The translations under genes and the position numbers were made by a program. The notes beneath the pieces are model-generated. The model saw nothing but the letters and a program-made list of their open reading frames with translations. It was not told the origin of the DNA and searched no databases. A DNA stretch of 64,000 nt from Clostridiales bacterium (lineage in GTDB: Bacteria > Bacillota > Clostridia > Saccharofermentanales > Saccharofermentanaceae), in contig JAFWDK010000010.1 of the NCBI GenBank assembly GCA_017513085.1, forward strand, positions 96,001 through 160,000, in the 5' to 3' direction. Positions 1 through 64,000 of the stretch are shown here, one piece after another. Each line of letters begins with the position of its first letter. Position 1 is the first letter of the stretch.

Positions 1-2
1 TG

Positions 3-116
3 GATAATGATTTCTCCGTTTGCAAGGTTGCGTCGATTGCAGACATTGATATGACAGCGGACTTTTTCTTCATTGGCAAAACAGATGAATAATTGTCTTT
101 GGTTTGTAATACTGGC
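3..116 (+). pseudogene. Remnant of a small ACT-domain (amino-acid-binding) protein with an in-frame stop
   Basis: Frame from nt 3 reads DNDFSVCKVASIADIDMTADFFFIGKTDE*LSLVCNT, resembling clostridial ACT-domain proteins (FSVCKV...FFFIGKTDEEISLVC). TAA at 90-92 sits where GAA is expected and similarity is lost after about nt 115. The 5' end lies outside the window. Confidence 0.6.
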
Positions 117-171
117 CGCAGAAGGATATACGATAGTATAAAATCATATTAGAACTAAAAAGGAGAGCAAT

Positions 172-705
172 ATGTCGATCGGACTTAAGAGCGGAACCGT
201 TATATTAGAGCCCCATCAGGAAGAGTGGGATATGGAAGGTAAACGTATCTGTGCGACCATTAAAGAGATTCTTGGCAAGGATGTAGTCGATGCACAGCAT
301 GTAGGAAGTACTTCCATTAAGAGTATATGTGCCAAACCGATCATAGATATAGCTGTTGCCGTAAGAGATTTTCAGGATATAAGAAAACACGACGATGAAC
401 TTGCTGAGCATGGGATCATCTATCGCAAAGAAGACTATCCGGGTCAACATCTGTACCGTATCGGAGATCTGGATAACGGAATAGTTACTCACTATATACA
501 TGTTGTATTAGCGGATTCTTTTCAATGGCAAAACTATATCAACTTCAGAGACTATCTAAATTCTCACACCGAAGAGGCCGAAGCTTATGAGAAGTGTAAG
601 CAGGATCTGTGGTCGAGATATCCTAATGATCGTGAAGCCTATGTTGAGGGCAAGAGTGAGCTCGTAACGGAACTACTTGCTAAAGCTTCTGATTGGCAAG
701 ACTAA
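172..705 (+). CDS. GrpB/UPF0157 family nucleotidyltransferase-like protein
   Basis: HVGSTSI..ICAKPIIDIAV and FRDYL...Y..GK motifs; AGGAG RBS. Confidence 0.9.
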   Translation: MSIGLKSGTVILEPHQEEWDMEGKRICATIKEILGKDVVDAQHVGSTSIKSICAKPIIDIAVAVRDFQDIRKHDDELAEHGIIYRKEDYPGQHLYRIGDLDNGIVTHYIHVVLADSFQWQNYINFRDYLNSHTEEAEAYEKCKQDLWSRYPNDREAYVEGKSELVTELLAKASDWQD

Positions 706-716
706 AGGAGAAACAA

Positions 717-1223
717 ATGAACTATATCAATAAGGGAAAACGGGATGTAATCATCATACCAACGTTTAGTAATGTGCAAATTCTGGAAACGATCAGAAAA
801 AAGTACGATGAACTTTACGGTATTGTGCCACCACATATTACCCTTGCTTTCCCATTCGATAGTGATATCTCAAATGATGATTTAGAACGTAAATTGTCCG
901 AAATTGCAAGTGATTTCAAACCGTTCAAAATAAGATTGAAAGGAATTTCTTTTGGTTTTGATACCCGAGTGAATACATATTACATTTTCCTGGATTTTAT
1001 TCAAGGAGAAGAGATAATTACTGCGATTCACAAAAGGATTTATTGTGATATTCTTCATAAAGAGCTGCCTTTTGAGTATAAACCCCATATTACATTAGGA
1101 TGCACAAAGGAAAAGATCGATCTTAGCTTAGATGAAGAATTTGAAACTACAGTTGATCAGTTATCTGTTGAGTTAATTGGTGAAAATGAAGAATCAAACA
1201 TAATCATCCGGATTAGCTTATAA
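717..1223 (+). CDS. 2'-5' RNA ligase family / 2H phosphoesterase
   Basis: Two HxT motifs (PPHITLAFPF, YKPHITLG); ATG at 717 follows an AAGGAG RBS. Confidence 0.88.
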   Translation: MNYINKGKRDVIIIPTFSNVQILETIRKKYDELYGIVPPHITLAFPFDSDISNDDLERKLSEIASDFKPFKIRLKGISFGFDTRVNTYYIFLDFIQGEEIITAIHKRIYCDILHKELPFEYKPHITLGCTKEKIDLSLDEEFETTVDQLSVELIGENEESNIIIRISL

Positions 1224-1265
1224 TGTAGTGGAGCAAAGAAATAAATACTCAGGACAGGGATCTAT

Positions 1266-2039
1266 ATGGAAGACTCTATAATCACAAAGAACAAACAGTA
1301 TTGGGATGAACACGCTGATCTTTGGTTTGGAACGACGGCTCTGCCCCGATACGGAGTTAAGTTTGTCACGGAGGATGATCTGCATTTCTTCTCGGATGTG
1401 GCCGGCAAGAAGGCTCTTGAAATATGCTGCGGAAGCGGACATTCACTAAAATACCTTTGGAATAAAGGCGCCGGCGAGCTCTGGGGGCTTGATCTGTCAC
1501 AAAAGCAGCTGGACAATGCCAGGCAGTTCTTAAACGGGAGTGGCTGTGATCCAAAGCTTATTTGTGCACCTATGGAGGAAGATTCAGGCATTCCCCGAGA
1601 TTATTTTGACTACGTATATTCCATCTATGGTATCGGCTGGACGACTGACCTTGCCGGCACATTTAAGAAGATTGCCTCGTATCTGAAAAAGGACGGCATC
1701 TTCATATTCAGCTGGGGACATCCGCTTCATTATTGCGTGGCAAAATCATATGCAACCGGCGAAGATGAAGTGCAGGATGGAGAACTCGTATTCTCAAGGA
1801 GTTATTTCGATGAGTCATATTTTGATATGCCGGTTCACGACACCACTGTGACATTTGCGAACAGGAAGATATCTACTTATGTCAATGCATTGTATGAAGC
1901 CGGTTTTATCATCGAGAAGATGGTCGAGCAAACTGATGAACAGACACTGGCTGACAGTAAGGACAACAGCCCGAAAGCGCAGAAAGCGAGGATGATCCCT
2001 CTATCAATGTGCTTTAAGTGCAGAAAAATAGGCGGATAA
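1266..2039 (+). CDS. Class I SAM-dependent methyltransferase
   Basis: LEICCGSG motif I, GLDLS, FDYVYS, LKKDGIFIFS. Confidence 0.9.
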   Translation: MEDSIITKNKQYWDEHADLWFGTTALPRYGVKFVTEDDLHFFSDVAGKKALEICCGSGHSLKYLWNKGAGELWGLDLSQKQLDNARQFLNGSGCDPKLICAPMEEDSGIPRDYFDYVYSIYGIGWTTDLAGTFKKIASYLKKDGIFIFSWGHPLHYCVAKSYATGEDEVQDGELVFSRSYFDESYFDMPVHDTTVTFANRKISTYVNALYEAGFIIEKMVEQTDEQTLADSKDNSPKAQKARMIPLSMCFKCRKIGG

Positions 2040-2066
2040 TCATCCATTTTAAATCTGGAGAAAAAC

Positions 2067-2633
2067 ATGAACGCGAGAGAATACCTTGAAATATTACATG
2101 TAGCTGAAAGACTCAAAGATACGCCCAGACACTGTACGACCACCAACGGAAGAACGGAGAGTGTGGCGGAACACAGCTGGAGAGTATCACTCATGGCTTC
2201 ACTCCTGAGACACGAATTCCCTGATCTTGATATGGATAAGGTCGTTAGTATGTGTCTTATTCACGATCTCGGAGAATGTTTTACCGGTGACATACCTGCT
2301 TTTGTTAAGACGGATGCTGACAGAAAAACAGAAGATACATTATTAGAACAATGGGTGAAGTCGCTTACGGAAGAGATATCCTCCGATCTCTCTGCTCTAT
2401 ACAAGGAAATGGATGCGCAGAAGACGGCGGAAGCGAAATTGTATAAGGCCTTAGACAAACTTGAAGCCTTGATCCAGCATAATGAGTCTCCTTTGAGCAC
2501 ATGGGCGGAGAACGAGTACGAGCTGAATAAGACGTATGCTTTCGAAACGGTCTCATTCTCGAAATGGCTTACAGCACTTCGAGAAGAGATCCTTAAGGAT
2601 ACGATTGAAAAAATCGAAAAGGAGAGTGAATAA
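2067..2633 (+). CDS. HD-domain hydrolase (YfbR/HD_3-like)
   Basis: ESVAEHSW...CLIHDLGE...GDIP...LDKLE. Confidence 0.9.
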   Translation: MNAREYLEILHVAERLKDTPRHCTTTNGRTESVAEHSWRVSLMASLLRHEFPDLDMDKVVSMCLIHDLGECFTGDIPAFVKTDADRKTEDTLLEQWVKSLTEEISSDLSALYKEMDAQKTAEAKLYKALDKLEALIQHNESPLSTWAENEYELNKTYAFETVSFSKWLTALREEILKDTIEKIEKESE

Positions 2634-3146
2634 ATGGAAAACATTGTTTTTAGAGAAGCAACAATGGATGATGCAGAGGAAATGATTTCCTATCTGAACA
2701 TCGTCGGGAGAGAATCCGGAAATCTCATGCATGGGGCAGACGGTTTTAAAGCACCGGTCGAAGCGGTGAAACGGCGCATCCAGGCTTCCCATGACGCAGA
2801 TAACAGCATAATTCTGATTGCCCTTTCGGATGGGAAGATCATAGGCCGGGCTGAACTGGCCGGCTATCCGGCGGCAAAATTGCATCATAATGCCACGTTT
2901 TCCATTTCTGTCCGAAAAGACTACTGGAATATGAAAATCGGCACAAGGCTGATGACAGAAATCATTGAATGTGCGAAAAAGATGAATCTTCGGAATATTG
3001 ATCTGGAAGTAGTAGTTGATAATAAGGCAGCCATTGCGCTTTACCATAAAATGGGATTTACCGATATAGGAGTATACAAGAACTACTGGTATGCGAATAA
3101 TACCTATAGCGATGCCATTGTCATGCAGAAATGTTTGAACGACTAA
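2634..3146 (+). CDS. GNAT family N-acetyltransferase
   Basis: SVRKDYWNMKIG motif A; NKAAIALYHKMGF. Confidence 0.9.
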   Translation: MENIVFREATMDDAEEMISYLNIVGRESGNLMHGADGFKAPVEAVKRRIQASHDADNSIILIALSDGKIIGRAELAGYPAAKLHHNATFSISVRKDYWNMKIGTRLMTEIIECAKKMNLRNIDLEVVVDNKAAIALYHKMGFTDIGVYKNYWYANNTYSDAIVMQKCLND

Positions 3147-3170
3147 TATAGAAGCGATTGAGGATCCTTT

Positions 3171-4529
3171 TTGATGGATATTGAAGGAAGAAAAGAATTC
3201 AAAAAGCAGCTTATGAGTCTGTCAGTGCCTTTGGCGCTACAGAATCTTCTTACGGCTCTTGTCGGCGCATCGGATGCACTTATGCTAGGACGTCTGACGC
3301 AGGATGCGATCGCAGCCGTATCGCTTGCCAATCAGATTGCTTTTGTTATGTCTTTATTCTATAGCGTTGCTATTGTTGCAGCGAGTGTTCTGATATCCCA
3401 ATATTGGGGCAAGAAGGACTATCTTAATGCAAAAAGATTTCTGGGAATGGCAATTCGATATGCCCTGGGCATCGGAATCATCTTCACGGTAGGTGCTTAT
3501 ATCTTTGCAGAACAACTTATAGGGATATTGACTAATGAGCAGGAGCTAATCCGGATCGGAGCGGATTACCTGAGGATTGTGTGCTTCTCTTATGTTTTTA
3601 CCTCTGTATTGCGGTGTTTTCTGATGATTATGAAGATTTCCGGGCATGTGAAGTTGAGCGTCTGGATCTCTGTTGTTACCGTAACAGTGGACATGGCAGC
3701 CGATTTCTTCCTGATCTATGGATTTGGAAAGATCCCTGCTTTGGGTGCAAACGGCTCTGCTTATTCAACGATCGTTGTGGAAATGATTGCTCTGATCTGG
3801 TGTGTTATTTGGGCGCAGAGAAATGAGAATATACGTCTTGGAAAAGATTCCCTGCTTTGTTTTTCCAGGACATATGAGCGAAAACTTTGGAAGATCATCC
3901 CCGGAATGATGTTGTCCTCACTGGCTTGGGGATTCAGCATCCCAATGCACTCGTTTTTTCTGGGACATCTCGGGACAGATGCCACGGCAGCAGCCGCTGT
4001 AGTCACAGTCGCTCAGCAACTGATACAGGGACTTACTCATGGCTTCTCTACCGGTATCAGTATCATGATCGGGAAACTCCTTGGACAGAATAAATTGGAT
4101 AAGGCGAAAGAATATGGTGCTCTTAGTTGGAAAGTGTCATTGATTTCAGGAATGATAAATGTATTGCTGATTTGCATTGTTGGACCGCTTGTTTATGTAT
4201 TCTATGTACTTGAAGCCCTGGCCAAGCAATATCTCATACAAATGCTTATTTTCCTGGCTTTCTATATGGTGGCGTATGCATACAATACCATTATTACCTG
4301 TGGAGTCTTTCCAGCGGGAGGAGATTCGATTTATGACGGGATAAGTGTTTTGATTGCCACCTGGTGCTTTGCGATTCCACTGGCTCTTATCGCCTGCTTT
4401 GTATTACATCTTCCGGTCATAGTCGTTTATGTAATCATGTGCCTGGATGAGATAGTGAAGGTGCCTTTTATCAGGTGGAGATATAATAAATATATATGGC
4501 TAAAGAATCTTACAAAAGAGACTGCTTAA
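3171..4529 (+). CDS. MATE family efflux transporter
   Basis: About 12 TM segments; DALMLGRL, SQYWGK, LGANGSA MATE repeats. Confidence 0.92.
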   Translation: MMDIEGRKEFKKQLMSLSVPLALQNLLTALVGASDALMLGRLTQDAIAAVSLANQIAFVMSLFYSVAIVAASVLISQYWGKKDYLNAKRFLGMAIRYALGIGIIFTVGAYIFAEQLIGILTNEQELIRIGADYLRIVCFSYVFTSVLRCFLMIMKISGHVKLSVWISVVTVTVDMAADFFLIYGFGKIPALGANGSAYSTIVVEMIALIWCVIWAQRNENIRLGKDSLLCFSRTYERKLWKIIPGMMLSSLAWGFSIPMHSFFLGHLGTDATAAAAVVTVAQQLIQGLTHGFSTGISIMIGKLLGQNKLDKAKEYGALSWKVSLISGMINVLLICIVGPLVYVFYVLEALAKQYLIQMLIFLAFYMVAYAYNTIITCGVFPAGGDSIYDGISVLIATWCFAIPLALIACFVLHLPVIVVYVIMCLDEIVKVPFIRWRYNKYIWLKNLTKETA

Positions 4530-4576
4530 GGAAAAACAGACATGATCAGAACATAAGAATTTAAAGAGGTAATGAT

Positions 4577-5164
4577 ATGAAAGTGTTAATTGTATATTGC
4601 CATCCTTCAAAAGATAGTTTTACGAATGAGGTATATAAATCTTTTGAACGAGGATTAAGAGATGCAGGTCATGAGATTTTAATATCCGATTTGTATGATA
4701 TGGATTTTAAAACGGACATGAGTGAAGAAGAATATTTACGAGAAACCTATTACAAAGCGGATGGAATAAAATCAAAAGATGTCTTGATCGAACAGGAAAA
4801 AATACAGAACAGTGATGCAATTGTGTTTATATATCCTGTATTTTGGACGGAAGCACCTGCGAAGCTTGTGGGTTGGTTTGACCGGGTTTGGACAACAGGA
4901 TTTGCTTATAGACCAGATCCTGCGATGAAGGTTCTTGAAAAAGCATTATTTATTGTTTGCGCAGGAAAAACCATGCAATCTCTCATTGAAACAGGGGAGA
5001 AGAGTGCTATGGAAACAGTAATGTTGGGAGATAGAATTCGTAATAGGGCAAAAGAGAAAGAAATGGTAATTTTTGATAATATATCGCATTGGAATGAAGA
5101 AGCACGAAATGAGAATATGCCACGACATCTTTCCAAGGCATATGATATGGGTGTAAATTTCTAG
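4577..5164 (+). CDS. NAD(P)H-dependent oxidoreductase, flavodoxin-like fold
   Basis: VYCHPSKDSF, YPVFWTEAPAKLVGWFDRVW. Confidence 0.9.
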   Translation: MKVLIVYCHPSKDSFTNEVYKSFERGLRDAGHEILISDLYDMDFKTDMSEEEYLRETYYKADGIKSKDVLIEQEKIQNSDAIVFIYPVFWTEAPAKLVGWFDRVWTTGFAYRPDPAMKVLEKALFIVCAGKTMQSLIETGEKSAMETVMLGDRIRNRAKEKEMVIFDNISHWNEEARNENMPRHLSKAYDMGVNF

Positions 5165-5193
5165 AACGTAAGAACGGAGTTGAAGAGAAGTCT

Positions 5194-5715
5194 ATGATCA
5201 TACTTATAACAGGTGCATCACATACCGGAAAAACTGTTTTGGCGCAGAGATTGCTTGAAAAATATAAATACCCGTATCTTTCCATAGATCATTTGAAAAT
5301 GGGACTTATTCGCAGTGGAAACACTGATCTTACGCCTGATGACGATGCCGAGCTTACGGAATATTTGTGGCCGATCGTCAGAGAAATCATCAAGACAGCC
5401 ATAGAGAATGAGCAGAACCTTATTGTTGAGGGATGTTATGTTCCTTTTGATTGGAGAAACAGTTTTGATGAGCAGTATCTTCTGTCGATAAGATTCATCT
5501 GTCTTGCTATGTCAGATGAATATATGATTTCGCATTTTGGAGATATAAAAGCGCATGGCTCAGACATTGAAAACAGGCTCGATGATTCTGATTGTACAGT
5601 TGAACAAGTGATGAAAGACAACCGCCAGATCATTGCCGGTTACAAATCCAGTGGCGAAAAGATTACTTTGATTACAGACAACTATGAGGATTCGATAAGA
5701 GGCATATTGAATTAA
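5194..5715 (+). CDS. P-loop nucleotide kinase-like protein
   Basis: ITGASHTGKT Walker A; LIVEG. Confidence 0.85.
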   Translation: MIILITGASHTGKTVLAQRLLEKYKYPYLSIDHLKMGLIRSGNTDLTPDDDAELTEYLWPIVREIIKTAIENEQNLIVEGCYVPFDWRNSFDEQYLLSIRFICLAMSDEYMISHFGDIKAHGSDIENRLDDSDCTVEQVMKDNRQIIAGYKSSGEKITLITDNYEDSIRGILN

Positions 5716-5730
5716 CAAATTCAAGTTTGT
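5715..5730. repeat. 16-bp pseudo-palindrome ACAAA-TTCAAG-TTTGT (copy 1)
   Basis: Overlaps the stop codon of the kinase gene; 15/16 identical to 7549-7564. Confidence 0.7.
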
Positions 5731-5767
5731 CATGAGGTTGCATTTTGCGGATTTGTGAAAGGTTTTT

Positions 5768-6307
5768 ATGGATATTAGAATTGAACCTATATTGATTGAA
5801 CAAAAATCTGTATTCATTCAGATGATGGAGTTATACAATTATGATTTTTCAGAGTTTTCCGATGATGATATAAATGAATATGGATACTTTGGTTATTCGC
5901 GTATTGATGATTATTGGAATGAGGAAGGAAGATATCCTTACTTTATTAGAGTTGACGGGAAACTTGCAGGATTAGTCTTGGTCAGGTCCTGCAGTGAACA
6001 TAATGATTTATCCAATCCTCACAATATAGCTGAATTCTTCGTGATGAAAAAATACCGGCACAAAGGAGTTGGGAAGATGGTTGCTATGAAGATTTTCGAT
6101 ATGTTTCCCGGTGGATGGGAAATATCACAATGGCAAAATAACCTGCCTGCTCAAACCTTCTGGAAGATAGTCATTAACGAATATACTAATGGTAAGTTTG
6201 ATACATTTACTGCAATAGAGAAAGGCGAGGTTGGTTTTACATTTGATAATTCACTTAGCCGTGGTGATGAGGGAAAAGATGAAATACCAATACAAAGAAA
6301 TGCCTGA
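5768..6307 (+). CDS. GNAT family acetyltransferase
   Basis: IAEFFVMKKYRHKGVG; NLPAQTFW. Confidence 0.9.
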   Translation: MDIRIEPILIEQKSVFIQMMELYNYDFSEFSDDDINEYGYFGYSRIDDYWNEEGRYPYFIRVDGKLAGLVLVRSCSEHNDLSNPHNIAEFFVMKKYRHKGVGKMVAMKIFDMFPGGWEISQWQNNLPAQTFWKIVINEYTNGKFDTFTAIEKGEVGFTFDNSLSRGDEGKDEIPIQRNA

Positions 6308-6348
6308 ATCTATGATGGTCTGTTTTTGAGTTTGGATTATGAATGATT

Positions 6349-6418
6349 TCTCCCAATTATATTGAAAAATCTCCCAAAAGGATGTATGATTTGGGAGAAA
6401 AGTATGTTGGTTGGGAGA
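6349..6418 (+). promoter_or_regulatory. SigA promoter of the Fic gene embedded in a four-site operator (TCTCCCAA x2, TTGGGAGA x2)
   Basis: -35 TTGAAA 6362-6367, 17-nt spacer, -10 TATGAT 6385-6390; 8-mers at 6349, 6370, 6391 and 6411. Confidence 0.75.
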
Positions 6419-6433
6419 AAGGATAGTTGCCGG

Positions 6434-7513
6434 ATGAGACAGTTTGATTATTCTAAATTGGCTGATAGAACTTGGGATAATGAAATAGTATCTTATATTT
6501 CAAAGATTCACGAGTACAAAGGAAAACAGGAATTGTTCCTTCGTCAGAAGCCGGTTGAACTTACACGTCTTATCGAGGTGGCTAAAGCTCAAAGTACTGA
6601 GGCTTCAAACCGTATCGAAGGAATAGTAACCACCAGCTCAAGACTAAAACAGTTAATGAACGATAAAACGACACCTAAGAATAGAGATGAGGAAGAAATC
6701 CTTGGGTATCGAAACGTACTTAATCTGGTGCATGATAATTACGATGCAATCCCTGTAAGACGAAATTATATCCTTCAGATGCATAAGGAATTACTAAAGT
6801 ATACGAATTTCTCTTACGGCGGTCAGTTTAAGACAACTCCCAATGAAATCGATATGGTTACGGAGGCCGGTGAGAAGATCGTGCTATTCAGACCTTTAGC
6901 ACCATATGAGACTCCCGATGCTATTGATCAAATTTGTGAGCAGTATCAGAAAGAGTTGGATAGAGGTGTGGTTGATGAGTTAATACTAATTCCATGCTTC
7001 CTTCTCGATTTCCTGTGTATTCACCCATTTAATGATGGAAACGGAAGAATGAGTCGACTAATTACTCTGCTTCTTCTAAATAGATGTGGATACCTGGTTG
7101 GACAATACATAAGTATCGAGAAAGCAATTGCTGATACTAAGGAAGCCTATTATGATTCGTTGCAGAGAGCTGATCAAAATTGGCATGAAGGACAAAACGA
7201 TCCCAAACCGTTTATCAAATACATGCTGGGTGTAATCCTCGCATGCTATCGCGAGTTTGAGCGAAGAGTCACTATTGCTCACCCTGAAGGAACTAGAAGT
7301 ACTTCGTACGACATAGTTAAGGCTTGTGTTACAGAACGAATCGGAAAGTTTACTAAATTGGAAGTGCTGACATTATGTCCGAGTTTGGGGAGCTCTTCCG
7401 TAGAATCTGCCTTGAAAAAACTGGTTGATGAAGGATATCTTGTTCGTATTGGATCTGGGCGAAAGACGCAATATGTAAAAGCTGATGCTATCAAACATAA
7501 GCGGAAGCTGTAA
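6434..7513 (+). CDS. Fic family protein with C-terminal winged HTH
   Basis: HPFNDGNGRMSR Fic motif; inhibitory-helix-like ASNRIEG; C-terminal wHTH. Start placed at MRQFDY after the AAAGGA RBS. Confidence 0.92.
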   Translation: MRQFDYSKLADRTWDNEIVSYISKIHEYKGKQELFLRQKPVELTRLIEVAKAQSTEASNRIEGIVTTSSRLKQLMNDKTTPKNRDEEEILGYRNVLNLVHDNYDAIPVRRNYILQMHKELLKYTNFSYGGQFKTTPNEIDMVTEAGEKIVLFRPLAPYETPDAIDQICEQYQKELDRGVVDELILIPCFLLDFLCIHPFNDGNGRMSRLITLLLLNRCGYLVGQYISIEKAIADTKEAYYDSLQRADQNWHEGQNDPKPFIKYMLGVILACYREFERRVTIAHPEGTRSTSYDIVKACVTERIGKFTKLEVLTLCPSLGSSSVESALKKLVDEGYLVRIGSGRKTQYVKADAIKHKRKL

Positions 7514-7548
7514 GGCGCGTTCGATGGAATATGAGGGTATCCTGTGAC

Positions 7549-7564
7549 ACAAATTCAAGTTTAT
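7549..7564. repeat. 16-bp pseudo-palindrome ACAAA-TTCAAG-TTTAT (copy 2)
   Basis: In the intergenic region downstream of fic; matches 5715-5730 and the inverted copy at 34098-34113. Confidence 0.7.
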
Positions 7565-7580
7565 AGGGTTGATGCCATAG

Positions 7581-7697
7581 TCGAGAAGAAAAGATACCGC
7601 AGACCACAGTGGATCCGAGTTCTTTGAAATGAACTGCAAAGAAACGTCGCGGATAGCAAAGGATTTTACGGTGGAGGTTATCAGAAGCGAGCAATAA
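7581..7697 (+). pseudogene. Possible 3' remnant of a lost gene (MTA/SAH nucleosidase C-terminus-like)
   Basis: Startless frame SRRKDTADHSGSEFFEMNCKETSRIAKDFTVEVIRSEQ* ends just before the next RBS; family resemblance is from memory only. Confidence 0.35.
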
Positions 7698-7710
7698 AAG
7701 GAGTTGGCAA

Positions 7711-8310
7711 ATGAGCCAGATTGTTGAAAAAATGCGGCAGGAGATAATCGATCGAAGTGCCCGATTTGAAGAACTGACAAAAGGTACGAAGGATGAGTAC
7801 AACATATATCGGGAGCATATCCAGTATGTTTATAAGTATGTTGTAATGCTCTCAAAGGACAAGAATGTCGATGGGGAAGTGTTGGAATTAGCTGCCCTTT
7901 TACATGATATTTCCATGACCGATATGTCACTGGACCGAAGCCGGCACAATGAATACGGTGCGGGAATTGCGGAACAGTTGTTACGGGAGAGTAATTACCC
8001 GGAAGACAAAACGCAGCTTGTCAAAAGATGTATTCTGAATCACAGTAAAGGAAGACAGCAATACCGGAGCACGGAGGAAGAGCAGATCCTTGTCGATGCT
8101 GACGGATTATCTCATTTTGATGTTGTTAAGACGCTTTATTCCTTGCCAAGTAAAGTCATGGGATTAAACGAAGAGGACTCGGTGCGGTTTGTGCAGGATA
8201 AACTGACCGGAGACTATAATGAATTAAGTGATGATCTCAAATACTTGGTAAAAGAAAAATATGACAGAATAATGGCCTCCAAATGCGAAGATGATATAAA
8301 AGCACTGTGA
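7711..8310 (+). CDS. HD-domain protein
   Basis: H...AALLHDI...RHNEYGA...ILNH...LVDAD. Confidence 0.88.
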   Translation: MSQIVEKMRQEIIDRSARFEELTKGTKDEYNIYREHIQYVYKYVVMLSKDKNVDGEVLELAALLHDISMTDMSLDRSRHNEYGAGIAEQLLRESNYPEDKTQLVKRCILNHSKGRQQYRSTEEEQILVDADGLSHFDVVKTLYSLPSKVMGLNEEDSVRFVQDKLTGDYNELSDDLKYLVKEKYDRIMASKCEDDIKAL

Positions 8311-8415
8311 TATTCGGTGTGAAGGAAAGTTATCTCTTGAATTTATCGTTCCAAACATTAGTTGACTATCTGGTGTAAGTGTGCGAAAATGCCTGAAAAC
8401 AACGAGGTGTTTAGT

Positions 8416-8877
8416 GTGATTAAGGTGCTTTTTATCTGCCACGGCAATATATGTCGTTCGACAATGGCTCAGTCTATGTTCCAGAATATGGTGAACAAGT
8501 TGGGGCTTTCAGATAGATTTTTTATTGATTCGGCTGCGACGAGCAGGGAGGAGATAGGGAATACGCCTCACTATGGAACGGTCAGTAAGCTTCGTTCTGT
8601 CGGGATTCCTCTAGTACCACATCGTGCACGCCAGATGACTCAAAATGACTATGAGAACTTTGATTATCTTATCGGGATGGATTCCTATAACGTCTCTAAT
8701 ATGACGCGTATTGCCGGAGGTGATCCAAATCATAAGATATTTCAAATGCTTGAGTTTGCTGGATCACGCAGAAGCATTGCCGATCCATGGTACACAGATA
8801 ATTTCGATGAAACTTACGATGACTTGAAAGAAGGGTTGGAAAGTTTTATGGAATATCTTATTTCCGAAGGCATCTAA
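8416..8877 (+). CDS. Low molecular weight protein-tyrosine phosphatase
   Basis: FICHGNICRS and IADPWY motifs; GTG start after a GAGGTG RBS. Confidence 0.93.
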   Translation: MIKVLFICHGNICRSTMAQSMFQNMVNKLGLSDRFFIDSAATSREEIGNTPHYGTVSKLRSVGIPLVPHRARQMTQNDYENFDYLIGMDSYNVSNMTRIAGGDPNHKIFQMLEFAGSRRSIADPWYTDNFDETYDDLKEGLESFMEYLISEGI

Positions 8878-9039
8878 GATTGTGTGGTTACGATAGCCGT
8901 ATCTTTTTGCATGTTGTGAAGATTTCATAAATTATCTGGAACTTGCGGTATTTGTTTGATGAAAAAATAGAGTCCGGAATGCGTACTTTTTCTGTTTTTT
9001 TTCTTATAATGCTCTTAGACAGCAATCAGGGGATGACAT

Positions 9040-10401
9040 ATGGGAAATAAGAATGTTACGGATATGACGGTTGGAAATCCGACCAGACATATTTTGAAGT
9101 TTACTTTGCCGCTTCTGATCGGCAATCTTTTTCAGCAACTTTATAATATGGTCGACTCTATTGTAGTAGGTCGTTATGTCAGTCCGCACGCATTGGCGGC
9201 AGTTGGCGCATGCGGTTCTCTGAATTTCCTTTTCTTTTCTTTGAGTTCCGGTCTTGCTGTCGGTATTGGCGTAATCGCTTCACAATATTTCGGTGCAAAC
9301 GATGAGAAGCAACTTAAGAAGACAATAGCTAACTCGATCTATGTTCTTGCTTCATCAGCACTCGTCGTCACGCTGATCGGTTTCTTCTTAGCAGGACCGA
9401 TCCTTAGGCTTTTACAGACTCCGGATGCATACATAGCTGATTCAATCGACTATTTTCGGGTGACCTGCCTTGGAATAGTCGGCGTTGCATTTTATAACGG
9501 CGTAGCCGCTTTGCTCCGGGCAGTCGGCGACTCTAAAACACCATTGTATTTCTTGATCTTAAGTAGTGTTATAAACGTGAGCCTTGACCTAGTCTTTGTA
9601 CTTTGTTTCGGCCTTGGTGTAGTCGGGGTAGCGTTAGCAACTATCATTGCTCAAGCTGTGTCGGCAATCGTTTCCATTATTTTTGCATATAACAAAATCA
9701 CATATTTTAAGCTTGGTAAGAAGGACTTGCACCCGGACTTTTCAATGATCCGTGACTCTTTCAGGCTTGGCGCGCCGGTGGCTATTCAGAATTCTATGAT
9801 AGCTGTTTCTTGTATTTCTCTTCAGGCAGTTGTCAATGGCTTTGGTCCTGATGTGGCATCTGCTTATACTATATGTGGTCGTATTGAACAGTTGGTTCAA
9901 CAGCCATATGGCTCGCTTGGCATGGCGCTTACTTCCTATTCAGGTCAGAATATCGGGGCGAAGAAACAGGAACGTGTGGTGGAAGGCTTCCGCAAATCTA
10001 CTTTGATCGTTCTTGCTTTCAGCCTGATCATGCTTCCGCTGTTTTTCTTTGGAGGAAAGTTTATTTGCGGAATTTTTATTAAGGAAGAAGAGGCGGCGGA
10101 GGTCATCCTGTCCCTTGGCGCACGAGCACTGAAGATCACGAGTCCTTTTTACTTCGCATTAGGAATGATCTACGTTCCCAGAGCAGTTCTGAATGGTTGT
10201 GGCGATACAGGATTTGCTATGATCAATGGTCTTACGGAAGTGGTCTGCCGAATTCTTTTCTCCAATATCCTGACAAGGATTCCTATCCTGGGTTATTGGG
10301 GCATATGGGTCACGACAGGTCTTACATGGGGCTTTACGGCAATCGTATGCGTGTGGAGATATAAAGGCGGGAAGTGGAAGTATAAAGCGCTTGAACGCTA
10401 G
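9040..10401 (+). CDS. MATE family efflux transporter
   Basis: GNLFQQLYNMVDSIVVG, GDSKTPL, LGVVGVALAT. Confidence 0.95.
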   Translation: MGNKNVTDMTVGNPTRHILKFTLPLLIGNLFQQLYNMVDSIVVGRYVSPHALAAVGACGSLNFLFFSLSSGLAVGIGVIASQYFGANDEKQLKKTIANSIYVLASSALVVTLIGFFLAGPILRLLQTPDAYIADSIDYFRVTCLGIVGVAFYNGVAALLRAVGDSKTPLYFLILSSVINVSLDLVFVLCFGLGVVGVALATIIAQAVSAIVSIIFAYNKITYFKLGKKDLHPDFSMIRDSFRLGAPVAIQNSMIAVSCISLQAVVNGFGPDVASAYTICGRIEQLVQQPYGSLGMALTSYSGQNIGAKKQERVVEGFRKSTLIVLAFSLIMLPLFFFGGKFICGIFIKEEEAAEVILSLGARALKITSPFYFALGMIYVPRAVLNGCGDTGFAMINGLTEVVCRILFSNILTRIPILGYWGIWVTTGLTWGFTAIVCVWRYKGGKWKYKALER

Positions 10402-10488
10402 ATAAGCGTATTGAGTCATTTGTTGACATCATTATCCTTTGACTTTTTATGGTATAATAGATAAATCTATCTTTGAAAGTAGGAGGAA

Positions 10489-11829
10489 ATGAGCATGGAT
10501 GTTGATAAGATTTCGAAATACTCTTCTTGCCAGCGGCCGCTCCTTGTAAAGAACGACACGATCGAAGATGCGCTTTTTGAGAAATATGGCGTAAATCGCG
10601 GATTGCGCGACATCAATGGAAAAGGTGTACTAACCGGACTTACCAGAATTTCGAAGATCGTTTCCTTTACATCCGGACCGGATGGCAAGCAGGTGCCGTG
10701 TCCGGGAGAGCTTTGGTATCGTGGATACAATATCAAAACTCTGATTAAAGAATTGGGTGAGCGCGAATATGGATTTGAGAGGACGGCTTACCTGCTTTTG
10801 TTTGGTGAAAAACCGACGGAAAGCCAATTGCTTGAGTTTCAGGACGTGTTAGATGAATGTCGTTGCCTTCCGACAAACTTTACCCGTGATGTTATCATGA
10901 AAGCGCCAAGTCACGACATTATGAATTCGATTACGAGAAGTGTGCTGACGCTTGCTTCCTATGATGACGAATCTACTACTTCATCCGTAGAGAACAGTTT
11001 GAGACAGTGTATTCAGCTTATTGCGCAGTATCCGATGCTTGCTGTTTACAGTTATCATGCATATAACCATTACGATAATGATGAGAGTATGTATATCCAT
11101 CGCCCGAGAAGAGGAAAATCTACTGCAGAAAACTTCCTTCTCATGCTTCGCCCTGATCAGAAGTATACCGATCTTGAGGCTAAGGTTCTTGATGTGGCTT
11201 TGATGCTTCATATGGAACATGGCGGCGGTAACAATTCCACGTTTACGACTCGTGTAGTTACGTCGTCAGGTTCAGACACTTATTCGGCCATGGCGGCGGC
11301 CATGTCTTCGCTCAAAGGACCGAAGCACGGCGGTGCGAATATTAAGGTTGTTCAGATGATGGACGATATTCGTGAACATATATCGGATTGGGAAGACCGG
11401 GCAGCTATTAAAGAGTATCTCATGAAAATCTTAAGCAAGCAGGCATTTGATAAGAGCGGTCTGATCTATGGTATGGGACACGCCGTCTATTCGATGAGTG
11501 ATCCGAGAGAAGAAGTGCTGAACTCTTATGTCGAGGCTTTAGCGAAAGAAAAGGATATGGAAAGAGATTATATCCTTTATAAGAATGTAGAAGAGCTGGC
11601 GCCGGAAGCTATTGCCGAAACGAGAAAGATATTTAAGGGTGTAAGTCCTAATGTAGACTTTTACAGTGGTCTGGTCTATAAGATCCTTGGTATTCCGGAG
11701 GAACTTTATACACCGTTGTTTGCGACGGCTCGTATTGTCGGATGGAGTGCACATCGTATAGAGGAACTTATCGGAATGAATAAGATCATTCGTCCTGCAT
11801 ACAAAAGTGTCATGACAGAAATTGAATAA
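10489..11829 (+). CDS. gltA: Citrate synthase (Si-type)
   Basis: HMEHGGGNNST, GPKHGGAN, GMGHAVY, PNVDFY. Confidence 0.95.
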   Translation: MSMDVDKISKYSSCQRPLLVKNDTIEDALFEKYGVNRGLRDINGKGVLTGLTRISKIVSFTSGPDGKQVPCPGELWYRGYNIKTLIKELGEREYGFERTAYLLLFGEKPTESQLLEFQDVLDECRCLPTNFTRDVIMKAPSHDIMNSITRSVLTLASYDDESTTSSVENSLRQCIQLIAQYPMLAVYSYHAYNHYDNDESMYIHRPRRGKSTAENFLLMLRPDQKYTDLEAKVLDVALMLHMEHGGGNNSTFTTRVVTSSGSDTYSAMAAAMSSLKGPKHGGANIKVVQMMDDIREHISDWEDRAAIKEYLMKILSKQAFDKSGLIYGMGHAVYSMSDPREEVLNSYVEALAKEKDMERDYILYKNVEELAPEAIAETRKIFKGVSPNVDFYSGLVYKILGIPEELYTPLFATARIVGWSAHRIEELIGMNKIIRPAYKSVMTEIE

Positions 11830-11860
11830 AATACCGAAAAAGTTCAGTATTATCACCAAA

Positions 11861-11893
11861 AAAGGTCGGTTGAATTGAAATCAGCCGGCCTTT
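11861..11893 (+). terminator. Rho-independent terminator after citrate synthase
   Basis: AAAGGTCGGTTGA-loop-TCAGCCGGCCTTT hairpin. Confidence 0.7.
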
Positions 11894-11968
11894 CTGATAT
11901 TATTTGTGCATAGTTTTTTCTGTTTTATGGGTTTGTAAGTTTTTTTTATACTTCGGGGGGATGATCCT

Positions 11969-13645
11969 ATGTCAGGAAGACGTTGGTTTGCTCTGTTGAG
12001 CACTTTTGTCGTGTTTTCATTTTTCGTGCAGTTTGCACGGCTTCCGTTACTGCAGATAAAAACAGTTTCTGCTGATACTGCAGATTATGTACAGGTTCTG
12101 GATGTTGCAGGAACGTCTGTTACCATTGAAAACCAGAAATTCAATAATAGTGATTTCGTTTTTGAACTGAAACTTCAAGGTTGTAAAGATTTCAATGAAG
12201 CGAATATAACCGTTAAGTTTAATGAGGAAAACTGCATTCCGTCTATAAATGCCGGGCGTCATGGAGTGTTCTATGTTGATCCGTATAAAGTTGAACCGAG
12301 ACATACCAGTGCAAGTTCGGTAAGTGGGAATACGGTTTCTATTACAACTAAGGATAGAGGAGTTCTCGATGGACATGGAAAGATCCGTGTGCGTATGATC
12401 CTTAATACAGAAGCCTATCTTTCCAGTGCAGCTGTCGTTTCGGTTTCTCCGGAGCCGACGCCGTCACCTACCCCGGTACCAACCAATACGCCTACGCCAA
12501 CGCCTACCAATACACCGACGCCTACAAAGGCACCGACCAATACACCGACACCTACAAAGGCACCGACAAATACGCCTACTCCTACGAAGAAACCTACGAA
12601 TACGCCTACGCCAACGAAGAAGCCCACGAATACGCCTACTCCGACTAAGCGTCCGACCAATACACCAACACCTACAAAGGCACCGACAAATACACCTACG
12701 CCTACGAAGAAACCTACGAATACGCCTACGCCAACGAAGAAGCCTACGAATACGCCTACTCCGACTAAGCGTCCGACCAATACACCAACACCTACGAAGG
12801 TGCCGACAAACACGCCGATTCCAACTAAGAAGCCGACAAATACGCCGATTCCGACTGGAAAACCGACGAATATGCCGTTGCCTACCCAAGCTCCGACAAA
12901 TACACCTATACCGACTCAATCTCCAACGAATACTCCAATCCCTACCGCGACCCCGTTGCCGACAGTTGTGGCTCCGGGACCGATCGGTGATCCGACGGCA
13001 ACTCCTGAACCGACTGTAACTCCGGAACCAACTTCGACTCCATCTCCGGTACCGGAAGCGACGCCGACTGAAGCTCCGGAAACATCGGAAGAATCTTCTG
13101 CTGAAGAGACCGACGCTCCGACTGATGAAACGGCAAGCTCTGAAACAGATCCGGTAACAGAGAGTTCAGATGGTGCGGAAGTTGTACTCGGTGTTTCCAA
13201 AGAATCCGGAGATAACAATGATCCTTCCGAACCAGGTGGTGGCAAAGAAACGGAAGTTTTCATTCCTACGGAGCGGCCTGAGCTTTCCACCAATGCTTCA
13301 ACTGCTTATAAGCAGAAGAGCCAGGCGGGCTTCTTCATCTGGTTTGCCATCCTGTTTGTTCTTGTGATTGCAATCTATTTGCGTTATAACCACCTTGCTA
13401 AGAAAGACATGGCTTTTGTGGATATTTGCAAGAACTTTATTCCGATTCCTGGTCGTATGAATAAAGGAGCGTCCACAAATGTTTCCGGTTCGACGATGTC
13501 GTCTGCCGCTAATGGTAATATCGCTCCGTCAAGATCGGTGGCCAGCGTCGGACAAAGCTATCGCCCGATCAAGTCAACGGTTAGAAAAGAACCCGGCGCA
13601 TCGCAGGACCTTTCCGGAAAGGGTCCGGATCTGAACGAGAAGTAA
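11969..13645 (+). CDS. Secreted, membrane-anchored Pro/Thr-rich surface protein (paralog 1)
   Basis: Signal peptide (VSA cleavage), beta-rich head, ([10 protein letters not shown])n stalk, acidic linker, TM helix, conserved tail. Confidence 0.85.
12476..12950 (+). repeat. Coding 30-bp tandem repeat ([10 protein letters not shown]) with a 120-bp higher-order duplication
   Basis: 12541-12660 and 12661-12780 differ at only 4 positions. Confidence 0.95.
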
Positions 13646-13702
13646 GAGCGATCCGTGCTTTTTGTCTTTGCCCGGTAAGCATATTTTGAGAAGACTCGGA
13701 AG

Positions 13703-13734
13703 AGCCGGCTGATTTGTCATCGGCCGGCTTTTTT
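13703..13734 (+). terminator. Rho-independent terminator
   Basis: AGCCGGCTGAT-loop-ATCGGCCGGCT followed by a T run. Confidence 0.85.
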
Positions 13735-13779
13735 GCTATGATTGTGGCGAGGGGATAAAATATTTGTGAAGTAAGGGGG

Positions 13780-14826
13780 ATGTGTATGCATAAAAGTCGC
13801 TGGATGAGACTTCTGAGTCTGATTCTTGCTTTATTTTTATGTTCGTGCTGTCTTTCAGTAATCAGGTCCCAAACCGTTCGTGCAGTTTCTAATGCAGAAG
13901 GAATCGTCGAAATCGACGGAAAGGGCAAATATAACCAGGCCAAGATCCGCGTGGTCATTCAACAATATGATGAATCTTCGATTTATCGAGGAAGAATCTA
14001 TGATCAAGGGGCCTGGTCGGAAACACCGAACCTTCTTTTCTCGACTACGTTAAAAAACAGTACGTTGACGATAATCGTTCAAAGTGCGGATTATTCTCCG
14101 ATTGAAGTGTCCAGGATCCATATATGGGTCTCGGTGGAGACTGTAGCAAAGCTTCAACTGTTGTCGGATGTTTCTTACGAGAAACTTTCTCCGCCACCGG
14201 GTACGACAAAAGCACCGACCTCGACACCGATGCCGACGCCTTCTCCTACGCCGTCTCCTGATGAGGCTACTCCGACGCCGCTTCCTACCGATACTCCAAC
14301 GCCGACGCCGTTGCCCACCAATACTCCGACGCCGCTTCCTACAAATACTCCGACTCCGACACCAACTCCTACGCCAAGTGCAGACGCCGGGCTTATTGTC
14401 GATGAATCCGGAGATTTGCCCGGAGATCCGTCCGAAGATGACCCGGGTGGGGCTTCAGAGGTTTTGATTCCGACACAAAGACCGGATAGTACTTCCGGAA
14501 AATCAACCTATAAAGCAGAAAGCCAGACGAGTTTCTTTGCCTGGTTCGCGATTATCTTTGTGCTGGCGATAGTGATTTTCGTACGCTATAGTTCACTGTC
14601 CAAAAAAGACATGGGATTTGTAGAGATCTGTAAGAACTTTATACCTTTGCCCGGTGCGGCCAAGAGAAGAGAAGCTGCAGAGAAAGAACGTATGACGGCT
14701 CCGGTTATATCTGAACCCGCACATAAAACAGCCAGCGTGGCGCAGGTATACCGTCCTATCAAGTCAACGGTGAGAAAGACTGATACGCCGAAGGATCCGG
14801 GCACTGGTTCTGCCGATCCGCAGTGA
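13780..14826 (+). CDS. Secreted, membrane-anchored Pro/Thr-rich surface protein (paralog 2)
   Basis: Signal peptide (VRA), PT stalk, [36 protein letters not shown]. Confidence 0.85.
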
Positions 14827-14983
14827 TTTTTCTTTGGTCACAAAATATATCATGAAAAGTGCTTGAAAATACAACGTTTTGTAACATTGGAAATAGCCGG
14901 TTGAATTGAAATCAATAGGCTATTCTGATATGATAAACGATAAGGGTAATTCTAATTTAGTTATGATAATTAGGAGCGTAAGT

Positions 14984-16255
14984 ATGAAGGTGACACGAAA
15001 AAGTAAGTTTCTCAGTATTTTTGTCAGTATACTGATCTGTTTGTTTGGTGTGTTCGGCACGATGATCCCGCATATTCTGGCCGAATCCACAAGCTGCTCT
15101 GTAGATATTGACGGTGGTGGAGATAAGAATGAAGCCTACATTGTTTTAAAGGTAGCAGGAGATGGAGCGAAGGTCAATTCCGCTAAGTCTTCTTGCAGTT
15201 CATCACAGGTAAGTGTCAGTACTTCCGTAGAATACGATACTATCAATGTTCATATTAAATCTAAAGACGGTTCAGCAATCAAACCTGCTTCGGTACTTGT
15301 TACTGCTGATGTGTCTGACGGTGCATCGTTGTATCTGGATAAAATCATTTATAACAAGTTTAATCCGAATACACCAACGCCGGCTCCAACCAATACGCCG
15401 ACTCCCGTACCGACGAATACACCTACACCATTACCAACCAATACACCGACTCCTGTACCGACAAATACTCCGAGTCCCACGCCTAAGCCGACAAAAGCTC
15501 CTACACCTACACCTGTTGGTGGAGTAGTAACATCTACACCGACTCCGGCTCCGACGAATACACCTACACCGAAGCCGACAGATACGCCGACGCCTGTGCC
15601 GACAGATACGCCGACGCCGACTGCGGAACCGACGGAAACTTCCGAGAGCAGTTCTGAATCCAGTTCGAGTGAAGCGACATCAGAGTCACAATCTGAGTCC
15701 ACAAGCGAATCTTCCGCAACGGAGAGCGCTTCCGGTGCTGGCGTTGTAGAACCTTCTGATTCCTCTGCGCCGTCAGACAGCAGCAGTGCTGAGACGTCAT
15801 CGTCTGATGTGTCAGAGACGACAGAATCCACAAAGACTTCGACGAAGTTCGTTACACCGACAATGTCTCTTTTGCCGACCACGGTGACAACCAAGAAGGA
15901 GAATCCTTACACATTCTTTATCTGGTTTGCTATTATTTTCGTACTGATCATTGTGATATACATGCGTTACAATGCTCTTTCCAAGAAGCGTATGGACTTT
16001 GTAGAGATCTGCAAGAACTTTATTCCTGTTCCGGACTTCATCAAGGATATCTTCAAGAAAAAGAAAGAAGAAGATACAGAGACGAAGCAGGATACCGTTG
16101 TTAAGAACGGATATCTGCAGAAGCCTTCCGTAGGAGACGCGCAGGCTTTCCGTCCTGCGAAGGTCGCCAGAAAGATCGAGAAGAAAAAAGAAGATGAAAA
16201 GATCGATATTGAGGATGACCTGGAAAGCGATATCGACGATCTGGACAGTCTTTGA
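14984..16255 (+). CDS. Secreted, membrane-anchored Pro/Thr/Ser-rich surface protein (paralog 3)
   Basis: ATG at 14984 after a GGAG RBS; signal peptide, PT stalk, Ser/Glu linker, [36 protein letters not shown]. Confidence 0.85.
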
Positions 16256-16279
16256 TACGAATGAGAATCGATAATAGAG

Positions 16280-16309
16280 AGAGGATGCTTGAGAAAGCAT
16301 CCTCTTTTT
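16280..16309 (+). terminator. Rho-independent terminator
   Basis: AGAGGATGCTT-GAGA-AAGCATCCTCT followed by TTTT. Confidence 0.9.
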
Positions 16310-16324
16310 GTATTTCTTGCAAAT

Positions 16325-16356
16325 AAAAAAGTTGCCTCAAATTTGAGACAACTTTT
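16325..16356 (-). terminator. Terminator downstream of tRNA-Glu
   Basis: AAAAGTTGCCTCAA/TTGAGACAACTTTT hairpin with an A run on the + strand. Confidence 0.7.
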
Positions 16357-16359
16357 ATC

Positions 16360-16434
16360 TGGTGACCCTAAGGAGAATCGAACTCCTGATTGCGCCTTGA
16401 GAGGGCGCCGTCTTAACCGCTTGACCATAGGGCC
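16360..16434 (-). tRNA. tRNA-Glu (CTC)
   Basis: Reverse complement GGCCCTATGGTCAAGCGG...GCGCC-CTCTCAA-GGCGC...GTTCGATTC...GGGTCACCA. Confidence 0.97.
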
Positions 16435-16576
16435 AAATCACCGTTTCGTAAGTGCATGAAAGATAATAACATAAGAAAAGTCGCTGTGCAAGTTCTTTTT
16501 GAATAAAACTAAAAAAGACTTTTCAGAATCGATGATTCTATATATACTTTATAGAACAATTAGGATATACTACAAG

Positions 16577-16590
16577 AGAACATATTTTCG
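16577..16590 (+). promoter_or_regulatory. LexA (Cheo/SOS) box upstream of uvrA
   Basis: AGAACATATTTTCG versus the Firmicute consensus CGAAC-N4-GTTCG, just downstream of a TATACT -10. Confidence 0.75.
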
Positions 16591-16605
16591 AATTGGAGCA
16601 GTGAC

Positions 16606-19599
16606 ATGAATCAGTATATTCGCATACGTGGTGCCAGAGAACATAATCTTCAGAATATTAATGTTGATATCAAGAGAGATGAGATGGTCGTGATCACCGG
16701 ATTGTCCGGTTCCGGAAAGTCTTCTCTTGCTTTTGATACTATATATGCGGAAGGACAGAGACGTTATGTGGAATCCTTGTCTTCGTATGCGAGACAATTC
16801 CTCGGACAATTGGAGAAACCGGATTTTGATAGTATTGATGGTTTGTCTCCGTCTATTGCGATCGATCAGAAGACGACGAGCAGGAATCCGAGATCGACAG
16901 TTGGTACAGTTACTGAAGTTTATGACTATTTCCGTCTTTTGTATGCAAGGATCGGAGTCCCTCATTGCCCTCATTGCGGAAAGGTAATCGAATCCCAGTC
17001 TATTGACCAGATCATCGAACAACTGATGGGATATCAGGAAGGTACAAGACTGATCCTTATGGCTCCTGTGGTTCGTGGCAAGAAGGGTGAGTTTTCCAAA
17101 CTGCTTGATGATTTCCGTAAAAACGGTTATGCACGTGTCCGGCTGGATGGTCAGATGTATGAGCTTGATGAAGAAATCAGTATCGAGAAGAATAAGAAAC
17201 ATAATCTCGAGGTGATCGTAGATCGTCTTGTTGTTCGGCAAGAGGCCCGATCTCGTTTGAATGATTCTTGTGAGACCGCGCTGAAACTTGCGGATGGGCT
17301 CCTTCTTGTAAAGATTCAGGTGCCGAAGGAATCGGAAGATGGAGAGCGCACATTTGAAGAGAGCGAAGTGCTTTTCTCGCAGAAGCTTTCATGTCCGGAT
17401 TGCGGAATAAGTGTGGAAGAGCTTTCTCCGAGAATGTTTTCGTTTAACAACCCTTTCGGAGCATGCCCAGAGTGTTCGGGACTAGGTTTTCATACAAATG
17501 TCGATCCGGAACTTTGTGTGCAGCATCCGGAGCTTTCGCTCAACGATGGCGCGATTACTACGGCAGGATGGAAGTTTGATGACCCGAAGAGCTGGGGAAG
17601 AGCTTTTATTGAAGCTCTATCCGCCAGATACGGTTTTTCGCTCGATACTCCGTGGAACAAACTTCCGAAGCGTATCCAGGATATTATTCTGTATGGAAAC
17701 GGTGGAGAGAAGCTGATCATTGATACCAGCAACAGTATCTATCGTCGTGACGGTATTTATATGAATTCCTGGGAGGGCGTGGTTCACAGCGTGGAGCGCC
17801 GTAGCCGGGAGGCTTCCTCGGAAGAGATGAAGGAACATTATGCCCAGTATATGACGATATATGAATGTGGTTCCTGCCATGGCGCGCGATTGAATCCGAT
17901 GGCTCTGGCTGTAACGGTCGGCGGCAAGAATATCTTTGAAGTGACAGCAATGCCGATCAGAAAGTGCGTCAAGCATCTTCAGAATCTTAATCTGCGCTTG
18001 CGTGAGAAGAAGATCGCTGAGCCGATCCTTAAGGAGATTACATCCAGACTCAGCTTTATGATTGATGTGGGTCTTGAATATTTGACGCTTTCCCGAGCTG
18101 CGGCTACTTTGTCCGGCGGAGAAGCGCAGCGTATCCGACTCGCTACACAGATCGGTTCGAGTCTGACCGGTGTGCTCTATATTCTGGATGAGCCTTCAAT
18201 TGGTCTCCATCAGAGAGATAATAACCGGCTTCTGGCGACCCTTCAGAAACTGAAGAATCTCGGCAATACTGTTTTGGTCGTAGAACATGATGAAGATACG
18301 ATGAGACAGGCGGACCAGATCATTGATATGGGACCCGGCGCCGGTGAGCATGGCGGTTTTGTAGTGGGTGTCGGTACTGCTGAAGAGATTATGAAAGTGC
18401 CTGAGTCGATTACCGGACAGTACCTTTCCGGAGAAAAATTTATACCGATTCCTTTGCAGAGGAGAAAACCGGACGGGCGATATCTGACAGTCTGCGGAGC
18501 GAGAGAGAATAACCTTAAGGGTATCGATGTGAAGATCCCGATAGGTCTCTTTACATGTGTGACCGGTGTTTCCGGTTCCGGGAAAAGTTCGCTTGTAAAC
18601 GGTATCATTCTGAGAAGACTGGCTACCGATTTGAATGGAGCCCGACGTTCGAAGGGGCTTTGCGACAAGATCACCGGTGTCGGACATCTGGATAAGGTGA
18701 TCTCCATCGATCAGTCTCCAATCGGTAGAAGTCCGCGTTCCAATCCGGCCACATATACCGGATGCTTTGATATGATTCGTGAACTTTATGCCAATACTCC
18801 GGATGCTAAGGCACGTGGGTATAAGAACGGGCGGTTTAGTTTTAATATCAAGGGTGGTCGTTGTGAGGCCTGCTCCGGTGATGGCGTGAACCGTATTGAG
18901 ATGCATTTTCTGCCGGATGTTTATGTGAAGTGTGATGTTTGTAAGGGGAAGAGATACAACCGCGAAACTTTGCAGGTCAAATATAAAGGTAAGAATATTG
19001 CGGATGTGCTGGCGATGACAGTGGATGAGGCACTTGAGTTTTTCCAGAATGTTCCGAAGATCCGCAATAAGCTCCAGACGCTTTCGGAGGTCGGCCTTGG
19101 GTATATACGTCTTGGACAGCCTGCCACGCAGCTGTCCGGTGGTGAAGCGCAGCGTGTCAAGCTGGCAACGGAGCTCTCGAGACGGAGCACCGGCCGTACA
19201 TTCTATATTCTGGATGAACCGACGACGGGTCTGCATATTGCAGATGTGCATAAGCTTGTTGACATTTTGAACCGCCTGGCCGAAAATGGTAATACTGTTC
19301 TGGTCATCGAGCATAATCTGGATGTGATTAAGACAGCGGATCATATTATTGATCTTGGGCCTGAAGGTGGAGATAAGGGCGGTACGATCATTGCAGAGGG
19401 CTCTCCTGAGGAGATCTGCGAGGTAAAGGAGTCGTACACGGGACAATTCCTCAAACCTGTCTTGGAAAAAACCAGAGCATTGATGGGTGATTCTGCGCCT
19501 GTAATAGATAAAAAACAAAAAAAGAGAATTGAAAGGGATGCGCTTGAGATCGCTGTCGGACCAAAACCGCGGCGTAAGCGTAAACCACTGGAAGAGTAG
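16606..19599 (+). CDS. uvrA: Excinuclease ABC subunit A
   Basis: Two ABC domains ([26 protein letters not shown]) and zinc fingers. Confidence 0.99.
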
Positions 19600-19608
19600 G
19601 AAATAGTA

Positions 19609-22068
19609 ATGAGTTTATGTACTTTGTGTAAGAAGAACGTGGCGGTGGTGTTCACGACGAGATTTGAGAACAACCAGCGTATCAACGAGGGCCTTTGCAT
19701 TAAGTGTGCTTATGAGACCGGAATCGGTGGAATCGAAGAGATGTTTGCCGCGGCCGGGATCAATGAGGACAATATTGATAATGTGACCGAGAAGATGAAC
19801 CGGATGATGTCCGGAATCGATTCTTCTAATCCTGAGCAATTGCTGAAGATGCTTGTGGAAAACGACCAGGAACCACCGTTCCCGATGGATTTTGAATTCC
19901 CTGAACTTGAGGGGGATGATGAAGAACCTGACGAGGGTGAGGATTCTGACGAATCTTTTGATGAGCCGGCGGAGGAGAACGGGCAGGAGTTTGATCAGCC
20001 TGAACGCGAGTCGTTGTCGGACTTCCGTGAGTTTTTCCTGGGTGGTTCGCGTAATGGTTCTTCGAGATCGGATAAGAGTAAGACGAAAAAGAAGAAAGAC
20101 GATCAGAAGTCGAAATATCTCGATATGTATGGTACCAACCTTACGCAAAAAGCCAGAGATGGTGAGATCGATAAGCTGGTCGGACGTGATAAGGAAATCT
20201 CGCGTGTCATTCAGATACTGAACCGCCGTTCGAAAAACAATCCTGCGTTGATAGGTAATCCTGGCGTCGGCAAAACTGCTATTGCTGAAGGCCTTGCGGT
20301 TCGTATTGCCAATGGAGAGGTTCCTCAAAAACTTCTGGATATGAAGGTCTATCTTCTTGATATGATGGCTCTTGTGGCCGGCACGCAGTTCCGCGGACAG
20401 TTTGAGAGCCGTATGAAGGGCGTCGTGGATGAGGCGACCCGCAAGCAGAATGTGATACTTGTCATCGATGAGATGCATAACATTATGGGTGCCGGTGATG
20501 CTGAGGGTGCAATGAATGCTGCCAATATCCTGAAACCTGCATTGGCGAAGGGACAGATCCGAGTGATCGGTTCTACTACGCTTGATGAGTATCGCCGCCA
20601 TATCGAGAAGGATTCCGCGTTAGAAAGACGTTTCCAGAAAGTGATCGTCGAAGAACCTTCGGTGGAGGAATCGATCGAGATCCTTAAGGGTATCCGTGAA
20701 TACTATGAGAAACATCACTTTGTCCAGTATCCGGATGATGTGATCGAGTATGCTGTTCAGGCATCCTCACGATATATTATGGATCGGTATCTTCCTGACA
20801 AGGCCATTGATCTTCTGGATGAGGCAGGTTCGCAGGTGAATCTCAAAGAGGTTCGTCTGGTTAATCTTGCATCGATGAAGAAGGAGTGGAAGAAACTCGA
20901 TGCGGAAGTTCGTTCGCTGGAATCCCGCATCGAATCCTCGGCAACCCCGGAAGAGATTGAAAAAGAACATCTCTACGAGCAGCAGGCCGAGAAAAAATCC
21001 CGCGTCTTAAGGCTCGAGAAGGAGATCGAATCGTTGGAGAATGACTTGGTTCCTGCCATTATCACGAAGGAAGATATTTCTCGCGTAGTGGAGATGTGGA
21101 CCGGTATTCCGGTAAAGAGGATCTCCGAGACGGAATCAGAGCAGCTTCTGAAATTGGAGGAGCGGCTCCATGAACGTGTTATCGGCCAGGATAAAGCAGT
21201 GAGCGCTTTGGCCCGCGCGATCCGAAGAAACCGTTCAGGCTTTGGTAAAGCGCATAAGCCGTCTTCTTTCATTTTTGTCGGACCTACCGGTGTAGGTAAG
21301 ACAGAATTAGTCAAGGCTTTGGCTGAAGCTATGTTTGCCAGAGAAGATGCGTTGATCCGTATTGATATGTCTGAATATATGGAAGCACATACTGTCAGCA
21401 AATTGATTGGTTCTCCGCCGGGGTATGTCGGTTATGACGATGGCGGGCAACTGACAGAACGTGTTAGAAGAAAACCCTATTCGGTAGTGCTTTTTGATGA
21501 GATCGAGAAGGCACATCCGGATGTGTTTAATATGCTTCTTCAGATACTCGACGATGGTCGTTTAACAGACAGCCATGGACGTCTTGTCAATTTCGAGCAT
21601 ACGATTCTGATCATGACGTCTAATGCCGGTACTTCCTTGAAGGCGAATGGTTTCGGATTCGGTGCGGAAGGGCATATTGCTTTGGAAAACCGGGTGCATA
21701 CAGTTCTGAAGGAGATGTTCCGTCCGGAATTCCTGAACCGTATTGATGAAATTGTCGTATTCCAGGAGTTGACGAAAGAAGAGATCCGCAGGATCGTTGA
21801 CCTGATGCTGCATGAACTTGCCTCGCAATTGGGCGAGAAGGGAATCTCGTTGAAGGTTTCTGATGCTGCTAAAGATCAGCTGGCAGTAGAAGGTTACGAT
21901 GTGAAATATGGAGCTCGTCCTCTTCGGAAGACGATCCAGCGCCGGCTGGAAGATCCTCTGGCTGACATGTTCCTGTCCGGAAAACTGGATAAGGCTGAAG
22001 CTGTGTCGATCGATTACAAGAATGATGAGTTTACTTTTCACCTGAAAAAGAAAAAGGAGAAGTCTTGA
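19609..22068 (+). CDS. clpC: ATP-dependent Clp protease ATP-binding subunit (ClpC/ClpE type, N-terminal Zn finger)
   Basis: Two AAA+ modules ([16 protein letters not shown]), [13 protein letters not shown] ClpP-docking loop; N-terminal CxxC..CxxC instead of Clp_N repeats. Confidence 0.9.
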
Positions 22069-22075
22069 TCTTTCG

Positions 22076-23647
22076 ATGAGAGATCTGCGTCCGACTATGA
22101 AGTGGGAGTATAAGAGAATCAGGAAAACCAGTTGGGATACTGTTTTCGGGAAGGGATGGAGACCATGGCTTTTGCTGGTTGCCGCGTGCTTCCTGTTTTC
22201 TTTGATCGGTGCCCAGTATACTCTTCAGACACAAGGCCTTGACTATGTTGACCAATGGCTGGGATACAAAGACGAGAATTATGAAGCAAACGTCGGGTAT
22301 CTGAAAGACTATGTTTCTGATCTGAAAATCGTTAAAAGTTTGCCGGCTGAAGTGGAGAAATCGGCTGTGGATTCTCTGGATTCCATTGCGGCCAGTAATT
22401 CATGGGTGATCCGTGTCCTGGCGCATAATGCGGCATATTTTGAGAGAAACCCCGGAGAAGTCATTGCCAATCTTCTTATTATCGGACTAATCATGTTCAT
22501 AGTGAAGTTTTTCTTCCTGAATGCATCTGAAATAGGCCTTTACAGATATGTTCTGGAGAACAGGCAGCAGGAGAAGGTCAAGTTCCGAAGGATCTTTGCG
22601 CCTTTTCACCTGAAGATGATCCCGAATGTTATCTGGGTAACATTCCGATATAGCATGACGCTGCTCAAATGGTATATGCTCTTTATTATTCCCGGTATTT
22701 ATAAGACATTCCAGCTTTCCATGATTCCGTTTATCCTCGCGGAAAATCCGAAGATCAAATACAAAGATGCGGTGAAGCTTTCCAAGGCGATGACGAAGGG
22801 ATATAAATGGAAGATGTTTGTGACGGATCTTTCCTATATTTACATCTGGCTGTTGCATTTGATTCCGTTCGCCGGCCTGCTTGTTTCGGTGCCGTTGAGC
22901 ATGCAGCTGGATGCGGAATACTATTTTACGCTTCGAAACCGTGCGGGTATCGATTATACGAATCTCCCCGAGCAGGCTTTTGCAGGAGCGCCGTACGTTA
23001 AGAGAATGCAGGATAGAAAGAGAAATCCTAATATCGTACTCTCCGACCCCGAATATGTTCTTACTGACGTGAATACCAAAACTGCGCATAAGAAGGGATT
23101 GTTTCGTTTTGACTACAGTCCTTTCGATATTGTGTTTATGTTTTTCAGTTTTTGCATGGTCGGCTGGATCTGGGAAGTCTGCTATGAGTTTGTCGACACA
23201 GGACTCCTGGTGAATCGTGGGACGATGTACGGACCATGGATCCCGATATATGGATTCGGCGGTATAGCCATCGTGCTCCTGCTTAGCCGTTTCAAAGAGA
23301 GTAAGATCAAGCTTTTTCTGATGACGATGCTGGTCTGTGCAATACTGGAATACCTTGGAAGTTTTGCGCTTGAGTTTATGTTCAACTCTTCGTATTGGGA
23401 CTATAAAGAAATGTTCATGAATGTGAACGGCCGGATCTGCCTTGCGGGATTGATGGCTTTTGGCGTGGGAGGATTGTTCGGTGTCTATATTGCCGGACCG
23501 GCAATCAGCCGATTTGTCGATCGATTCTCGAGAAGGACCCAGTATATTGCTGCTGGAATTCTGGGAGCTTTGTTTGTGACGGATATTGTCTGTTGCGTGA
23601 TATTCGGCTTTAATTCCGGTGCTAGTGTGGGTGGAAAGATCGTCTGA
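22076..23647 (+). CDS. Membrane protein: DUF975-like domain fused to a putative ABC-permease-like (CmpB/DUF1113) domain
   Basis: PFILAENP..SKAMTKGYKW (DUF975-like); GWIWEV..VNRGTMYGPWIPIYG and YWDY..MNVNGRICL. Confidence 0.75.
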   Translation: MRDLRPTMKWEYKRIRKTSWDTVFGKGWRPWLLLVAACFLFSLIGAQYTLQTQGLDYVDQWLGYKDENYEANVGYLKDYVSDLKIVKSLPAEVEKSAVDSLDSIAASNSWVIRVLAHNAAYFERNPGEVIANLLIIGLIMFIVKFFFLNASEIGLYRYVLENRQQEKVKFRRIFAPFHLKMIPNVIWVTFRYSMTLLKWYMLFIIPGIYKTFQLSMIPFILAENPKIKYKDAVKLSKAMTKGYKWKMFVTDLSYIYIWLLHLIPFAGLLVSVPLSMQLDAEYYFTLRNRAGIDYTNLPEQAFAGAPYVKRMQDRKRNPNIVLSDPEYVLTDVNTKTAHKKGLFRFDYSPFDIVFMFFSFCMVGWIWEVCYEFVDTGLLVNRGTMYGPWIPIYGFGGIAIVLLLSRFKESKIKLFLMTMLVCAILEYLGSFALEFMFNSSYWDYKEMFMNVNGRICLAGLMAFGVGGLFGVYIAGPAISRFVDRFSRRTQYIAAGILGALFVTDIVCCVIFGFNSGASVGGKIV

Positions 23648-23662
23648 TCCGGATCAAAAGAA

Positions 23663-23690
23663 AAGAGCTGCCTTGTGAAAGACAGCTCTT
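23663..23690. terminator. Bidirectional terminator between convergent genes
   Basis: AAGAGCTGCCTT-GTGA-AAGACAGCTCTT. Confidence 0.75.
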
Positions 23691-23714
23691 GTTGTTTGTA
23701 TCTTTTTCCGATGC

Positions 23715-24926
23715 TCAGGAACGGTAACTTGCGTTGATCTTTACATAGTCGTAAGTGAAGTCACAGGTCCACATACGGTCGCTGTATTCTCCGTCGTTCA
23801 GTTCGATCTGGATCAGAATGTCATGCTCCGAAAGCTTCTCTTTGGCGACATCTTCGTCAAAGGGGAGTGCAACACCGTTTTCGTATACGGCGAGTCCGCT
23901 TAAGGACATGCTGATTTTATCGGGGTCGATATCGGCTCCGGAATAACCCAGCGCGGTAATAAAGCGTCCGCAGTTTGCATCCTGACCGAAGATAGCTGTT
24001 TTGCAAAGCGGGGAACGGCAGATGGCCAGTACACAAAGGTATGCGTCGTTAGCGGTTTTGGCGCCGTTGACAACTACTTCTACAAGTTTTGAAGCTCCTT
24101 CACCGTCAGAGGCGATCATCTTGGCAAGATCGAAGCAGAGGGAGTGGAATGCTTCCTTGAAAACATCGTATTCTTCAGTTCCTTCTTTGATTTCAGGGGT
24201 TTCTGAAGCACCATTGGCCATGATGACGACCATGTCGCAGACAGATGTGTCGCCGTCTACGGTAACACGATTATAAGTGTCCTTGACATTACTGCTGATC
24301 ATGGACTGAAGCGCACTCTGCCCGATGTTAGCGTCCGTTGTGAAAACACTGATCATGGTGGCCAGGTTCGGATGGATCATGCCGGAACCTTTTGCAATAG
24401 CGGAGATCGTGATTTCTTTGCCGAAAATGCTTACGGTTGCGGCGACCTCTTTAGGCTGGGTATCTGTGGTCATGATGGCGCGCTCGGCAAGATGACCGCA
24501 TTCTTCGGAAGATGAAGCATTTTTGACCAAAGAAGGGATCGCAGATGTGATCTTGTCTAATGGAAGACGGGTACCGATGACGCCGGTAGAGGCGGTAAGG
24601 ATCATGTTGGATTCGGTATTCAGGATCGAGGCGACAGCGGAAGCCATGGCTTCTGCATCACTTTCTCCCTCGGCACCGACACATGCATTGGCGTTGCCGC
24701 TGTTGATGATGATGCCGGAAACAGTTTCCTGTGATCGGATGATGGAAATGGAACGCGTCAGAGAGTGCCCTTTTACCAGGTTGGAGGTATATACGCCGGC
24801 TACTTTCGCCGGAGTTAAGGATCCTATGAATGCAAGATCCGGATTGCCGTTCGGCTTAAGACCGCAAGACACGCCGTTTGCGATGAAGCCTTTCGGAAGA
24901 GTGATATAGGCATTTGTTATTTCCAT
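23715..24926 (-). CDS. argJ: Bifunctional ornithine acetyltransferase / N-acetylglutamate synthase
   Basis: NSGNANAC, AKGSGMIHPNLATM autocleavage site, DGDTS, NASYRS terminus. Confidence 0.97.
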   Translation of the reverse strand: MEITNAYITLPKGFIANGVSCGLKPNGNPDLAFIGSLTPAKVAGVYTSNLVKGHSLTRSISIIRSQETVSGIIINSGNANACVGAEGESDAEAMASAVASILNTESNMILTASTGVIGTRLPLDKITSAIPSLVKNASSSEECGHLAERAIMTTDTQPKEVAATVSIFGKEITISAIAKGSGMIHPNLATMISVFTTDANIGQSALQSMISSNVKDTYNRVTVDGDTSVCDMVVIMANGASETPEIKEGTEEYDVFKEAFHSLCFDLAKMIASDGEGASKLVEVVVNGAKTANDAYLCVLAICRSPLCKTAIFGQDANCGRFITALGYSGADIDPDKISMSLSGLAVYENGVALPFDEDVAKEKLSEHDILIQIELNDGEYSDRMWTCDFTYDYVKINASYRS

Positions 24927-25016
24927 ATAAAAGCACCTCGTTCGAATTATGTAGATGCATTATACACCAATAATGAAAAGTTTTTCCAGATTCATGAAAT
25001 AAATCAAAAGAAGTGC

Positions 25017-25046
25017 TTGACATAATGGCTTGGAAAACATTATAAT
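25017..25046 (+). promoter_or_regulatory. SigA promoter of the tRNA His-Gln-Lys cluster
   Basis: TTGACA-18 nt-TATAAT. Confidence 0.85.
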
Positions 25047-25071
25047 TTCGTAGTGCCTTTTGGGAGAACTT

Positions 25072-25149
25072 GGTGGGATTAGCTCAGTTGGTTAGAGCGC
25101 TAGTTTGTGGCACTAGAGGTCATGGGTTCGACCCCCATATCCCACCCCA
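25072..25149 (+). tRNA. tRNA-His (GTG)
   Basis: Cloverleaf, CTAGT-TTGTGGC-ACTAG, G-1 and C73, encoded CCA. Confidence 0.97.
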
Positions 25150-25172
25150 ATTAAACCTAAGAGGTTTTTTAT

Positions 25173-25247
25173 TGGGGTATAGCCAAGCGGTAAGGCACGG
25201 GACTTTGACTCCCGCATTCGTAGGTCCGAATCCTGCTACCCCAGCCA
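25173..25247 (+). tRNA. tRNA-Gln (TTG)
   Basis: CGGGA-CTTTGAC-TCCCG anticodon arm, CCA end; atypical T-loop TCCGAAT. Confidence 0.95.
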
Positions 25248-25250
25248 TAT

Positions 25251-25326
25251 GGTTCACTAGCTCAGTCGGTAGAGCACTTGACTTTTAATCAAGGGGTCTG
25301 GAGTTCGAGCCTCCAGTGAGCCACCA
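25251..25326 (+). tRNA. tRNA-Lys (TTT)
   Basis: CTTGA-CTTTTAA-TCAAG anticodon arm, GTTCGAG T-loop, CCA. Confidence 0.97.
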
Positions 25327-25336
25327 TACGAATGAG

Positions 25337-25368
25337 AAAACTGCTTTTCGAAGCAGTTTTTCTTTTTT
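25337..25368 (+). terminator. Terminator of the tRNA cluster
   Basis: AAAACTGCTT-TTCG-AAGCAGTTTT followed by a T run. Confidence 0.9.
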
Positions 25369-25491
25369 ATTCCCAAACGTCTCAGGATGTGATTCCCTTT
25401 GCGTATTTGTGTGTTTTCGAAAAATCCTTGCACTTTCAGAAACGGACAGCGATAATGATGAATAGGTTCACTATGGGGAAGAGGTAGAAGC

Positions 25492-26085
25492 ATGGCCAGA
25501 TTTGAGATCGTACATCCGCTGCCAGAAAGCTGTCTTTCTGTTCAGACGAAAAGATTGTTGCTTGCGGTGTATAAGCCGTCGGCAGCCGCCAGGGTCACGG
25601 ACTATCTTGTAAGGAACCGGGCTTTTCATACGCCGTTTACGCAGAAGCACAGTGACCGGTACTTTACGGTTAGCGAACAGAAGGCATATTTAAAATCGGA
25701 TCTTTATCAATACAGACACAATTCTCAGGTCGGGTTCTGGATCTCAACGATCGAAGAGCCGGATGTGATCATCGGAAGACTATCCTTTTACTCTATTATC
25801 GGAGGAGCCATGATGACCAGCTTTGTCGGGTATCATCTTGATGAGAAGTGTCAGGGAAAGGGCTATATGTTAGAGGCGCTTCAAGCCGGCTGCGATTTTA
25901 TGTTCAAGTATTACCGCCTTCACCGGATCCAGGCAGATGTTATGCCTACGAATGAAAAGTCGCTTCGTGTAGTACAGAAGACCGGCTTTGTGAAGATGGG
26001 CTACAATGTTCGTTATATGGAGATCGATGGATCATATAAAGATCATGTGATGTATGTGCTTTTGAATCCGTCTGTGGAAAAGTGA
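25492..26085 (+). CDS. RimJ/RimL family GNAT acetyltransferase
   Basis: GYHLDEKCQGKGYMLEAL; LHRIQADVMPTNEKS. Confidence 0.9.
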   Translation: MARFEIVHPLPESCLSVQTKRLLLAVYKPSAAARVTDYLVRNRAFHTPFTQKHSDRYFTVSEQKAYLKSDLYQYRHNSQVGFWISTIEEPDVIIGRLSFYSIIGGAMMTSFVGYHLDEKCQGKGYMLEALQAGCDFMFKYYRLHRIQADVMPTNEKSLRVVQKTGFVKMGYNVRYMEIDGSYKDHVMYVLLNPSVEK

Positions 26086-26177
26086 GAGTATTCCCAAAAA
26101 ACTATTTGCAAATATCGAAAAAGAATGGTGTACTATAAGTTAGAGTATAAATGTACCAAAACGGAGGAGCGTGTGTT

Positions 26178-26621
26178 ATGAAACGATCTTCATTATATAC
26201 AAAGGTTGTTGCGTTGGCTTTAGTATGCGCGATGGGCGGAGCAGTCGTCGGTTGCGGTAAGAAGGAAGAAACGACCACAACAGCACCAAGTTCAATTGAG
26301 GTTACGTCTGAGACAACTCCGGTCGAGTCTGCTACGACGACGACCGAATCCACGACTTTGATGGAATATGGCGAGTCCCTGGCTCCGAATGATATTCAAG
26401 TGACCTGGCAGGAAGATGCAATGGATCCGAAGGTGATGTATATCGTCGGTGTCGAGAATTACTTGAAAGTGCGTAAAGGTCCGGATACGAAGTATGATCA
26501 GGTCGGATCCCTTACCAAAGGAATGCAGGTTATTGTAGTAGCGAAGACCAATAATAACTGGTACAAACTACAGGACGGCTATTATGTATCTGCCGATTAT
26601 GTTTCGTTGACAGCGTCGTAA
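26178..26621 (+). CDS. Lipoprotein with Thr-rich linker and C-terminal SH3b domain
   Basis: Lipobox VVGC; LKVRKGPDTKYDQVGSL..WYKL..GYYVSADYV. Confidence 0.88.
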   Translation: MKRSSLYTKVVALALVCAMGGAVVGCGKKEETTTTAPSSIEVTSETTPVESATTTTESTTLMEYGESLAPNDIQVTWQEDAMDPKVMYIVGVENYLKVRKGPDTKYDQVGSLTKGMQVIVVAKTNNNWYKLQDGYYVSADYVSLTAS

Positions 26622-26721
26622 AATCCGAGTTTTGAGGTTTTTAAAATTTAGTATAGACAATCCAACTTTCGTGTAGTATTATATCTAGGCAAGTTTTTAG
26701 AGCGCTTCACGAAAGTGATAT

Positions 26722-26795
26722 GCGGGTGTAGTTCAATGGTAGAACTCCAGCCTTCCAAGCTGATCACGTGGGTTCGATTCCCATCACCCGCTCCA
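26722..26795 (+). tRNA. tRNA-Gly (TCC)
   Basis: GCGGGTG acceptor stem, CTTCCAA loop, CCA; TAGACA-17-TATTAT promoter at 26654-26682. Confidence 0.97.
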
Positions 26796-26832
26796 TGAAT
26801 GACGATCTATACGATCGTCATTCTTACATCGT

Positions 26833-26909
26833 GGGTCCATAGCTCAGCTGGATAGAGCAACAGCCTTCTAAGCTGTGGGCCGGAGGTTCGAATCCCCCTG
26901 GGCTCACCA
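26833..26909 (+). tRNA. tRNA-Arg (TCT)
   Basis: ACAGC-CTTCTAA-GCTGT anticodon arm, GGTTCGAATCC, CCA. Confidence 0.97.
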
Positions 26910-26916
26910 TGACATG

Positions 26917-26965
26917 AAATAAGATCATCTTGTTCTAAGTAGTGGAGAAGATGATCTTATTTTTT
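26917..26965 (+). terminator. Terminator after tRNA-Arg
   Basis: AAATAAGATCATCTT...AAGATGATCTTATTTTTT. Confidence 0.85.
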
Positions 26966-26980
26966 GCCTAAAAACAAATT

Positions 26981-27034
26981 GTAGCAAATTTTGTGGGAAA
27001 AGCACCCTAACACCACATTATATTGTGGTATAAT
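26981..27034 (+). promoter_or_regulatory. Tandem NrdR-box-like sites overlapping the extended -10 promoter of the topoisomerase operon
   Basis: CCACATTATATTGTGG at 27013-27028; degenerate GTAGCAAATTTTGTGG exactly 32 bp upstream; TGGTATAAT. Confidence 0.6.
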
Positions 27035-27066
27035 TGATAAGATTATAAGGGAGAGGTTTTGAAAGT

Positions 27067-29049
27067 ATGCCAAGTAAGTCTTATGGAAACGACACAATTA
27101 CCGCACTGAAGGGTGCCGACCGTGTACGTAAACGTCCGGGTGTTATATTCGGTTCGGATGGTCTGGAAGGCTGTGAACACTCGTTTTTTGAAATCCTGAG
27201 TAACTCGATTGATGAAGCCCGTGAAGGCTATGGAGATAAGATCGAAGTTGTCCGTTATAAAGACGGATCCATTTCGGTTGAGGATTTCGGTCGTGGTATC
27301 CCTCTCGATTACAATACCAAGGAGCAGCGTTTTAACTGGGAACTGGTATACTGTGAGCTTTATGCCGGCGGTAAATATAATAACGATACCGGTGAGAGCT
27401 ATGAGTTCAGCCTGGGTTTGAATGGTCTCGGTGCGTGCGCGACACAGTATTCTTCCGAATACTTTGACGTGACGGTATTCCGCGACGGGTTTAAGTATAA
27501 TCTTCATTTTGAAAAGGGAGAGAATGTTGGAGGCCTTCTAAAAGAACCGACACGTTTCAAGCGTACGGGTACGATCCAGAAATGGAAACCGGACAGAGAA
27601 GTTTTTACGGACATCAATATTCCATTGGATTCTTTTCTTCAGATCCTCAAGCGTCAGGCGGTAGTCAACAGTGGCGTTACGTTCCTTCTGAAGGATGAGG
27701 AAAGCGGAGAAGAGTTTACTTTCTGCTATCCGTCCGGTATTGAGGGTTATGTTGCAGAGTTTGACGGTGGCAAGGGCCTTTCTTCTCCGGCATCTTTTGA
27801 TGGTATGGGACGAGGCAAGGATCGCGCGGATAAGCCGGAATATAAAGTAAAGTGCCAGGTTGCTTTCTGCTTTAATAATGAGACGAACATTCTGGAGTAT
27901 TACCATAACAGTAGTTTCCTTGAACATGGCGGTGCTCCGGATAAAGCAGTCAGAAGTGCTTTTACCGCAGAAATTGATAAGCAGATCCGTGCGAGAGACA
28001 AATATAAAGCGAACGAGAGTAAGATCGTGTTCCAGGATGTCGCAGACAGCCTGATCCTGGTAACGAGTTCTTTTTCCACTCAGACCAGCTACGAGAACCA
28101 GACGAAGAAAGCTATCACGAATAAGTTCATCCAGGATTTCATGGCTGACCTGATCCGTCAGAAATTGGAAGTTTGGTTTATTGAAAATAAGCCGGAAGGT
28201 GACAGGGTCGTTGAGCAGATCCTGATCAATAAGAGATCGCGTGAGAATGCGGAGAAGACGCGCCTGAATGTCAAGAAGAAGCTTATGGGAAGCATTGACA
28301 TCAATAACCGTGTCAAAAAGTTTGTAGACTGCCGTACAAAGGATGTGGAGCAAAGAGAACTCTATATCGTAGAGGGCGATTCCGCTCTCGGTTCTTGTAA
28401 AATGGGCCGAGATGCCGAATTCCAGGCGATCATGCCGGTAAGAGGTAAGATCCTGAACTGCCTGAAGGCGGAATACTCTATGATCTTTAAGAGTGAGATC
28501 ATTACGGATCTGGTGAAGGTCCTGGGCTGCGGGGTTGAGATCCAGACCAAGCATAACAAGGATCTGTCATCTTTTGATATGTCGCTTCTGCGCTGGAATA
28601 AAGTTATTATTTGTACCGATGCCGACGTAGACGGATTCCATATCCGCACTTTGATCCTGGCTATGATCTTCCGCCTTATGCCGTCCTTGATCCGTGAGGG
28701 AAAAGTCTTTATTGCAGAATCCCCGCTTTTTGAGATCACCTATCGGAATAAGGGTGAGGAGAAGACTTTGTTTGCTTATAACGAGAAAGAGAAAACAGAG
28801 ATCCTTCAGAAGTATCCGCCGGAAAAGTGTTCGCTTCAGCGTTCGAAAGGACTTGGTGAGAATGAGCCTGAGATGATGTGGGAGACTACTATGAATCCTG
28901 CGACGAGAAGGTTGATCAAAGTCGTTCCGGGTGATGAGAAGCAGACAATGGAAACTTTTGAATTGCTTCTGGGTGATAACCTGGCCGGCCGTAAAGAGCA
29001 TATCGAGCGCGATGGTCACCTCTACCTGGAGATGCTTGATGTTGACTGA
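27067..29049 (+). CDS. parE: Type IIA topoisomerase B subunit (topo IV ParE-like / GyrB family)
   Basis: VRKRPG, EILSNSIDE GHKL motif, VEGDSA and DADVDG TOPRIM motifs, RSKGLGE. Confidence 0.85.
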   Translation: MPSKSYGNDTITALKGADRVRKRPGVIFGSDGLEGCEHSFFEILSNSIDEAREGYGDKIEVVRYKDGSISVEDFGRGIPLDYNTKEQRFNWELVYCELYAGGKYNNDTGESYEFSLGLNGLGACATQYSSEYFDVTVFRDGFKYNLHFEKGENVGGLLKEPTRFKRTGTIQKWKPDREVFTDINIPLDSFLQILKRQAVVNSGVTFLLKDEESGEEFTFCYPSGIEGYVAEFDGGKGLSSPASFDGMGRGKDRADKPEYKVKCQVAFCFNNETNILEYYHNSSFLEHGGAPDKAVRSAFTAEIDKQIRARDKYKANESKIVFQDVADSLILVTSSFSTQTSYENQTKKAITNKFIQDFMADLIRQKLEVWFIENKPEGDRVVEQILINKRSRENAEKTRLNVKKKLMGSIDINNRVKKFVDCRTKDVEQRELYIVEGDSALGSCKMGRDAEFQAIMPVRGKILNCLKAEYSMIFKSEIITDLVKVLGCGVEIQTKHNKDLSSFDMSLLRWNKVIICTDADVDGFHIRTLILAMIFRLMPSLIREGKVFIAESPLFEITYRNKGEEKTLFAYNEKEKTEILQKYPPEKCSLQRSKGLGENEPEMMWETTMNPATRRLIKVVPGDEKQTMETFELLLGDNLAGRKEHIERDGHLYLEMLDVD

Positions 29050-29105
29050 CGGAACTGCTTCCGGGAGATCAGAAGAGATAGAAACATTAGAAAAGAGAAC
29101 GAGAC

Positions 29106-31367
29106 ATGGCAAGAAAGAGTTCGAAAAAAGATATAAGTGATATGCCGGAAAGAAATTCCCTGAAGGACAAGTCTTCCGGACTTCCGCCGGCGCCGCCGAC
29201 ATTACAGGATATTAACGATACGCTGGAGACGAACTTTATGCCGTACGCCATGAGTATCATCGTGTCCCGTGCGATTCCGGAAATCGACGGATTCAAGCCG
29301 TCTCACAGAAAACTTCTATATACGATGTATAAGATGGGACTTCTTACCGGTAACCGCACCAAGTCGAGTAATGTTGTCGGTCAGACCATGAAACTCAATC
29401 CGCATGGAGATATGGCTATCTATGAGACGATGGTCCGTCTTGCGAGAGGAAACGGATCTTTGCTTCATCCGTATGTGGATTCCAAGGGTAACTTTGGTAA
29501 GCAGTATTCGCGGGATATGCAGTACGCGGCTCCGAGATATACCGAGGTGCGTCTTGAAAAACTGTGTGAAGAGCTTTTCCGCGGTCTGGATAAAAATGCC
29601 GTGGATTTCGTTGATAACTATGATGGTACGATGAAAGAACCGGTTTTGCTTCCGGCTTCTTACCCGTCGATCCTGGTTAACAATAATCAGGGTATTGCTG
29701 CCGGTATGGCTTCTAATATCTGCTCCTTCAATATTCGGGAAGTGTGTGAGGCAACGATAGCCTATATGAAGGATCCGACCACGGATATCCTTGAGATCAT
29801 GCCGGCGCCGGATTTCCCTGGTGGAGGAACGATCCTGTACGATGAAGCTTCTATGCGTGCGATCTATGAAAGCGGTCGTGGCCCGGTACGTATCCGTTCG
29901 AAGTATTTTGCCGATAAATCCAATAATCTGATCGAAGTAACGCAGATCCCTTATACTACTACAGCGGAGGCGGTGATCGATGAGATCACGGAACTCGTGA
30001 AGAGCGGCAAGGTCAAGGAGATCAATGATGTTCGTGATGAGACGGACCTCGATGGTCTTAAGATCTGTATCGAGTGCAAGCGGGGAACGGATCTGGATGC
30101 ACTGATGACGAAGCTTTTCCGTTTTACCAGACTTGAGGATACTTTCTCCTGCAACTTTAATGTTCTGATCAATGGTTACCCGAGAGTTTTGGGCGTGCAG
30201 CAGCTTTTGGCCGAGTGGATCGTCTGGAGAAGAGCTTGTCAGAAACGTGAACTGGTCTATGAGTTGGATAAGAAGAAGGATAAGCTTCATCTTCTTGATG
30301 GTTTGGCGAAGATACTTCTGGATATAGATAAGGCGATTGCGATCATCCGTAATACCGAATTGGAAGAGGATGTAGTGCCTAACCTCATGCAGGGTTTTGA
30401 TATAGACAGCATCCAGGCGGAGTATGTGGCTGAGATCAAACTTCGTAATATCAACCGGGAATATATCCTGAAGCGTACGGCTGACCGTGAAGACCTGATC
30501 AAGGAGATCAAGGATCTCGAAGATACGATCAAGAGTCCGGCGCGCATCGATGCCAGAATTATCAAAGGCCTGGAGAACGTTGCGAAAAAGTATGGTCAGG
30601 AAAGACGATCCGAATTGCTTAAGGCGGAAGAAGCGGTAACATTCAACGATCAGAATATGATCGAGGACTATCGCCTGAAGCTTTTCCTTTCTGACCATGG
30701 CTACATAAAGAAGATTGCATTGACGTCTCTTCGCAACGCAGGAGATTTGAAGATCAAGGAAGACGATACGATCGTAATGGAACTTGAAGGTACGAATAAA
30801 TCAGAGATCCTGTTCTTCTCGGATAAGGCGAACTGCTATAAGATCCGTGCCCATGAGCTTCCGGATACTAAGCCTTCCGAATATGGCGGATATCTGCCGA
30901 ATGTGCTGCAGATGGAAGAGAATGAAAAGATAGTCTTTATGCATATTACGGATGACTATAAGGGCAATGTGCTTTTTGCTTTTGAAAACGGTAAGATCTC
31001 GAAGATTCCGATGGCGGCATATGAGACGAAGCAGAATCGAAAGAAACTGATCCATGCTTATAGTGATCTTTCTCCGATCGTAAGTATCCATTACATTACG
31101 GAAGATATCACAATGGCTGCTTTTTCCAATCTGCGGAAAGCTATTGTTTTTGACACGTCGCTGATCCCGCTTAAGACGACACGTTCATCTCAAGGTGTTC
31201 AGGTCCTGACATCCAAGAGGGGAAGTGTGTTGACCGAGGTGAAGAGATTGGAGGATACCGGTTTTACGGATCCTGAGTATTATCGCATACGTCGTATTCC
31301 TGCGATCGGCTATTATCTTAAGGAGGATACGATCGAGGATCGTCAGATCACATTAGGAGATTTGTAA
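29106..31367 (+). CDS. parC: Type IIA topoisomerase A subunit (topo IV ParC-like / GyrA family)
   Basis: DGFKP, NPHGD, catalytic APRYTE; short CTD without a canonical GyrA box. Confidence 0.85.
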   Translation: MARKSSKKDISDMPERNSLKDKSSGLPPAPPTLQDINDTLETNFMPYAMSIIVSRAIPEIDGFKPSHRKLLYTMYKMGLLTGNRTKSSNVVGQTMKLNPHGDMAIYETMVRLARGNGSLLHPYVDSKGNFGKQYSRDMQYAAPRYTEVRLEKLCEELFRGLDKNAVDFVDNYDGTMKEPVLLPASYPSILVNNNQGIAAGMASNICSFNIREVCEATIAYMKDPTTDILEIMPAPDFPGGGTILYDEASMRAIYESGRGPVRIRSKYFADKSNNLIEVTQIPYTTTAEAVIDEITELVKSGKVKEINDVRDETDLDGLKICIECKRGTDLDALMTKLFRFTRLEDTFSCNFNVLINGYPRVLGVQQLLAEWIVWRRACQKRELVYELDKKKDKLHLLDGLAKILLDIDKAIAIIRNTELEEDVVPNLMQGFDIDSIQAEYVAEIKLRNINREYILKRTADREDLIKEIKDLEDTIKSPARIDARIIKGLENVAKKYGQERRSELLKAEEAVTFNDQNMIEDYRLKLFLSDHGYIKKIALTSLRNAGDLKIKEDDTIVMELEGTNKSEILFFSDKANCYKIRAHELPDTKPSEYGGYLPNVLQMEENEKIVFMHITDDYKGNVLFAFENGKISKIPMAAYETKQNRKKLIHAYSDLSPIVSIHYITEDITMAAFSNLRKAIVFDTSLIPLKTTRSSQGVQVLTSKRGSVLTEVKRLEDTGFTDPEYYRIRRIPAIGYYLKEDTIEDRQITLGDL

Positions 31368-31370
31368 TAC

Positions 31371-33242
31371 ATGATGGAGTTTGGAGGCAATACGGTTCGC
31401 ATGGAGAGACCACGTCCGATCGGTACGTGGGTCTTGATCTTCATTGGATTGATCTGTATTACCTCGCTCCTTGGCATTATGATATTTGTATCCAACAGTA
31501 ATGAGAGGATCGCCAGAATAATGCCGAAATTCGAGTCGGCGCTGGAAAAGCGTGACTATGCGCTGGCTCTTTCGATGTATCGGGATATCAATGACGTTAT
31601 CATTAACCGTGATCCGGGAGATACGACAGATGCTTCTGACGAGTATGAGATCCTGAATCAGATGGAAATGCAGGTTAATGAACGTGTAAGCAGCATCGAG
31701 AACAAGATACGCTATGAGAGATATACTCCTTCTAAGGATGATATTGCATTTTTGGAGGGATTAGGTGAGCTGACGGGAGCAAGAATGACCATATGGCTTA
31801 CTGATCTTTGCGAAGAGTTTTTGCTGGGTACGATTGAAAAACCGACGTTGACGTTTATCTTCCAGAAACTGGAGAACCTGAGTAATCTTTCTGCGGCGGC
31901 GCGTCCTCTTCGAATCGAAGTAGATCAGATCGAGTTGTTCCGGGGAGATGTGCAGACGGCGGAGAGAATGTTTACCGATGGGGAATATATCGAATGCGTC
32001 GAACACTTTGAGTATGTATTGAAGTCTTCGTCGGGATTTGTCAATGATTATTCGAAGAAGAGACTGGAAGAATGCAAAGTTGCAATGTATCAGCCGATGA
32101 TGGAAAAGGCGGATCATCTTCTTGCCACGTTTAAGTATTATTCTGCCGAAGAACTCCTCTCGGATCTTGCCAGAATATTCCCGGAGGACCAGGTCATTCA
32201 GTCGAATCTGTATCTGGCGACGTCTAATACCAGTCATGTAGAAAAGTATACCGGGCCGGTCGAAGTGATCTGTGTGAAACCGTTGATCTCGGATGTTAAA
32301 GTTGCTTTTGAGACGAATTATGTTGCGTCGACGGATTCGTATTATCTGACGACTAAAGAATTCCGCAAGATACTGGAGAGCCTTTATGCGAAGAATTACT
32401 GTCTGATCGATCCTTGCTCGATGGTTGATCTGAGTAATTCGTCATTCCTGAATGTCAAGGATATCATGCTCCCGGAGGGAAAGAAACCATTGGTCGTGAT
32501 CCTTGAGGATTTCTCCTATACAGCATCGAGAAGCAAGATCGGCATGTGCCAGAGACTGGTGCTGAACGATATGGGTCAGGTCTGCGGAGAGTATGTCAGT
32601 GCTTCGGGGCAGACTGTGGTAAGCCGAAATAGTGAAGCGGTAGGAATATTGGATGCTTTTATCGAAGAGCATCCGGACTTTTCCTATAATGGTGTAAAAG
32701 GCGTGATCTCGCTGACCGGTTACCAGTCTGTATTTGGATATGTCACGGATGAAGACCAGGTGGATGACCGCAACAGTGCTTTGAAAACGGCAGGATTAAT
32801 GGAAATATCCCCTTCGGAGAAAGAAATTGAAGATAATCGTGCAATGGTTCTGGCTATCATCGAACAGTTGAAAGACGTCGGTTGGATCATGGGTTCTTCG
32901 ACATACGGTTTTATTAATGCCAACCATTGTGAAATCGGAACGATTACGAACGATACGCAGAAATGGCTGGATCAGGTCGGTCAGTTAACGGGACAGGTGG
33001 ATATTCTGGTTTATCCGAACGGTGATTTTATCCGTGGTTCGGATCCGAGATGCAAATATCTGAAAGAACAGGGCTTCCGTCTTTTCTTTGGTGTAGGACC
33101 TTCGCCGTATTTTACTTATGGTGACAATTACATCTATTTTGACCGATGTATGTTAAATGGCGATACGCTTAGGAGTGTTGACTATTCCAGACTTTTTGAT
33201 GTGAACGAGGTTTACGATGAGAATAGAAAAAAATCACATTAA
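31371..33242 (+). CDS. Membrane-anchored protein with helical region and polysaccharide deacetylase-like C-terminal domain
   Basis: N-terminal TM helix; LPEGKKPLV, HPDFSYNGVKG..LTGY, YPNG. Confidence 0.65.
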   Translation: MMEFGGNTVRMERPRPIGTWVLIFIGLICITSLLGIMIFVSNSNERIARIMPKFESALEKRDYALALSMYRDINDVIINRDPGDTTDASDEYEILNQMEMQVNERVSSIENKIRYERYTPSKDDIAFLEGLGELTGARMTIWLTDLCEEFLLGTIEKPTLTFIFQKLENLSNLSAAARPLRIEVDQIELFRGDVQTAERMFTDGEYIECVEHFEYVLKSSSGFVNDYSKKRLEECKVAMYQPMMEKADHLLATFKYYSAEELLSDLARIFPEDQVIQSNLYLATSNTSHVEKYTGPVEVICVKPLISDVKVAFETNYVASTDSYYLTTKEFRKILESLYAKNYCLIDPCSMVDLSNSSFLNVKDIMLPEGKKPLVVILEDFSYTASRSKIGMCQRLVLNDMGQVCGEYVSASGQTVVSRNSEAVGILDAFIEEHPDFSYNGVKGVISLTGYQSVFGYVTDEDQVDDRNSALKTAGLMEISPSEKEIEDNRAMVLAIIEQLKDVGWIMGSSTYGFINANHCEIGTITNDTQKWLDQVGQLTGQVDILVYPNGDFIRGSDPRCKYLKEQGFRLFFGVGPSPYFTYGDNYIYFDRCMLNGDTLRSVDYSRLFDVNEVYDENRKKSH

Positions 33243-34101
33243 AGTTATAGTTGCTTGTGCTTTGGTCGTGGTGATCATTTCGATGAGTCTGGTTGGCTGT
33301 ATTGATCTTGCGGGCCTTGGTCAGACAAAGCATACGTATATTCCGGTATCGACGGAAGAAGAGTTGTTTGATGTCGTGGAAAATGGTCTGTACCAGTTTG
33401 AGGATACGATGTATATCAAGACTAAATCCTACGAAGCCTTTAAAGTGATGTGGGAAAACCTCGATAAAGCAAATGTTCTGCATACTGTCTTCCGTGAGAA
33501 GTATTATCAGGTACGGTATAAGGCGGTCAAAGACGGCTGCGAAGTACAGTTGGCCATGACTTTAAATCCTTGTGGTTATGCTATGCGGTATCTTTATACT
33601 AAAGCAGACAAGGAATATAGAAATGATAAGGCTAAAGAGGTGGGCGAGAAGATCGAACAGATCAAGGCAGAGATCATCAAGGCAGGCATGTCTGATGAAG
33701 AGAAAGTGCGTGCCATCCATGATTACATCATAAGCCATTACGAATATGCTGTTAACGGGGATGTTAATGATTATGCCCAGACACAAGTGCTTTTTGATCA
33801 GGGAAAAGGGCAATGCCAAGCGTATTCTGAATTGTTTGTGGCACTTTGTCTTCTGAGTGGCGTAGAGGCCAGGATCGTATCCGGTGAATCGTCGTTCGGG
33901 TTCGGCGAAAAGGGCCATGCGTGGTGCCAGGTTAAGCTTGGGCATCTTTGGTATCATATCGATGTGACATGGGATGATCCGATCCCGGATGTTGCGGAAA
34001 TGGTTAGATATGATTACTATCTGAAGGGAGATCCGACAGTTGCCAGAACGCATCAGTGGTCCGAACTTTTCGAAAAATGCTACACGGATTATGGTACATA
34101 A
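33217..34101 (+). CDS. Transglutaminase-like domain lipoprotein
   Basis: LVGC lipobox; GQCQAYS, HAWC and DVTWDD catalytic triad motifs. Confidence 0.88.
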   Translation: MRIEKNHIKVIVACALVVVIISMSLVGCIDLAGLGQTKHTYIPVSTEEELFDVVENGLYQFEDTMYIKTKSYEAFKVMWENLDKANVLHTVFREKYYQVRYKAVKDGCEVQLAMTLNPCGYAMRYLYTKADKEYRNDKAKEVGEKIEQIKAEIIKAGMSDEEKVRAIHDYIISHYEYAVNGDVNDYAQTQVLFDQGKGQCQAYSELFVALCLLSGVEARIVSGESSFGFGEKGHAWCQVKLGHLWYHIDVTWDDPIPDVAEMVRYDYYLKGDPTVARTHQWSELFEKCYTDYGT

Positions 34102-34113
34102 AGTTGAATTTGT
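34098..34113. repeat. Inverted copy of the 16-bp pseudo-palindrome (reverse complement ACAAATTCAACTTTAT)
   Basis: 15/16 identical to 7549-7564; overlaps the stop codon of the transglutaminase gene. Confidence 0.55.
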
Positions 34114-34129
34114 ATTACGAATTTGTATA

Positions 34130-34173
34130 TTTTAAACTTTTTTCTAGACGAAAAAAGTCTAAAAAACTATAAT
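34130..34173 (+). promoter_or_regulatory. SigA promoter with an inverted repeat flanking the -35
   Basis: TAGACG-17-TATAAT; TTTTAAACTTTTTT / AAAAAAGTCTAAAA. Confidence 0.6.
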
Positions 34174-34202
34174 ATAGTTAGGTTTACTATGGGAGGTTCC
34201 AT

Positions 34203-34628
34203 ATGGCTAAGATTGATAAACTGAGTGACTTCATAGTAGAAGAGAAGATCATCTGGTCTGATAAGAAAAGGATTCTTGGCATGCCGATTTCGTTTACCAA
34301 GTATTCTTTCAGCGAAAATCGCCTTTTCGTCCAGCGTGGATTTTTTAAGGTAGTTAAGGATGAACTCCTAATGTACCGTATTCTTGATGTCAGATTGCAG
34401 AGAACTTTCTGGCAGAGACTGTTCCGGGTAGGAACGATTGAATTATCTACGGCTGATAAGTCAACTCCGATCATTTATCTTGAGAATATTTCCAATCCGG
34501 ATCGTACTCGTGATGCTTTGAGTGCGATAGCGGAGAAAGAGCGCGATGAGAAGCGTGTTCTGGGTAAAGAAATGTTTGGTACGGCAAATGACGGCGCGAT
34601 TGCACATGATGCCGGTGTGATGGAATGA
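34203..34628 (+). CDS. Bacterial PH-domain protein
   Basis: FTKYSF..RLFVQRGF..LMYRILDV..FWQRLFRVGTI. Confidence 0.85.
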   Translation: MAKIDKLSDFIVEEKIIWSDKKRILGMPISFTKYSFSENRLFVQRGFFKVVKDELLMYRILDVRLQRTFWQRLFRVGTIELSTADKSTPIIYLENISNPDRTRDALSAIAEKERDEKRVLGKEMFGTANDGAIAHDAGVME

Positions 34629-34668
34629 TACTGTGATGGTGACCAACGACAGATAAAGGGGATGTGTA

Positions 34669-35637
34669 GTGGAAACTAGACTGGATCGATACGAAGGCGC
34701 ACGTGAGAAGAAACTTGAACAGCTTAAGCAGTTGATCAAGGAATCAAATTATGTCGTTTTTCTTGGTGGCGCCGGTGTTTCTACAGAAAGCGGTATACCT
34801 GATTTCCGTAGCGGCGAAGGCATTTTTAATCAGGAAAGCGGACTGTCTTATCGCCCTGTCGATATTATCAGTCATTCGTTTTTTGAAGCGCATCCGGAAG
34901 AATTTTATGATTTCTACCGAAGAAAACTCTGCTATCCGAAGGCGCGTCCGAATAAGGCGCATCGTGCTTTGGTGCGCCTGGAAAAGCAAGGAAAACTGAA
35001 GGCGACGATTACACAGAATATCGATAATCTCCATCAGATGGCCGGAAGTCAGACTACGATCGAGCTTCATGGTTCTGTTTTCAGAAATTATTGTATCGAT
35101 TGTAAAGAAAAATATGATCTCAACTTTATCTTGAAATCTAAAGGTGTACCGAGATGTACGAAGTGCGGCGGCATTGTTCGTCCGGATGTTGTCCTTTATG
35201 AGGAACATCTCGAACATGAGAATATTGATAATGCGGTAAAAGCAATCAAGAAGGCTGACCTTCTGATCATCGGAGGAACGTCTTTGACAGTTTATCCGGC
35301 AGCTACATTTGCGCAGTTTCTGAAGAGCGATCGTGTTGTGATCATTAATAAGAGTTCCACGTATCTTGATCTTCAGGCTATGCTGACGATTCACGATAGT
35401 ATCGGTGATGTCCTGGATACTGTCATTTCAAAATATATTCCGAGAAAGAAACCACAGACCAAGCCGGCATCAAAGACTAAGGCTAAATCAACTGCGTCTT
35501 CTTCCGGATCCAAGGTTTCGTCTTCGGCAAAACCGAAAAAAACGGCATCGGCAAAAGCTGCTGATGGTTCGTCGGCAAAGGCAAAGACGTCTAAAACCAA
35601 GGCTGCTTCGAAACCTAAAAAGAAAGAAAAAGAATAA
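34669..35637 (+). CDS. cobB: NAD-dependent protein deacylase (sirtuin) with Lys/Ala/Ser-rich C-terminal tail
   Basis: GAGVSTESGIPDFRS, TQNIDNLH, ELHGS, CxxC x2, GTSL. Confidence 0.93.
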   Translation: METRLDRYEGAREKKLEQLKQLIKESNYVVFLGGAGVSTESGIPDFRSGEGIFNQESGLSYRPVDIISHSFFEAHPEEFYDFYRRKLCYPKARPNKAHRALVRLEKQGKLKATITQNIDNLHQMAGSQTTIELHGSVFRNYCIDCKEKYDLNFILKSKGVPRCTKCGGIVRPDVVLYEEHLEHENIDNAVKAIKKADLLIIGGTSLTVYPAATFAQFLKSDRVVIINKSSTYLDLQAMLTIHDSIGDVLDTVISKYIPRKKPQTKPASKTKAKSTASSSGSKVSSSAKPKKTASAKAADGSSAKAKTSKTKAASKPKKKEKE

Positions 35638-35641
35638 GGAT

Positions 35642-37486
35642 ATGAGTGAAAAAATTCAAAATCGGGATGCTGAATTTGAAAGAAGAAGCAAAATTCTCGA
35701 TGATTTGTATAAGGATGTGGAGACCACCGCAGATAAGCTTGCAAATCTGCGGGGCTTTTTGTTTATAGCAGTTGTCGTTTTTCTTGTGCTTTTCTTCACG
35801 AAAGAAAGAATGATCTGGAATCTGATCATAGCTTTCGGCTTTTTTGTACTGTTTGTTGTAGTTGCTGCCCGTCATGCCCGATTCAAGAATAAACTTAAGC
35901 GATACAAAGTTCTGAAAGAAATCCATAGTCAATATATAGCAAGAACACAACATGATTTCGGTAAACTGACGGATACCGGGGCAGATCTTCAGGTCGAAAA
36001 ACACCCGTTTTCATCTGACCTGGATCTTTTTGGCGAACGGTCGCTATTCTCTTTGATGTCGGTGGCGCATACTTCCTTCGGCAGATCAACACTCCGCGAT
36101 TGGCTTTTTACAGCAGCTTCGGATGATCCGGACCGTGAACAGATCGTTCTTCGACAAGAAGCAGCTTCTGAGTTTGCTGAGCATCTCGATATGCTTCAGG
36201 ATCTGGAAGCCGATACCAAGATGAATGTTTCCAAACAAGGCTCTCCGCAGGCCCTTCTGGCATATATCGCATCAGATATTTCACAGTTGGATAAGAAAAT
36301 GGTCGTACTTCGCACTGTATGTACTATCCTACTGTGGGTTACTTTTGTGGCGGCTTTGATCATTGGAAAGTGGGCGTTTTTTGCGCCGGCCTTTTTCTTT
36401 GTTGTGCAGCTTATGCTGATGATGCTGTCTTACGGCAAAAACAGTACGATATTTACTCTTGTGGAGAAATTCTTTCCGGAACTTCGCGCGTACTCGAACA
36501 TTTTCACTTCTATTGAGAAGGCAGAAGTGAAGTCGGCTTTTCTGGTAAAACTGAAAGAGCAATTGTATTCCGAAAAGGTAAAAGAAGAGGGAGAGAAAGC
36601 ATCGTCTGCATCGAATCAATTGCAGTCTTTGTATCGGTGCTGTCTTCTGATTCAGGCACGTATGCAGCCTTTGCTGTACTTTGTTCTGAATATGGTTTTT
36701 CCTTTTGATGAACTTTGTATCCATCTTCTTGAAAAATGGAAACATACTTCAGGTAAAGAGATACCGGGTAAATTGAAGGCCATTGGAGAATGGGAAGCTG
36801 CAATGAGTCTGGCAGTAATGCGTTTTATCTATCCGGATGGATGTGTGCCGAAGATCCTGACATCCTCTTTGCCTGTGTTTGAAGCAAAAGAAATGGGACA
36901 TCCGTTGATTCCGGAAAAGAAAGTTGTACGTAATGATTTTTCACTGACAAAAGGATGTGCCATCATTACAGGTTCCAATATGTCTGGAAAAACGACTTTG
37001 CTGCGTACAGTTGGCATCAATATGGTGTTAGCATATGCCGGCGCTGTTTGCCCGACCAGTGAATTGTCTCTTTCGGTCATGAACCTTGGTGCTTCCATGA
37101 GGATCGAAGATAATCTTGGAGAAGGAGTGTCGACTTTCTATGCTGAGCTGATTAAGATCGAGAGGATCATCCGCCTTGCTTCCGGCGATCGTCCGTTATT
37201 GTACCTGATCGATGAGATCTTCCGGGGGACTAATTCAAAGGACCGTACGGATGGGGCTTGGATCGTTCTGAAGAAACTCAACAAACCTTCTATCATCGGA
37301 CTTATGTCGACACACGACTACGAACTTTGTAAGATGAATAGCAACAATGAAGTGAATCTGGTGTATTACCACTTTTCTGAATATTACGATGATGAAGGCT
37401 TGCATTTTGACTATAAACTGAAAGATGGTATGTCCACTCAGACAAACGCAAAATACCTTATGAAACTGGTTGGTATTGACGATTAG
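35642..37486 (+). CDS. Membrane-associated MutS-related ATPase (MutS domain V)
   Basis: N-terminal TM helices; ITGSNMSGKTT, STFYAEL, IDEIFRGTNS, STHD. Confidence 0.88.
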   Translation: MSEKIQNRDAEFERRSKILDDLYKDVETTADKLANLRGFLFIAVVVFLVLFFTKERMIWNLIIAFGFFVLFVVVAARHARFKNKLKRYKVLKEIHSQYIARTQHDFGKLTDTGADLQVEKHPFSSDLDLFGERSLFSLMSVAHTSFGRSTLRDWLFTAASDDPDREQIVLRQEAASEFAEHLDMLQDLEADTKMNVSKQGSPQALLAYIASDISQLDKKMVVLRTVCTILLWVTFVAALIIGKWAFFAPAFFFVVQLMLMMLSYGKNSTIFTLVEKFFPELRAYSNIFTSIEKAEVKSAFLVKLKEQLYSEKVKEEGEKASSASNQLQSLYRCCLLIQARMQPLLYFVLNMVFPFDELCIHLLEKWKHTSGKEIPGKLKAIGEWEAAMSLAVMRFIYPDGCVPKILTSSLPVFEAKEMGHPLIPEKKVVRNDFSLTKGCAIITGSNMSGKTTLLRTVGINMVLAYAGAVCPTSELSLSVMNLGASMRIEDNLGEGVSTFYAELIKIERIIRLASGDRPLLYLIDEIFRGTNSKDRTDGAWIVLKKLNKPSIIGLMSTHDYELCKMNSNNEVNLVYYHFSEYYDDEGLHFDYKLKDGMSTQTNAKYLMKLVGIDD

Positions 37487-37560
37487 TGTATATTAATGGT
37501 ATCTTGTTAAAATGCAAGATGATGATAGAATAGTTGCAAAAAGAAGAGAGGAAGTTCACC

Positions 37561-38808
37561 ATGATTTCTTATACTGAACAGATGAATTATTTTGGAAATA
37601 CCGATCCTGAGGCTCTGGCCAAGAAGTATGGCACGCCTTTGTATGTATATAACGAAAATATTCTTAGAAGACAGATGAAGCGTGTGGCGGGCATCCTCCC
37701 CAATCATCGGTTCACATCGAATTTTTCTATCAAGACAAATTCTAATCTGACTATCTTGAAGATGGCTTTTGAGGAAGGCTTGAATGCTGATGCGATGAGT
37801 CCGGGTGAGATCTTCGTTCTCAAGAAGGCCGGATTCCCGAGCGAACGTATCTTTTATGTCCCGAACAACGTTTCTGAGGAAGAGATGCAGTATGCCATTG
37901 ATGAGGGTGTTATGACCAGCCTTGACAGTCTGTCACAGTTGGAAATGTATGGTAGACTTTGCCCGGGTGGCCGTGTTTCTGTAAGATTGAATCCCGGAGT
38001 TGGTGCCGGTCACCATGAGAAGGTCGTTACGGCAGGAAAGAAGACCAAGTTCGGTGTTGCTGCCCAGGATATCGCATTGATCAAGGACGTGGCCAAGAAG
38101 TACGATCTCCATATTGTCGGCTTGAACCAGCATATCGGATCTCTGTTCATGGATTATAAGAATTATCTGGATGCTGTACACAATTTCCTTCACTATGCTG
38201 AAGATTTTGATGAACTCGAATTCCTTGATTTTGGCGGTGGATATGGTACACCGTATCACAAGCTTGAAGGTGAAGCCGAATTTGATATCGAAGCTTTCAA
38301 GGTCGAATTGGACGCATTGCTTCGCGATTGGAAAGAAAAGAGCGGGAAAGATGTGCTTTTCAAGATGGAGCCTGGCCGTTACATCGTTGCTGAAGGCGGC
38401 GTTCTTCTCGGCCGCGTGCATGCCGTAAAGGAGAATTATGGACATAAGTACGTCGGAACTGATGTCGGAATGAATGTGTTGATTCGTCCGGCGCTTTATG
38501 ATTCCTGGCATGATGTTGAGATCTATCGTGACGGAAAGCCTGTTCTTGACGGACAGACCGGTGAATACACGATCGTTGGAAATATCTGTGAAAGTGGAGA
38601 TATCGTTGCTAAAGACAGAGAAATCGTAACTCCGAAAGAGAAGGATATTGTAGTGGTTCTGGATACCGGAGCTTATGGATTTTCAATGAGTTCCAACTAC
38701 AACAACCGGTTGCGCCCGGCAGAAGTCCTTATCACTTCGGATGGCAAAGATGTTCTGATCCGCAGTCGGGAAACGTTTGAAGACCTGATCCGCCACTTTG
38801 ATATTTGA
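37561..38808 (+). CDS. lysA: Diaminopimelate decarboxylase
   Basis: YGTPLYVY, PLP-binding Lys (SIKTN), HIGS, EPGRY, CESGD, GAYG..MSSNYN. Confidence 0.96.
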   Translation: MISYTEQMNYFGNTDPEALAKKYGTPLYVYNENILRRQMKRVAGILPNHRFTSNFSIKTNSNLTILKMAFEEGLNADAMSPGEIFVLKKAGFPSERIFYVPNNVSEEEMQYAIDEGVMTSLDSLSQLEMYGRLCPGGRVSVRLNPGVGAGHHEKVVTAGKKTKFGVAAQDIALIKDVAKKYDLHIVGLNQHIGSLFMDYKNYLDAVHNFLHYAEDFDELEFLDFGGGYGTPYHKLEGEAEFDIEAFKVELDALLRDWKEKSGKDVLFKMEPGRYIVAEGGVLLGRVHAVKENYGHKYVGTDVGMNVLIRPALYDSWHDVEIYRDGKPVLDGQTGEYTIVGNICESGDIVAKDREIVTPKEKDIVVVLDTGAYGFSMSSNYNNRLRPAEVLITSDGKDVLIRSRETFEDLIRHFDI

Positions 38809-38919
38809 ATAAATTGACTAGAAATGCCTTAAAATATCAAGAGAATTTAGTATAAATGTCTTGTAACCGACCGCCCCTTGAATTATAATTTTAGCAGGCA
38901 TAATTTCGTGGGGGTGCAT

Positions 38920-40821
38920 ATGGCGAATTTTGCGGAGGTCTTGCAAGGTTTTAGTTCTCTTGTTATTGACTATTCTGCTTTACTTGAACTAGTAGACCCG
39001 GTGATTCAGAATTCACTGGTTACAACAATCATAAATCAGAATAAAACGGTTTATATCAGTAAGTCTTTTAAGGCTTTCCATGAATGTGTCGTTCGTGCCC
39101 ATAACCCCAATGACGACGGAATTCTTGAGGTGACGAAGGAGTCTTTACGCCGCCTCGTGGATGCGAAGATCCTGCGTGCCAGCAAGAGTGGTTCGACTGT
39201 AGATTTTTTTCTTGAACACCTGAAAAATGATGATGAATGCTTGCTTATCGGTCGTAACAGTACGGCCTTTATGCGCCTTCGAAATATCAATGCCAATGGT
39301 CTTTGTTCAGTTTTTGTCGTAGATAACGGAAACATCCGCTTTTATCCGGATGTGAATGCCTGCATGGAGAAGGAAGTTGCCTACTCTGTAAACCCGATTG
39401 CCGGAAATGTTGACTATATCGCTGTGGATATATATTTCAGTGTCGGTGACGTGGTTTATACAGACGAAAATGATGCGATCAAGCTTTCGTCGCTGATCAG
39501 TACCGGCGCCGAGGGTCTTGTTTTCAATACGAATCTTGATGGCTGGGTAGCTAAAGTCTATCATCGTGGCGGCATTACTCCGTTGCGCTGGTATAAACTT
39601 ATGAAAATGCGTGAACTCGGACTTGAAGCGGAAAATATCTGCTGGCCGTTCCGCCTGTTGTTTTCTAAAGATAAGGTGCCGGTCGGTTATCTGATGAGAA
39701 AAGCGTCAGGAGTAACCATAAGCCGTGCTTTTGACGGACCGGACGCCATGAATACATATTTCCCGTCATGGATGAGACTTCATGTGGTTGATTCTGCGCT
39801 GTCCTTTCTCCATATCATGGACTATCTTCACTTGCATGGCGTTCTTGTAGGAGATATTCAGCTTAAGAATGCCATGATCGATGATGAGGATCATGTCTAT
39901 CTTATTGATATTGATAGTGTTCAGTATCAGGATCTCCCTTGCCCGGTAGGTACGGAAGAGTTTACCCGTCCGGAGCTTTGGAATAAATCGTTTGTTTCTT
40001 TTCTGAGAAGACCTCAGGATGAGGATTATTCTATAGCGATTCTTGTTTTCTCGATGCTTTTCTGCGGCCAGCATCCATATGCTCAGCGCAACGGCCTGGA
40101 GACGCTTCGTGATGAAATGGAAGCAAGATCTTTTCCCTATACTGTCGATGATTCACAGAATGAACGTATACCGATCGGTGGATACGATAAGATCTGGGAT
40201 GCGTTGACACCTACTTTAAAGGATATGTTTGTCCGTGCATTTGCCAGGGGCGAGCTTTTTGATTCCGTAGAATGGACGATTGCGCTTACTGAATACCGTG
40301 AGAAGTTGAGTAAGCATGAGATCGAAGATGAGGAGTACTACAATGTATTCCCGTATTTTGAGGAAGAACAGGACGAGGATGTTCCGAAGAAAAAGCATAT
40401 TGGAAAGGTCAGTGTCAGAGAGGCAGTCATGAATTCCAACTGGAATTCTGCCGATACTGCAGATCTGTATGCAAAACAGGTTGACGGGAAGGAGCGTGCG
40501 CAAGAGACCTCCAGACCGCGTGTTCAGAATACTCCTAAGATGGGTGGAAATACCGGCGGTTATGTTCCTCCGAAAAAGCCCGAGCCTCGCCCTCAGTATG
40601 AGAAGCAGAGTTCCGAGCAATCTCCTTTTGCTTCGAAACCTTCTGCAGATAAGAGTTATAATAATAGTAGCCGGATCATTTCATCACCGGCTCCAGCGCA
40701 GCAGACACATTTGCCGATGAATGACAAGCCTGACGGATTTTCCAAGATTAAGCTCGCGGCTGTCCTGTTGATTCTTCTGGGACTTGGTCTGGTTGCTTTG
40801 ATTTACTATTTGTTGAGATGA
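38920..40821 (+). CDS. Ser/Thr protein kinase (TerY-P type) with degenerate N-terminal PIN-like domain and C-terminal TM anchor
   Basis: STGAEGLVF, VAKVY, VGDIQLKN, LIDIDS, VGTEEFTRPE, GQHPY; N-terminal LVIDYSALL. Confidence 0.85.
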   Translation: MANFAEVLQGFSSLVIDYSALLELVDPVIQNSLVTTIINQNKTVYISKSFKAFHECVVRAHNPNDDGILEVTKESLRRLVDAKILRASKSGSTVDFFLEHLKNDDECLLIGRNSTAFMRLRNINANGLCSVFVVDNGNIRFYPDVNACMEKEVAYSVNPIAGNVDYIAVDIYFSVGDVVYTDENDAIKLSSLISTGAEGLVFNTNLDGWVAKVYHRGGITPLRWYKLMKMRELGLEAENICWPFRLLFSKDKVPVGYLMRKASGVTISRAFDGPDAMNTYFPSWMRLHVVDSALSFLHIMDYLHLHGVLVGDIQLKNAMIDDEDHVYLIDIDSVQYQDLPCPVGTEEFTRPELWNKSFVSFLRRPQDEDYSIAILVFSMLFCGQHPYAQRNGLETLRDEMEARSFPYTVDDSQNERIPIGGYDKIWDALTPTLKDMFVRAFARGELFDSVEWTIALTEYREKLSKHEIEDEEYYNVFPYFEEEQDEDVPKKKHIGKVSVREAVMNSNWNSADTADLYAKQVDGKERAQETSRPRVQNTPKMGGNTGGYVPPKKPEPRPQYEKQSSEQSPFASKPSADKSYNNSSRIISSPAPAQQTHLPMNDKPDGFSKIKLAAVLLILLGLGLVALIYYLLR

Positions 40822-40831
40822 GGAGGAATAT

Positions 40832-41572
40832 ATGAGTAGCGATATTGGTGGTTTTTCAAAATCAGATTTTGGCAGCAGCACTAGACGCCGTCTGCCGATT
40901 TGCTTTTGTTTGGACATCAGCGGTTCTATGGCGGGGTATCCGATCGAGCAGCTGAATGATGGTCTGCAGAGTTTCTTTTCTTCTATTCGTGAGAATGAGG
41001 AGACACGTTCTTCCGCAGATATTGCAATCATTACTTTTGGCGGTTCCGTAGATATCTTCCTTCCTTTCGGAAAAACCAGTAAAGACCAGAGCATCCCAAG
41101 ATTGCAGGCAACGACAAGTTTGACGCCGATCGGTGAGGGTATCCTGACCGCTCTTGAACTTCTCGATGCCCGTAAGATCGGCTATAAGCAGATGGGTATC
41201 AAATATTATCAGCCATGGCTGGTCGTTATCACAGATGGTGCTCCGCAAGGCACCAATGCTGTAGAAAATATGGAGAAAGCTATAGCTGCGGTTCGTGAAC
41301 TCGAAGATAATGAGAAACTGGTCGTATTTAATATTGGTGTAGGTAACAGCGCGGATTTCCCGATGTTGCAGAGACTGTCCGGAAAGAGAGATAAGCCTAT
41401 CTCGATCAGCACGGCTCAGTTTGGTAAGTTGTTCGCGTTCCTCGGTTCCAGTAGTTCTTCTGTTGTTTCCAACAGTATGGGAAGTGACGCTCTCTATAAT
41501 CTGAATCAGGAGCCGGAAGGCACTTCCATTGCGATGGAAGACTTCTTCCGCACGATAGAGGAGAGTCAGTAA
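40832..41572 (+). CDS. terY: vWA domain protein (TerY/YegL family)
   Basis: RRLPICFCLDISGSM MIDAS motif, YYQPWLVVITDGAP, IGVG. Confidence 0.9.
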   Translation: MSSDIGGFSKSDFGSSTRRRLPICFCLDISGSMAGYPIEQLNDGLQSFFSSIRENEETRSSADIAIITFGGSVDIFLPFGKTSKDQSIPRLQATTSLTPIGEGILTALELLDARKIGYKQMGIKYYQPWLVVITDGAPQGTNAVENMEKAIAAVRELEDNEKLVVFNIGVGNSADFPMLQRLSGKRDKPISISTAQFGKLFAFLGSSSSSVVSNSMGSDALYNLNQEPEGTSIAMEDFFRTIEESQ

Positions 41573-41573
41573 C

Positions 41574-42770
41574 ATGCGTCCGGAGCCGATATTGGCGAAT
41601 GTTTCTCTAATAGGGAATAAGCATATCAATCGTAATACGCCTTGTGAGGATTCGTCCTTTTCACTTACCAGAAATGGTGTTTCTGTAGTCTGTATTTCCG
41701 ATGGAGCCGGTGGTTCCAAGTATACGCATGCCCGATATGGTTCTAAGTGCGCTGTGGAATGTGTTGCAGAACTTCTGACGAGTCATTTTGATGCGTTCTA
41801 TTTTGAGAATAGAGAGAGTGTCTGCAGAAGCATTCTGGTGACTGCAGTACACTCCAAAATGGCGGATCTGCTTGTCGAACATGAATTAGATGGCCTGGAA
41901 AGACTGTCTTGTACTTTGCTGTTCGTTGCGGTCAAGGGAGATCTTGTTCTGGCCGGACATATTGGCGATGGTTTAATTTGCAGGGTGTCCCCGCACGGAC
42001 TGTCTCCGCTGACGCTTCCCGCAAATGGCGAGAATGCCTCTTCCACATATTTTATTACGTTTCCTAATGCGCAGGAATACCTTCGTCTGATTAAGACGAC
42101 GACAGACAATACCCATGCTTTTGTTCTGATGTCAGATGGCGTGGAGGATATGGTCTATGATGCTTCCAACCAACTGGTCAGACCGGTTGTTGCGCGTCTG
42201 GCAGAGTTGGCTTCTCAAGGAAAAGAGAAAGCGGAAGAGGCTCTTGCGGCTACAATTAAGGAATTTGTTGTCGATGCAAGTCAGAATTCAGATGATGCAT
42301 CGGTTGGGATATTGTATTTGACAGGTACTTCGGCACCTGATTTTTCGGCTTTGGCTGATAGTAAAGCTAAAGTTGAGAGAGATTTTAACGACACGATGCG
42401 AGCTGTACAGATGGAATTGGTTCCACAAGTTAAGCATGCGCAGGAAATTCTTTCGAAAATCAATTGCCAAAGTACGCCTGAAAGTGGTAAATTAGAAGGT
42501 AAGAATACTGTCGATGATGAGTCTGTGGATGGCAATAGGGATAAAATGGATTCGGAGTCGACAGCGAGTGAGCATAAAGATGCTGATTTGAAGGATTCTG
42601 ACAAGACGGGCAAACTGGTCGGAAGTGAGACGGAGACAGAACAAGAGGAATCTCGTTCTAGTAAGCTGGAGATTCCGAATGGACGCAAGGTTGTTCCTTT
42701 GTGGGCGTTTTTGTTAATGACCGGACTCTTCATCGCAGCATTAATTGTACTGGCAATCATCGGATTGTAA
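41574..42770 (+). CDS. PP2C-family phosphatase (TerY-P type) with acidic linker and C-terminal TM anchor
   Basis: G..H...PCED, ISDGAGGS, HIGDG, LMSDG, DDAS. Confidence 0.9.
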   Translation: MRPEPILANVSLIGNKHINRNTPCEDSSFSLTRNGVSVVCISDGAGGSKYTHARYGSKCAVECVAELLTSHFDAFYFENRESVCRSILVTAVHSKMADLLVEHELDGLERLSCTLLFVAVKGDLVLAGHIGDGLICRVSPHGLSPLTLPANGENASSTYFITFPNAQEYLRLIKTTTDNTHAFVLMSDGVEDMVYDASNQLVRPVVARLAELASQGKEKAEEALAATIKEFVVDASQNSDDASVGILYLTGTSAPDFSALADSKAKVERDFNDTMRAVQMELVPQVKHAQEILSKINCQSTPESGKLEGKNTVDDESVDGNRDKMDSESTASEHKDADLKDSDKTGKLVGSETETEQEESRSSKLEIPNGRKVVPLWAFLLMTGLFIAALIVLAIIGL

Positions 42771-42781
42771 TTGGGGGCAGT

Positions 42782-43390
42782 ATGAGTGAGATCGTTAAAC
42801 AGAGAAAATATAACTTCGTATCATCAGTGAAGTTGCCGAAACTCGAGGAGATCATCGAGGCAGCTTCTGATTTTTCCACGCCTACTGAAAAGAAGATCTT
42901 AGTCGGTGAAGACCAGACAAAGAAGAAGAGCATCGAAGATATCACCAAACAGGTGACCATGTCCAAGGAACAGCTCGAACTTCAGAAGCTGGGTATTGCT
43001 GTTGCGGATGCCGAAATCAAGCGTGCTAAGGAGAAGGAACTTGCTCGTGCAGAGGAGCTTCGCCGTCTGTGTAAAGAACGCGAGATGATGGCCCAGAAGC
43101 GTGCGGAAGAAGAAGCGATGAAGGCCGCTGATGGAACAACGGCGAAGAAGACTATTGTTGAAGAATCTTTTTCAGAAGCAGATGTTCCGGAAGAAATCGA
43201 GGAGAAGGTTTATGCCGATCTCTCCGAAGTGGCCGAGAATCCTTTCGACGAGAGCAAAGCTGCGAAGAAGAGAGAGCCGGCTGAGAAGCATGAATTCCAG
43301 GAGACCATTCTTGAAGATGACTATACAGAAGAGATGGACTTCCTGGATGATAGTTCCGAGTCAGTCGATGATGACTTCCTGGATTTCTGA
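42782..43390 (+). CDS. Hypothetical charged coiled-coil protein with acidic tail
   Basis: ORF with genome-typical codon use; E/K-rich helix; ends VDDDFLDF. Confidence 0.7.
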   Translation: MSEIVKQRKYNFVSSVKLPKLEEIIEAASDFSTPTEKKILVGEDQTKKKSIEDITKQVTMSKEQLELQKLGIAVADAEIKRAKEKELARAEELRRLCKEREMMAQKRAEEEAMKAADGTTAKKTIVEESFSEADVPEEIEEKVYADLSEVAENPFDESKAAKKREPAEKHEFQETILEDDYTEEMDFLDDSSESVDDDFLDF

Positions 43391-43418
43391 TCATTAGTCG
43401 TAACCCATAGAATTATTA

Positions 43419-43445
43419 AGGCCTGCAGAAATAAACTGCAGGCCT
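43419..43445. terminator. Terminator between convergent genes
   Basis: AGGCCTGCAG-AAATAAA-CTGCAGGCCT. Confidence 0.85.
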
Positions 43446-43488
43446 GTTTGTTTTTTGTGGGGTTTGAAACATGAAGGGAATTGAATAT

Positions 43489-44460
43489 TCAGATACGACA
43501 CCTTACTAATAGAATAAGTATGTAGATTGAATTGATGGCAACGTGAAGGAGAATAAATCTCTCGGTTACTTTCTGGTTTGCCCAACCTAATTCCTTACGG
43601 CAATGATCGTGAAGCGGTGTACGGATGCCTTTCAAAGGATCGAGTTTCTTCTTAGTTGCGCGGAGAACGGCGAGTTTCAGAAGAGAAGAACCGCCATCGC
43701 AGATCAACGGAAGACAGATGATGATGTATGAGAATGGATTGGCCGTAGCCATGGCAAAAAGAGCCAGAAGAACGCCGATTGCCTGAGAACCGGAATCTCC
43801 CATCAGCAAGGTGCTCGGATGACAGTTGAACCAGAGATAAACACCTAATACCGGAACAAGATAGATCATAGCACTCTGTATCATGGATGTTGGTCCTGCT
43901 GTGATCACGGTCATCAAAATAAAGGTTATTGTTGCCACCATGGACATTCCGCCGCAAAGACCATCTACGCCGTCGCTTGCGTTAGTGAAATTTATGGAAA
44001 GCCATACAAGAAGCGCGGCCAGAACGATATACAAAGGAAATGGTATGGTAAAATAAATATTCAGAGAGAAGATATATATAGTTCTCGGGAATAGTAAAGC
44101 GGCCAGCACGGCTGATCCCAGAGCAACGAATATGTCGGTTAACGCTTTCTTCATTGCGCTCCAGTTGTGCTTGTCATCCAGAAATCCGAAAATAGCAGCA
44201 CATAGAACGAATAGATATACACCGGCTTCTTTTATTGTGAGTGTAGTGAAAAGGGCAAGGCTTACGATCATGCAACTGATGAATATGATGCCGGCGCTGG
44301 TCGGTTTTCCCTTGGCACTGGCGCCGTCAACGGCAAAAGCTCTGCCGCCGTCAGTCGGAAGATACTTGTTTTGTCTTCTTAATGCGATATAAGTAGTAAT
44401 AAGCGTAAATATAGGTCCGATAAGTCCCCAATACTTCGATGGAAACAGATATGCAAACAA
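43489..44460 (-). CDS. mraY: Phospho-N-acetylmuramoyl-pentapeptide transferase (MraY family)
   Basis: KGKPTSAG, GFLDD, NASDGVDGL, MGDSGS, TPLHDH; TTG start after a GGGGG RBS. Confidence 0.85.
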   Translation of the reverse strand: MFAYLFPSKYWGLIGPIFTLITTYIALRRQNKYLPTDGGRAFAVDGASAKGKPTSAGIIFISCMIVSLALFTTLTIKEAGVYLFVLCAAIFGFLDDKHNWSAMKKALTDIFVALGSAVLAALLFPRTIYIFSLNIYFTIPFPLYIVLAALLVWLSINFTNASDGVDGLCGGMSMVATITFILMTVITAGPTSMIQSAMIYLVPVLGVYLWFNCHPSTLLMGDSGSQAIGVLLALFAMATANPFSYIIICLPLICDGGSSLLKLAVLRATKKKLDPLKGIRTPLHDHCRKELGWANQKVTERFILLHVAINSIYILILLVRCRI

Positions 44461-44589
44461 ACTAAATACCCCCACTTTGAAACAGTTCTTTTCAAGCAAA
44501 ACCTATAATAACACAAATTAAAATAATATAGTATAATATACGGACGAGTTACTTTTAACAGAAATGTACTTGAGATAGGAGACTTTTTC

Positions 44590-46323
44590 ATGGATTTTAG
44601 AAAAGCAGTAGCGACAAAGGTTTCAGAAGTTACCGGTTTGGATCTTGATACAGTCAATCGGCTGGTGGAAATTCCTCCGCAAGCAGATATGGGTGATTAC
44701 GCATTCCCTTGTTTTGCTCTTGCCAAGACGATGCACAAGGCGCCGAACATGATCGCGTCGGACCTGGCTTCCAATGATGCATTTTCCGCACAGTGGCTCT
44801 CCCGTGTGGAAGCTAAGGGACCATACCTTAATTTTTTTGTGGATCGTGGTGAATATGTCCGTGAAGTTCTTAGCGAAGTACTGAAAGAAGGACTGACCTA
44901 TGGTCAATCGGAGGAGGGTGCCGGAAAGACTGTTGTCGTTGAGTTCTCTTCACCGAATATTGCGAAGCCGTTCCATGTCGGACATGCTTTTACTACGATC
45001 CTTGGTCATTCTTTGTCCCGTATCTATGAAAAACTCGGCTATAAGGTCGTCCGGATGAACCATCTGGGAGATTATGGTACGCAGTTCGGTAAGCTTATCA
45101 CTGCTTTCCGCCTTTGGGGCGATGAAGCGGCTTTAGAGAAGAACGCGATTGATGAGCTGCTCCGGATTTACGTCAAATTCCATGAAGAAGAGAAGAAAGA
45201 TCCTTCCCTGACAACATCTGCCCGCGAGAATTTTAAGAAGCTCGAGGATGGTTGTCCGGAAGAAGTGGCTCTCTGGACACGGTTCAGAGATCTTTCCCTG
45301 AAAGAGTTCCAGATCCTTTACGATCGCATGGGCGTGACTTTTGATAACTATAATGGTGAAAGTTATTACAGTTCCAAGATCCCGGCAATCGTGGACATGC
45401 TCCGCGAGAAAGGGCTTCTGGTGGAGAGCGAAGGCGCACAGGTCGTCATGCTGGATGATAAGAAGCTTCCGCCATGCATTATCCTGAAATCGGACGGAAC
45501 GACGATCTACGCTTCGCGTGATCTGGCTGCGGCTAAATATCGTTATGATGAATACCACTTTGATAAGAATATCTATGTGGTAGGACTTCCGCAGGCACTG
45601 CACTTCCAGCAGGTATTTGCCGTGCTGGAGAAGGCGGGTATGCCTTTTGCGAAAAACTGCGAGCATGTTGGCTTCGGTCTCGTGAAGTTCCAGAATATGA
45701 AATTCAGTACACGTGAAGGAAATATCGTTACACTCGAAGATCTTTTGAATGAGAGCGTGGCGAAGACATATGAGATCATCAAAGCAAATGCCGAGACGAG
45801 AAATTCTGATCTGAGTGAGCAGGATCTTCGTGAAATCGCTGAGAAAGTCGGTCTTGGCGCCGTGATCTACACATATGTGAAAGCCGGAAGAGAAAGAGAT
45901 ATCGTTTTCTCATGGGACACCATGCTGGACTTTGAGGGTGACACCGCTCCGTATCTCATCTATACATACGCAAGAACCAAGTCGATCTTGCGCAAAGCTC
46001 TGGCCAATGGCATTTCTCCTGCAACTTCCGGCAGCGAGCTTCTAACCAGACTTGCCGGTGATGAAGAATTTGCCTGTGTGAAGGCGATTGCGGACCTGCC
46101 GGATGCAATCCGTAAGGCGGCTTCCAGCAATGAACCGTTTATGATCTCTCGTGCGGTAAGCGGTATTGCTAGAGCTTTTAACAGATTCTATAACAACTGT
46201 TCTATCCTTTCCGGGGATGATGAGGAGTTGAAAGTGGCACGTCTGGCTCTTTGCCAGTGTGTATGTGACTGTATCGAACTGGGTACCTATCTCCTGGGTA
46301 TCTCGGTTGTCGATCAGATGTAA
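44590..46323 (+). CDS. argS: Arginine--tRNA ligase
   Basis: EFSSPNIAKPFHVGH (HIGH motif), GDYGTQFG, FSTREG. Confidence 0.98.
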   Translation: MDFRKAVATKVSEVTGLDLDTVNRLVEIPPQADMGDYAFPCFALAKTMHKAPNMIASDLASNDAFSAQWLSRVEAKGPYLNFFVDRGEYVREVLSEVLKEGLTYGQSEEGAGKTVVVEFSSPNIAKPFHVGHAFTTILGHSLSRIYEKLGYKVVRMNHLGDYGTQFGKLITAFRLWGDEAALEKNAIDELLRIYVKFHEEEKKDPSLTTSARENFKKLEDGCPEEVALWTRFRDLSLKEFQILYDRMGVTFDNYNGESYYSSKIPAIVDMLREKGLLVESEGAQVVMLDDKKLPPCIILKSDGTTIYASRDLAAAKYRYDEYHFDKNIYVVGLPQALHFQQVFAVLEKAGMPFAKNCEHVGFGLVKFQNMKFSTREGNIVTLEDLLNESVAKTYEIIKANAETRNSDLSEQDLREIAEKVGLGAVIYTYVKAGRERDIVFSWDTMLDFEGDTAPYLIYTYARTKSILRKALANGISPATSGSELLTRLAGDEEFACVKAIADLPDAIRKAASSNEPFMISRAVSGIARAFNRFYNNCSILSGDDEELKVARLALCQCVCDCIELGTYLLGISVVDQM

Positions 46324-46343
46324 AATTCGGATCGAGGTGAACC

Positions 46344-48047
46344 ATGTCTGACGAAAACATGAAGATGCCGAAGTTTTCGGAAATCGAGTACAAAAGACCT
46401 TCTGTAGAGCATTTCCGCGAATGTGCCATGAGCACAAGACTGAAACTCATGACGGCCAGAGATCCGGAAGTTGTGGAAGCAGCGATCATGACGTTTCAAA
46501 GAGAGATAAGTGCTTTTGACACGGCTTACACGATCTGCATGATTCGTCACGACTTGGATACATCGGATGAGTTCTATAACGACGAGATGGATTTCTTCGA
46601 TGAAAACTATCCTGTTGTTTCCGATCTTGCCGCTAGTGTATATACTCAGCTTCTCCACTCGGAGATCCGCCCACAGCTGGAAGAGCGGTTTGGGACGATG
46701 ATCTTCCGTAAGACGCAGAACCAGAGGGATATCGTTAATAGTGAGGTTCTTGATCTTCTGGCTGAAGAGAGCTCTCTGGAGAATGAATACAGTCAGATCC
46801 TTTCAGAAGCCGATATAGTTTTTAAAGGCCGCCATAATACGATTTCGACAATGAACCCTTTCCTGGAGTCCACAAACCGTGAAGAGCGGAAGAAGGCGCA
46901 TAAGGCGGTTTCGGATTATTACGCTGCGCAGAAGCCGAAATTCGATGAAATCTACGATAAGATGGTAAAGATCCGTACGGAGATCTCACACAAACTGGGA
47001 TTCCGGAATTTCGTAGAACTGGGATATAAGCGCATGGAGCGCTATGATTACAATGAGGATATGGTTAAGGAATTCCGTGATAATGTGGTGAAGTATATCG
47101 TGCCGCTTACCTCGGAGATACGAAGACTTCAGAAGAACAGGTTGGACGTGGATAAACTCTGCTATTATGATCTGCCGTGTCTGTTTGTTCACGGAAATCC
47201 GGTACCGGTGATCCCGCAGAGTGAATACTTTGAGACCGGATCGAAAATGTTCGGGCAGATGTTCGATAAGGATCCGAGTTTCTTCCAGGTCCTTGGCGAA
47301 CATGATTTTATGGATCTGTTTTCCAGACAGAATAAATCCACAGGCGGATATTGCGCTTCGCTTCTGGACTATGGTATTCCTTTTGTATTGATGAATGCGA
47401 ACAGCACTTCCGATGATATCGCGACTATGGTGCATGAGTCCGGACATGCGTATGCAGCGCTTCGAAGCATCGACTCTTCTCAGTTTATTGAGTGCCTGTC
47501 TCCTACGCTGGAAGCTTGTGAGATCCATTCTACGGCGATGGAGTATCTTTCTTATCCTTTCATGGAAATGTTTTTCAAGGAACATGCCGATGCGTATCGC
47601 GAACAGCATATGACACTGGCTCTTCTTTTCCTTCCGTATGGTTGCCTGGTAGACGAATATCAGCATGTGGTGTATAAGAATCCGGATATGACGCCGGAAG
47701 AACGCCACGCGGCATGGAGAGAGCTGGAGAAAAAATATCAGCCGGATATCGACTACGATGGAGATGCATTTTATGAGCAGGGTGGAGCATGGATGAAGAA
47801 GGAGCATATCTTTACTTCTCCGTTCTACTACATTGATTACTGCCTTGCACAGGTTTGTGCGCTTCAGATCTGGGATATTTCAAGGAAGAACAGAAAAAAG
47901 GCGATGAGTATTTACGATCACCTGTGTGCAGAAGGCGGTACGAAGACGCTGATCGACCTGGTGGAGGATGCAGGCCTGGAATCTCCGTTTTCACTTGATG
48001 TGATGAAGAAGATTGCCTATCAGGTTTGTGACTATTTGAATCTATGA
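46344..48047 (+). CDS. M3 family oligoendopeptidase (PepF-like)
   Basis: HESGH zinc motif, EIHSTAME, HIFTSPFYYIDY. Confidence 0.93.
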   Translation: MSDENMKMPKFSEIEYKRPSVEHFRECAMSTRLKLMTARDPEVVEAAIMTFQREISAFDTAYTICMIRHDLDTSDEFYNDEMDFFDENYPVVSDLAASVYTQLLHSEIRPQLEERFGTMIFRKTQNQRDIVNSEVLDLLAEESSLENEYSQILSEADIVFKGRHNTISTMNPFLESTNREERKKAHKAVSDYYAAQKPKFDEIYDKMVKIRTEISHKLGFRNFVELGYKRMERYDYNEDMVKEFRDNVVKYIVPLTSEIRRLQKNRLDVDKLCYYDLPCLFVHGNPVPVIPQSEYFETGSKMFGQMFDKDPSFFQVLGEHDFMDLFSRQNKSTGGYCASLLDYGIPFVLMNANSTSDDIATMVHESGHAYAALRSIDSSQFIECLSPTLEACEIHSTAMEYLSYPFMEMFFKEHADAYREQHMTLALLFLPYGCLVDEYQHVVYKNPDMTPEERHAAWRELEKKYQPDIDYDGDAFYEQGGAWMKKEHIFTSPFYYIDYCLAQVCALQIWDISRKNRKKAMSIYDHLCAEGGTKTLIDLVEDAGLESPFSLDVMKKIAYQVCDYLNL

Positions 48048-49477
48048 AACTTCCGGAGTCATTTCAAAAACGGATGAGCGCCTACTTTTCTGAACGCGGC
48101 CTTCAAACTGAGGAGAAAGCGTTCTGGGAGTCTTATGAAAAAGCGCCTTTGCACGGCATTCGTTGGAATCGCCTAAAGATTGCATCTTCGGAGTATCAGG
48201 CCTTGATGCAGGATCTGGATCTGCCTTTCGATCCGGTTTCATGGTGCGACGGCGGATTCTATACGCCTGATATTTCTTTGGGAAAAGAACCGTATTACCA
48301 TGCAGGTGCTTACTATATCCAGGAACCCAGCGCAATGCTTCCTGCTTCGGTTTTGGGGACCCAACCGGGAGAATTCATTCTGGATATGTGCGCTGCACCG
48401 GGAGGAAAAGCAACCCGGATCGCCGAGGACTTAAACGGAGCCGGTCTTCTGGTTGCGAATGAGATCAATGCCGACAGATCCCGTGCGCTTCTCCGTAATT
48501 TGGAGAGAGCCGGAGCTTCTAATGTCGTTATTCTGAATGAGAATCCGAAGAATATGGTCAAGAATTTTTCCGGCTTTTTTGACAGGATCATCATCGATGC
48601 ACCTTGCTCCGGTGAAGGAATGTTCCGAAGAGATCCTTTTGCTCCGAAGAGCTGGGAAAAATTCGGTCCGTCGTCTTGTGTGCCGATCCAGAAAGAAATC
48701 CTCGGTTATGCGGATGCGATGCTGAAAGCAGGCGGGGATCTGGTCTATTCGACTTGTACATTCTGTGAAGAAGAGAATGAGAAACAGATACTGGGCTTTT
48801 TGCAGGAGCACCCGGATTATGTGATCGTTTCCCATACTGAACTTACCGGTGTTTCACACGATGAAAACGGGATGATGCGCATCTGGCCGCACAAAACCAG
48901 AGGAGAAGGTCATTTCTGTGTACATCTTCATAAAAACGGTGAAGAGCAGCGAGATGACAGTCGCAAGATCGAGAAAAACCCTTCCTCCACGCAGTTTACT
49001 TTTGTTAAAGCAAGGGAATGCTTTGAGAATTTTGCCCTCGGCCTTTTGGCGGAACCCTATAAAAACGAATACATTTCCAGGATCAAGACGGATTTTGTCT
49101 TGCATAAAGACAAAGTTCACATGCTTCCTGTTTCCGAATCTCTGTTCCGAGGATTGAAAGTCGTGAAGATGGGTGCTTTTCCGGGAGAAATCAAAGAGAC
49201 GGCAAAGGGAAGAGTATTCACTCCGTCTCAGGCTTTTGCGCTTGAACTGACCAGAGAGAAGATATCTGCGTCGAGATTTCTTTCTTTGAAAAGGACTGAT
49301 GAGAGATTATTGCGCTATCTGCGTTGTGAGACGATCATGCTGAATGAAGAAGAGCAGGATATGCTGGATAACGGCGAATATATCGTCATTGCCTGTGAGG
49401 ATTTTCCGTTGGGCTTTGGCAAAACACAGGGAAATACGGTCAAGAACGCCTACCCGAAGGCATGGCGGTTGGTATAA
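48044..49477 (+). CDS. rsmF: RsmF/NOL1 family rRNA m5C methyltransferase
   Basis: QEPSAM, DMCAAPGGK, DAPCSGEG, YSTCT. Confidence 0.92.
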   Translation: MKLPESFQKRMSAYFSERGLQTEEKAFWESYEKAPLHGIRWNRLKIASSEYQALMQDLDLPFDPVSWCDGGFYTPDISLGKEPYYHAGAYYIQEPSAMLPASVLGTQPGEFILDMCAAPGGKATRIAEDLNGAGLLVANEINADRSRALLRNLERAGASNVVILNENPKNMVKNFSGFFDRIIIDAPCSGEGMFRRDPFAPKSWEKFGPSSCVPIQKEILGYADAMLKAGGDLVYSTCTFCEEENEKQILGFLQEHPDYVIVSHTELTGVSHDENGMMRIWPHKTRGEGHFCVHLHKNGEEQRDDSRKIEKNPSSTQFTFVKARECFENFALGLLAEPYKNEYISRIKTDFVLHKDKVHMLPVSESLFRGLKVVKMGAFPGEIKETAKGRVFTPSQAFALELTREKISASRFLSLKRTDERLLRYLRCETIMLNEEEQDMLDNGEYIVIACEDFPLGFGKTQGNTVKNAYPKAWRLV

Positions 49478-49487
49478 GGAGGAAAAA

Positions 49488-50078
49488 ATGGAACGTTTTT
49501 TAGTTGCAAGTAAGAATAAAGATAAGATCCATGAGATCTCGGAGATCCTTTCAGAGTGTCCTTTTGAAATCGTAGGCATGGAGAATATCGGGATCCATAC
49601 TGATGTTGTGGAAGATGCGGATTCTTTTCAAGGAAATGCGCTTCTGAAAGCAACGGCGATCCATAAACAGGTCGGCGGGTATGTAATGGCCGACGACTCC
49701 GGTCTTTGCATCGATGCGCTCGACGGGGCGCCGGGTATTTATTCTTCGCGTTTCTGTGGAGAAGATTCCACATATCAGGAGAAGTTTGAGAAGATCTGGG
49801 AAATGCTCAAGGATGTTCCGAAGGAGCAGTGGACCGCACACTTTGTTTGCGCAATCGCCGTAGTTCGTCCGGATGGCAGTCATTTTGTGGTTCAGGAACA
49901 GTGCGATGGCGTACTGCTTGACAGCCCACGTGGCGAGAATGGTTTCGGATATGATCCAATCTTCTTTGTACCGGAGTTAGGAAAAACAACTGCGGAGATT
50001 TCCGATGAAGAGAAAAATGCAATCAGCCATCGGGGTAAGGCACTTCGTTCAATGCTTGCCATTTTGAAAGAAAAATGA
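49488..50078 (+). CDS. rdgB: Non-canonical purine NTP pyrophosphatase (RdgB/HAM1)
   Basis: ADDSGL, GFGYDPIF, KNAISHR; AAGGAGG RBS. Confidence 0.96.
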   Translation: MERFLVASKNKDKIHEISEILSECPFEIVGMENIGIHTDVVEDADSFQGNALLKATAIHKQVGGYVMADDSGLCIDALDGAPGIYSSRFCGEDSTYQEKFEKIWEMLKDVPKEQWTAHFVCAIAVVRPDGSHFVVQEQCDGVLLDSPRGENGFGYDPIFFVPELGKTTAEISDEEKNAISHRGKALRSMLAILKEK

Positions 50079-50156
50079 TATACTTTCCTGCGTGCACAAG
50101 TGTACACGCACCGTGGACACTTGGAACAGGTAGATTTCTTTCCGAAGAGGCTGTAT

Positions 50157-50600
50157 ATGTCTGAAAACAACGACTATTTACTTGTAAAAGCGGACGTTTT
50201 GCCTGAAGTGTTTGTTAAGGTAATGGAGGCGAAGCGCCTTTTAAATTCCGGAAAAGCACTTTCTGTTAATGAGGCCGTGAAAATGGTTTCTCTTTCCCGC
50301 AGTGCGTATTATAAGTACAAAGATGCGGTAATGCCTTTCTATGAAACCAGTCAGGGAAAGATCGTGACGCTGATCGTTGCGGTCGAAAATTTTCCGGGTA
50401 TTCTGGCCGGTATTATTCAGTGTATCGCCTTTGTTAAAGGAAATATCCTCACGATCAATCAGAATATTCCGATCAATGGACTCGCGGATGTGTCTGTTTC
50501 TATGGAGACGGATCGCATGACTGAGTCCATCGATGTTTTGATCAAAGAGGTGCAGAATATTCCGGGAGTTCGTTCCTGCAGAATTATGGCTAGGGAGTGA
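50157..50600 (+). CDS. ACT-domain regulator (PheB/ThrR family)
   Basis: DVLPEVF, SRSAYYKYKD, NILTINQNIP. Confidence 0.9.
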   Translation: MSENNDYLLVKADVLPEVFVKVMEAKRLLNSGKALSVNEAVKMVSLSRSAYYKYKDAVMPFYETSQGKIVTLIVAVENFPGILAGIIQCIAFVKGNILTINQNIPINGLADVSVSMETDRMTESIDVLIKEVQNIPGVRSCRIMARE

Positions 50601-50605
50601 TAGAG

Positions 50606-51832
50606 ATGAAAAGCATTGCTATTTTAGGTTTTGGTGTAGTTGGATGTGGTGTGGCGGAAGTCATTGCCATGAATCACGAGCGTATTGCAAAGAGACTGGG
50701 AGAAGAACTGGTGGTCAAGAAGATCCTTGATATCAGAGAGTTTCCGGACAGCCCTTTTGCATCGTTGGTCACCAATAAGAAAGAAGACGTATTTGATGAT
50801 CCGGAGATCTCGATCGTGGTCGAGACGATCGGTGGTGCAAGAATTGCTTATGAATACACGAAGATGGCTCTTTCCGCAGGAAAGACTGTCGTGACGTCGA
50901 ACAAAGAACTGGTTTCCACTCATGGTGTGGAACTGGTCAAGCTTGCTCGTGAAAACAATTGCAATTATCTTTTCGAAGCTTCTGTCGGTGGCGGTATTCC
51001 GATCATCCGCCCGCTGCACCGTTGCCTGGCAGCGAATAAAGTCGAGCGTATTGCCGGAATCGTCAATGGTACTACAAACTATATTCTTACGCAGATGGCA
51101 GAGAATGGCTCTGATTTTGATTCGGCGCTAAAGGAAGCACAGGCCAAAGGATATGCTGAGCAGAATCCTTCCGCTGATATCGATGGTATAGATGCACAAA
51201 GAAAGATCGCGATCTTAAGTACGATCGCCCTGGACGGCGCATATGTCGATCCTACCAAACTGTTTACAGTAGGTATCACAGCCATCACGACCAAAGATAT
51301 GGAATATGCCAGAGAGATGAATGCATCGATCAAACTTCTGGCGGTATTTGAAAATGACGACGAAGGTGCTTTTGCCTATGTAGCGCCGCATCTGGTGTCC
51401 AAAGAACATCCTCTTGCTTGTGCGAACGATGTGTTTAACGCAATCATGGTTACCGGTAATGCGGTCGGTGATGCGATGTTTTACGGCCAGGGTGCAGGTA
51501 AAATGGCTACGGCATCGGCAGTTGTGGGGGACGTGATGGACGCGGCTGAACATGAGACTCGTGATGCCCATGTGGCAGAGTGGTTCGAAGCCGGCGATGT
51601 TCTCGCACCGATCGAGAAGCACCATATTTCGGTTCTTCTCAGACTTCCGGCAGATGTATCAGAAGATACGGTTTCTGAGGCTTTCCCGGAGATTTCCATG
51701 CAGCCTTGTGTTTACGAAGCTGAAGGGGAGAAAGCGTTTATCCTCGGAAAAGAAGGGGATATGACAGAGGCACAGTTAGCCGTAGGTCTGGAAAGCTTCG
51801 AGAATATTATAAGTGTGATTAGAATATTCTGA
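50606..51832 (+). CDS. hom: Homoserine dehydrogenase
   Basis: GFGVVG, FEASVGGGIP, NGTTNYIL, GQGAG. Confidence 0.96.
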   Translation: MKSIAILGFGVVGCGVAEVIAMNHERIAKRLGEELVVKKILDIREFPDSPFASLVTNKKEDVFDDPEISIVVETIGGARIAYEYTKMALSAGKTVVTSNKELVSTHGVELVKLARENNCNYLFEASVGGGIPIIRPLHRCLAANKVERIAGIVNGTTNYILTQMAENGSDFDSALKEAQAKGYAEQNPSADIDGIDAQRKIAILSTIALDGAYVDPTKLFTVGITAITTKDMEYAREMNASIKLLAVFENDDEGAFAYVAPHLVSKEHPLACANDVFNAIMVTGNAVGDAMFYGQGAGKMATASAVVGDVMDAAEHETRDAHVAEWFEAGDVLAPIEKHHISVLLRLPADVSEDTVSEAFPEISMQPCVYEAEGEKAFILGKEGDMTEAQLAVGLESFENIISVIRIF

Positions 51833-51877
51833 TTCATAAAGAAAGAAGTCTGTGAAAAATAAAGGAGGACAAACAAC

Positions 51878-52435
51878 ATGAACATGCAAGAAGTTTTCAG
51901 TAATTACCCGCAGATCGCCGATAAAGCTGCGCAGACAGGTAAGATCAAACCAAATGTACTTACCAAAAAAGCTTTTGCCAATGCGGACGAGCAGTGGAAC
52001 AGACTGTTTCCGGAAGAACTGGCTAAGCTTAATGATGAGATCGCCAATGCAGAACTGTATTTTAAAAAAGCTTATTGTACTCCTACAGCGATCTGCTATA
52101 ACAGTGTCGGCTGCTTCTTCGTGATTCCCGTAAAGGATATAATTTGGGTCTATGTTCGCGTTGTAAAAGAGAGCATGAATTTCATTCCGACCGGAAAGAT
52201 CCATCAGATCTGGGTCGTAGACAGAAGCGGTGAGACCTATCTTATCTGTGACAAAAACACAGGTCCTTTTACCAAACAGAGCCCTGCTGAGGAAGTCCTC
52301 CAGCAGATGAAGAGCATCATGGATCCGGTTCGTCCGGGTATATTCTATGGATATTCCAAAGAATTAGAAGCTTTTGTTCGTGGAAATCTTCCGGGCGCTG
52401 CAGCACAGGTTGATAACGCATCTTCGGCTCAGTAA
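51878..52435 (+). CDS. Hypothetical protein
   Basis: Strong AAAGGAGG RBS; 185-aa ORF followed by a terminator. Confidence 0.75.
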   Translation: MNMQEVFSNYPQIADKAAQTGKIKPNVLTKKAFANADEQWNRLFPEELAKLNDEIANAELYFKKAYCTPTAICYNSVGCFFVIPVKDIIWVYVRVVKESMNFIPTGKIHQIWVVDRSGETYLICDKNTGPFTKQSPAEEVLQQMKSIMDPVRPGIFYGYSKELEAFVRGNLPGAAAQVDNASSAQ

Positions 52436-52457
52436 GCGAGATCATCTCATAATAACG

Positions 52458-52492
52458 AAAACCACTTTCCATTGACCGGAAAGTGGTTTTTT
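52458..52492. terminator. Bidirectional terminator
   Basis: AAAACCACTTTCC-loop-GGAAAGTGGTTTT. Confidence 0.9.
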
Positions 52493-52535
52493 GTTGTTTT
52501 AACTGCAATGTAAGTTAAAAGCTTCTTCGCTAAGA

Positions 52536-54446
52536 TTATAACTGATTGGCACCATAGTCTGCGTAAAGTGTCATCATTTCATTCATCAGAGAATTCATCT
52601 GCTGCTGGAGCTTGCTGAGTTCTTTGAGATTCTTGGCATCGATGGCAAGGCGGATCTCTTTAAAGATGGAGACATACTCGGAAGTATCCTTAGCCAGGTG
52701 GTTGCGGATCGAATCGATCTCCTTCCAAAGCGCTACATCGTAACTGTTCATCGGATCATGGAATGGTACGACATTTCTGATCTGAGAGAGATTGTTCGGG
52801 ATGATTCTCTCAGACAGCTCCATCTGCCAGCGGTCTAACATAGCATGCGCATAGGAAGAAATAAGCTTATCACTGAAAACTCCGCCTGCGCAAAGGATCG
52901 GGATCATGTCGTCGTCCTTCAGAAGACAGCGCAAAGAATCATATACAGTTGCCGGCGGTGTGCCGAAGAGCTTGTCACGTTCTTCTGTAGAATAGTGTGA
53001 AAAGATATCATCTTCGCAACGATAGACCTTATCTTTTTCGAGGTATTCAGCCTCTTCGCCATAACCCTTGCAGAATTCCTTTTCCAGTTCCTGTGTGGAA
53101 TGACCGGAAGAGACGGCATACTCGATACCGTCCAGCATGCACTGGTATGCTGCAGACAAGCAAAGATATGTGTTGGTATGCGGATTAGGGGAGCGGATCT
53201 CGAAACGCGTCTGTACCGAACTGTCGGAATTACGGATCAATCCGAGAAGAACAGAACGGTTACGGGACGGGGTATGCAGATCACGTCCGATCGAAGCGAC
53301 AGCATGTGTCGGTGCTTCAAATCCGGGCTGCAAACGAAGGAAAGCGTCTGTAGTTACGGAAATGAACGGGTTGATGAGCGGGTAGTGCTTCATGAATCCC
53401 ATCAGAGCGCCCCATCCGATCGTGCCGAGGAAATCGGTCTTCATATCCTTAGGACTAAACAGATTGACCTTGTGTCCATCCTTCATAAAAGCAACGGCAT
53501 TAACGTGTGTGTGTTCACCGGAACCGGCAACTCCGGACAACGGCTTAGCACAGAAACTGACTTCAAGACCATGCATACGGAAGATCTCTTTGATAAAGAT
53601 TCTGGCCATCAGCTCATAATCCGCGGCCTGAAGAGCATTGGAATAATGCCAGTCTACTTCGAGCTGCTCCATAATATTGTGGAAATCGCCTGCGTCGGAA
53701 AGGTGAGCCTTAACACCACCGACTTCTTTATGTCCCATTTCCGGTTCAAAACCATAAAGCTCAAGGAGAAGCACTGTCTGTTCCAAAGCAGTACGTACGA
53801 CACCCTTCGTCCGCTTCCAGTACTGTTCTTTAAGACTCTGGGAGGTAGATAGAACTCTTGTGTTGATCTTCTCTTCAGGAGAGCTTACCCAGAACTCAAG
53901 TTCTGTAGCTGTGGTCAACTCGATACGGTCGAACTCATCAATGCTGAAGCCGAGTTCATCACAAAGTGAAGGATTTTCACGAAGGTATCTTTCCAGTTCG
54001 GAAGCGAAGCGGTCAGCGCAACGCTTGAGAATGGAACGGGAACATACTTTATCACCATTGTGGATCAGGAAAGAAGGAATTCGGAGCGTGCCGACCGGAA
54101 GGTTGAGTTCAGGATCGATATGCTCGTAGTTATAATCAACAAACCACATGACATTGAGATCCGGTTCGAAGTCTACGCGGCCATCGTTCAGAGTGGCAAT
54201 GCCGGGAAGCTCAACAGAGGAACCGTCAGTCTGCACTACACAACCATTAAGATATCCTTGGAGATTGTCGACGAAGTTGATGATCGGGATCTTCTCATCA
54301 GTATCGTTACCGGCAAGGTCAATGCCGACAAAAGAAACGAATTTGATCTCCGGATGCTCACCCAGGATCTTCTCTAAGTCTTCCGCATTATGTGTTTTCG
54401 GTGGCAACAGATAAAGCAGGTTCGTGTAGATTCGAAAGTTTGTCAT
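52536..54446 (-). CDS. glnA: Glutamine synthetase (long clostridial type)
   Basis: TDGSS, TELEF, GHKEV, GVAGSGEHTH, RLQPGFEAP, SRNRS, RFEIRSP. Confidence 0.92.
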   Translation of the reverse strand: MTNFRIYTNLLYLLPPKTHNAEDLEKILGEHPEIKFVSFVGIDLAGNDTDEKIPIINFVDNLQGYLNGCVVQTDGSSVELPGIATLNDGRVDFEPDLNVMWFVDYNYEHIDPELNLPVGTLRIPSFLIHNGDKVCSRSILKRCADRFASELERYLRENPSLCDELGFSIDEFDRIELTTATELEFWVSSPEEKINTRVLSTSQSLKEQYWKRTKGVVRTALEQTVLLLELYGFEPEMGHKEVGGVKAHLSDAGDFHNIMEQLEVDWHYSNALQAADYELMARIFIKEIFRMHGLEVSFCAKPLSGVAGSGEHTHVNAVAFMKDGHKVNLFSPKDMKTDFLGTIGWGALMGFMKHYPLINPFISVTTDAFLRLQPGFEAPTHAVASIGRDLHTPSRNRSVLLGLIRNSDSSVQTRFEIRSPNPHTNTYLCLSAAYQCMLDGIEYAVSSGHSTQELEKEFCKGYGEEAEYLEKDKVYRCEDDIFSHYSTEERDKLFGTPPATVYDSLRCLLKDDDMIPILCAGGVFSDKLISSYAHAMLDRWQMELSERIIPNNLSQIRNVVPFHDPMNSYDVALWKEIDSIRNHLAKDTSEYVSIFKEIRLAIDAKNLKELSKLQQQMNSLMNEMMTLYADYGANQL

Positions 54447-54629
54447 AGTGTTTGCACCTTTCGTTATATAAAATCAGAGTCATTATACCATTAAATTTCA
54501 AAAGTACTACTTCCGTCATTTATAGAAATTCCACTAAATTCTGTGGCGGATTGTCCATATTAATAATATAATTACCATATAAGTACACAAATTGGGGATA
54601 GCCCTTGTTTGATTTGATGGAGGTCATCT

Positions 54630-54986
54630 ATGAAAGTTTGTGATTGTGCAAATCTTCTTAAGGCAAAGATCTTAGTGGAATCGGATAATTTTGAAGCGGA
54701 TCTGCAGATTGCCTGCGGTTCCGATCTTATGAGTGATGTTATGGCATTCAGCAGTGATGAAAGCCAGATCATGATCACCGGACTTGTTAATCCGCAGACG
54801 ATCCGCACTGCCGAGATGCTGGATGTTAAAGTGATCATTTTCGTCCGTGGAAAGATCCCGGATGAAACCATGCAGCAGTTAGCATATGAGAAGGGAATCG
54901 GGCTCATGAGCACACCTTTGTCCATGTTTACATGCTGCGGTCTGCTGTATGAGGCCGGCCTTCGAGGGAAGGAGGGTGCCGTATAG
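54630..54986 (+). CDS. DRTGG-domain protein
   Basis: ACGSDLMSDV, ITGLVNPQTIRTAEM, FVRGK. Confidence 0.88.
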   Translation: MKVCDCANLLKAKILVESDNFEADLQIACGSDLMSDVMAFSSDESQIMITGLVNPQTIRTAEMLDVKVIIFVRGKIPDETMQQLAYEKGIGLMSTPLSMFTCCGLLYEAGLRGKEGAV

Positions 54987-55405
54987 AACCGTTAGTACGT
55001 CAATATGAGATCCGTGCGAACGACTTTACGCACGCAGGAGAAGCTTCTTCCGCGATGAAGAAATCTTTGAGTCGTCTGGGCGTCAAAGCGGAAGACATCA
55101 AGCGTGCCTCGATCGCCATGTATGAAGCGGAAATCAATGCCGTGATCCACGGCCATGGAGGAATGGCTGAGGTCAGCGTATTCCCTGAGAAAGTCGTCAT
55201 TGTGATCGAAGATCACGGACCGGGTATTCCTGATCTTGATCAGGCTATGGTTGCCGGTTGGTCAACCGCTCCGGATATCGCAAGGGAAATGGGATTCGGC
55301 GCCGGTATGGGACTGCCGAACATTAAGAAGAATTGTGATGAACTGAATATTGATACAAAGATCGGAGAAGGTACGAAAGTCACGATGATCATTCAGTTCA
55401 GGTAA
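54983..55405 (+). CDS. Anti-sigma-factor-type Ser/Thr kinase (HATPase_c); probable ATA start
   Basis: YEAEINAVIH, DHGPGI, GFGAGMGL; conserved DFTHAGEASS lies upstream of the first ATG (55055). Confidence 0.85.
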   Translation: MEPLVRQYEIRANDFTHAGEASSAMKKSLSRLGVKAEDIKRASIAMYEAEINAVIHGHGGMAEVSVFPEKVVIVIEDHGPGIPDLDQAMVAGWSTAPDIAREMGFGAGMGLPNIKKNCDELNIDTKIGEGTKVTMIIQFR

Positions 55406-55432
55406 GTTGAGCAGGATTTTGCGAGGATTAAA

Positions 55433-56764
55433 GTGAAGAAACTACACAGTGTGTCATTAATAGGAGACCTATGCGTCGGATGCACCAATTGTATCAAGGG
55501 GTGTCCGACTCAAGCGATCCGAGTCAGGGGCGGGAAGGCGACGATTTACGATATCCGCTGTATCGACTGCGCCCAGTGCATCCGTATCTGCCCGTATCAC
55601 GCAAAGATCGCCGTTACCGATACGCTTGAAGAACGGCTGTCTGCGGCAAGCGGAAAAGTCAAGGTGGCTATTGTCAATCCGGCGCTTTTGACGCAGTTTG
55701 AGCACAATGTCAGCCGTATCGATGTATTGAAGGCTGTGCGTCAGCTTGGTTTTGACTATGTATTCGATGAATCGATCGGATATGCGGGGTATGTATCCGC
55801 GGCGCGGCAGATGATCGCGGAAAAGCAGGAAGCCCTGAAAGACTGTTCCGATGATGAGATCAGCGAGGTGTTCCCGATGATCTCCACGACGTGCCCGGTA
55901 GTGGTCCGTCTGATCCAGATGAAGTATCGTGCGCTGATTTCGCATCTGGTGACTTTGGATTCGCCGATGGAGCTTACGGCGCAACATGCGATCGATTATC
56001 TGTGCCTGAAACTACAGATACCCCGGACGCTGATATATATCTGCTATATTTCGCCTTGCCCTGCCAAGGTAACAGCCGTGATCAATCCGCTATGGAAGAA
56101 AAAGTCTCTGATTTCAACCTGTGTTGGTATTCATGATGTTTATCCGCAGCTTCGAAGCCTCTTGGACAAAGTCACGAATCATGACAGTTTGACGCATGAA
56201 GAGCAGAGAGCGATCCATATCTCAGAACCTATCGGCCTTCGATGTGCCGCGATCGGTGGTGAGACTTCCAGTATCGGTATCGAGAATTACCTTACGGTCG
56301 ATGGAATAGAGAATATTATTGATATCCTGGAAGAAATTGACAGAGATAACATCAAAAACATCGCATATGTTGAGGCGACATGCTGCTTCGGCGGTTGCAT
56401 CGGCGGTCCGCTTACAGTTATGAACCGCTTTACCGCCAGCGCGAAACTTCGTGATCATGTTCACGATTTTTTCCTGGAAAAAGAACTTTTCCCGAACCAG
56501 ATCGTGCATGAGGACGATATTATTCCTCAGGTGTGGGAACTTCCGCTTCCTGAAAATCATGCTATGCGTCTTTCCGAGAATATCGGCGAGGCTATGACAA
56601 AGTACGAACAGATCGATGAGATCCTGTCGACATTGCCGCAGCTGGACTGCGGTGCCTGCGGCGCGCCTTCCTGTGCGGCTATGGCAGAAGATATCGTGCA
56701 GGGACGTGCCAGTATCAATAACTGCATTATCCGTGCCAAGAGAAATAAATTGAAAGAAGAGTAA
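55433..56764 (+). CDS. Group D (putative sensory) [FeFe]-hydrogenase-like Fe-S protein
   Basis: Two [4Fe-4S] motifs; H-cluster-like motifs STTCPV, ISPCPAK, EATCCFGGCIGG; C-terminal DCGACGAPSC..C. Confidence 0.85.
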   Translation: MKKLHSVSLIGDLCVGCTNCIKGCPTQAIRVRGGKATIYDIRCIDCAQCIRICPYHAKIAVTDTLEERLSAASGKVKVAIVNPALLTQFEHNVSRIDVLKAVRQLGFDYVFDESIGYAGYVSAARQMIAEKQEALKDCSDDEISEVFPMISTTCPVVVRLIQMKYRALISHLVTLDSPMELTAQHAIDYLCLKLQIPRTLIYICYISPCPAKVTAVINPLWKKKSLISTCVGIHDVYPQLRSLLDKVTNHDSLTHEEQRAIHISEPIGLRCAAIGGETSSIGIENYLTVDGIENIIDILEEIDRDNIKNIAYVEATCCFGGCIGGPLTVMNRFTASAKLRDHVHDFFLEKELFPNQIVHEDDIIPQVWELPLPENHAMRLSENIGEAMTKYEQIDEILSTLPQLDCGACGAPSCAAMAEDIVQGRASINNCIIRAKRNKLKEE

Positions 56765-56767
56765 TTT

Positions 56768-57118
56768 ATGGGAAAAACGGTTTCTGAAATTATCAGCGCA
56801 ATGAATCTGAATGTTCTGACGGAGGTATATCGTCCGGATGCCTTGATCGAAAAAGGATACGCAGGAGACATGCTCAGCCATGTTATGGCGCATCTTCAGA
56901 CAGATGAGTGCTGGTTTACGATCTTAAACAGCATGAATGTGATTGCTGTGGCTTCTCTGAACGAGTGTGCGCTTGTAATACTTACGGAAGATGTTGTACT
57001 TCAGGAAGCAGTCCTGGTAAAAGCAAAGACTGAAGAGATCTGTGTTTGCTCAACATCTCTCGATACATACACAGCTTGTGCGGTGCTGGCCGGCATTCTG
57101 GAAACTTCGGAGGTCTGA
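56768..57118 (+). CDS. DRTGG-like domain protein
   Basis: GYAGDMLSHVM, WFTI..NVIAVA. Confidence 0.82.
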   Translation: MGKTVSEIISAMNLNVLTEVYRPDALIEKGYAGDMLSHVMAHLQTDECWFTILNSMNVIAVASLNECALVILTEDVVLQEAVLVKAKTEEICVCSTSLDTYTACAVLAGILETSEV

Positions 57119-57127
57119 TCTTTTCAA

Positions 57128-57886
57128 GTGGCACTGTTTCTTTGTGATCTGCATATGCATTCCGCTTTATCTCCCTGCGCGGAAAATGACATGACGCCGG
57201 GGAACATGGTTTCTATGGCCTTTTTAAACGGTTTGGAAGTGATTGCCATTACGGATCATTGCAGTAGTAAGAATTGTGCGGCTGCCATTGAGTGTTCCAG
57301 ACAACTGAAGGCTGAGCAAGGTCGTGCGCCTCTGGTCATTCCCGGAATGGAGATCGAGGTGGCAGAAGGCTTTCATGTTCTCGGGCTTTTTCCTGATTGT
57401 GAAAGAGCGATGGAGTTCGATGCGTTTCTGACCTCAAGAAGACCGAAGATAAAAAACAGAGTAGAAATCTTCGGAAATCAGTATGTCATGAACGATGACG
57501 ATGAAGTGGTCGAAGAGATTGAAAATCTTCTTTCCACAGGCTCTGATGTTTCCATGATCGAACTATATACAAAGCTCGATTCTCTGGGTGCGGCGGCGAT
57601 CCCGGCGCATATCGATAAAGATTCATACAGTATGGTGGCGTCTCTGGGTACCGTGCCGGAAGAATGGAAGGGAAGACTTCTTGAGGTAAGTAAGCGTTGC
57701 AACCTCCCGGAATTCTGGGATGCGCATCCGGAACTGGCTACCTATCACTATATCGTGGATTCTGATGCTCACCAGCTCGTAGATATCGCCGATCCCGGTT
57801 ATTCGTTAAAGCTTCCTATCGAAAAAAGTCCCGATCTTGATGCGGCAACTTTTGTCAATGCGTTGCGGGATTTAATGAGAAAGTGA
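57128..57886 (+). CDS. PHP-domain phosphoesterase
   Basis: DLHMHSALSPC, ITDH, PAHID, SDAH. Confidence 0.9.
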   Translation: MALFLCDLHMHSALSPCAENDMTPGNMVSMAFLNGLEVIAITDHCSSKNCAAAIECSRQLKAEQGRAPLVIPGMEIEVAEGFHVLGLFPDCERAMEFDAFLTSRRPKIKNRVEIFGNQYVMNDDDEVVEEIENLLSTGSDVSMIELYTKLDSLGAAAIPAHIDKDSYSMVASLGTVPEEWKGRLLEVSKRCNLPEFWDAHPELATYHYIVDSDAHQLVDIADPGYSLKLPIEKSPDLDAATFVNALRDLMRK

Positions 57887-57964
57887 TATAATGTACGGGT
57901 TGACAATAACAAATATGGAACTGAAGTGCTTTTCCAGAGGAACACGGGAAAGCGGGGAGTTTTT

Positions 57965-58519
57965 TTGAGAGAGTTATCGCTTCATATTCTGGATATCCTG
58001 ACGAATTCGACGCGAGCCGGAGCGACTCTGGTGACGCTGACGATCGACATGAGATCAAAGGAAGACCGGTTGATCATTTCTTTTGAAGACAATGGTTGCG
58101 GAATGAGCGAGGAATTTGTCTCGAAGGTGACCGATCCGTTTTCAACTACTCGAAACACAAGAAAAGTGGGGCTGGGTCTTCCTTTGCTGAAAGAGCTTTG
58201 TGAGTTGACGGGCGGAAGCCTGGAGATCTCGTCGAAGCTTGGTGAGGGAACTTTGGTCAGGGCAATATTGGTTCCGTCTTCCATTGATTGTCTGCCTTTA
58301 GGCGATGTGGGAGAGTCACTGGCCGGCCTTGCCGGAACATACGAGCACTCGTGTGATTTTGTGGTGGTTTTCCAGCATGATGTCAAGGGAAAGTCGGTGA
58401 TCGATACCCGAGAGATCAAGGAGAAGCTTGATGGTATGTCGCTGCAAGAGCCGGAGATCTATTTGTTTTTGTGTGATTATTATCGCGAACAACAAGAATC
58501 AATACTTGGAGGTTTATAG
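57965..58519 (+). CDS. HATPase_c (histidine-kinase-like) ATP-binding protein of hyd clusters
   Basis: MRELSLHILDI (TTG start), DNGCGM, DPFSTTR.TRKVGLGLP, PLGD. Confidence 0.88.
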   Translation: MRELSLHILDILTNSTRAGATLVTLTIDMRSKEDRLIISFEDNGCGMSEEFVSKVTDPFSTTRNTRKVGLGLPLLKELCELTGGSLEISSKLGEGTLVRAILVPSSIDCLPLGDVGESLAGLAGTYEHSCDFVVVFQHDVKGKSVIDTREIKEKLDGMSLQEPEIYLFLCDYYREQQESILGGL

Positions 58520-58520
58520 T

Positions 58521-58886
58521 ATGAAATCATTAGCAGAACTCGAAGCAATCAAGAACAAGGCAAAGGCAGACATGTCTGCAAGATCTGAAGCAGGTAAGCG
58601 CATCGTTGTCGGTATGGCTACTTGCGGTATCGCTGCAGGCGCACGTCCGGTTATGACTGCAATCGTAGAAGAACTGAAGACACGTGGTATTGATGATGTA
58701 GCGGTTACTATGACAGGTTGCATCGGTCTTTGCAAGTATGAGCCGATCGTTGAGGTTATCGATACTGACGGATCTAAGGTTACATACATTAAGATGGACC
58801 CGAACAAGGCTAAGCGTATGGTTGCTGAGCATATCGTAAATGGTCAGGTTTGCGAAGATCTTACTATCGCTACCGCTCAGCTTTAA
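58521..58886 (+). CDS. Thioredoxin-like [2Fe-2S] ferredoxin (HndB/HydD-like)
   Basis: VGMATCGIAAGA, TGCIGLCKYEP, EHIVNG. Confidence 0.92.
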   Translation: MKSLAELEAIKNKAKADMSARSEAGKRIVVGMATCGIAAGARPVMTAIVEELKTRGIDDVAVTMTGCIGLCKYEPIVEVIDTDGSKVTYIKMDPNKAKRMVAEHIVNGQVCEDLTIATAQL

Positions 58887-58904
58887 TAGAATGGATGGGA
58901 ACAC

Positions 58905-59648
58905 ATGATCATTTCCCAACCTTTTAAGTCGTTTCAAGTTGACTCTCTTTCAAAAAGGTGGGTAGCAGTATTGCTCCTCCTTTTTGTTTGGGGAGTCTCT
59001 TTTTGGTTCTTTCTGACTCCGCCGGGAGACTCGGATTTCTCCCAGATCATGTTCTGGTATGAAGATATGATGAAGGCAGAAGATGCTTATATTTTCGTGT
59101 CTCAGCATCCGTTCAACGATGTCGTTACGATCGGAAATCTCGTGTATGCGTTTTCATGCGTGGCATATGTGTTTTTCCTTTTGCTTTCGGCATTGTTCTA
59201 TTTTGTTCTTTATGTCTGTGATCTGCGGGAAGTTCCTCTTAAAAAAGCACCGAAGATATACTTATCACGGGTCGGATGGGTGTTTCTGTTTGCCATAGTT
59301 GCTTTTATCCCGATCCTGATATTCCTTAATTATTTCCCGTTCATTTTTCTTTTCCTTATTCCTGCATGCTATGCGATGGCCGGTATCATTTTCTTTGAAA
59401 AGAAAAATGCGTTCTCTGCCGTCGCCGGAAGTATTGTGGCGACATTCGGACATAAAATGTCGATTTTCCTGGAACTGATAGTGATCTCGTTTTTATACTA
59501 TCTGATCATGACGATCGTACGTGCGGTTTTGACGGATGGTTCGCCTGGAATAGCTCTGGTCAGTTCTTTTGTCACGGCATATTTCACGCTTGTAGTGGCG
59601 AGAAATATGGGGACACGTTTTCATATGATCACGATTCTGAAAAAATAA
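58905..59648 (+). CDS. Hypothetical multi-pass membrane protein
   Basis: About six hydrophobic segments. Confidence 0.75.
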   Translation: MIISQPFKSFQVDSLSKRWVAVLLLLFVWGVSFWFFLTPPGDSDFSQIMFWYEDMMKAEDAYIFVSQHPFNDVVTIGNLVYAFSCVAYVFFLLLSALFYFVLYVCDLREVPLKKAPKIYLSRVGWVFLFAIVAFIPILIFLNYFPFIFLFLIPACYAMAGIIFFEKKNAFSAVAGSIVATFGHKMSIFLELIVISFLYYLIMTIVRAVLTDGSPGIALVSSFVTAYFTLVVARNMGTRFHMITILKK

Positions 59649-59793
59649 TAATTTTCATTTCGCTTTTTCGTTTGGCAAAATCACGTGAAGGTTTTTTATT
59701 TAATATGTAACTTTGTGAATTTCATCGATTGAAATTTTGTGCATATTTGCCTATTATTGTAATGTTCATGAAATATATATGGAGGACTCGAAT

Positions 59794-60966
59794 ATGGATA
59801 TTAAACAAGAAGCCATTCAGAAGCACGCTGAATGGAAGGGAAAGATCGAAGTAATCACGCGCGCTCCTGTAGCATCTAAGCATGATCTGTCAGTTGCTTA
59901 TACACCGGGTGTTGCTGAACCTTGTCTTGAGATCTCCAAGGATGTGGATCTTTCTTATAAATATACTCGTCGTCACAATCTCGTTGCCGTTGTTACAGAT
60001 GGTACTGCAGTTCTTGGTCTGGGTGATATCGGACCGGAAGCAGGTATGCCGGTTATGGAAGGTAAGTGCGCACTGTTTAAGGCTTTCGGCGATGTTGACG
60101 CATTCCCGCTTTGCATCCGTTCCAAGGATGTAGATGAGATCGTAAATACAGTTGCTCTTCTTGCCGGTTCTTTCGGCGGTGTAAACCTCGAGGATATTTC
60201 CGCTCCGAGATGCTTCGAGATCGAGAAGAAGCTTAAGGAAAGATGTGATATTCCGATCTTCCACGATGACCAGCATGGTACAGCAGTTATTACTCTTGCG
60301 GGTCTTACCAATGCTCTGAAGATCGTTGGTAAGAAGATCGAAGAGATCTCTGTAGTTGTTAATGGTGCAGGTGCTGCTGCTACTGCTATCACCAAGCTCC
60401 TGATTTCCCGTGGCCTGAAGGATGTTGTTCTCTGCGATAGAACAGGTGCGATCTACCAGGGACGTGAGAAACTCAACTCTGCTAAGGAAGAGATCGCTGC
60501 TATCACAAACCAGAAGATGAAGAAGGGTTCTCTCAAGGACGTTATCGTTGGCGCAGACGTATTCATCGGTGTTTCTGCTCCGGGCGTTCTTACAGCTGAG
60601 ATGGTTGCTACAATGGCTAAGGATCCGATCGTATTTGCCTGTGCAAACCCGACTCCTGAGATCCTGCCGGATGAAGCTAAGAAGGCCGGCGTTGCTGTTA
60701 TGGCTACAGGCCGTTCCGATTTCCCGAACCAGGTAAACAACGTTCTCGCTTTCCCGGGTATCTTCCGTGGTGCTCTTGATGTCCGTGCTTCTGACATCAA
60801 CGATGAGATGAAGATTGCTGCTGCTAATGCTATTGCAGGTGTTGTTTCTGATGAAGAACTGAATCCTGAGTATATCCTGCCGGATGCTTTCGATCCGCGC
60901 GTAGGTAAAGCTGTTGCTGCTGCAGTTGCTGAGGCTGCCAGAAAGAGCGGCGTTGCACGTATCTGA
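59794..60966 (+). CDS. NAD(P)-dependent malic enzyme
   Basis: YTPGVA, GMPVMEGK, NLEDI, HDDQHGTA, GAGAA, NQVNN; strong codon bias. Confidence 0.96.
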   Translation: MDIKQEAIQKHAEWKGKIEVITRAPVASKHDLSVAYTPGVAEPCLEISKDVDLSYKYTRRHNLVAVVTDGTAVLGLGDIGPEAGMPVMEGKCALFKAFGDVDAFPLCIRSKDVDEIVNTVALLAGSFGGVNLEDISAPRCFEIEKKLKERCDIPIFHDDQHGTAVITLAGLTNALKIVGKKIEEISVVVNGAGAAATAITKLLISRGLKDVVLCDRTGAIYQGREKLNSAKEEIAAITNQKMKKGSLKDVIVGADVFIGVSAPGVLTAEMVATMAKDPIVFACANPTPEILPDEAKKAGVAVMATGRSDFPNQVNNVLAFPGIFRGALDVRASDINDEMKIAAANAIAGVVSDEELNPEYILPDAFDPRVGKAVAAAVAEAARKSGVARI

Positions 60967-60983
60967 ATATGTAATTGATTTTG

Positions 60984-61020
60984 GAGATGGGTCATCCATG
61001 GGTGGATGACCCATCTCTTT
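60984..61020 (+). terminator. Rho-independent terminator
   Basis: Perfect 15-bp stem GAGATGGGTCATCCA/TGGATGACCCATCTC. Confidence 0.92.
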
Positions 61021-61137
61021 ATATATGTTAAATAGGTTATTCACTTCAGGACAAGTGCTTTTGAATTATTAATATACATACAATATCGAACTCTTGTGGT
61101 AGAATAGCAGAAGTGATTTTTATTTGGAGGCGGGATT

Positions 61138-61626
61138 ATGCTGAATCGTATTGAATTATTGCAGTTGATAGAACATAACGCCAGGATTTCTGTATCGGAA
61201 TTAGCCGTGATGCTCAATGTGTCGGAGGAAGCGGTCGCCGCTGAATTAGAGACTTGCAAAAAAGAGAATGTGATCCTTGGATACAATACCATGATCAATT
61301 GGGAAAAGACTGAAAGAGAGCCTGTTACAGCCATGATCGAGGTTCGGATCACGCCACAGCGTAATCAGGGATTTGATAAGATCGCTAGTCAGTTCTATCG
61401 TTATCAGCAGGTTTCATCCTGTTATCTTATGTCCGGTGGTTTTGACCTGATGCTGATCATCGAGGATTCCACTTTGCGGGAAGTTGCGCAGTTCGTCTCG
61501 GATAAGATCGCTCCGCTGGAAGGTGTTATTTCCACTTCGACCCACTTTATCCTGAAAAAGTATAAGAGCAATGGTACGCTTTTTGAGCAAAAGCAGATCG
61601 ATAACCGTGAAGCCGTCGTACTTTGA
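61138..61626 (+). CDS. Lrp/AsnC family regulator
   Basis: N-terminal HTH; YLMSGGFDL, THFILKKYK. Confidence 0.92.
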   Translation: MLNRIELLQLIEHNARISVSELAVMLNVSEEAVAAELETCKKENVILGYNTMINWEKTEREPVTAMIEVRITPQRNQGFDKIASQFYRYQQVSSCYLMSGGFDLMLIIEDSTLREVAQFVSDKIAPLEGVISTSTHFILKKYKSNGTLFEQKQIDNREAVVL

Positions 61627-61660
61627 ATTGGTGAAAGTACGAGTCAGGGAGGTTTAGTAA

Positions 61661-62857
61661 ATGGATATCGATTATCAAAGTAAAGTATCTTCAGTGGTCA
61701 ACGAGATCAAGCCGTCTGCGATCCGACGTTTCTTTGATCTGGCCAATGAAATGAAGGGAGAAGTGCTCTCTCTTTCGATTGGTGAACCGGATTTTGTTAC
61801 TCCGTGGAGTATCCGCGAGGCCGGTATTTTTTCGTTAGAGGACGGATACACACATTATTCGCCTAACCAGGGTTATATAGAAGTTCGTAAGGCTATTACT
61901 GAGTATCTGGAGAGACGTTTTTCCTTAAAATATGATCCCAAGACACAGATCCTGGTCACCGTTGGCGGCAGTGAGGCACTCGATCTGATTGCCCGTGCAT
62001 TGATCAATCCCGGTGACGAAGTCATTATACTGGAGCCTTGCTTCGTCGCGTATCGTGCGACAGTTACTTTGGCTCGTGGTGTTCCGGTAGTGATCGAGAC
62101 CCGTGAAGAGGATGAGTACAAGCTTAAGCCGGAAGATCTGGAAGCTGCGATCACTGATAAGACAAAGTATATTATTCTCGGGTATCCGGGCAATCCGACC
62201 GGAGCGACCATGACATATGATGATCTTTCTAAGATCCGTGATGTGTTGGTCCGTCATCCGAATGTTTTTGTTGTATCGGATGAGCTTTATTCTGAATTAA
62301 GTTATACCGGCGAACATCCGGCTTCCATAGCATCGTTCCCAGAACTGTACGATCGCACGATCGTCGTGAACGGCTTTTCCAAATCGTTTGCTATGACCGG
62401 CTGGCGTATCGGATATATGGCCGGACCGGCGCCCTTGCTTGCGGCGATGAATAAAGTACATCAGTATTGTATTATGTGTTCTCCGAGTACCGCTCAGTTT
62501 GCCGTAATTGAAGCTTGCCGTAACGGGGATAAAGAAGTTGAAGAAATGCGTGACGAATATAACCGCAGAAGAAGAGTCGTTGTACAAGGTTTAAAAGATG
62601 CAGGATTGTCATGCTTTACACCTACCGGAGCTTTTTATGCATTTCCTTCAATTGAAAAATCCGGGCTCAGTTCTGAGAAGTTCTGTGAACGGTTCCTGAT
62701 GGAAAAGAAGGTTGCCATCGTACCGGGTAATGCTTTCGGTCAGTGCGGTGAAGGTCATGTACGTATCAGTTATGCCGCTTCGATGGAAAACATTATGGAA
62801 GCGATGAAAAGATTGAAAGAGTTTATGCAAGAGTTGAAAGATGGGAGTGTACAATAA
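61661..62857 (+). CDS. Class I/II PLP-dependent aminotransferase
   Basis: IGEPDF, NPTG, SDELY, FSKSFAMTGWRIG. Confidence 0.95.
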   Translation: MDIDYQSKVSSVVNEIKPSAIRRFFDLANEMKGEVLSLSIGEPDFVTPWSIREAGIFSLEDGYTHYSPNQGYIEVRKAITEYLERRFSLKYDPKTQILVTVGGSEALDLIARALINPGDEVIILEPCFVAYRATVTLARGVPVVIETREEDEYKLKPEDLEAAITDKTKYIILGYPGNPTGATMTYDDLSKIRDVLVRHPNVFVVSDELYSELSYTGEHPASIASFPELYDRTIVVNGFSKSFAMTGWRIGYMAGPAPLLAAMNKVHQYCIMCSPSTAQFAVIEACRNGDKEVEEMRDEYNRRRRVVVQGLKDAGLSCFTPTGAFYAFPSIEKSGLSSEKFCERFLMEKKVAIVPGNAFGQCGEGHVRISYAASMENIMEAMKRLKEFMQELKDGSVQ

Positions 62858-63966
62858 TGCTCGAATTTGATAATTTGCGTCTCGAACTGGAAAGCTATGA
62901 AGAAAAAATCGAACTTCTCCGGGATGCTCTGCACATCAAGCAGGTAAGTGATCAGGTTTCCGAACTGGAAGCGCGTTCTCAGGAACCGGACTACTGGAAC
63001 GATGTCGAGAGGGCGCAGTCGGAGCAGACAAAACTGAAGCGCCTGCAAAAGAGAATCAAGACTTTTGAGGATCTGGCGGCTTCCAGAGAAGATCTTCTTG
63101 TTCTTTGCGAGTTGGGTAATGAAGCTGAGGATACGGATGTGCTGGCTGAAGCACAGGAAGGTGTCACGAAGTTTACGGCTGCGTATGAAAAGATGCGTCT
63201 GGAGACACTTCTTACCGGCGAATACGATAAGAATAATGCGATCCTGACACTTCACGCCGGCGCCGGCGGAACTGAGGCCCAGGACTGGGTCAGCATGCTG
63301 TACCGTATGTACACGCACTGGGCTTTGGATCATGATTTTGAGATCAAAGAACTGGAATATCTTGAGGGTGATGAGGCCGGTATTAAGAGTGTTTCGATGA
63401 TGATCACCGGTGAAAATGCTTATGGTTTCCTTCGCTCGGAAATCGGTGTCCATCGTCTCGTTCGTATTTCGCCTTTCGATTCATCAGCACGTCGTCATAC
63501 TTCCTTTGCATCTTGTGAAGTAATGCCGGAACTGGATGATACCATTAACATTAAGATCGATATGGCGGATGTTCGTGTTGATACATACCGTGCTACCGGT
63601 AAGGGTGGTCAGCACGTTAACCGTACGGACTCTGCCGTCCGTCTGACTCACATTCCGACTGGATGCGTAGTTGCCTGTCAGGCTGAGCGTTCTCAGATCC
63701 AGAACAGAGAAACCGCTATGAAGATGTTGGAAGCAAAACTTTTTGCGTTGGCACAGGCCGCTCATATGGAGAAAATCGAGGACTTGAAAGGTGTTCAGAT
63801 GGATATTGCATGGGGAAGCCAGATCCGTTCCTATGTTTTCTGCCCGTATACTCTGGTAAAAGATCATCGTACAGGATACGAAGAAGTGAACGTGGATGCG
63901 GTTATGAATGGTAATCTCGATGGATTTATCAATGCGTTCCTTTCCGGAATGGTAGCAGAAAAGTAA
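62857..63966 (+). CDS. prfB: Peptide chain release factor 2 (continuous ORF, no frameshift)
   Basis: SPF peptide anticodon (RISPFDS), GGQ, WGSQIRSY. Confidence 0.97.
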   Translation: MLEFDNLRLELESYEEKIELLRDALHIKQVSDQVSELEARSQEPDYWNDVERAQSEQTKLKRLQKRIKTFEDLAASREDLLVLCELGNEAEDTDVLAEAQEGVTKFTAAYEKMRLETLLTGEYDKNNAILTLHAGAGGTEAQDWVSMLYRMYTHWALDHDFEIKELEYLEGDEAGIKSVSMMITGENAYGFLRSEIGVHRLVRISPFDSSARRHTSFASCEVMPELDDTINIKIDMADVRVDTYRATGKGGQHVNRTDSAVRLTHIPTGCVVACQAERSQIQNRETAMKMLEAKLFALAQAAHMEKIEDLKGVQMDIAWGSQIRSYVFCPYTLVKDHRTGYEEVNVDAVMNGNLDGFINAFLSGMVAEK

Positions 63967-64000
63967 GTTTGCTTGTTGATGAAAAGAAATGGATCGTCTC

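Follow-up and report, generated by a model that had tools for sequence, protein, structure and literature searches.

A conserved hairpin element at accessory-gene junctions of gut and rumen bacteria may mark the boundaries of exchanged gene modules

Introduction

Integrons are the textbook device for single-gene capture; their attC sites carry paired R''(RYYYAAC)/R'(GTTRRRY) and L''/L' boxes within one imperfect hairpin of 57–141 nt. The pdif/Xer modules of Acinetobacter plasmids are bounded by duplex sites of 28 bp in alternating orientation, each with two inverted 11-bp arms that are separated by a 6-bp spacer. REP sequences and BIMEs are small extragenic palindromes (GT(A/C)G followed by a hairpin); a genome has tens to hundreds of them, together with RAYT. 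The STAB-SD-type 5′ stabilisers and inter-cistronic mRNA hairpins of Firmicutes combine a hairpin with a Shine-Dalgarno-like G-run; to our knowledge, elements of this type are neither conserved letter for letter across phyla nor known as markers of synteny breaks. According to a passage in Cury et al, 2016 (PMC4889954), no complete integron was detected in Firmicutes.

The window analyzed here is a whole stretch of 64,000 nucleotides from a rumen Clostridia genome (Clostridiales bacterium). This genome carries a co-directional array, >28 kb long and made up of about 40 small enzyme genes, which is exchanged piecewise between species at 82–99% identity, versus about 75% for the core. A preliminary description of the window had drawn attention to three copies of a near-palindromic 16-mer at gene junctions and interpreted them as recombination sites. 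Two of them each form the initial stem-loop, here called “box 1”, of an intergenic element that spans about 45–55 nt and is conserved. This junction element is real and apparently undescribed, and it may signal the boundaries of a gene-cassette system that has not been described before.

Results

Both forward copies of the 16-mer (Table 1) proved genuine, as first described. A model built from relatives' copies of the element (R1) recognized 7549–7577 (E 6.9e-7) and 5715–5743 (E 1.1e-4), and in the whole 3.06-Mb genome, the 16-mer with at most one mismatch occurred as copies 1 and 2 alone; a 1-mismatch look-alike at 34098–34113 was discarded, as R1 does not recognize it. Copy 1 overlaps the kinase-like ORF by one base, its first A being also the final A of the TAA stop codon. 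Copy 1 is a truncated form, in which the usual continuation CGGGATGA (3/7 matches) and the second hairpin are missing, and homology to relatives stops there at position 5730 (G002) or 5725 (G007). The 16-mer of copy 2, ACAAATTCAAGTTTAT (7549–7564), lies 36 nt past the stop codon of the Fic gene, and homology starts there at 7549 (G016) or 7551 (G007). The leader directly in front of the GNAT gene resembles the AAATCGNNNTTTGNGGAGG box preceding start codons in other members of the element family and is also found in G016-a, ahead of a different gene.

Table 1. Positions of the junction-element copies and of the neighboring genes in the window.
Feature	Position	Strand	Remark
P-loop kinase-like gene (AAA_33/AAA_18)	5194..5715	+	Left module of joint 1
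Copy 1, ACAAATTCAAGTTTGT	5715..5730	+	Box-1 hairpin ACAAAT/TCAA/GTTTGT of the junction element
Box-2-like leader, TTTTGCGGATTTGTGAAAGG...	5743..5767	+	Directly 5′ of the GNAT start codon
GNAT (5768–6307) and Fic (6362–7513) genes	5768..7513	+	Segment between two direct copies
Copy 2	7549..7579	+	Box 1 and continuation AGGGTTGATGCCATA; left part of a fuller element
Gene remnant, 3′ end of a PNP_UDP_1-type nucleosidase gene	7595..7697	+	Body deleted, intact in G016; putative family, after the Pfam match of a similar gene (L123:1181–1945)
HD-domain gene	7711..8310	+	Last variable gene of the array
Third, inverted partial copy of the preliminary description, CTTGAATTTAT	8336..8346	−	Chance match, outside the element
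Low-molecular-weight phosphotyrosine phosphatase (LMW-PTP) gene	8362..8877	+	First core gene

The third copy did not hold up. It is identical to the reverse complement of the motif at 10 of 11 positions, has no R1 match and lies on none of 25 breakpoint clusters. Since an exact 11-mer sub-word of the motif was present in 34% of 300 simulated windows and R1 does not match, it is at the chance level. With it falls the proposed module of remnant plus HD gene, which it was to close. That the copies lie at gene boundaries is true for copies 1 and 2, and is true for the element family (51 of 81 members versus 130 of 1620 random places; see below).

The consensus of the family consists of a stop codon, (A)CAA, ATTCMAGTTTGTCGGGATGA and a second hairpin, or, written out, (A)CAA-ATTCMAGTTTGT-CGGGATGA plus the second hairpin; one subtype has a “box 2”, similar to box 1, that holds the ribosome-binding site of the next gene. 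The conserved unit reaches some 35 nt further to the right than the 16-mer. Of 142 genomes of the bacterial family, R1 had matches in 62 at E ≤ 0.1 and, at E < 0.001, at 34 places in 26 genomes. The 20-mer AAATTCMAGTTTGTCGGGAT was found exactly at 72 loci of public genomes (genome_contigs), mostly of rumen or gut Clostridia (Butyrivibrio, Pseudobutyrivibrio, Eubacterium xylanophilum, and Ruminococcaceae isolates), the other hosts being Selenomonas, Treponema zioleckii, Erysipelotrichaceae, and Lactimicrobium. The plasmid collection contained one match (pSRC6) and IMG/VR four contigs, three of them with typical elements. Copy number is low (1–5 per genome). Rfam 15 returned no match at the element, in window positions 1–12000 (E ≤ 10) or for 10 full-element loci (E ≤ 1), and full-text searches of the literature returned no paper on it.

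That copies 1 and 2 are a chance 14-mer repeat in AT-rich intergenic DNA has a negligible probability. By our own estimate (about 0.5), exact 14-nt matches less than 2 kb apart are no rarity in a window of 64 kb, and a chance origin would also agree with the status of the third copy and the lack of enrichment of the generic pattern (see below). However, recurrence of the sequence in 26 of 142 related genomes (E < 0.001) and at 72 public loci, in the same position relative to genes, refutes it for both copies.

The preliminary description had read the 16-mer as inverted arms around an asymmetric 6-bp spacer, that is, as the duplex core site of a tyrosine recombinase (dif/pdif/att) bounding pdif-like modules. 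Alignment of 40 members showed that this layout is not the conserved feature: the “spacer” and the 3′ arm are invariant, and it is the 5′ arm that varies. Loop and single-stranded bases are also invariant across phyla. When the alignment was read as a fold, 82.9% of the cells were paired, compared with 37–51% when the partners were slid. The outermost arm pair is a standard one in 11 of 40 members, pairs 9–24 and 10–23 are G·U or U·G in 10/40 and 11/40, respectively, and there is modest covariation, with changes on both sides in 13 cells (a value reached by 6 of 500 shuffles). Because its many G·U pairs exist on the sense strand only, the fold is specific to that strand; it could be one of RNA or of single-stranded DNA.

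A duplex core site is very unlikely in light of these data. It would account for the near-palindromic 16-mer and for the modules bounded by it, and Xer-type recombinases are present in the host genome (as sub-threshold tyrosine recombinase matches). On the other hand, the arms are only 5–7 bp long with the left one poorly conserved, pairing that depends on G·U makes for an imperfect palindrome in duplex DNA, the copies are direct rather than alternating, the conserved unit extends well beyond the 16-mer, and the third copy, which the second module requires, is a chance match. Moreover, the generic pattern AYAAA-N6-TTTRT was not enriched genome-wide, with 20 sites compared with 16–20 (mean 17.4) in five Markov-1 simulated genomes.

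A co-oriented ORF ends within 30 nt upstream of the element in 51 of 81 members (within 0–10 nt in 42), as opposed to 130 of 1620 random places (8%) and 11 of 81 on the opposite strand. The left-hand genes are small accessory genes (GNAT, APH, glyoxalase, and others), with the element in sense orientation just 3′ of their stop codons. Among 68 flanking proteins, 17 are GNATs, accompanied by APH, glyoxalase, NUDIX, FMN reductase, and DUFs, a cargo reminiscent of integron cassettes. Box 2 overlaps the Shine-Dalgarno region immediately 5′ of start codons, and the element is also found at operon ends with terminators following (L167, L181, and L133).

Several of these features would also fit a cis-acting RNA, an inter-cistronic pair of hairpins ending the upstream cistron and protecting or presenting the next leader (processing, stability, or translation), which is carried along by modules moving among rumen bacteria; the joints would then be a by-product of rare recombination within a short shared patch. 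The consistent sense orientation, the tight coupling to stop codons and helices using G·U pairs found on the transcript strand only speak for it, as do the low copy number and the lack of a linked recombinase. Invariance of the loop and single-stranded bases across phyla, however, exceeds the needs of a stabilizing hairpin, and no Rfam family matches. The number of partners is high for a patch of about 24 nt of homology, and insertions between two direct cores and truncated joints that end exactly at GTTTGT resemble defined cutting (see below). Such an RNA signal is a serious possibility, albeit a less probable one than the reading favored below.

The behavior of the element as a joint is evident from its flanks. 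In 94 distinct instances, 80 left-flank and 86 right-flank clusters were distinguished. All nine recurrent left flanks had at least two right partners, and four of five recurrent right flanks had at least two left partners; at least two different 3′ parts of the element were associated with 7/9 recurrent left flanks versus 1/5 recurrent right flanks. Where pairs had the upstream gene in common, similarity stopped 12–22 nt past ATTC in 15 of 18, and 128 pairs have only the element in common (about −4 to +30..49). Of 12 recurrent types of the 3′ part, nine had at least two right partners; the 3′ part is therefore not strictly bound to the downstream module, which is a poor fit to a simple cassette model. 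Most of the genomes compared are metagenome bins, so some of the mosaics could be assembly artifacts.

In the window, copies 1 and 2 do delimit a GNAT+Fic module, as proposed earlier. G002, of the same genus, carries the same kinase gene and, directly past the motif, other DNA; its order is kinase, element, LMW-PTP, without the 2.7 kb found in this window, and it lacks GNAT, Fic, remnant, and HD gene. Conversely, what lies right of copy 2 has a different left gene in each of three genomes: it comes after Fic in this genome (G000), after the stop codon of a GNAT gene in G007 and after that of a CHAP-like gene in G016. The segment itself varies, being absent from G002, reduced to GNAT alone in G010 and consisting of a truncated GNAT plus Fic in G007. 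Window positions 7593–7733, with the gene remnant, align to G016, which has about 630 extra bases there. The HD gene is 95% identical to its G007 counterpart and internally deleted in G016. A metagenome scan for the junction of kinase end and motif core, the empty site predicted for GNAT+Fic, gave a single contig, which has the filled form. Contigs of four runs (X3, X4, X6, and X8), short unitigs that drop rare forms, contained no copy-to-copy joint for window positions 1–10500; the only relevant joint in them was 3137->4554, a variant without MatE.

Insertions at the element were found elsewhere. On the Selenomonas plasmid pSRC6, AACTTCAAGTTTGT comes after a radical-SAM mobile-pair B gene, and beyond it lie an insert of 1 kb and then AAATTCCCGTTTGT and CGGGATGAACGTTGGAACATAAAAT; the insert comprises a terminator, box 2 and a CAT gene, with the element as a direct repeat at its flanks. 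In Treponema zioleckii and at four other loci, the same radical-SAM gene is followed by one intact element. Three successive gene–element junctions occur in L160, and E. xylanophilum has the order element, two genes, element. A second or third copy lies within 2 kb at 8 of 55 loci, always co-oriented.

The same data bear on a further reading, in which the element is a small non-autonomous mobile element of the REP or MITE kind that arrives behind stop codons by its own insertion, so that left and right flanks differ from copy to copy. In favor of it, the 128 pairs define both ends of a discrete unit, the flanks of nearly all copies are unique, the GT(A/C)G with a palindrome after it recalls the REP layout, and REP-like repeats do occur in the bacterial family (G157). 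Self-insertion would, however, leave unexplained why the same left gene is followed by different 3′ parts and partners and why genes lie between two copies; there are only 1–5 copies per genome, neither target duplications nor a simple filled/empty pair, and an element-less FMN-reductase gene in G228 runs into a terminator that is missing from the filled forms. The IS605 TnpA (Y1 transposase) of G000, the only such enzyme looked at, was rejected as the element's enzyme because its IS605-type unit has unrelated ends. We consider self-insertion improbable.

A XerC/D-like recombinase co-occurring with the element had been anticipated; neither an Xer site nor a recombinase of any kind was consistently linked to it. 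The integron integrase model TIGR02249 found no protein over the cut-off in five genomes (G000, G157, Lachnospiraceae AC2012, E. xylanophilum, and Butyrivibrio FCS014), which gave generic tyrosine recombinase matches only (≤55 bits versus a cut-off of 265). Resolvases were not consistently near the element in five genomes, and among the 68 flanking proteins (Pfam), Phage_integrase occurred once.

The expectation that strain-to-strain breakpoints map to the motif was borne out in small part. Of 25 breakpoint clusters, two are on the copies, each in two genomes and with about 0.2 expected, and 23 lie elsewhere. Several of the latter cut into coding sequence, and one is at plain AAGAG microhomology, where a deletion in G010 removed the kinase-like gene. 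Within the LMW-PTP gene (8427–8555), identity to relatives falls from 95–99% to about 75%. Between 172 and 8877 there are 11 gene junctions, 9 of them without the motif, so the element cannot be the general mechanism of the array's gene-by-gene variation; it is only one of several routes. No element was found in the 20 kb upstream.

Discussion

Among known systems, integron arrays resemble what is seen here: single small accessory genes (GNAT, APH, glyoxalase, DUFs, and CAT) are co-oriented, with a structured site just past the stop codon; insertions lie between two copies, the hairpin is on one strand, and the same cassettes occur in distant taxa. In contrast to integrons, the five element genomes examined are without IntI, conservation extends to the sequence, loop included, instead of being confined to structure, the variable part of the element goes with the downstream instead of the upstream gene, and the site is present at some junctions only (2 of 11 between 172 and 8877), although some other contigs do have consecutive sites. 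Compared with attC, whose single long stem is of the R''-L''/L'-R' type, the element is about 50 nt long and has two adjacent hairpins. By eye, it also seems to lack an RYYYAAC/GTTRRRY pair, its GTT being followed by TGT instead of RRR.

Other systems also share some traits. As with pdif, modules of one or two genes, resistance genes among them, have short sites at their boundaries and lack a dedicated recombinase beside them, but the arms are shorter, copies are direct, pairing is strand-specific, and the unit is longer. The small palindrome just past genes in operons, GT(A/C)G followed by a hairpin, and a folded single strand as the form recognized recall REP/BIME and IS200/IS605 hairpins, from which the element differs in its low copy number, the absence of a linked RAYT, and the other ends of the host's IS605 copy. 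Like STAB-SD-type hairpins, it lies between cistrons in sense orientation, with a hairpin followed by a Shine-Dalgarno-like G-run; unlike them, it is conserved letter for letter across phyla and marks synteny breaks.

The reading that we favor, to which we would give slightly less than an even chance, is that accessory-gene modules are cut and pasted at the element, which serves them as a joint. An incoming module would bring the part of the element right of GTTTGT together with its leader and one or a few genes, and behind these a stop codon and a fresh box 1; since the module carries the new box 1, it would, once inserted, sit between two direct copies of the 14-nt core. GNAT+Fic lies between copies 1 and 2 in just such an arrangement, with copy 1 as a truncated joint. 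The element family, its position, its potential to fold on the sense strand, the re-assortment of partners at box 1, and the insertions between direct copies are observed, whereas we infer recombination at the box itself, probably on the folded single strand near the 3′ foot of hairpin 1.

Taken further, gut and rumen Firmicutes may run a cassette system of their own, with a ∼50-nt hairpin site past the stop codon that is cut at the foot of the first stem on the folded single strand. Single-gene modules, including CAT, would be inserted between 14-nt cores and passed between Clostridia, Negativicutes, and Spirochaetes, by a recombinase encoded away from the array. We regard this extension as possible, though less likely than not. 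A short joint, conserved in sequence, that recurs at module boundaries across phyla and brackets a CAT resistance gene on a Selenomonas plasmid would make the shuffling of single accessory genes in Gram-positive gut bacteria directly testable. Even if it should be an RNA signal, the element would be an undescribed and strikingly conserved motif, and a marker of horizontally moving gene modules in the rumen.

Some further sequences near the element were set aside. A scan with the sigma-70 consensus (-35/-10 hexamers spaced by 16–18 nt) called no promoter at the element in L119 or the window; TTGTCG-17 nt-TAAAAT is visible by eye in one element subtype only. In L102, the TfoX_N gene is followed by a 43-nt repeat, considered as a second family of joints, which lies at the border of a region resembling an insertion sequence. 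In G157, the element is abutted by REP-like GTATCGAAAAC clusters, which belong to a species-specific repeat family separate from it; in the same genome, the REP-like GTTTTCGATACA is present in 80 copies.

Motif copies and breakpoints in the window

The preliminary description had reported three copies of a 16-bp motif, the third inverted and partial, at gene boundaries, and the three strings are indeed present where it placed them (see the table). Two of them are real copies and the third is not. When the whole source genome (3.06 Mb, 36 contigs, with the window at C5:96001-160000) was scanned for the 16-mer with at most one mismatch, only copies 1 and 2 were recovered; that these two are merely a chance repeat is very improbable. 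The third, inverted string matches incompletely, is missed by R1 (a sequence model built from the copies of relatives) and lies on no breakpoint, and exact 11-mer sub-words of the motif are present in 34% of simulated windows (n = 300); it is therefore a chance match. The anticipated enrichment of the generic pattern AYAAA-N6-TTTRT was not seen genome-wide, with 20 sites compared with 16-20 (mean 17.4) in five Markov-1 simulated genomes. Within the window, the count was 3 versus 0.44, a comparison made post hoc. Thus, the architecture of arms plus spacer is not the relevant feature.

Features of the window and its surroundings (positions in nt of the window)
Feature	Position	Strand	Sequence	Remarks
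Copy 1	5715-5730	+	ACAAATTCAAGTTTGT	The TAA stop of ORF 5194-5715 ends with the first A of this copy
Copy 2	7549-7564	+	ACAAATTCAAGTTTAT	36 nt past the Fic stop
Third, inverted string	8336-8346		CTTGAATTTAT	Only 10/11 bases match
Breakpoints on copy 1	5725; 5730			In G007; in G002
Breakpoints on copy 2	7549; 7551			In G016; in G007
Motif look-alike	34098-34113	-		1 mismatch; overlaps a stop codon; not recognized by R1
Look-alike, then direct repeat	34098-34130		GAATTTGTAT x2	
Array genes, first half	172-11829	+		GrpB, LigT-like, methyltransferase, HD_3, GNAT, MatE, NAD(P)H oxidoreductase
Array genes, second half	172-11829	+		P-loop kinase-like, GNAT, Fic, HD, LMW-phosphatase, MatE, citrate synthase
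Genes upstream of the window	20 kb upstream			Among others adenosine deaminase, AAC(3)-like, several GNATs, hexapeptide acetyltransferase, hydrolase, PNPOx; also NUDIX, two APH-like genes, MerR, TIR-domain protein
Pro/Thr-rich ORFs	11969-13645; 13780-14826; 14906-16255			Tandem repeats of 24-30 nt
44-nt repeat	11860; 13699; 14891			Conserved, hairpin-like; ahead of each Pro/Thr-rich ORF

Comparison of the region 2057-8555 with six relatives resulted in 25 breakpoint clusters. The coincidence of breakpoints with the motif, as proposed earlier, held for two of them, one on copy 1 and one on copy 2, each found in two genomes, against a chance expectation of about 0.2; the other 23 fall elsewhere. 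Several clusters cut into coding ends, presence or absence of MatE involves breaks at 3137 and about 4552, and in G010, one of the relatives, the kinase gene was lost at an AAGAG microhomology. The motif is absent from 9 of the 11 array junctions. At the copies themselves, the kinase gene, the motif, and the phosphatase gene follow one another directly in G002, which lacks 2.7 kb (GNAT, Fic, remnant, and HD), and the right side of copy 2 (AGGGTTGATGCCATA...) follows three different left genes: Fic in the window, GNAT in G007, and a CHAP-like gene in G016. Comparison with G016 identified the remnant (7580-7697) as what is left, at the 3' end, of a nucleosidase gene that has lost its body in the window; conversely, the HD gene (7734-8226) is internally deleted in G016 (L016:3584-4400). 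Thus, the decay of neighboring cassettes is independent from one species to another.

The accessory-gene array around the copies

From 172 to 11829, every gene lies on the plus strand and the products are small, unrelated enzymes. Over the 20 kb preceding the window the pattern is the same, with only three ABC-transporter genes, which lie on the minus strand, departing from it; G000:C5:76001-104400 of the source genome (window -20000 to 8400) forms one co-directional array of >28 kb with ∼40 small enzyme genes. Because pieces of the array are 82-99% identical across species of the genus, whereas the genes from the LMW-phosphatase onward (right side) are only ∼75% identical, the array is a gene-by-gene mosaic, exchanged horizontally and anchored beside core genes. 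The switch in identity falls within the phosphatase gene (8427-8555). Records of the sequencing runs that contain the stretch give animal gut metagenomes (sheep, bovine) as the source. To the right of the array, three ORFs with Pro/Thr-rich tandem repeats (11969-16255) match no Pfam family.

Distribution and anatomy of the element

Model R1, which uses sequence only, was derived from alignment A1 of 12 copies located at junctions in the genus and in its sister genus. It matches at E ≤ 0.1 in 62 of the 142 genomes of the bacterial family and, at E < 0.001, in 34 places of 26 genomes (1-5 per genome). The fuller consensus consists of a stop codon, (A)CAA, ATTCMAGTTTGTCGGGATGA, and a second hairpin (e.g., ..CGATAGAGCGTTATCTC..), in total ∼45-55 nt. 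In a collection of species-representative genomes, the 20-mer AAATTCMAGTTTGTCGGGAT occurs letter-exact at 72 loci, mainly of rumen and gut Clostridia (Butyrivibrio, Pseudobutyrivibrio, Eubacterium xylanophilum, isolates of Ruminococcaceae and Lachnospiraceae, and many MAGs); the remaining carriers are Selenomonas sp., Treponema zioleckii, an Erysipelotrichaceae MAG, and Lactimicrobium. About 17 far-flung matches, which by appearance were coding coincidences or had an atypical context, were excluded from the flank analysis. Cultured genomes contain 1-4 copies each. No Rfam family matches the element, and no paper on it was found by full-text literature search. In the viral collection IMG/VR, four contigs carry the 20-mer, three of which (L198, L199, and L201) have typical elements, and two of these three share one GNAT gene with three bacterial MAG loci.

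The element is positioned in sense direction directly behind a gene. A co-oriented ORF of at least 60 codons ends no more than 30 nt upstream in 51 of 81 instances (within 0-10 nt in 42), compared with 130/1620 for random places and 11/81 for the opposite strand; the stop codon often belongs to the 5' arm. Across 40 aligned members, the two-hairpin fold pairs 82.9% of cells versus 37-51% when the partners are slid, and the loop and the 3' arm do not vary, in contrast to the 5' arm. Covariation is modest, both sides having changed in 13 cells, which was equaled by 6 of 500 shuffles. The many G·U or U·G pairs (10/40 and 11/40 in helix 1; 13/40, 31/40, and 26/40 in helix 2) are possible on the sense strand only, which points to the element acting as RNA or as top-strand single-stranded DNA rather than as a duplex palindrome. 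That the motif is the duplex core of a tyrosine recombinase, as the preliminary description had proposed by analogy to dif/pdif sites, is accordingly quite unlikely: arm length, strand-specific pairing, and direct orientation all set the element apart from these sites, and dif-like core is not supported as a mechanistic label.

The 3' part of the element comes in several subtypes. In one of them, a second box resembling the first hairpin (box 2; AAATCGNNNTTTGNGGAGG) immediately precedes the start codon and includes the ribosome-binding site. A box of this kind also precedes the GNAT start at copy 1, from which the usual continuation CGGGATGA is absent; copy 1 is, therefore, a truncated joint. 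The sense orientation behind genes and the strand-specific pairs also have to be weighed for the main rival explanation, in which the element is an RNA signal of the sense strand between cistrons that travels with the modules, its short homology occasionally mediating exchange. We consider this explanation rather unlikely, and the readings are not mutually exclusive, as a site read on the transcript strand could act in gene expression as well as in mobility. A scan for consensus promoters made no call at the element.

Exchange of modules at the element

Tentatively, we favor the reading that the element is a junction site for the insertion and exchange of accessory-gene modules, which would recombine at box 1 (the first hairpin), probably on the folded single strand near the 3' foot of hairpin 1. 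Clustering of the flanks of 94 distinct 190-nt instances gave 80 left and 86 right clusters. All nine recurrent left flanks have at least two right partners, and four of the five recurrent right flanks have at least two left partners. As different 3' parts are carried by 7/9 recurrent left flanks but only 1/5 recurrent right flanks, the exchange point would be box 1, with the 3' part tending to accompany the downstream side. Counting against a clean cassette model, more than one right partner was seen for nine of the 12 recurrent 3'-part types. In pairs with a common upstream gene, similarity stops 12-22 nt past ATTC in 15 of 18 cases, and 128 pairs have the element alone in common. With respect to the latter pairs, a miniature element inserting itself is conceivable, but this is improbable.

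Genes flanking the element are of the same kind as those of integron cassettes: among 68 flanking proteins, 17 are GNAT, others being APH, glyoxalase, NUDIX, FMN reductases, PNPOx, GrpB, DUF4256, and SnoaL. One FMN-reductase gene is followed by the element in G167 and G201 and by a degenerate box in G151; in G228, the element is missing and the gene leads directly into a terminator. The left edge of a TfoX_N module (...CAG|CATAATAAATC) recurs unchanged after three different left sequences.

A filled site is presented by pSRC6 (NC_017070.1), a mobilizable plasmid of Selenomonas ruminantium TAM6421 with the annotated order recombinase family protein, MarR, radical SAM mobile pair A, B, and CAT. 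Past gene B follow AACTTCAAGTTTGT, 1 kb with a terminator-like hairpin, box 2 and the CAT gene, AAATTCCCGTTTGT, and CGGGATGAACGTTGGAACATAAAAT. In Treponema zioleckii, a second Treponema MAG, and three Clostridia loci, gene B (TIGR04470) is followed by one intact element, the right half of which is, in both Treponema loci, the right half found after the CAT insert in pSRC6. By this comparison, CAT is an insert lying between direct copies of the 14-nt core, just as GNAT and Fic lie between copies 1 and 2. In the extracted locus (L202), the chloramphenicol acetyltransferase gene and both core copies lie at 3940-5080; the plasmid is of the MOBQ type, and both the radical SAM mobile pair genes and a resolvase-type recombinase precede CAT.

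Further copies are found within 2 kb in 8 of 55 loci (a second or third one), always co-oriented. Eubacterium xylanophilum has the order element, two genes, element, and an Oscillospiraceae MAG contig (L160:1990-3200) has the gene-element-gene junction three times in succession; a tandem repeat of ∼25 nt (CTCGCACACGATTACCC...) is present after the third. The predicted empty site for GNAT and Fic was not found in a scan of metagenome contigs, and an excision joint between copies 1 and 2 was not detected in the contigs of four runs, which are short and drop rare forms. Most of the genomes used are metagenome bins, in which single mosaics may be assembly artifacts; that the same junctions are found again in cultured isolates and in a finished plasmid speaks against such artifacts as the overall cause. 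The proposal that the motif may be a non-integron boundary of mobile one- or two-gene modules survives, strengthened by data from outside the window, as judged from comparative sequence alone.

Relation to recombinases and known systems

The co-occurring recombinase envisaged in the preliminary description was not found among integron integrases, resolvases, the IS605 copy, or the flanking proteins: integron integrase scored above the cut-off in none of five genomes, resolvases are not consistently near the element, and a single tyrosine recombinase is among the 68 flanking proteins. The IS605-type unit of the source genome (G000:C10:114189-114545; L114), in which a TnpB-like ORF comes after a Y1 transposase (137 aa) and a GC-rich subterminal hairpin is present, was rejected as mobilizer because its ends are unrelated to the element.

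In its working, the element comes nearest to the boundary of integron cassettes, but no IntI was found in the five genomes, not every gene has a site behind it, and its architecture, compared by eye, appears to differ from that of attC. According to a statement in Cury et al, 2016 (PMC4889954), no complete integrons were found in Firmicutes; for that reason, it would be of interest if rumen Clostridia had a cassette-like joint. Copy number sets the element apart from the REP family. In the sister genus, G157 has a species-specific REP-like repeat, GTTTTCGATACA, which occurs 80 times in ∼25 clusters of alternating orientation (e.g., at L110:9100-9400 and 12500-12800, and L111:10650-10900), compared with 0-3 copies in four other genomes. 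Some of these clusters adjoin the junction element exactly at ACAA|ATTC.
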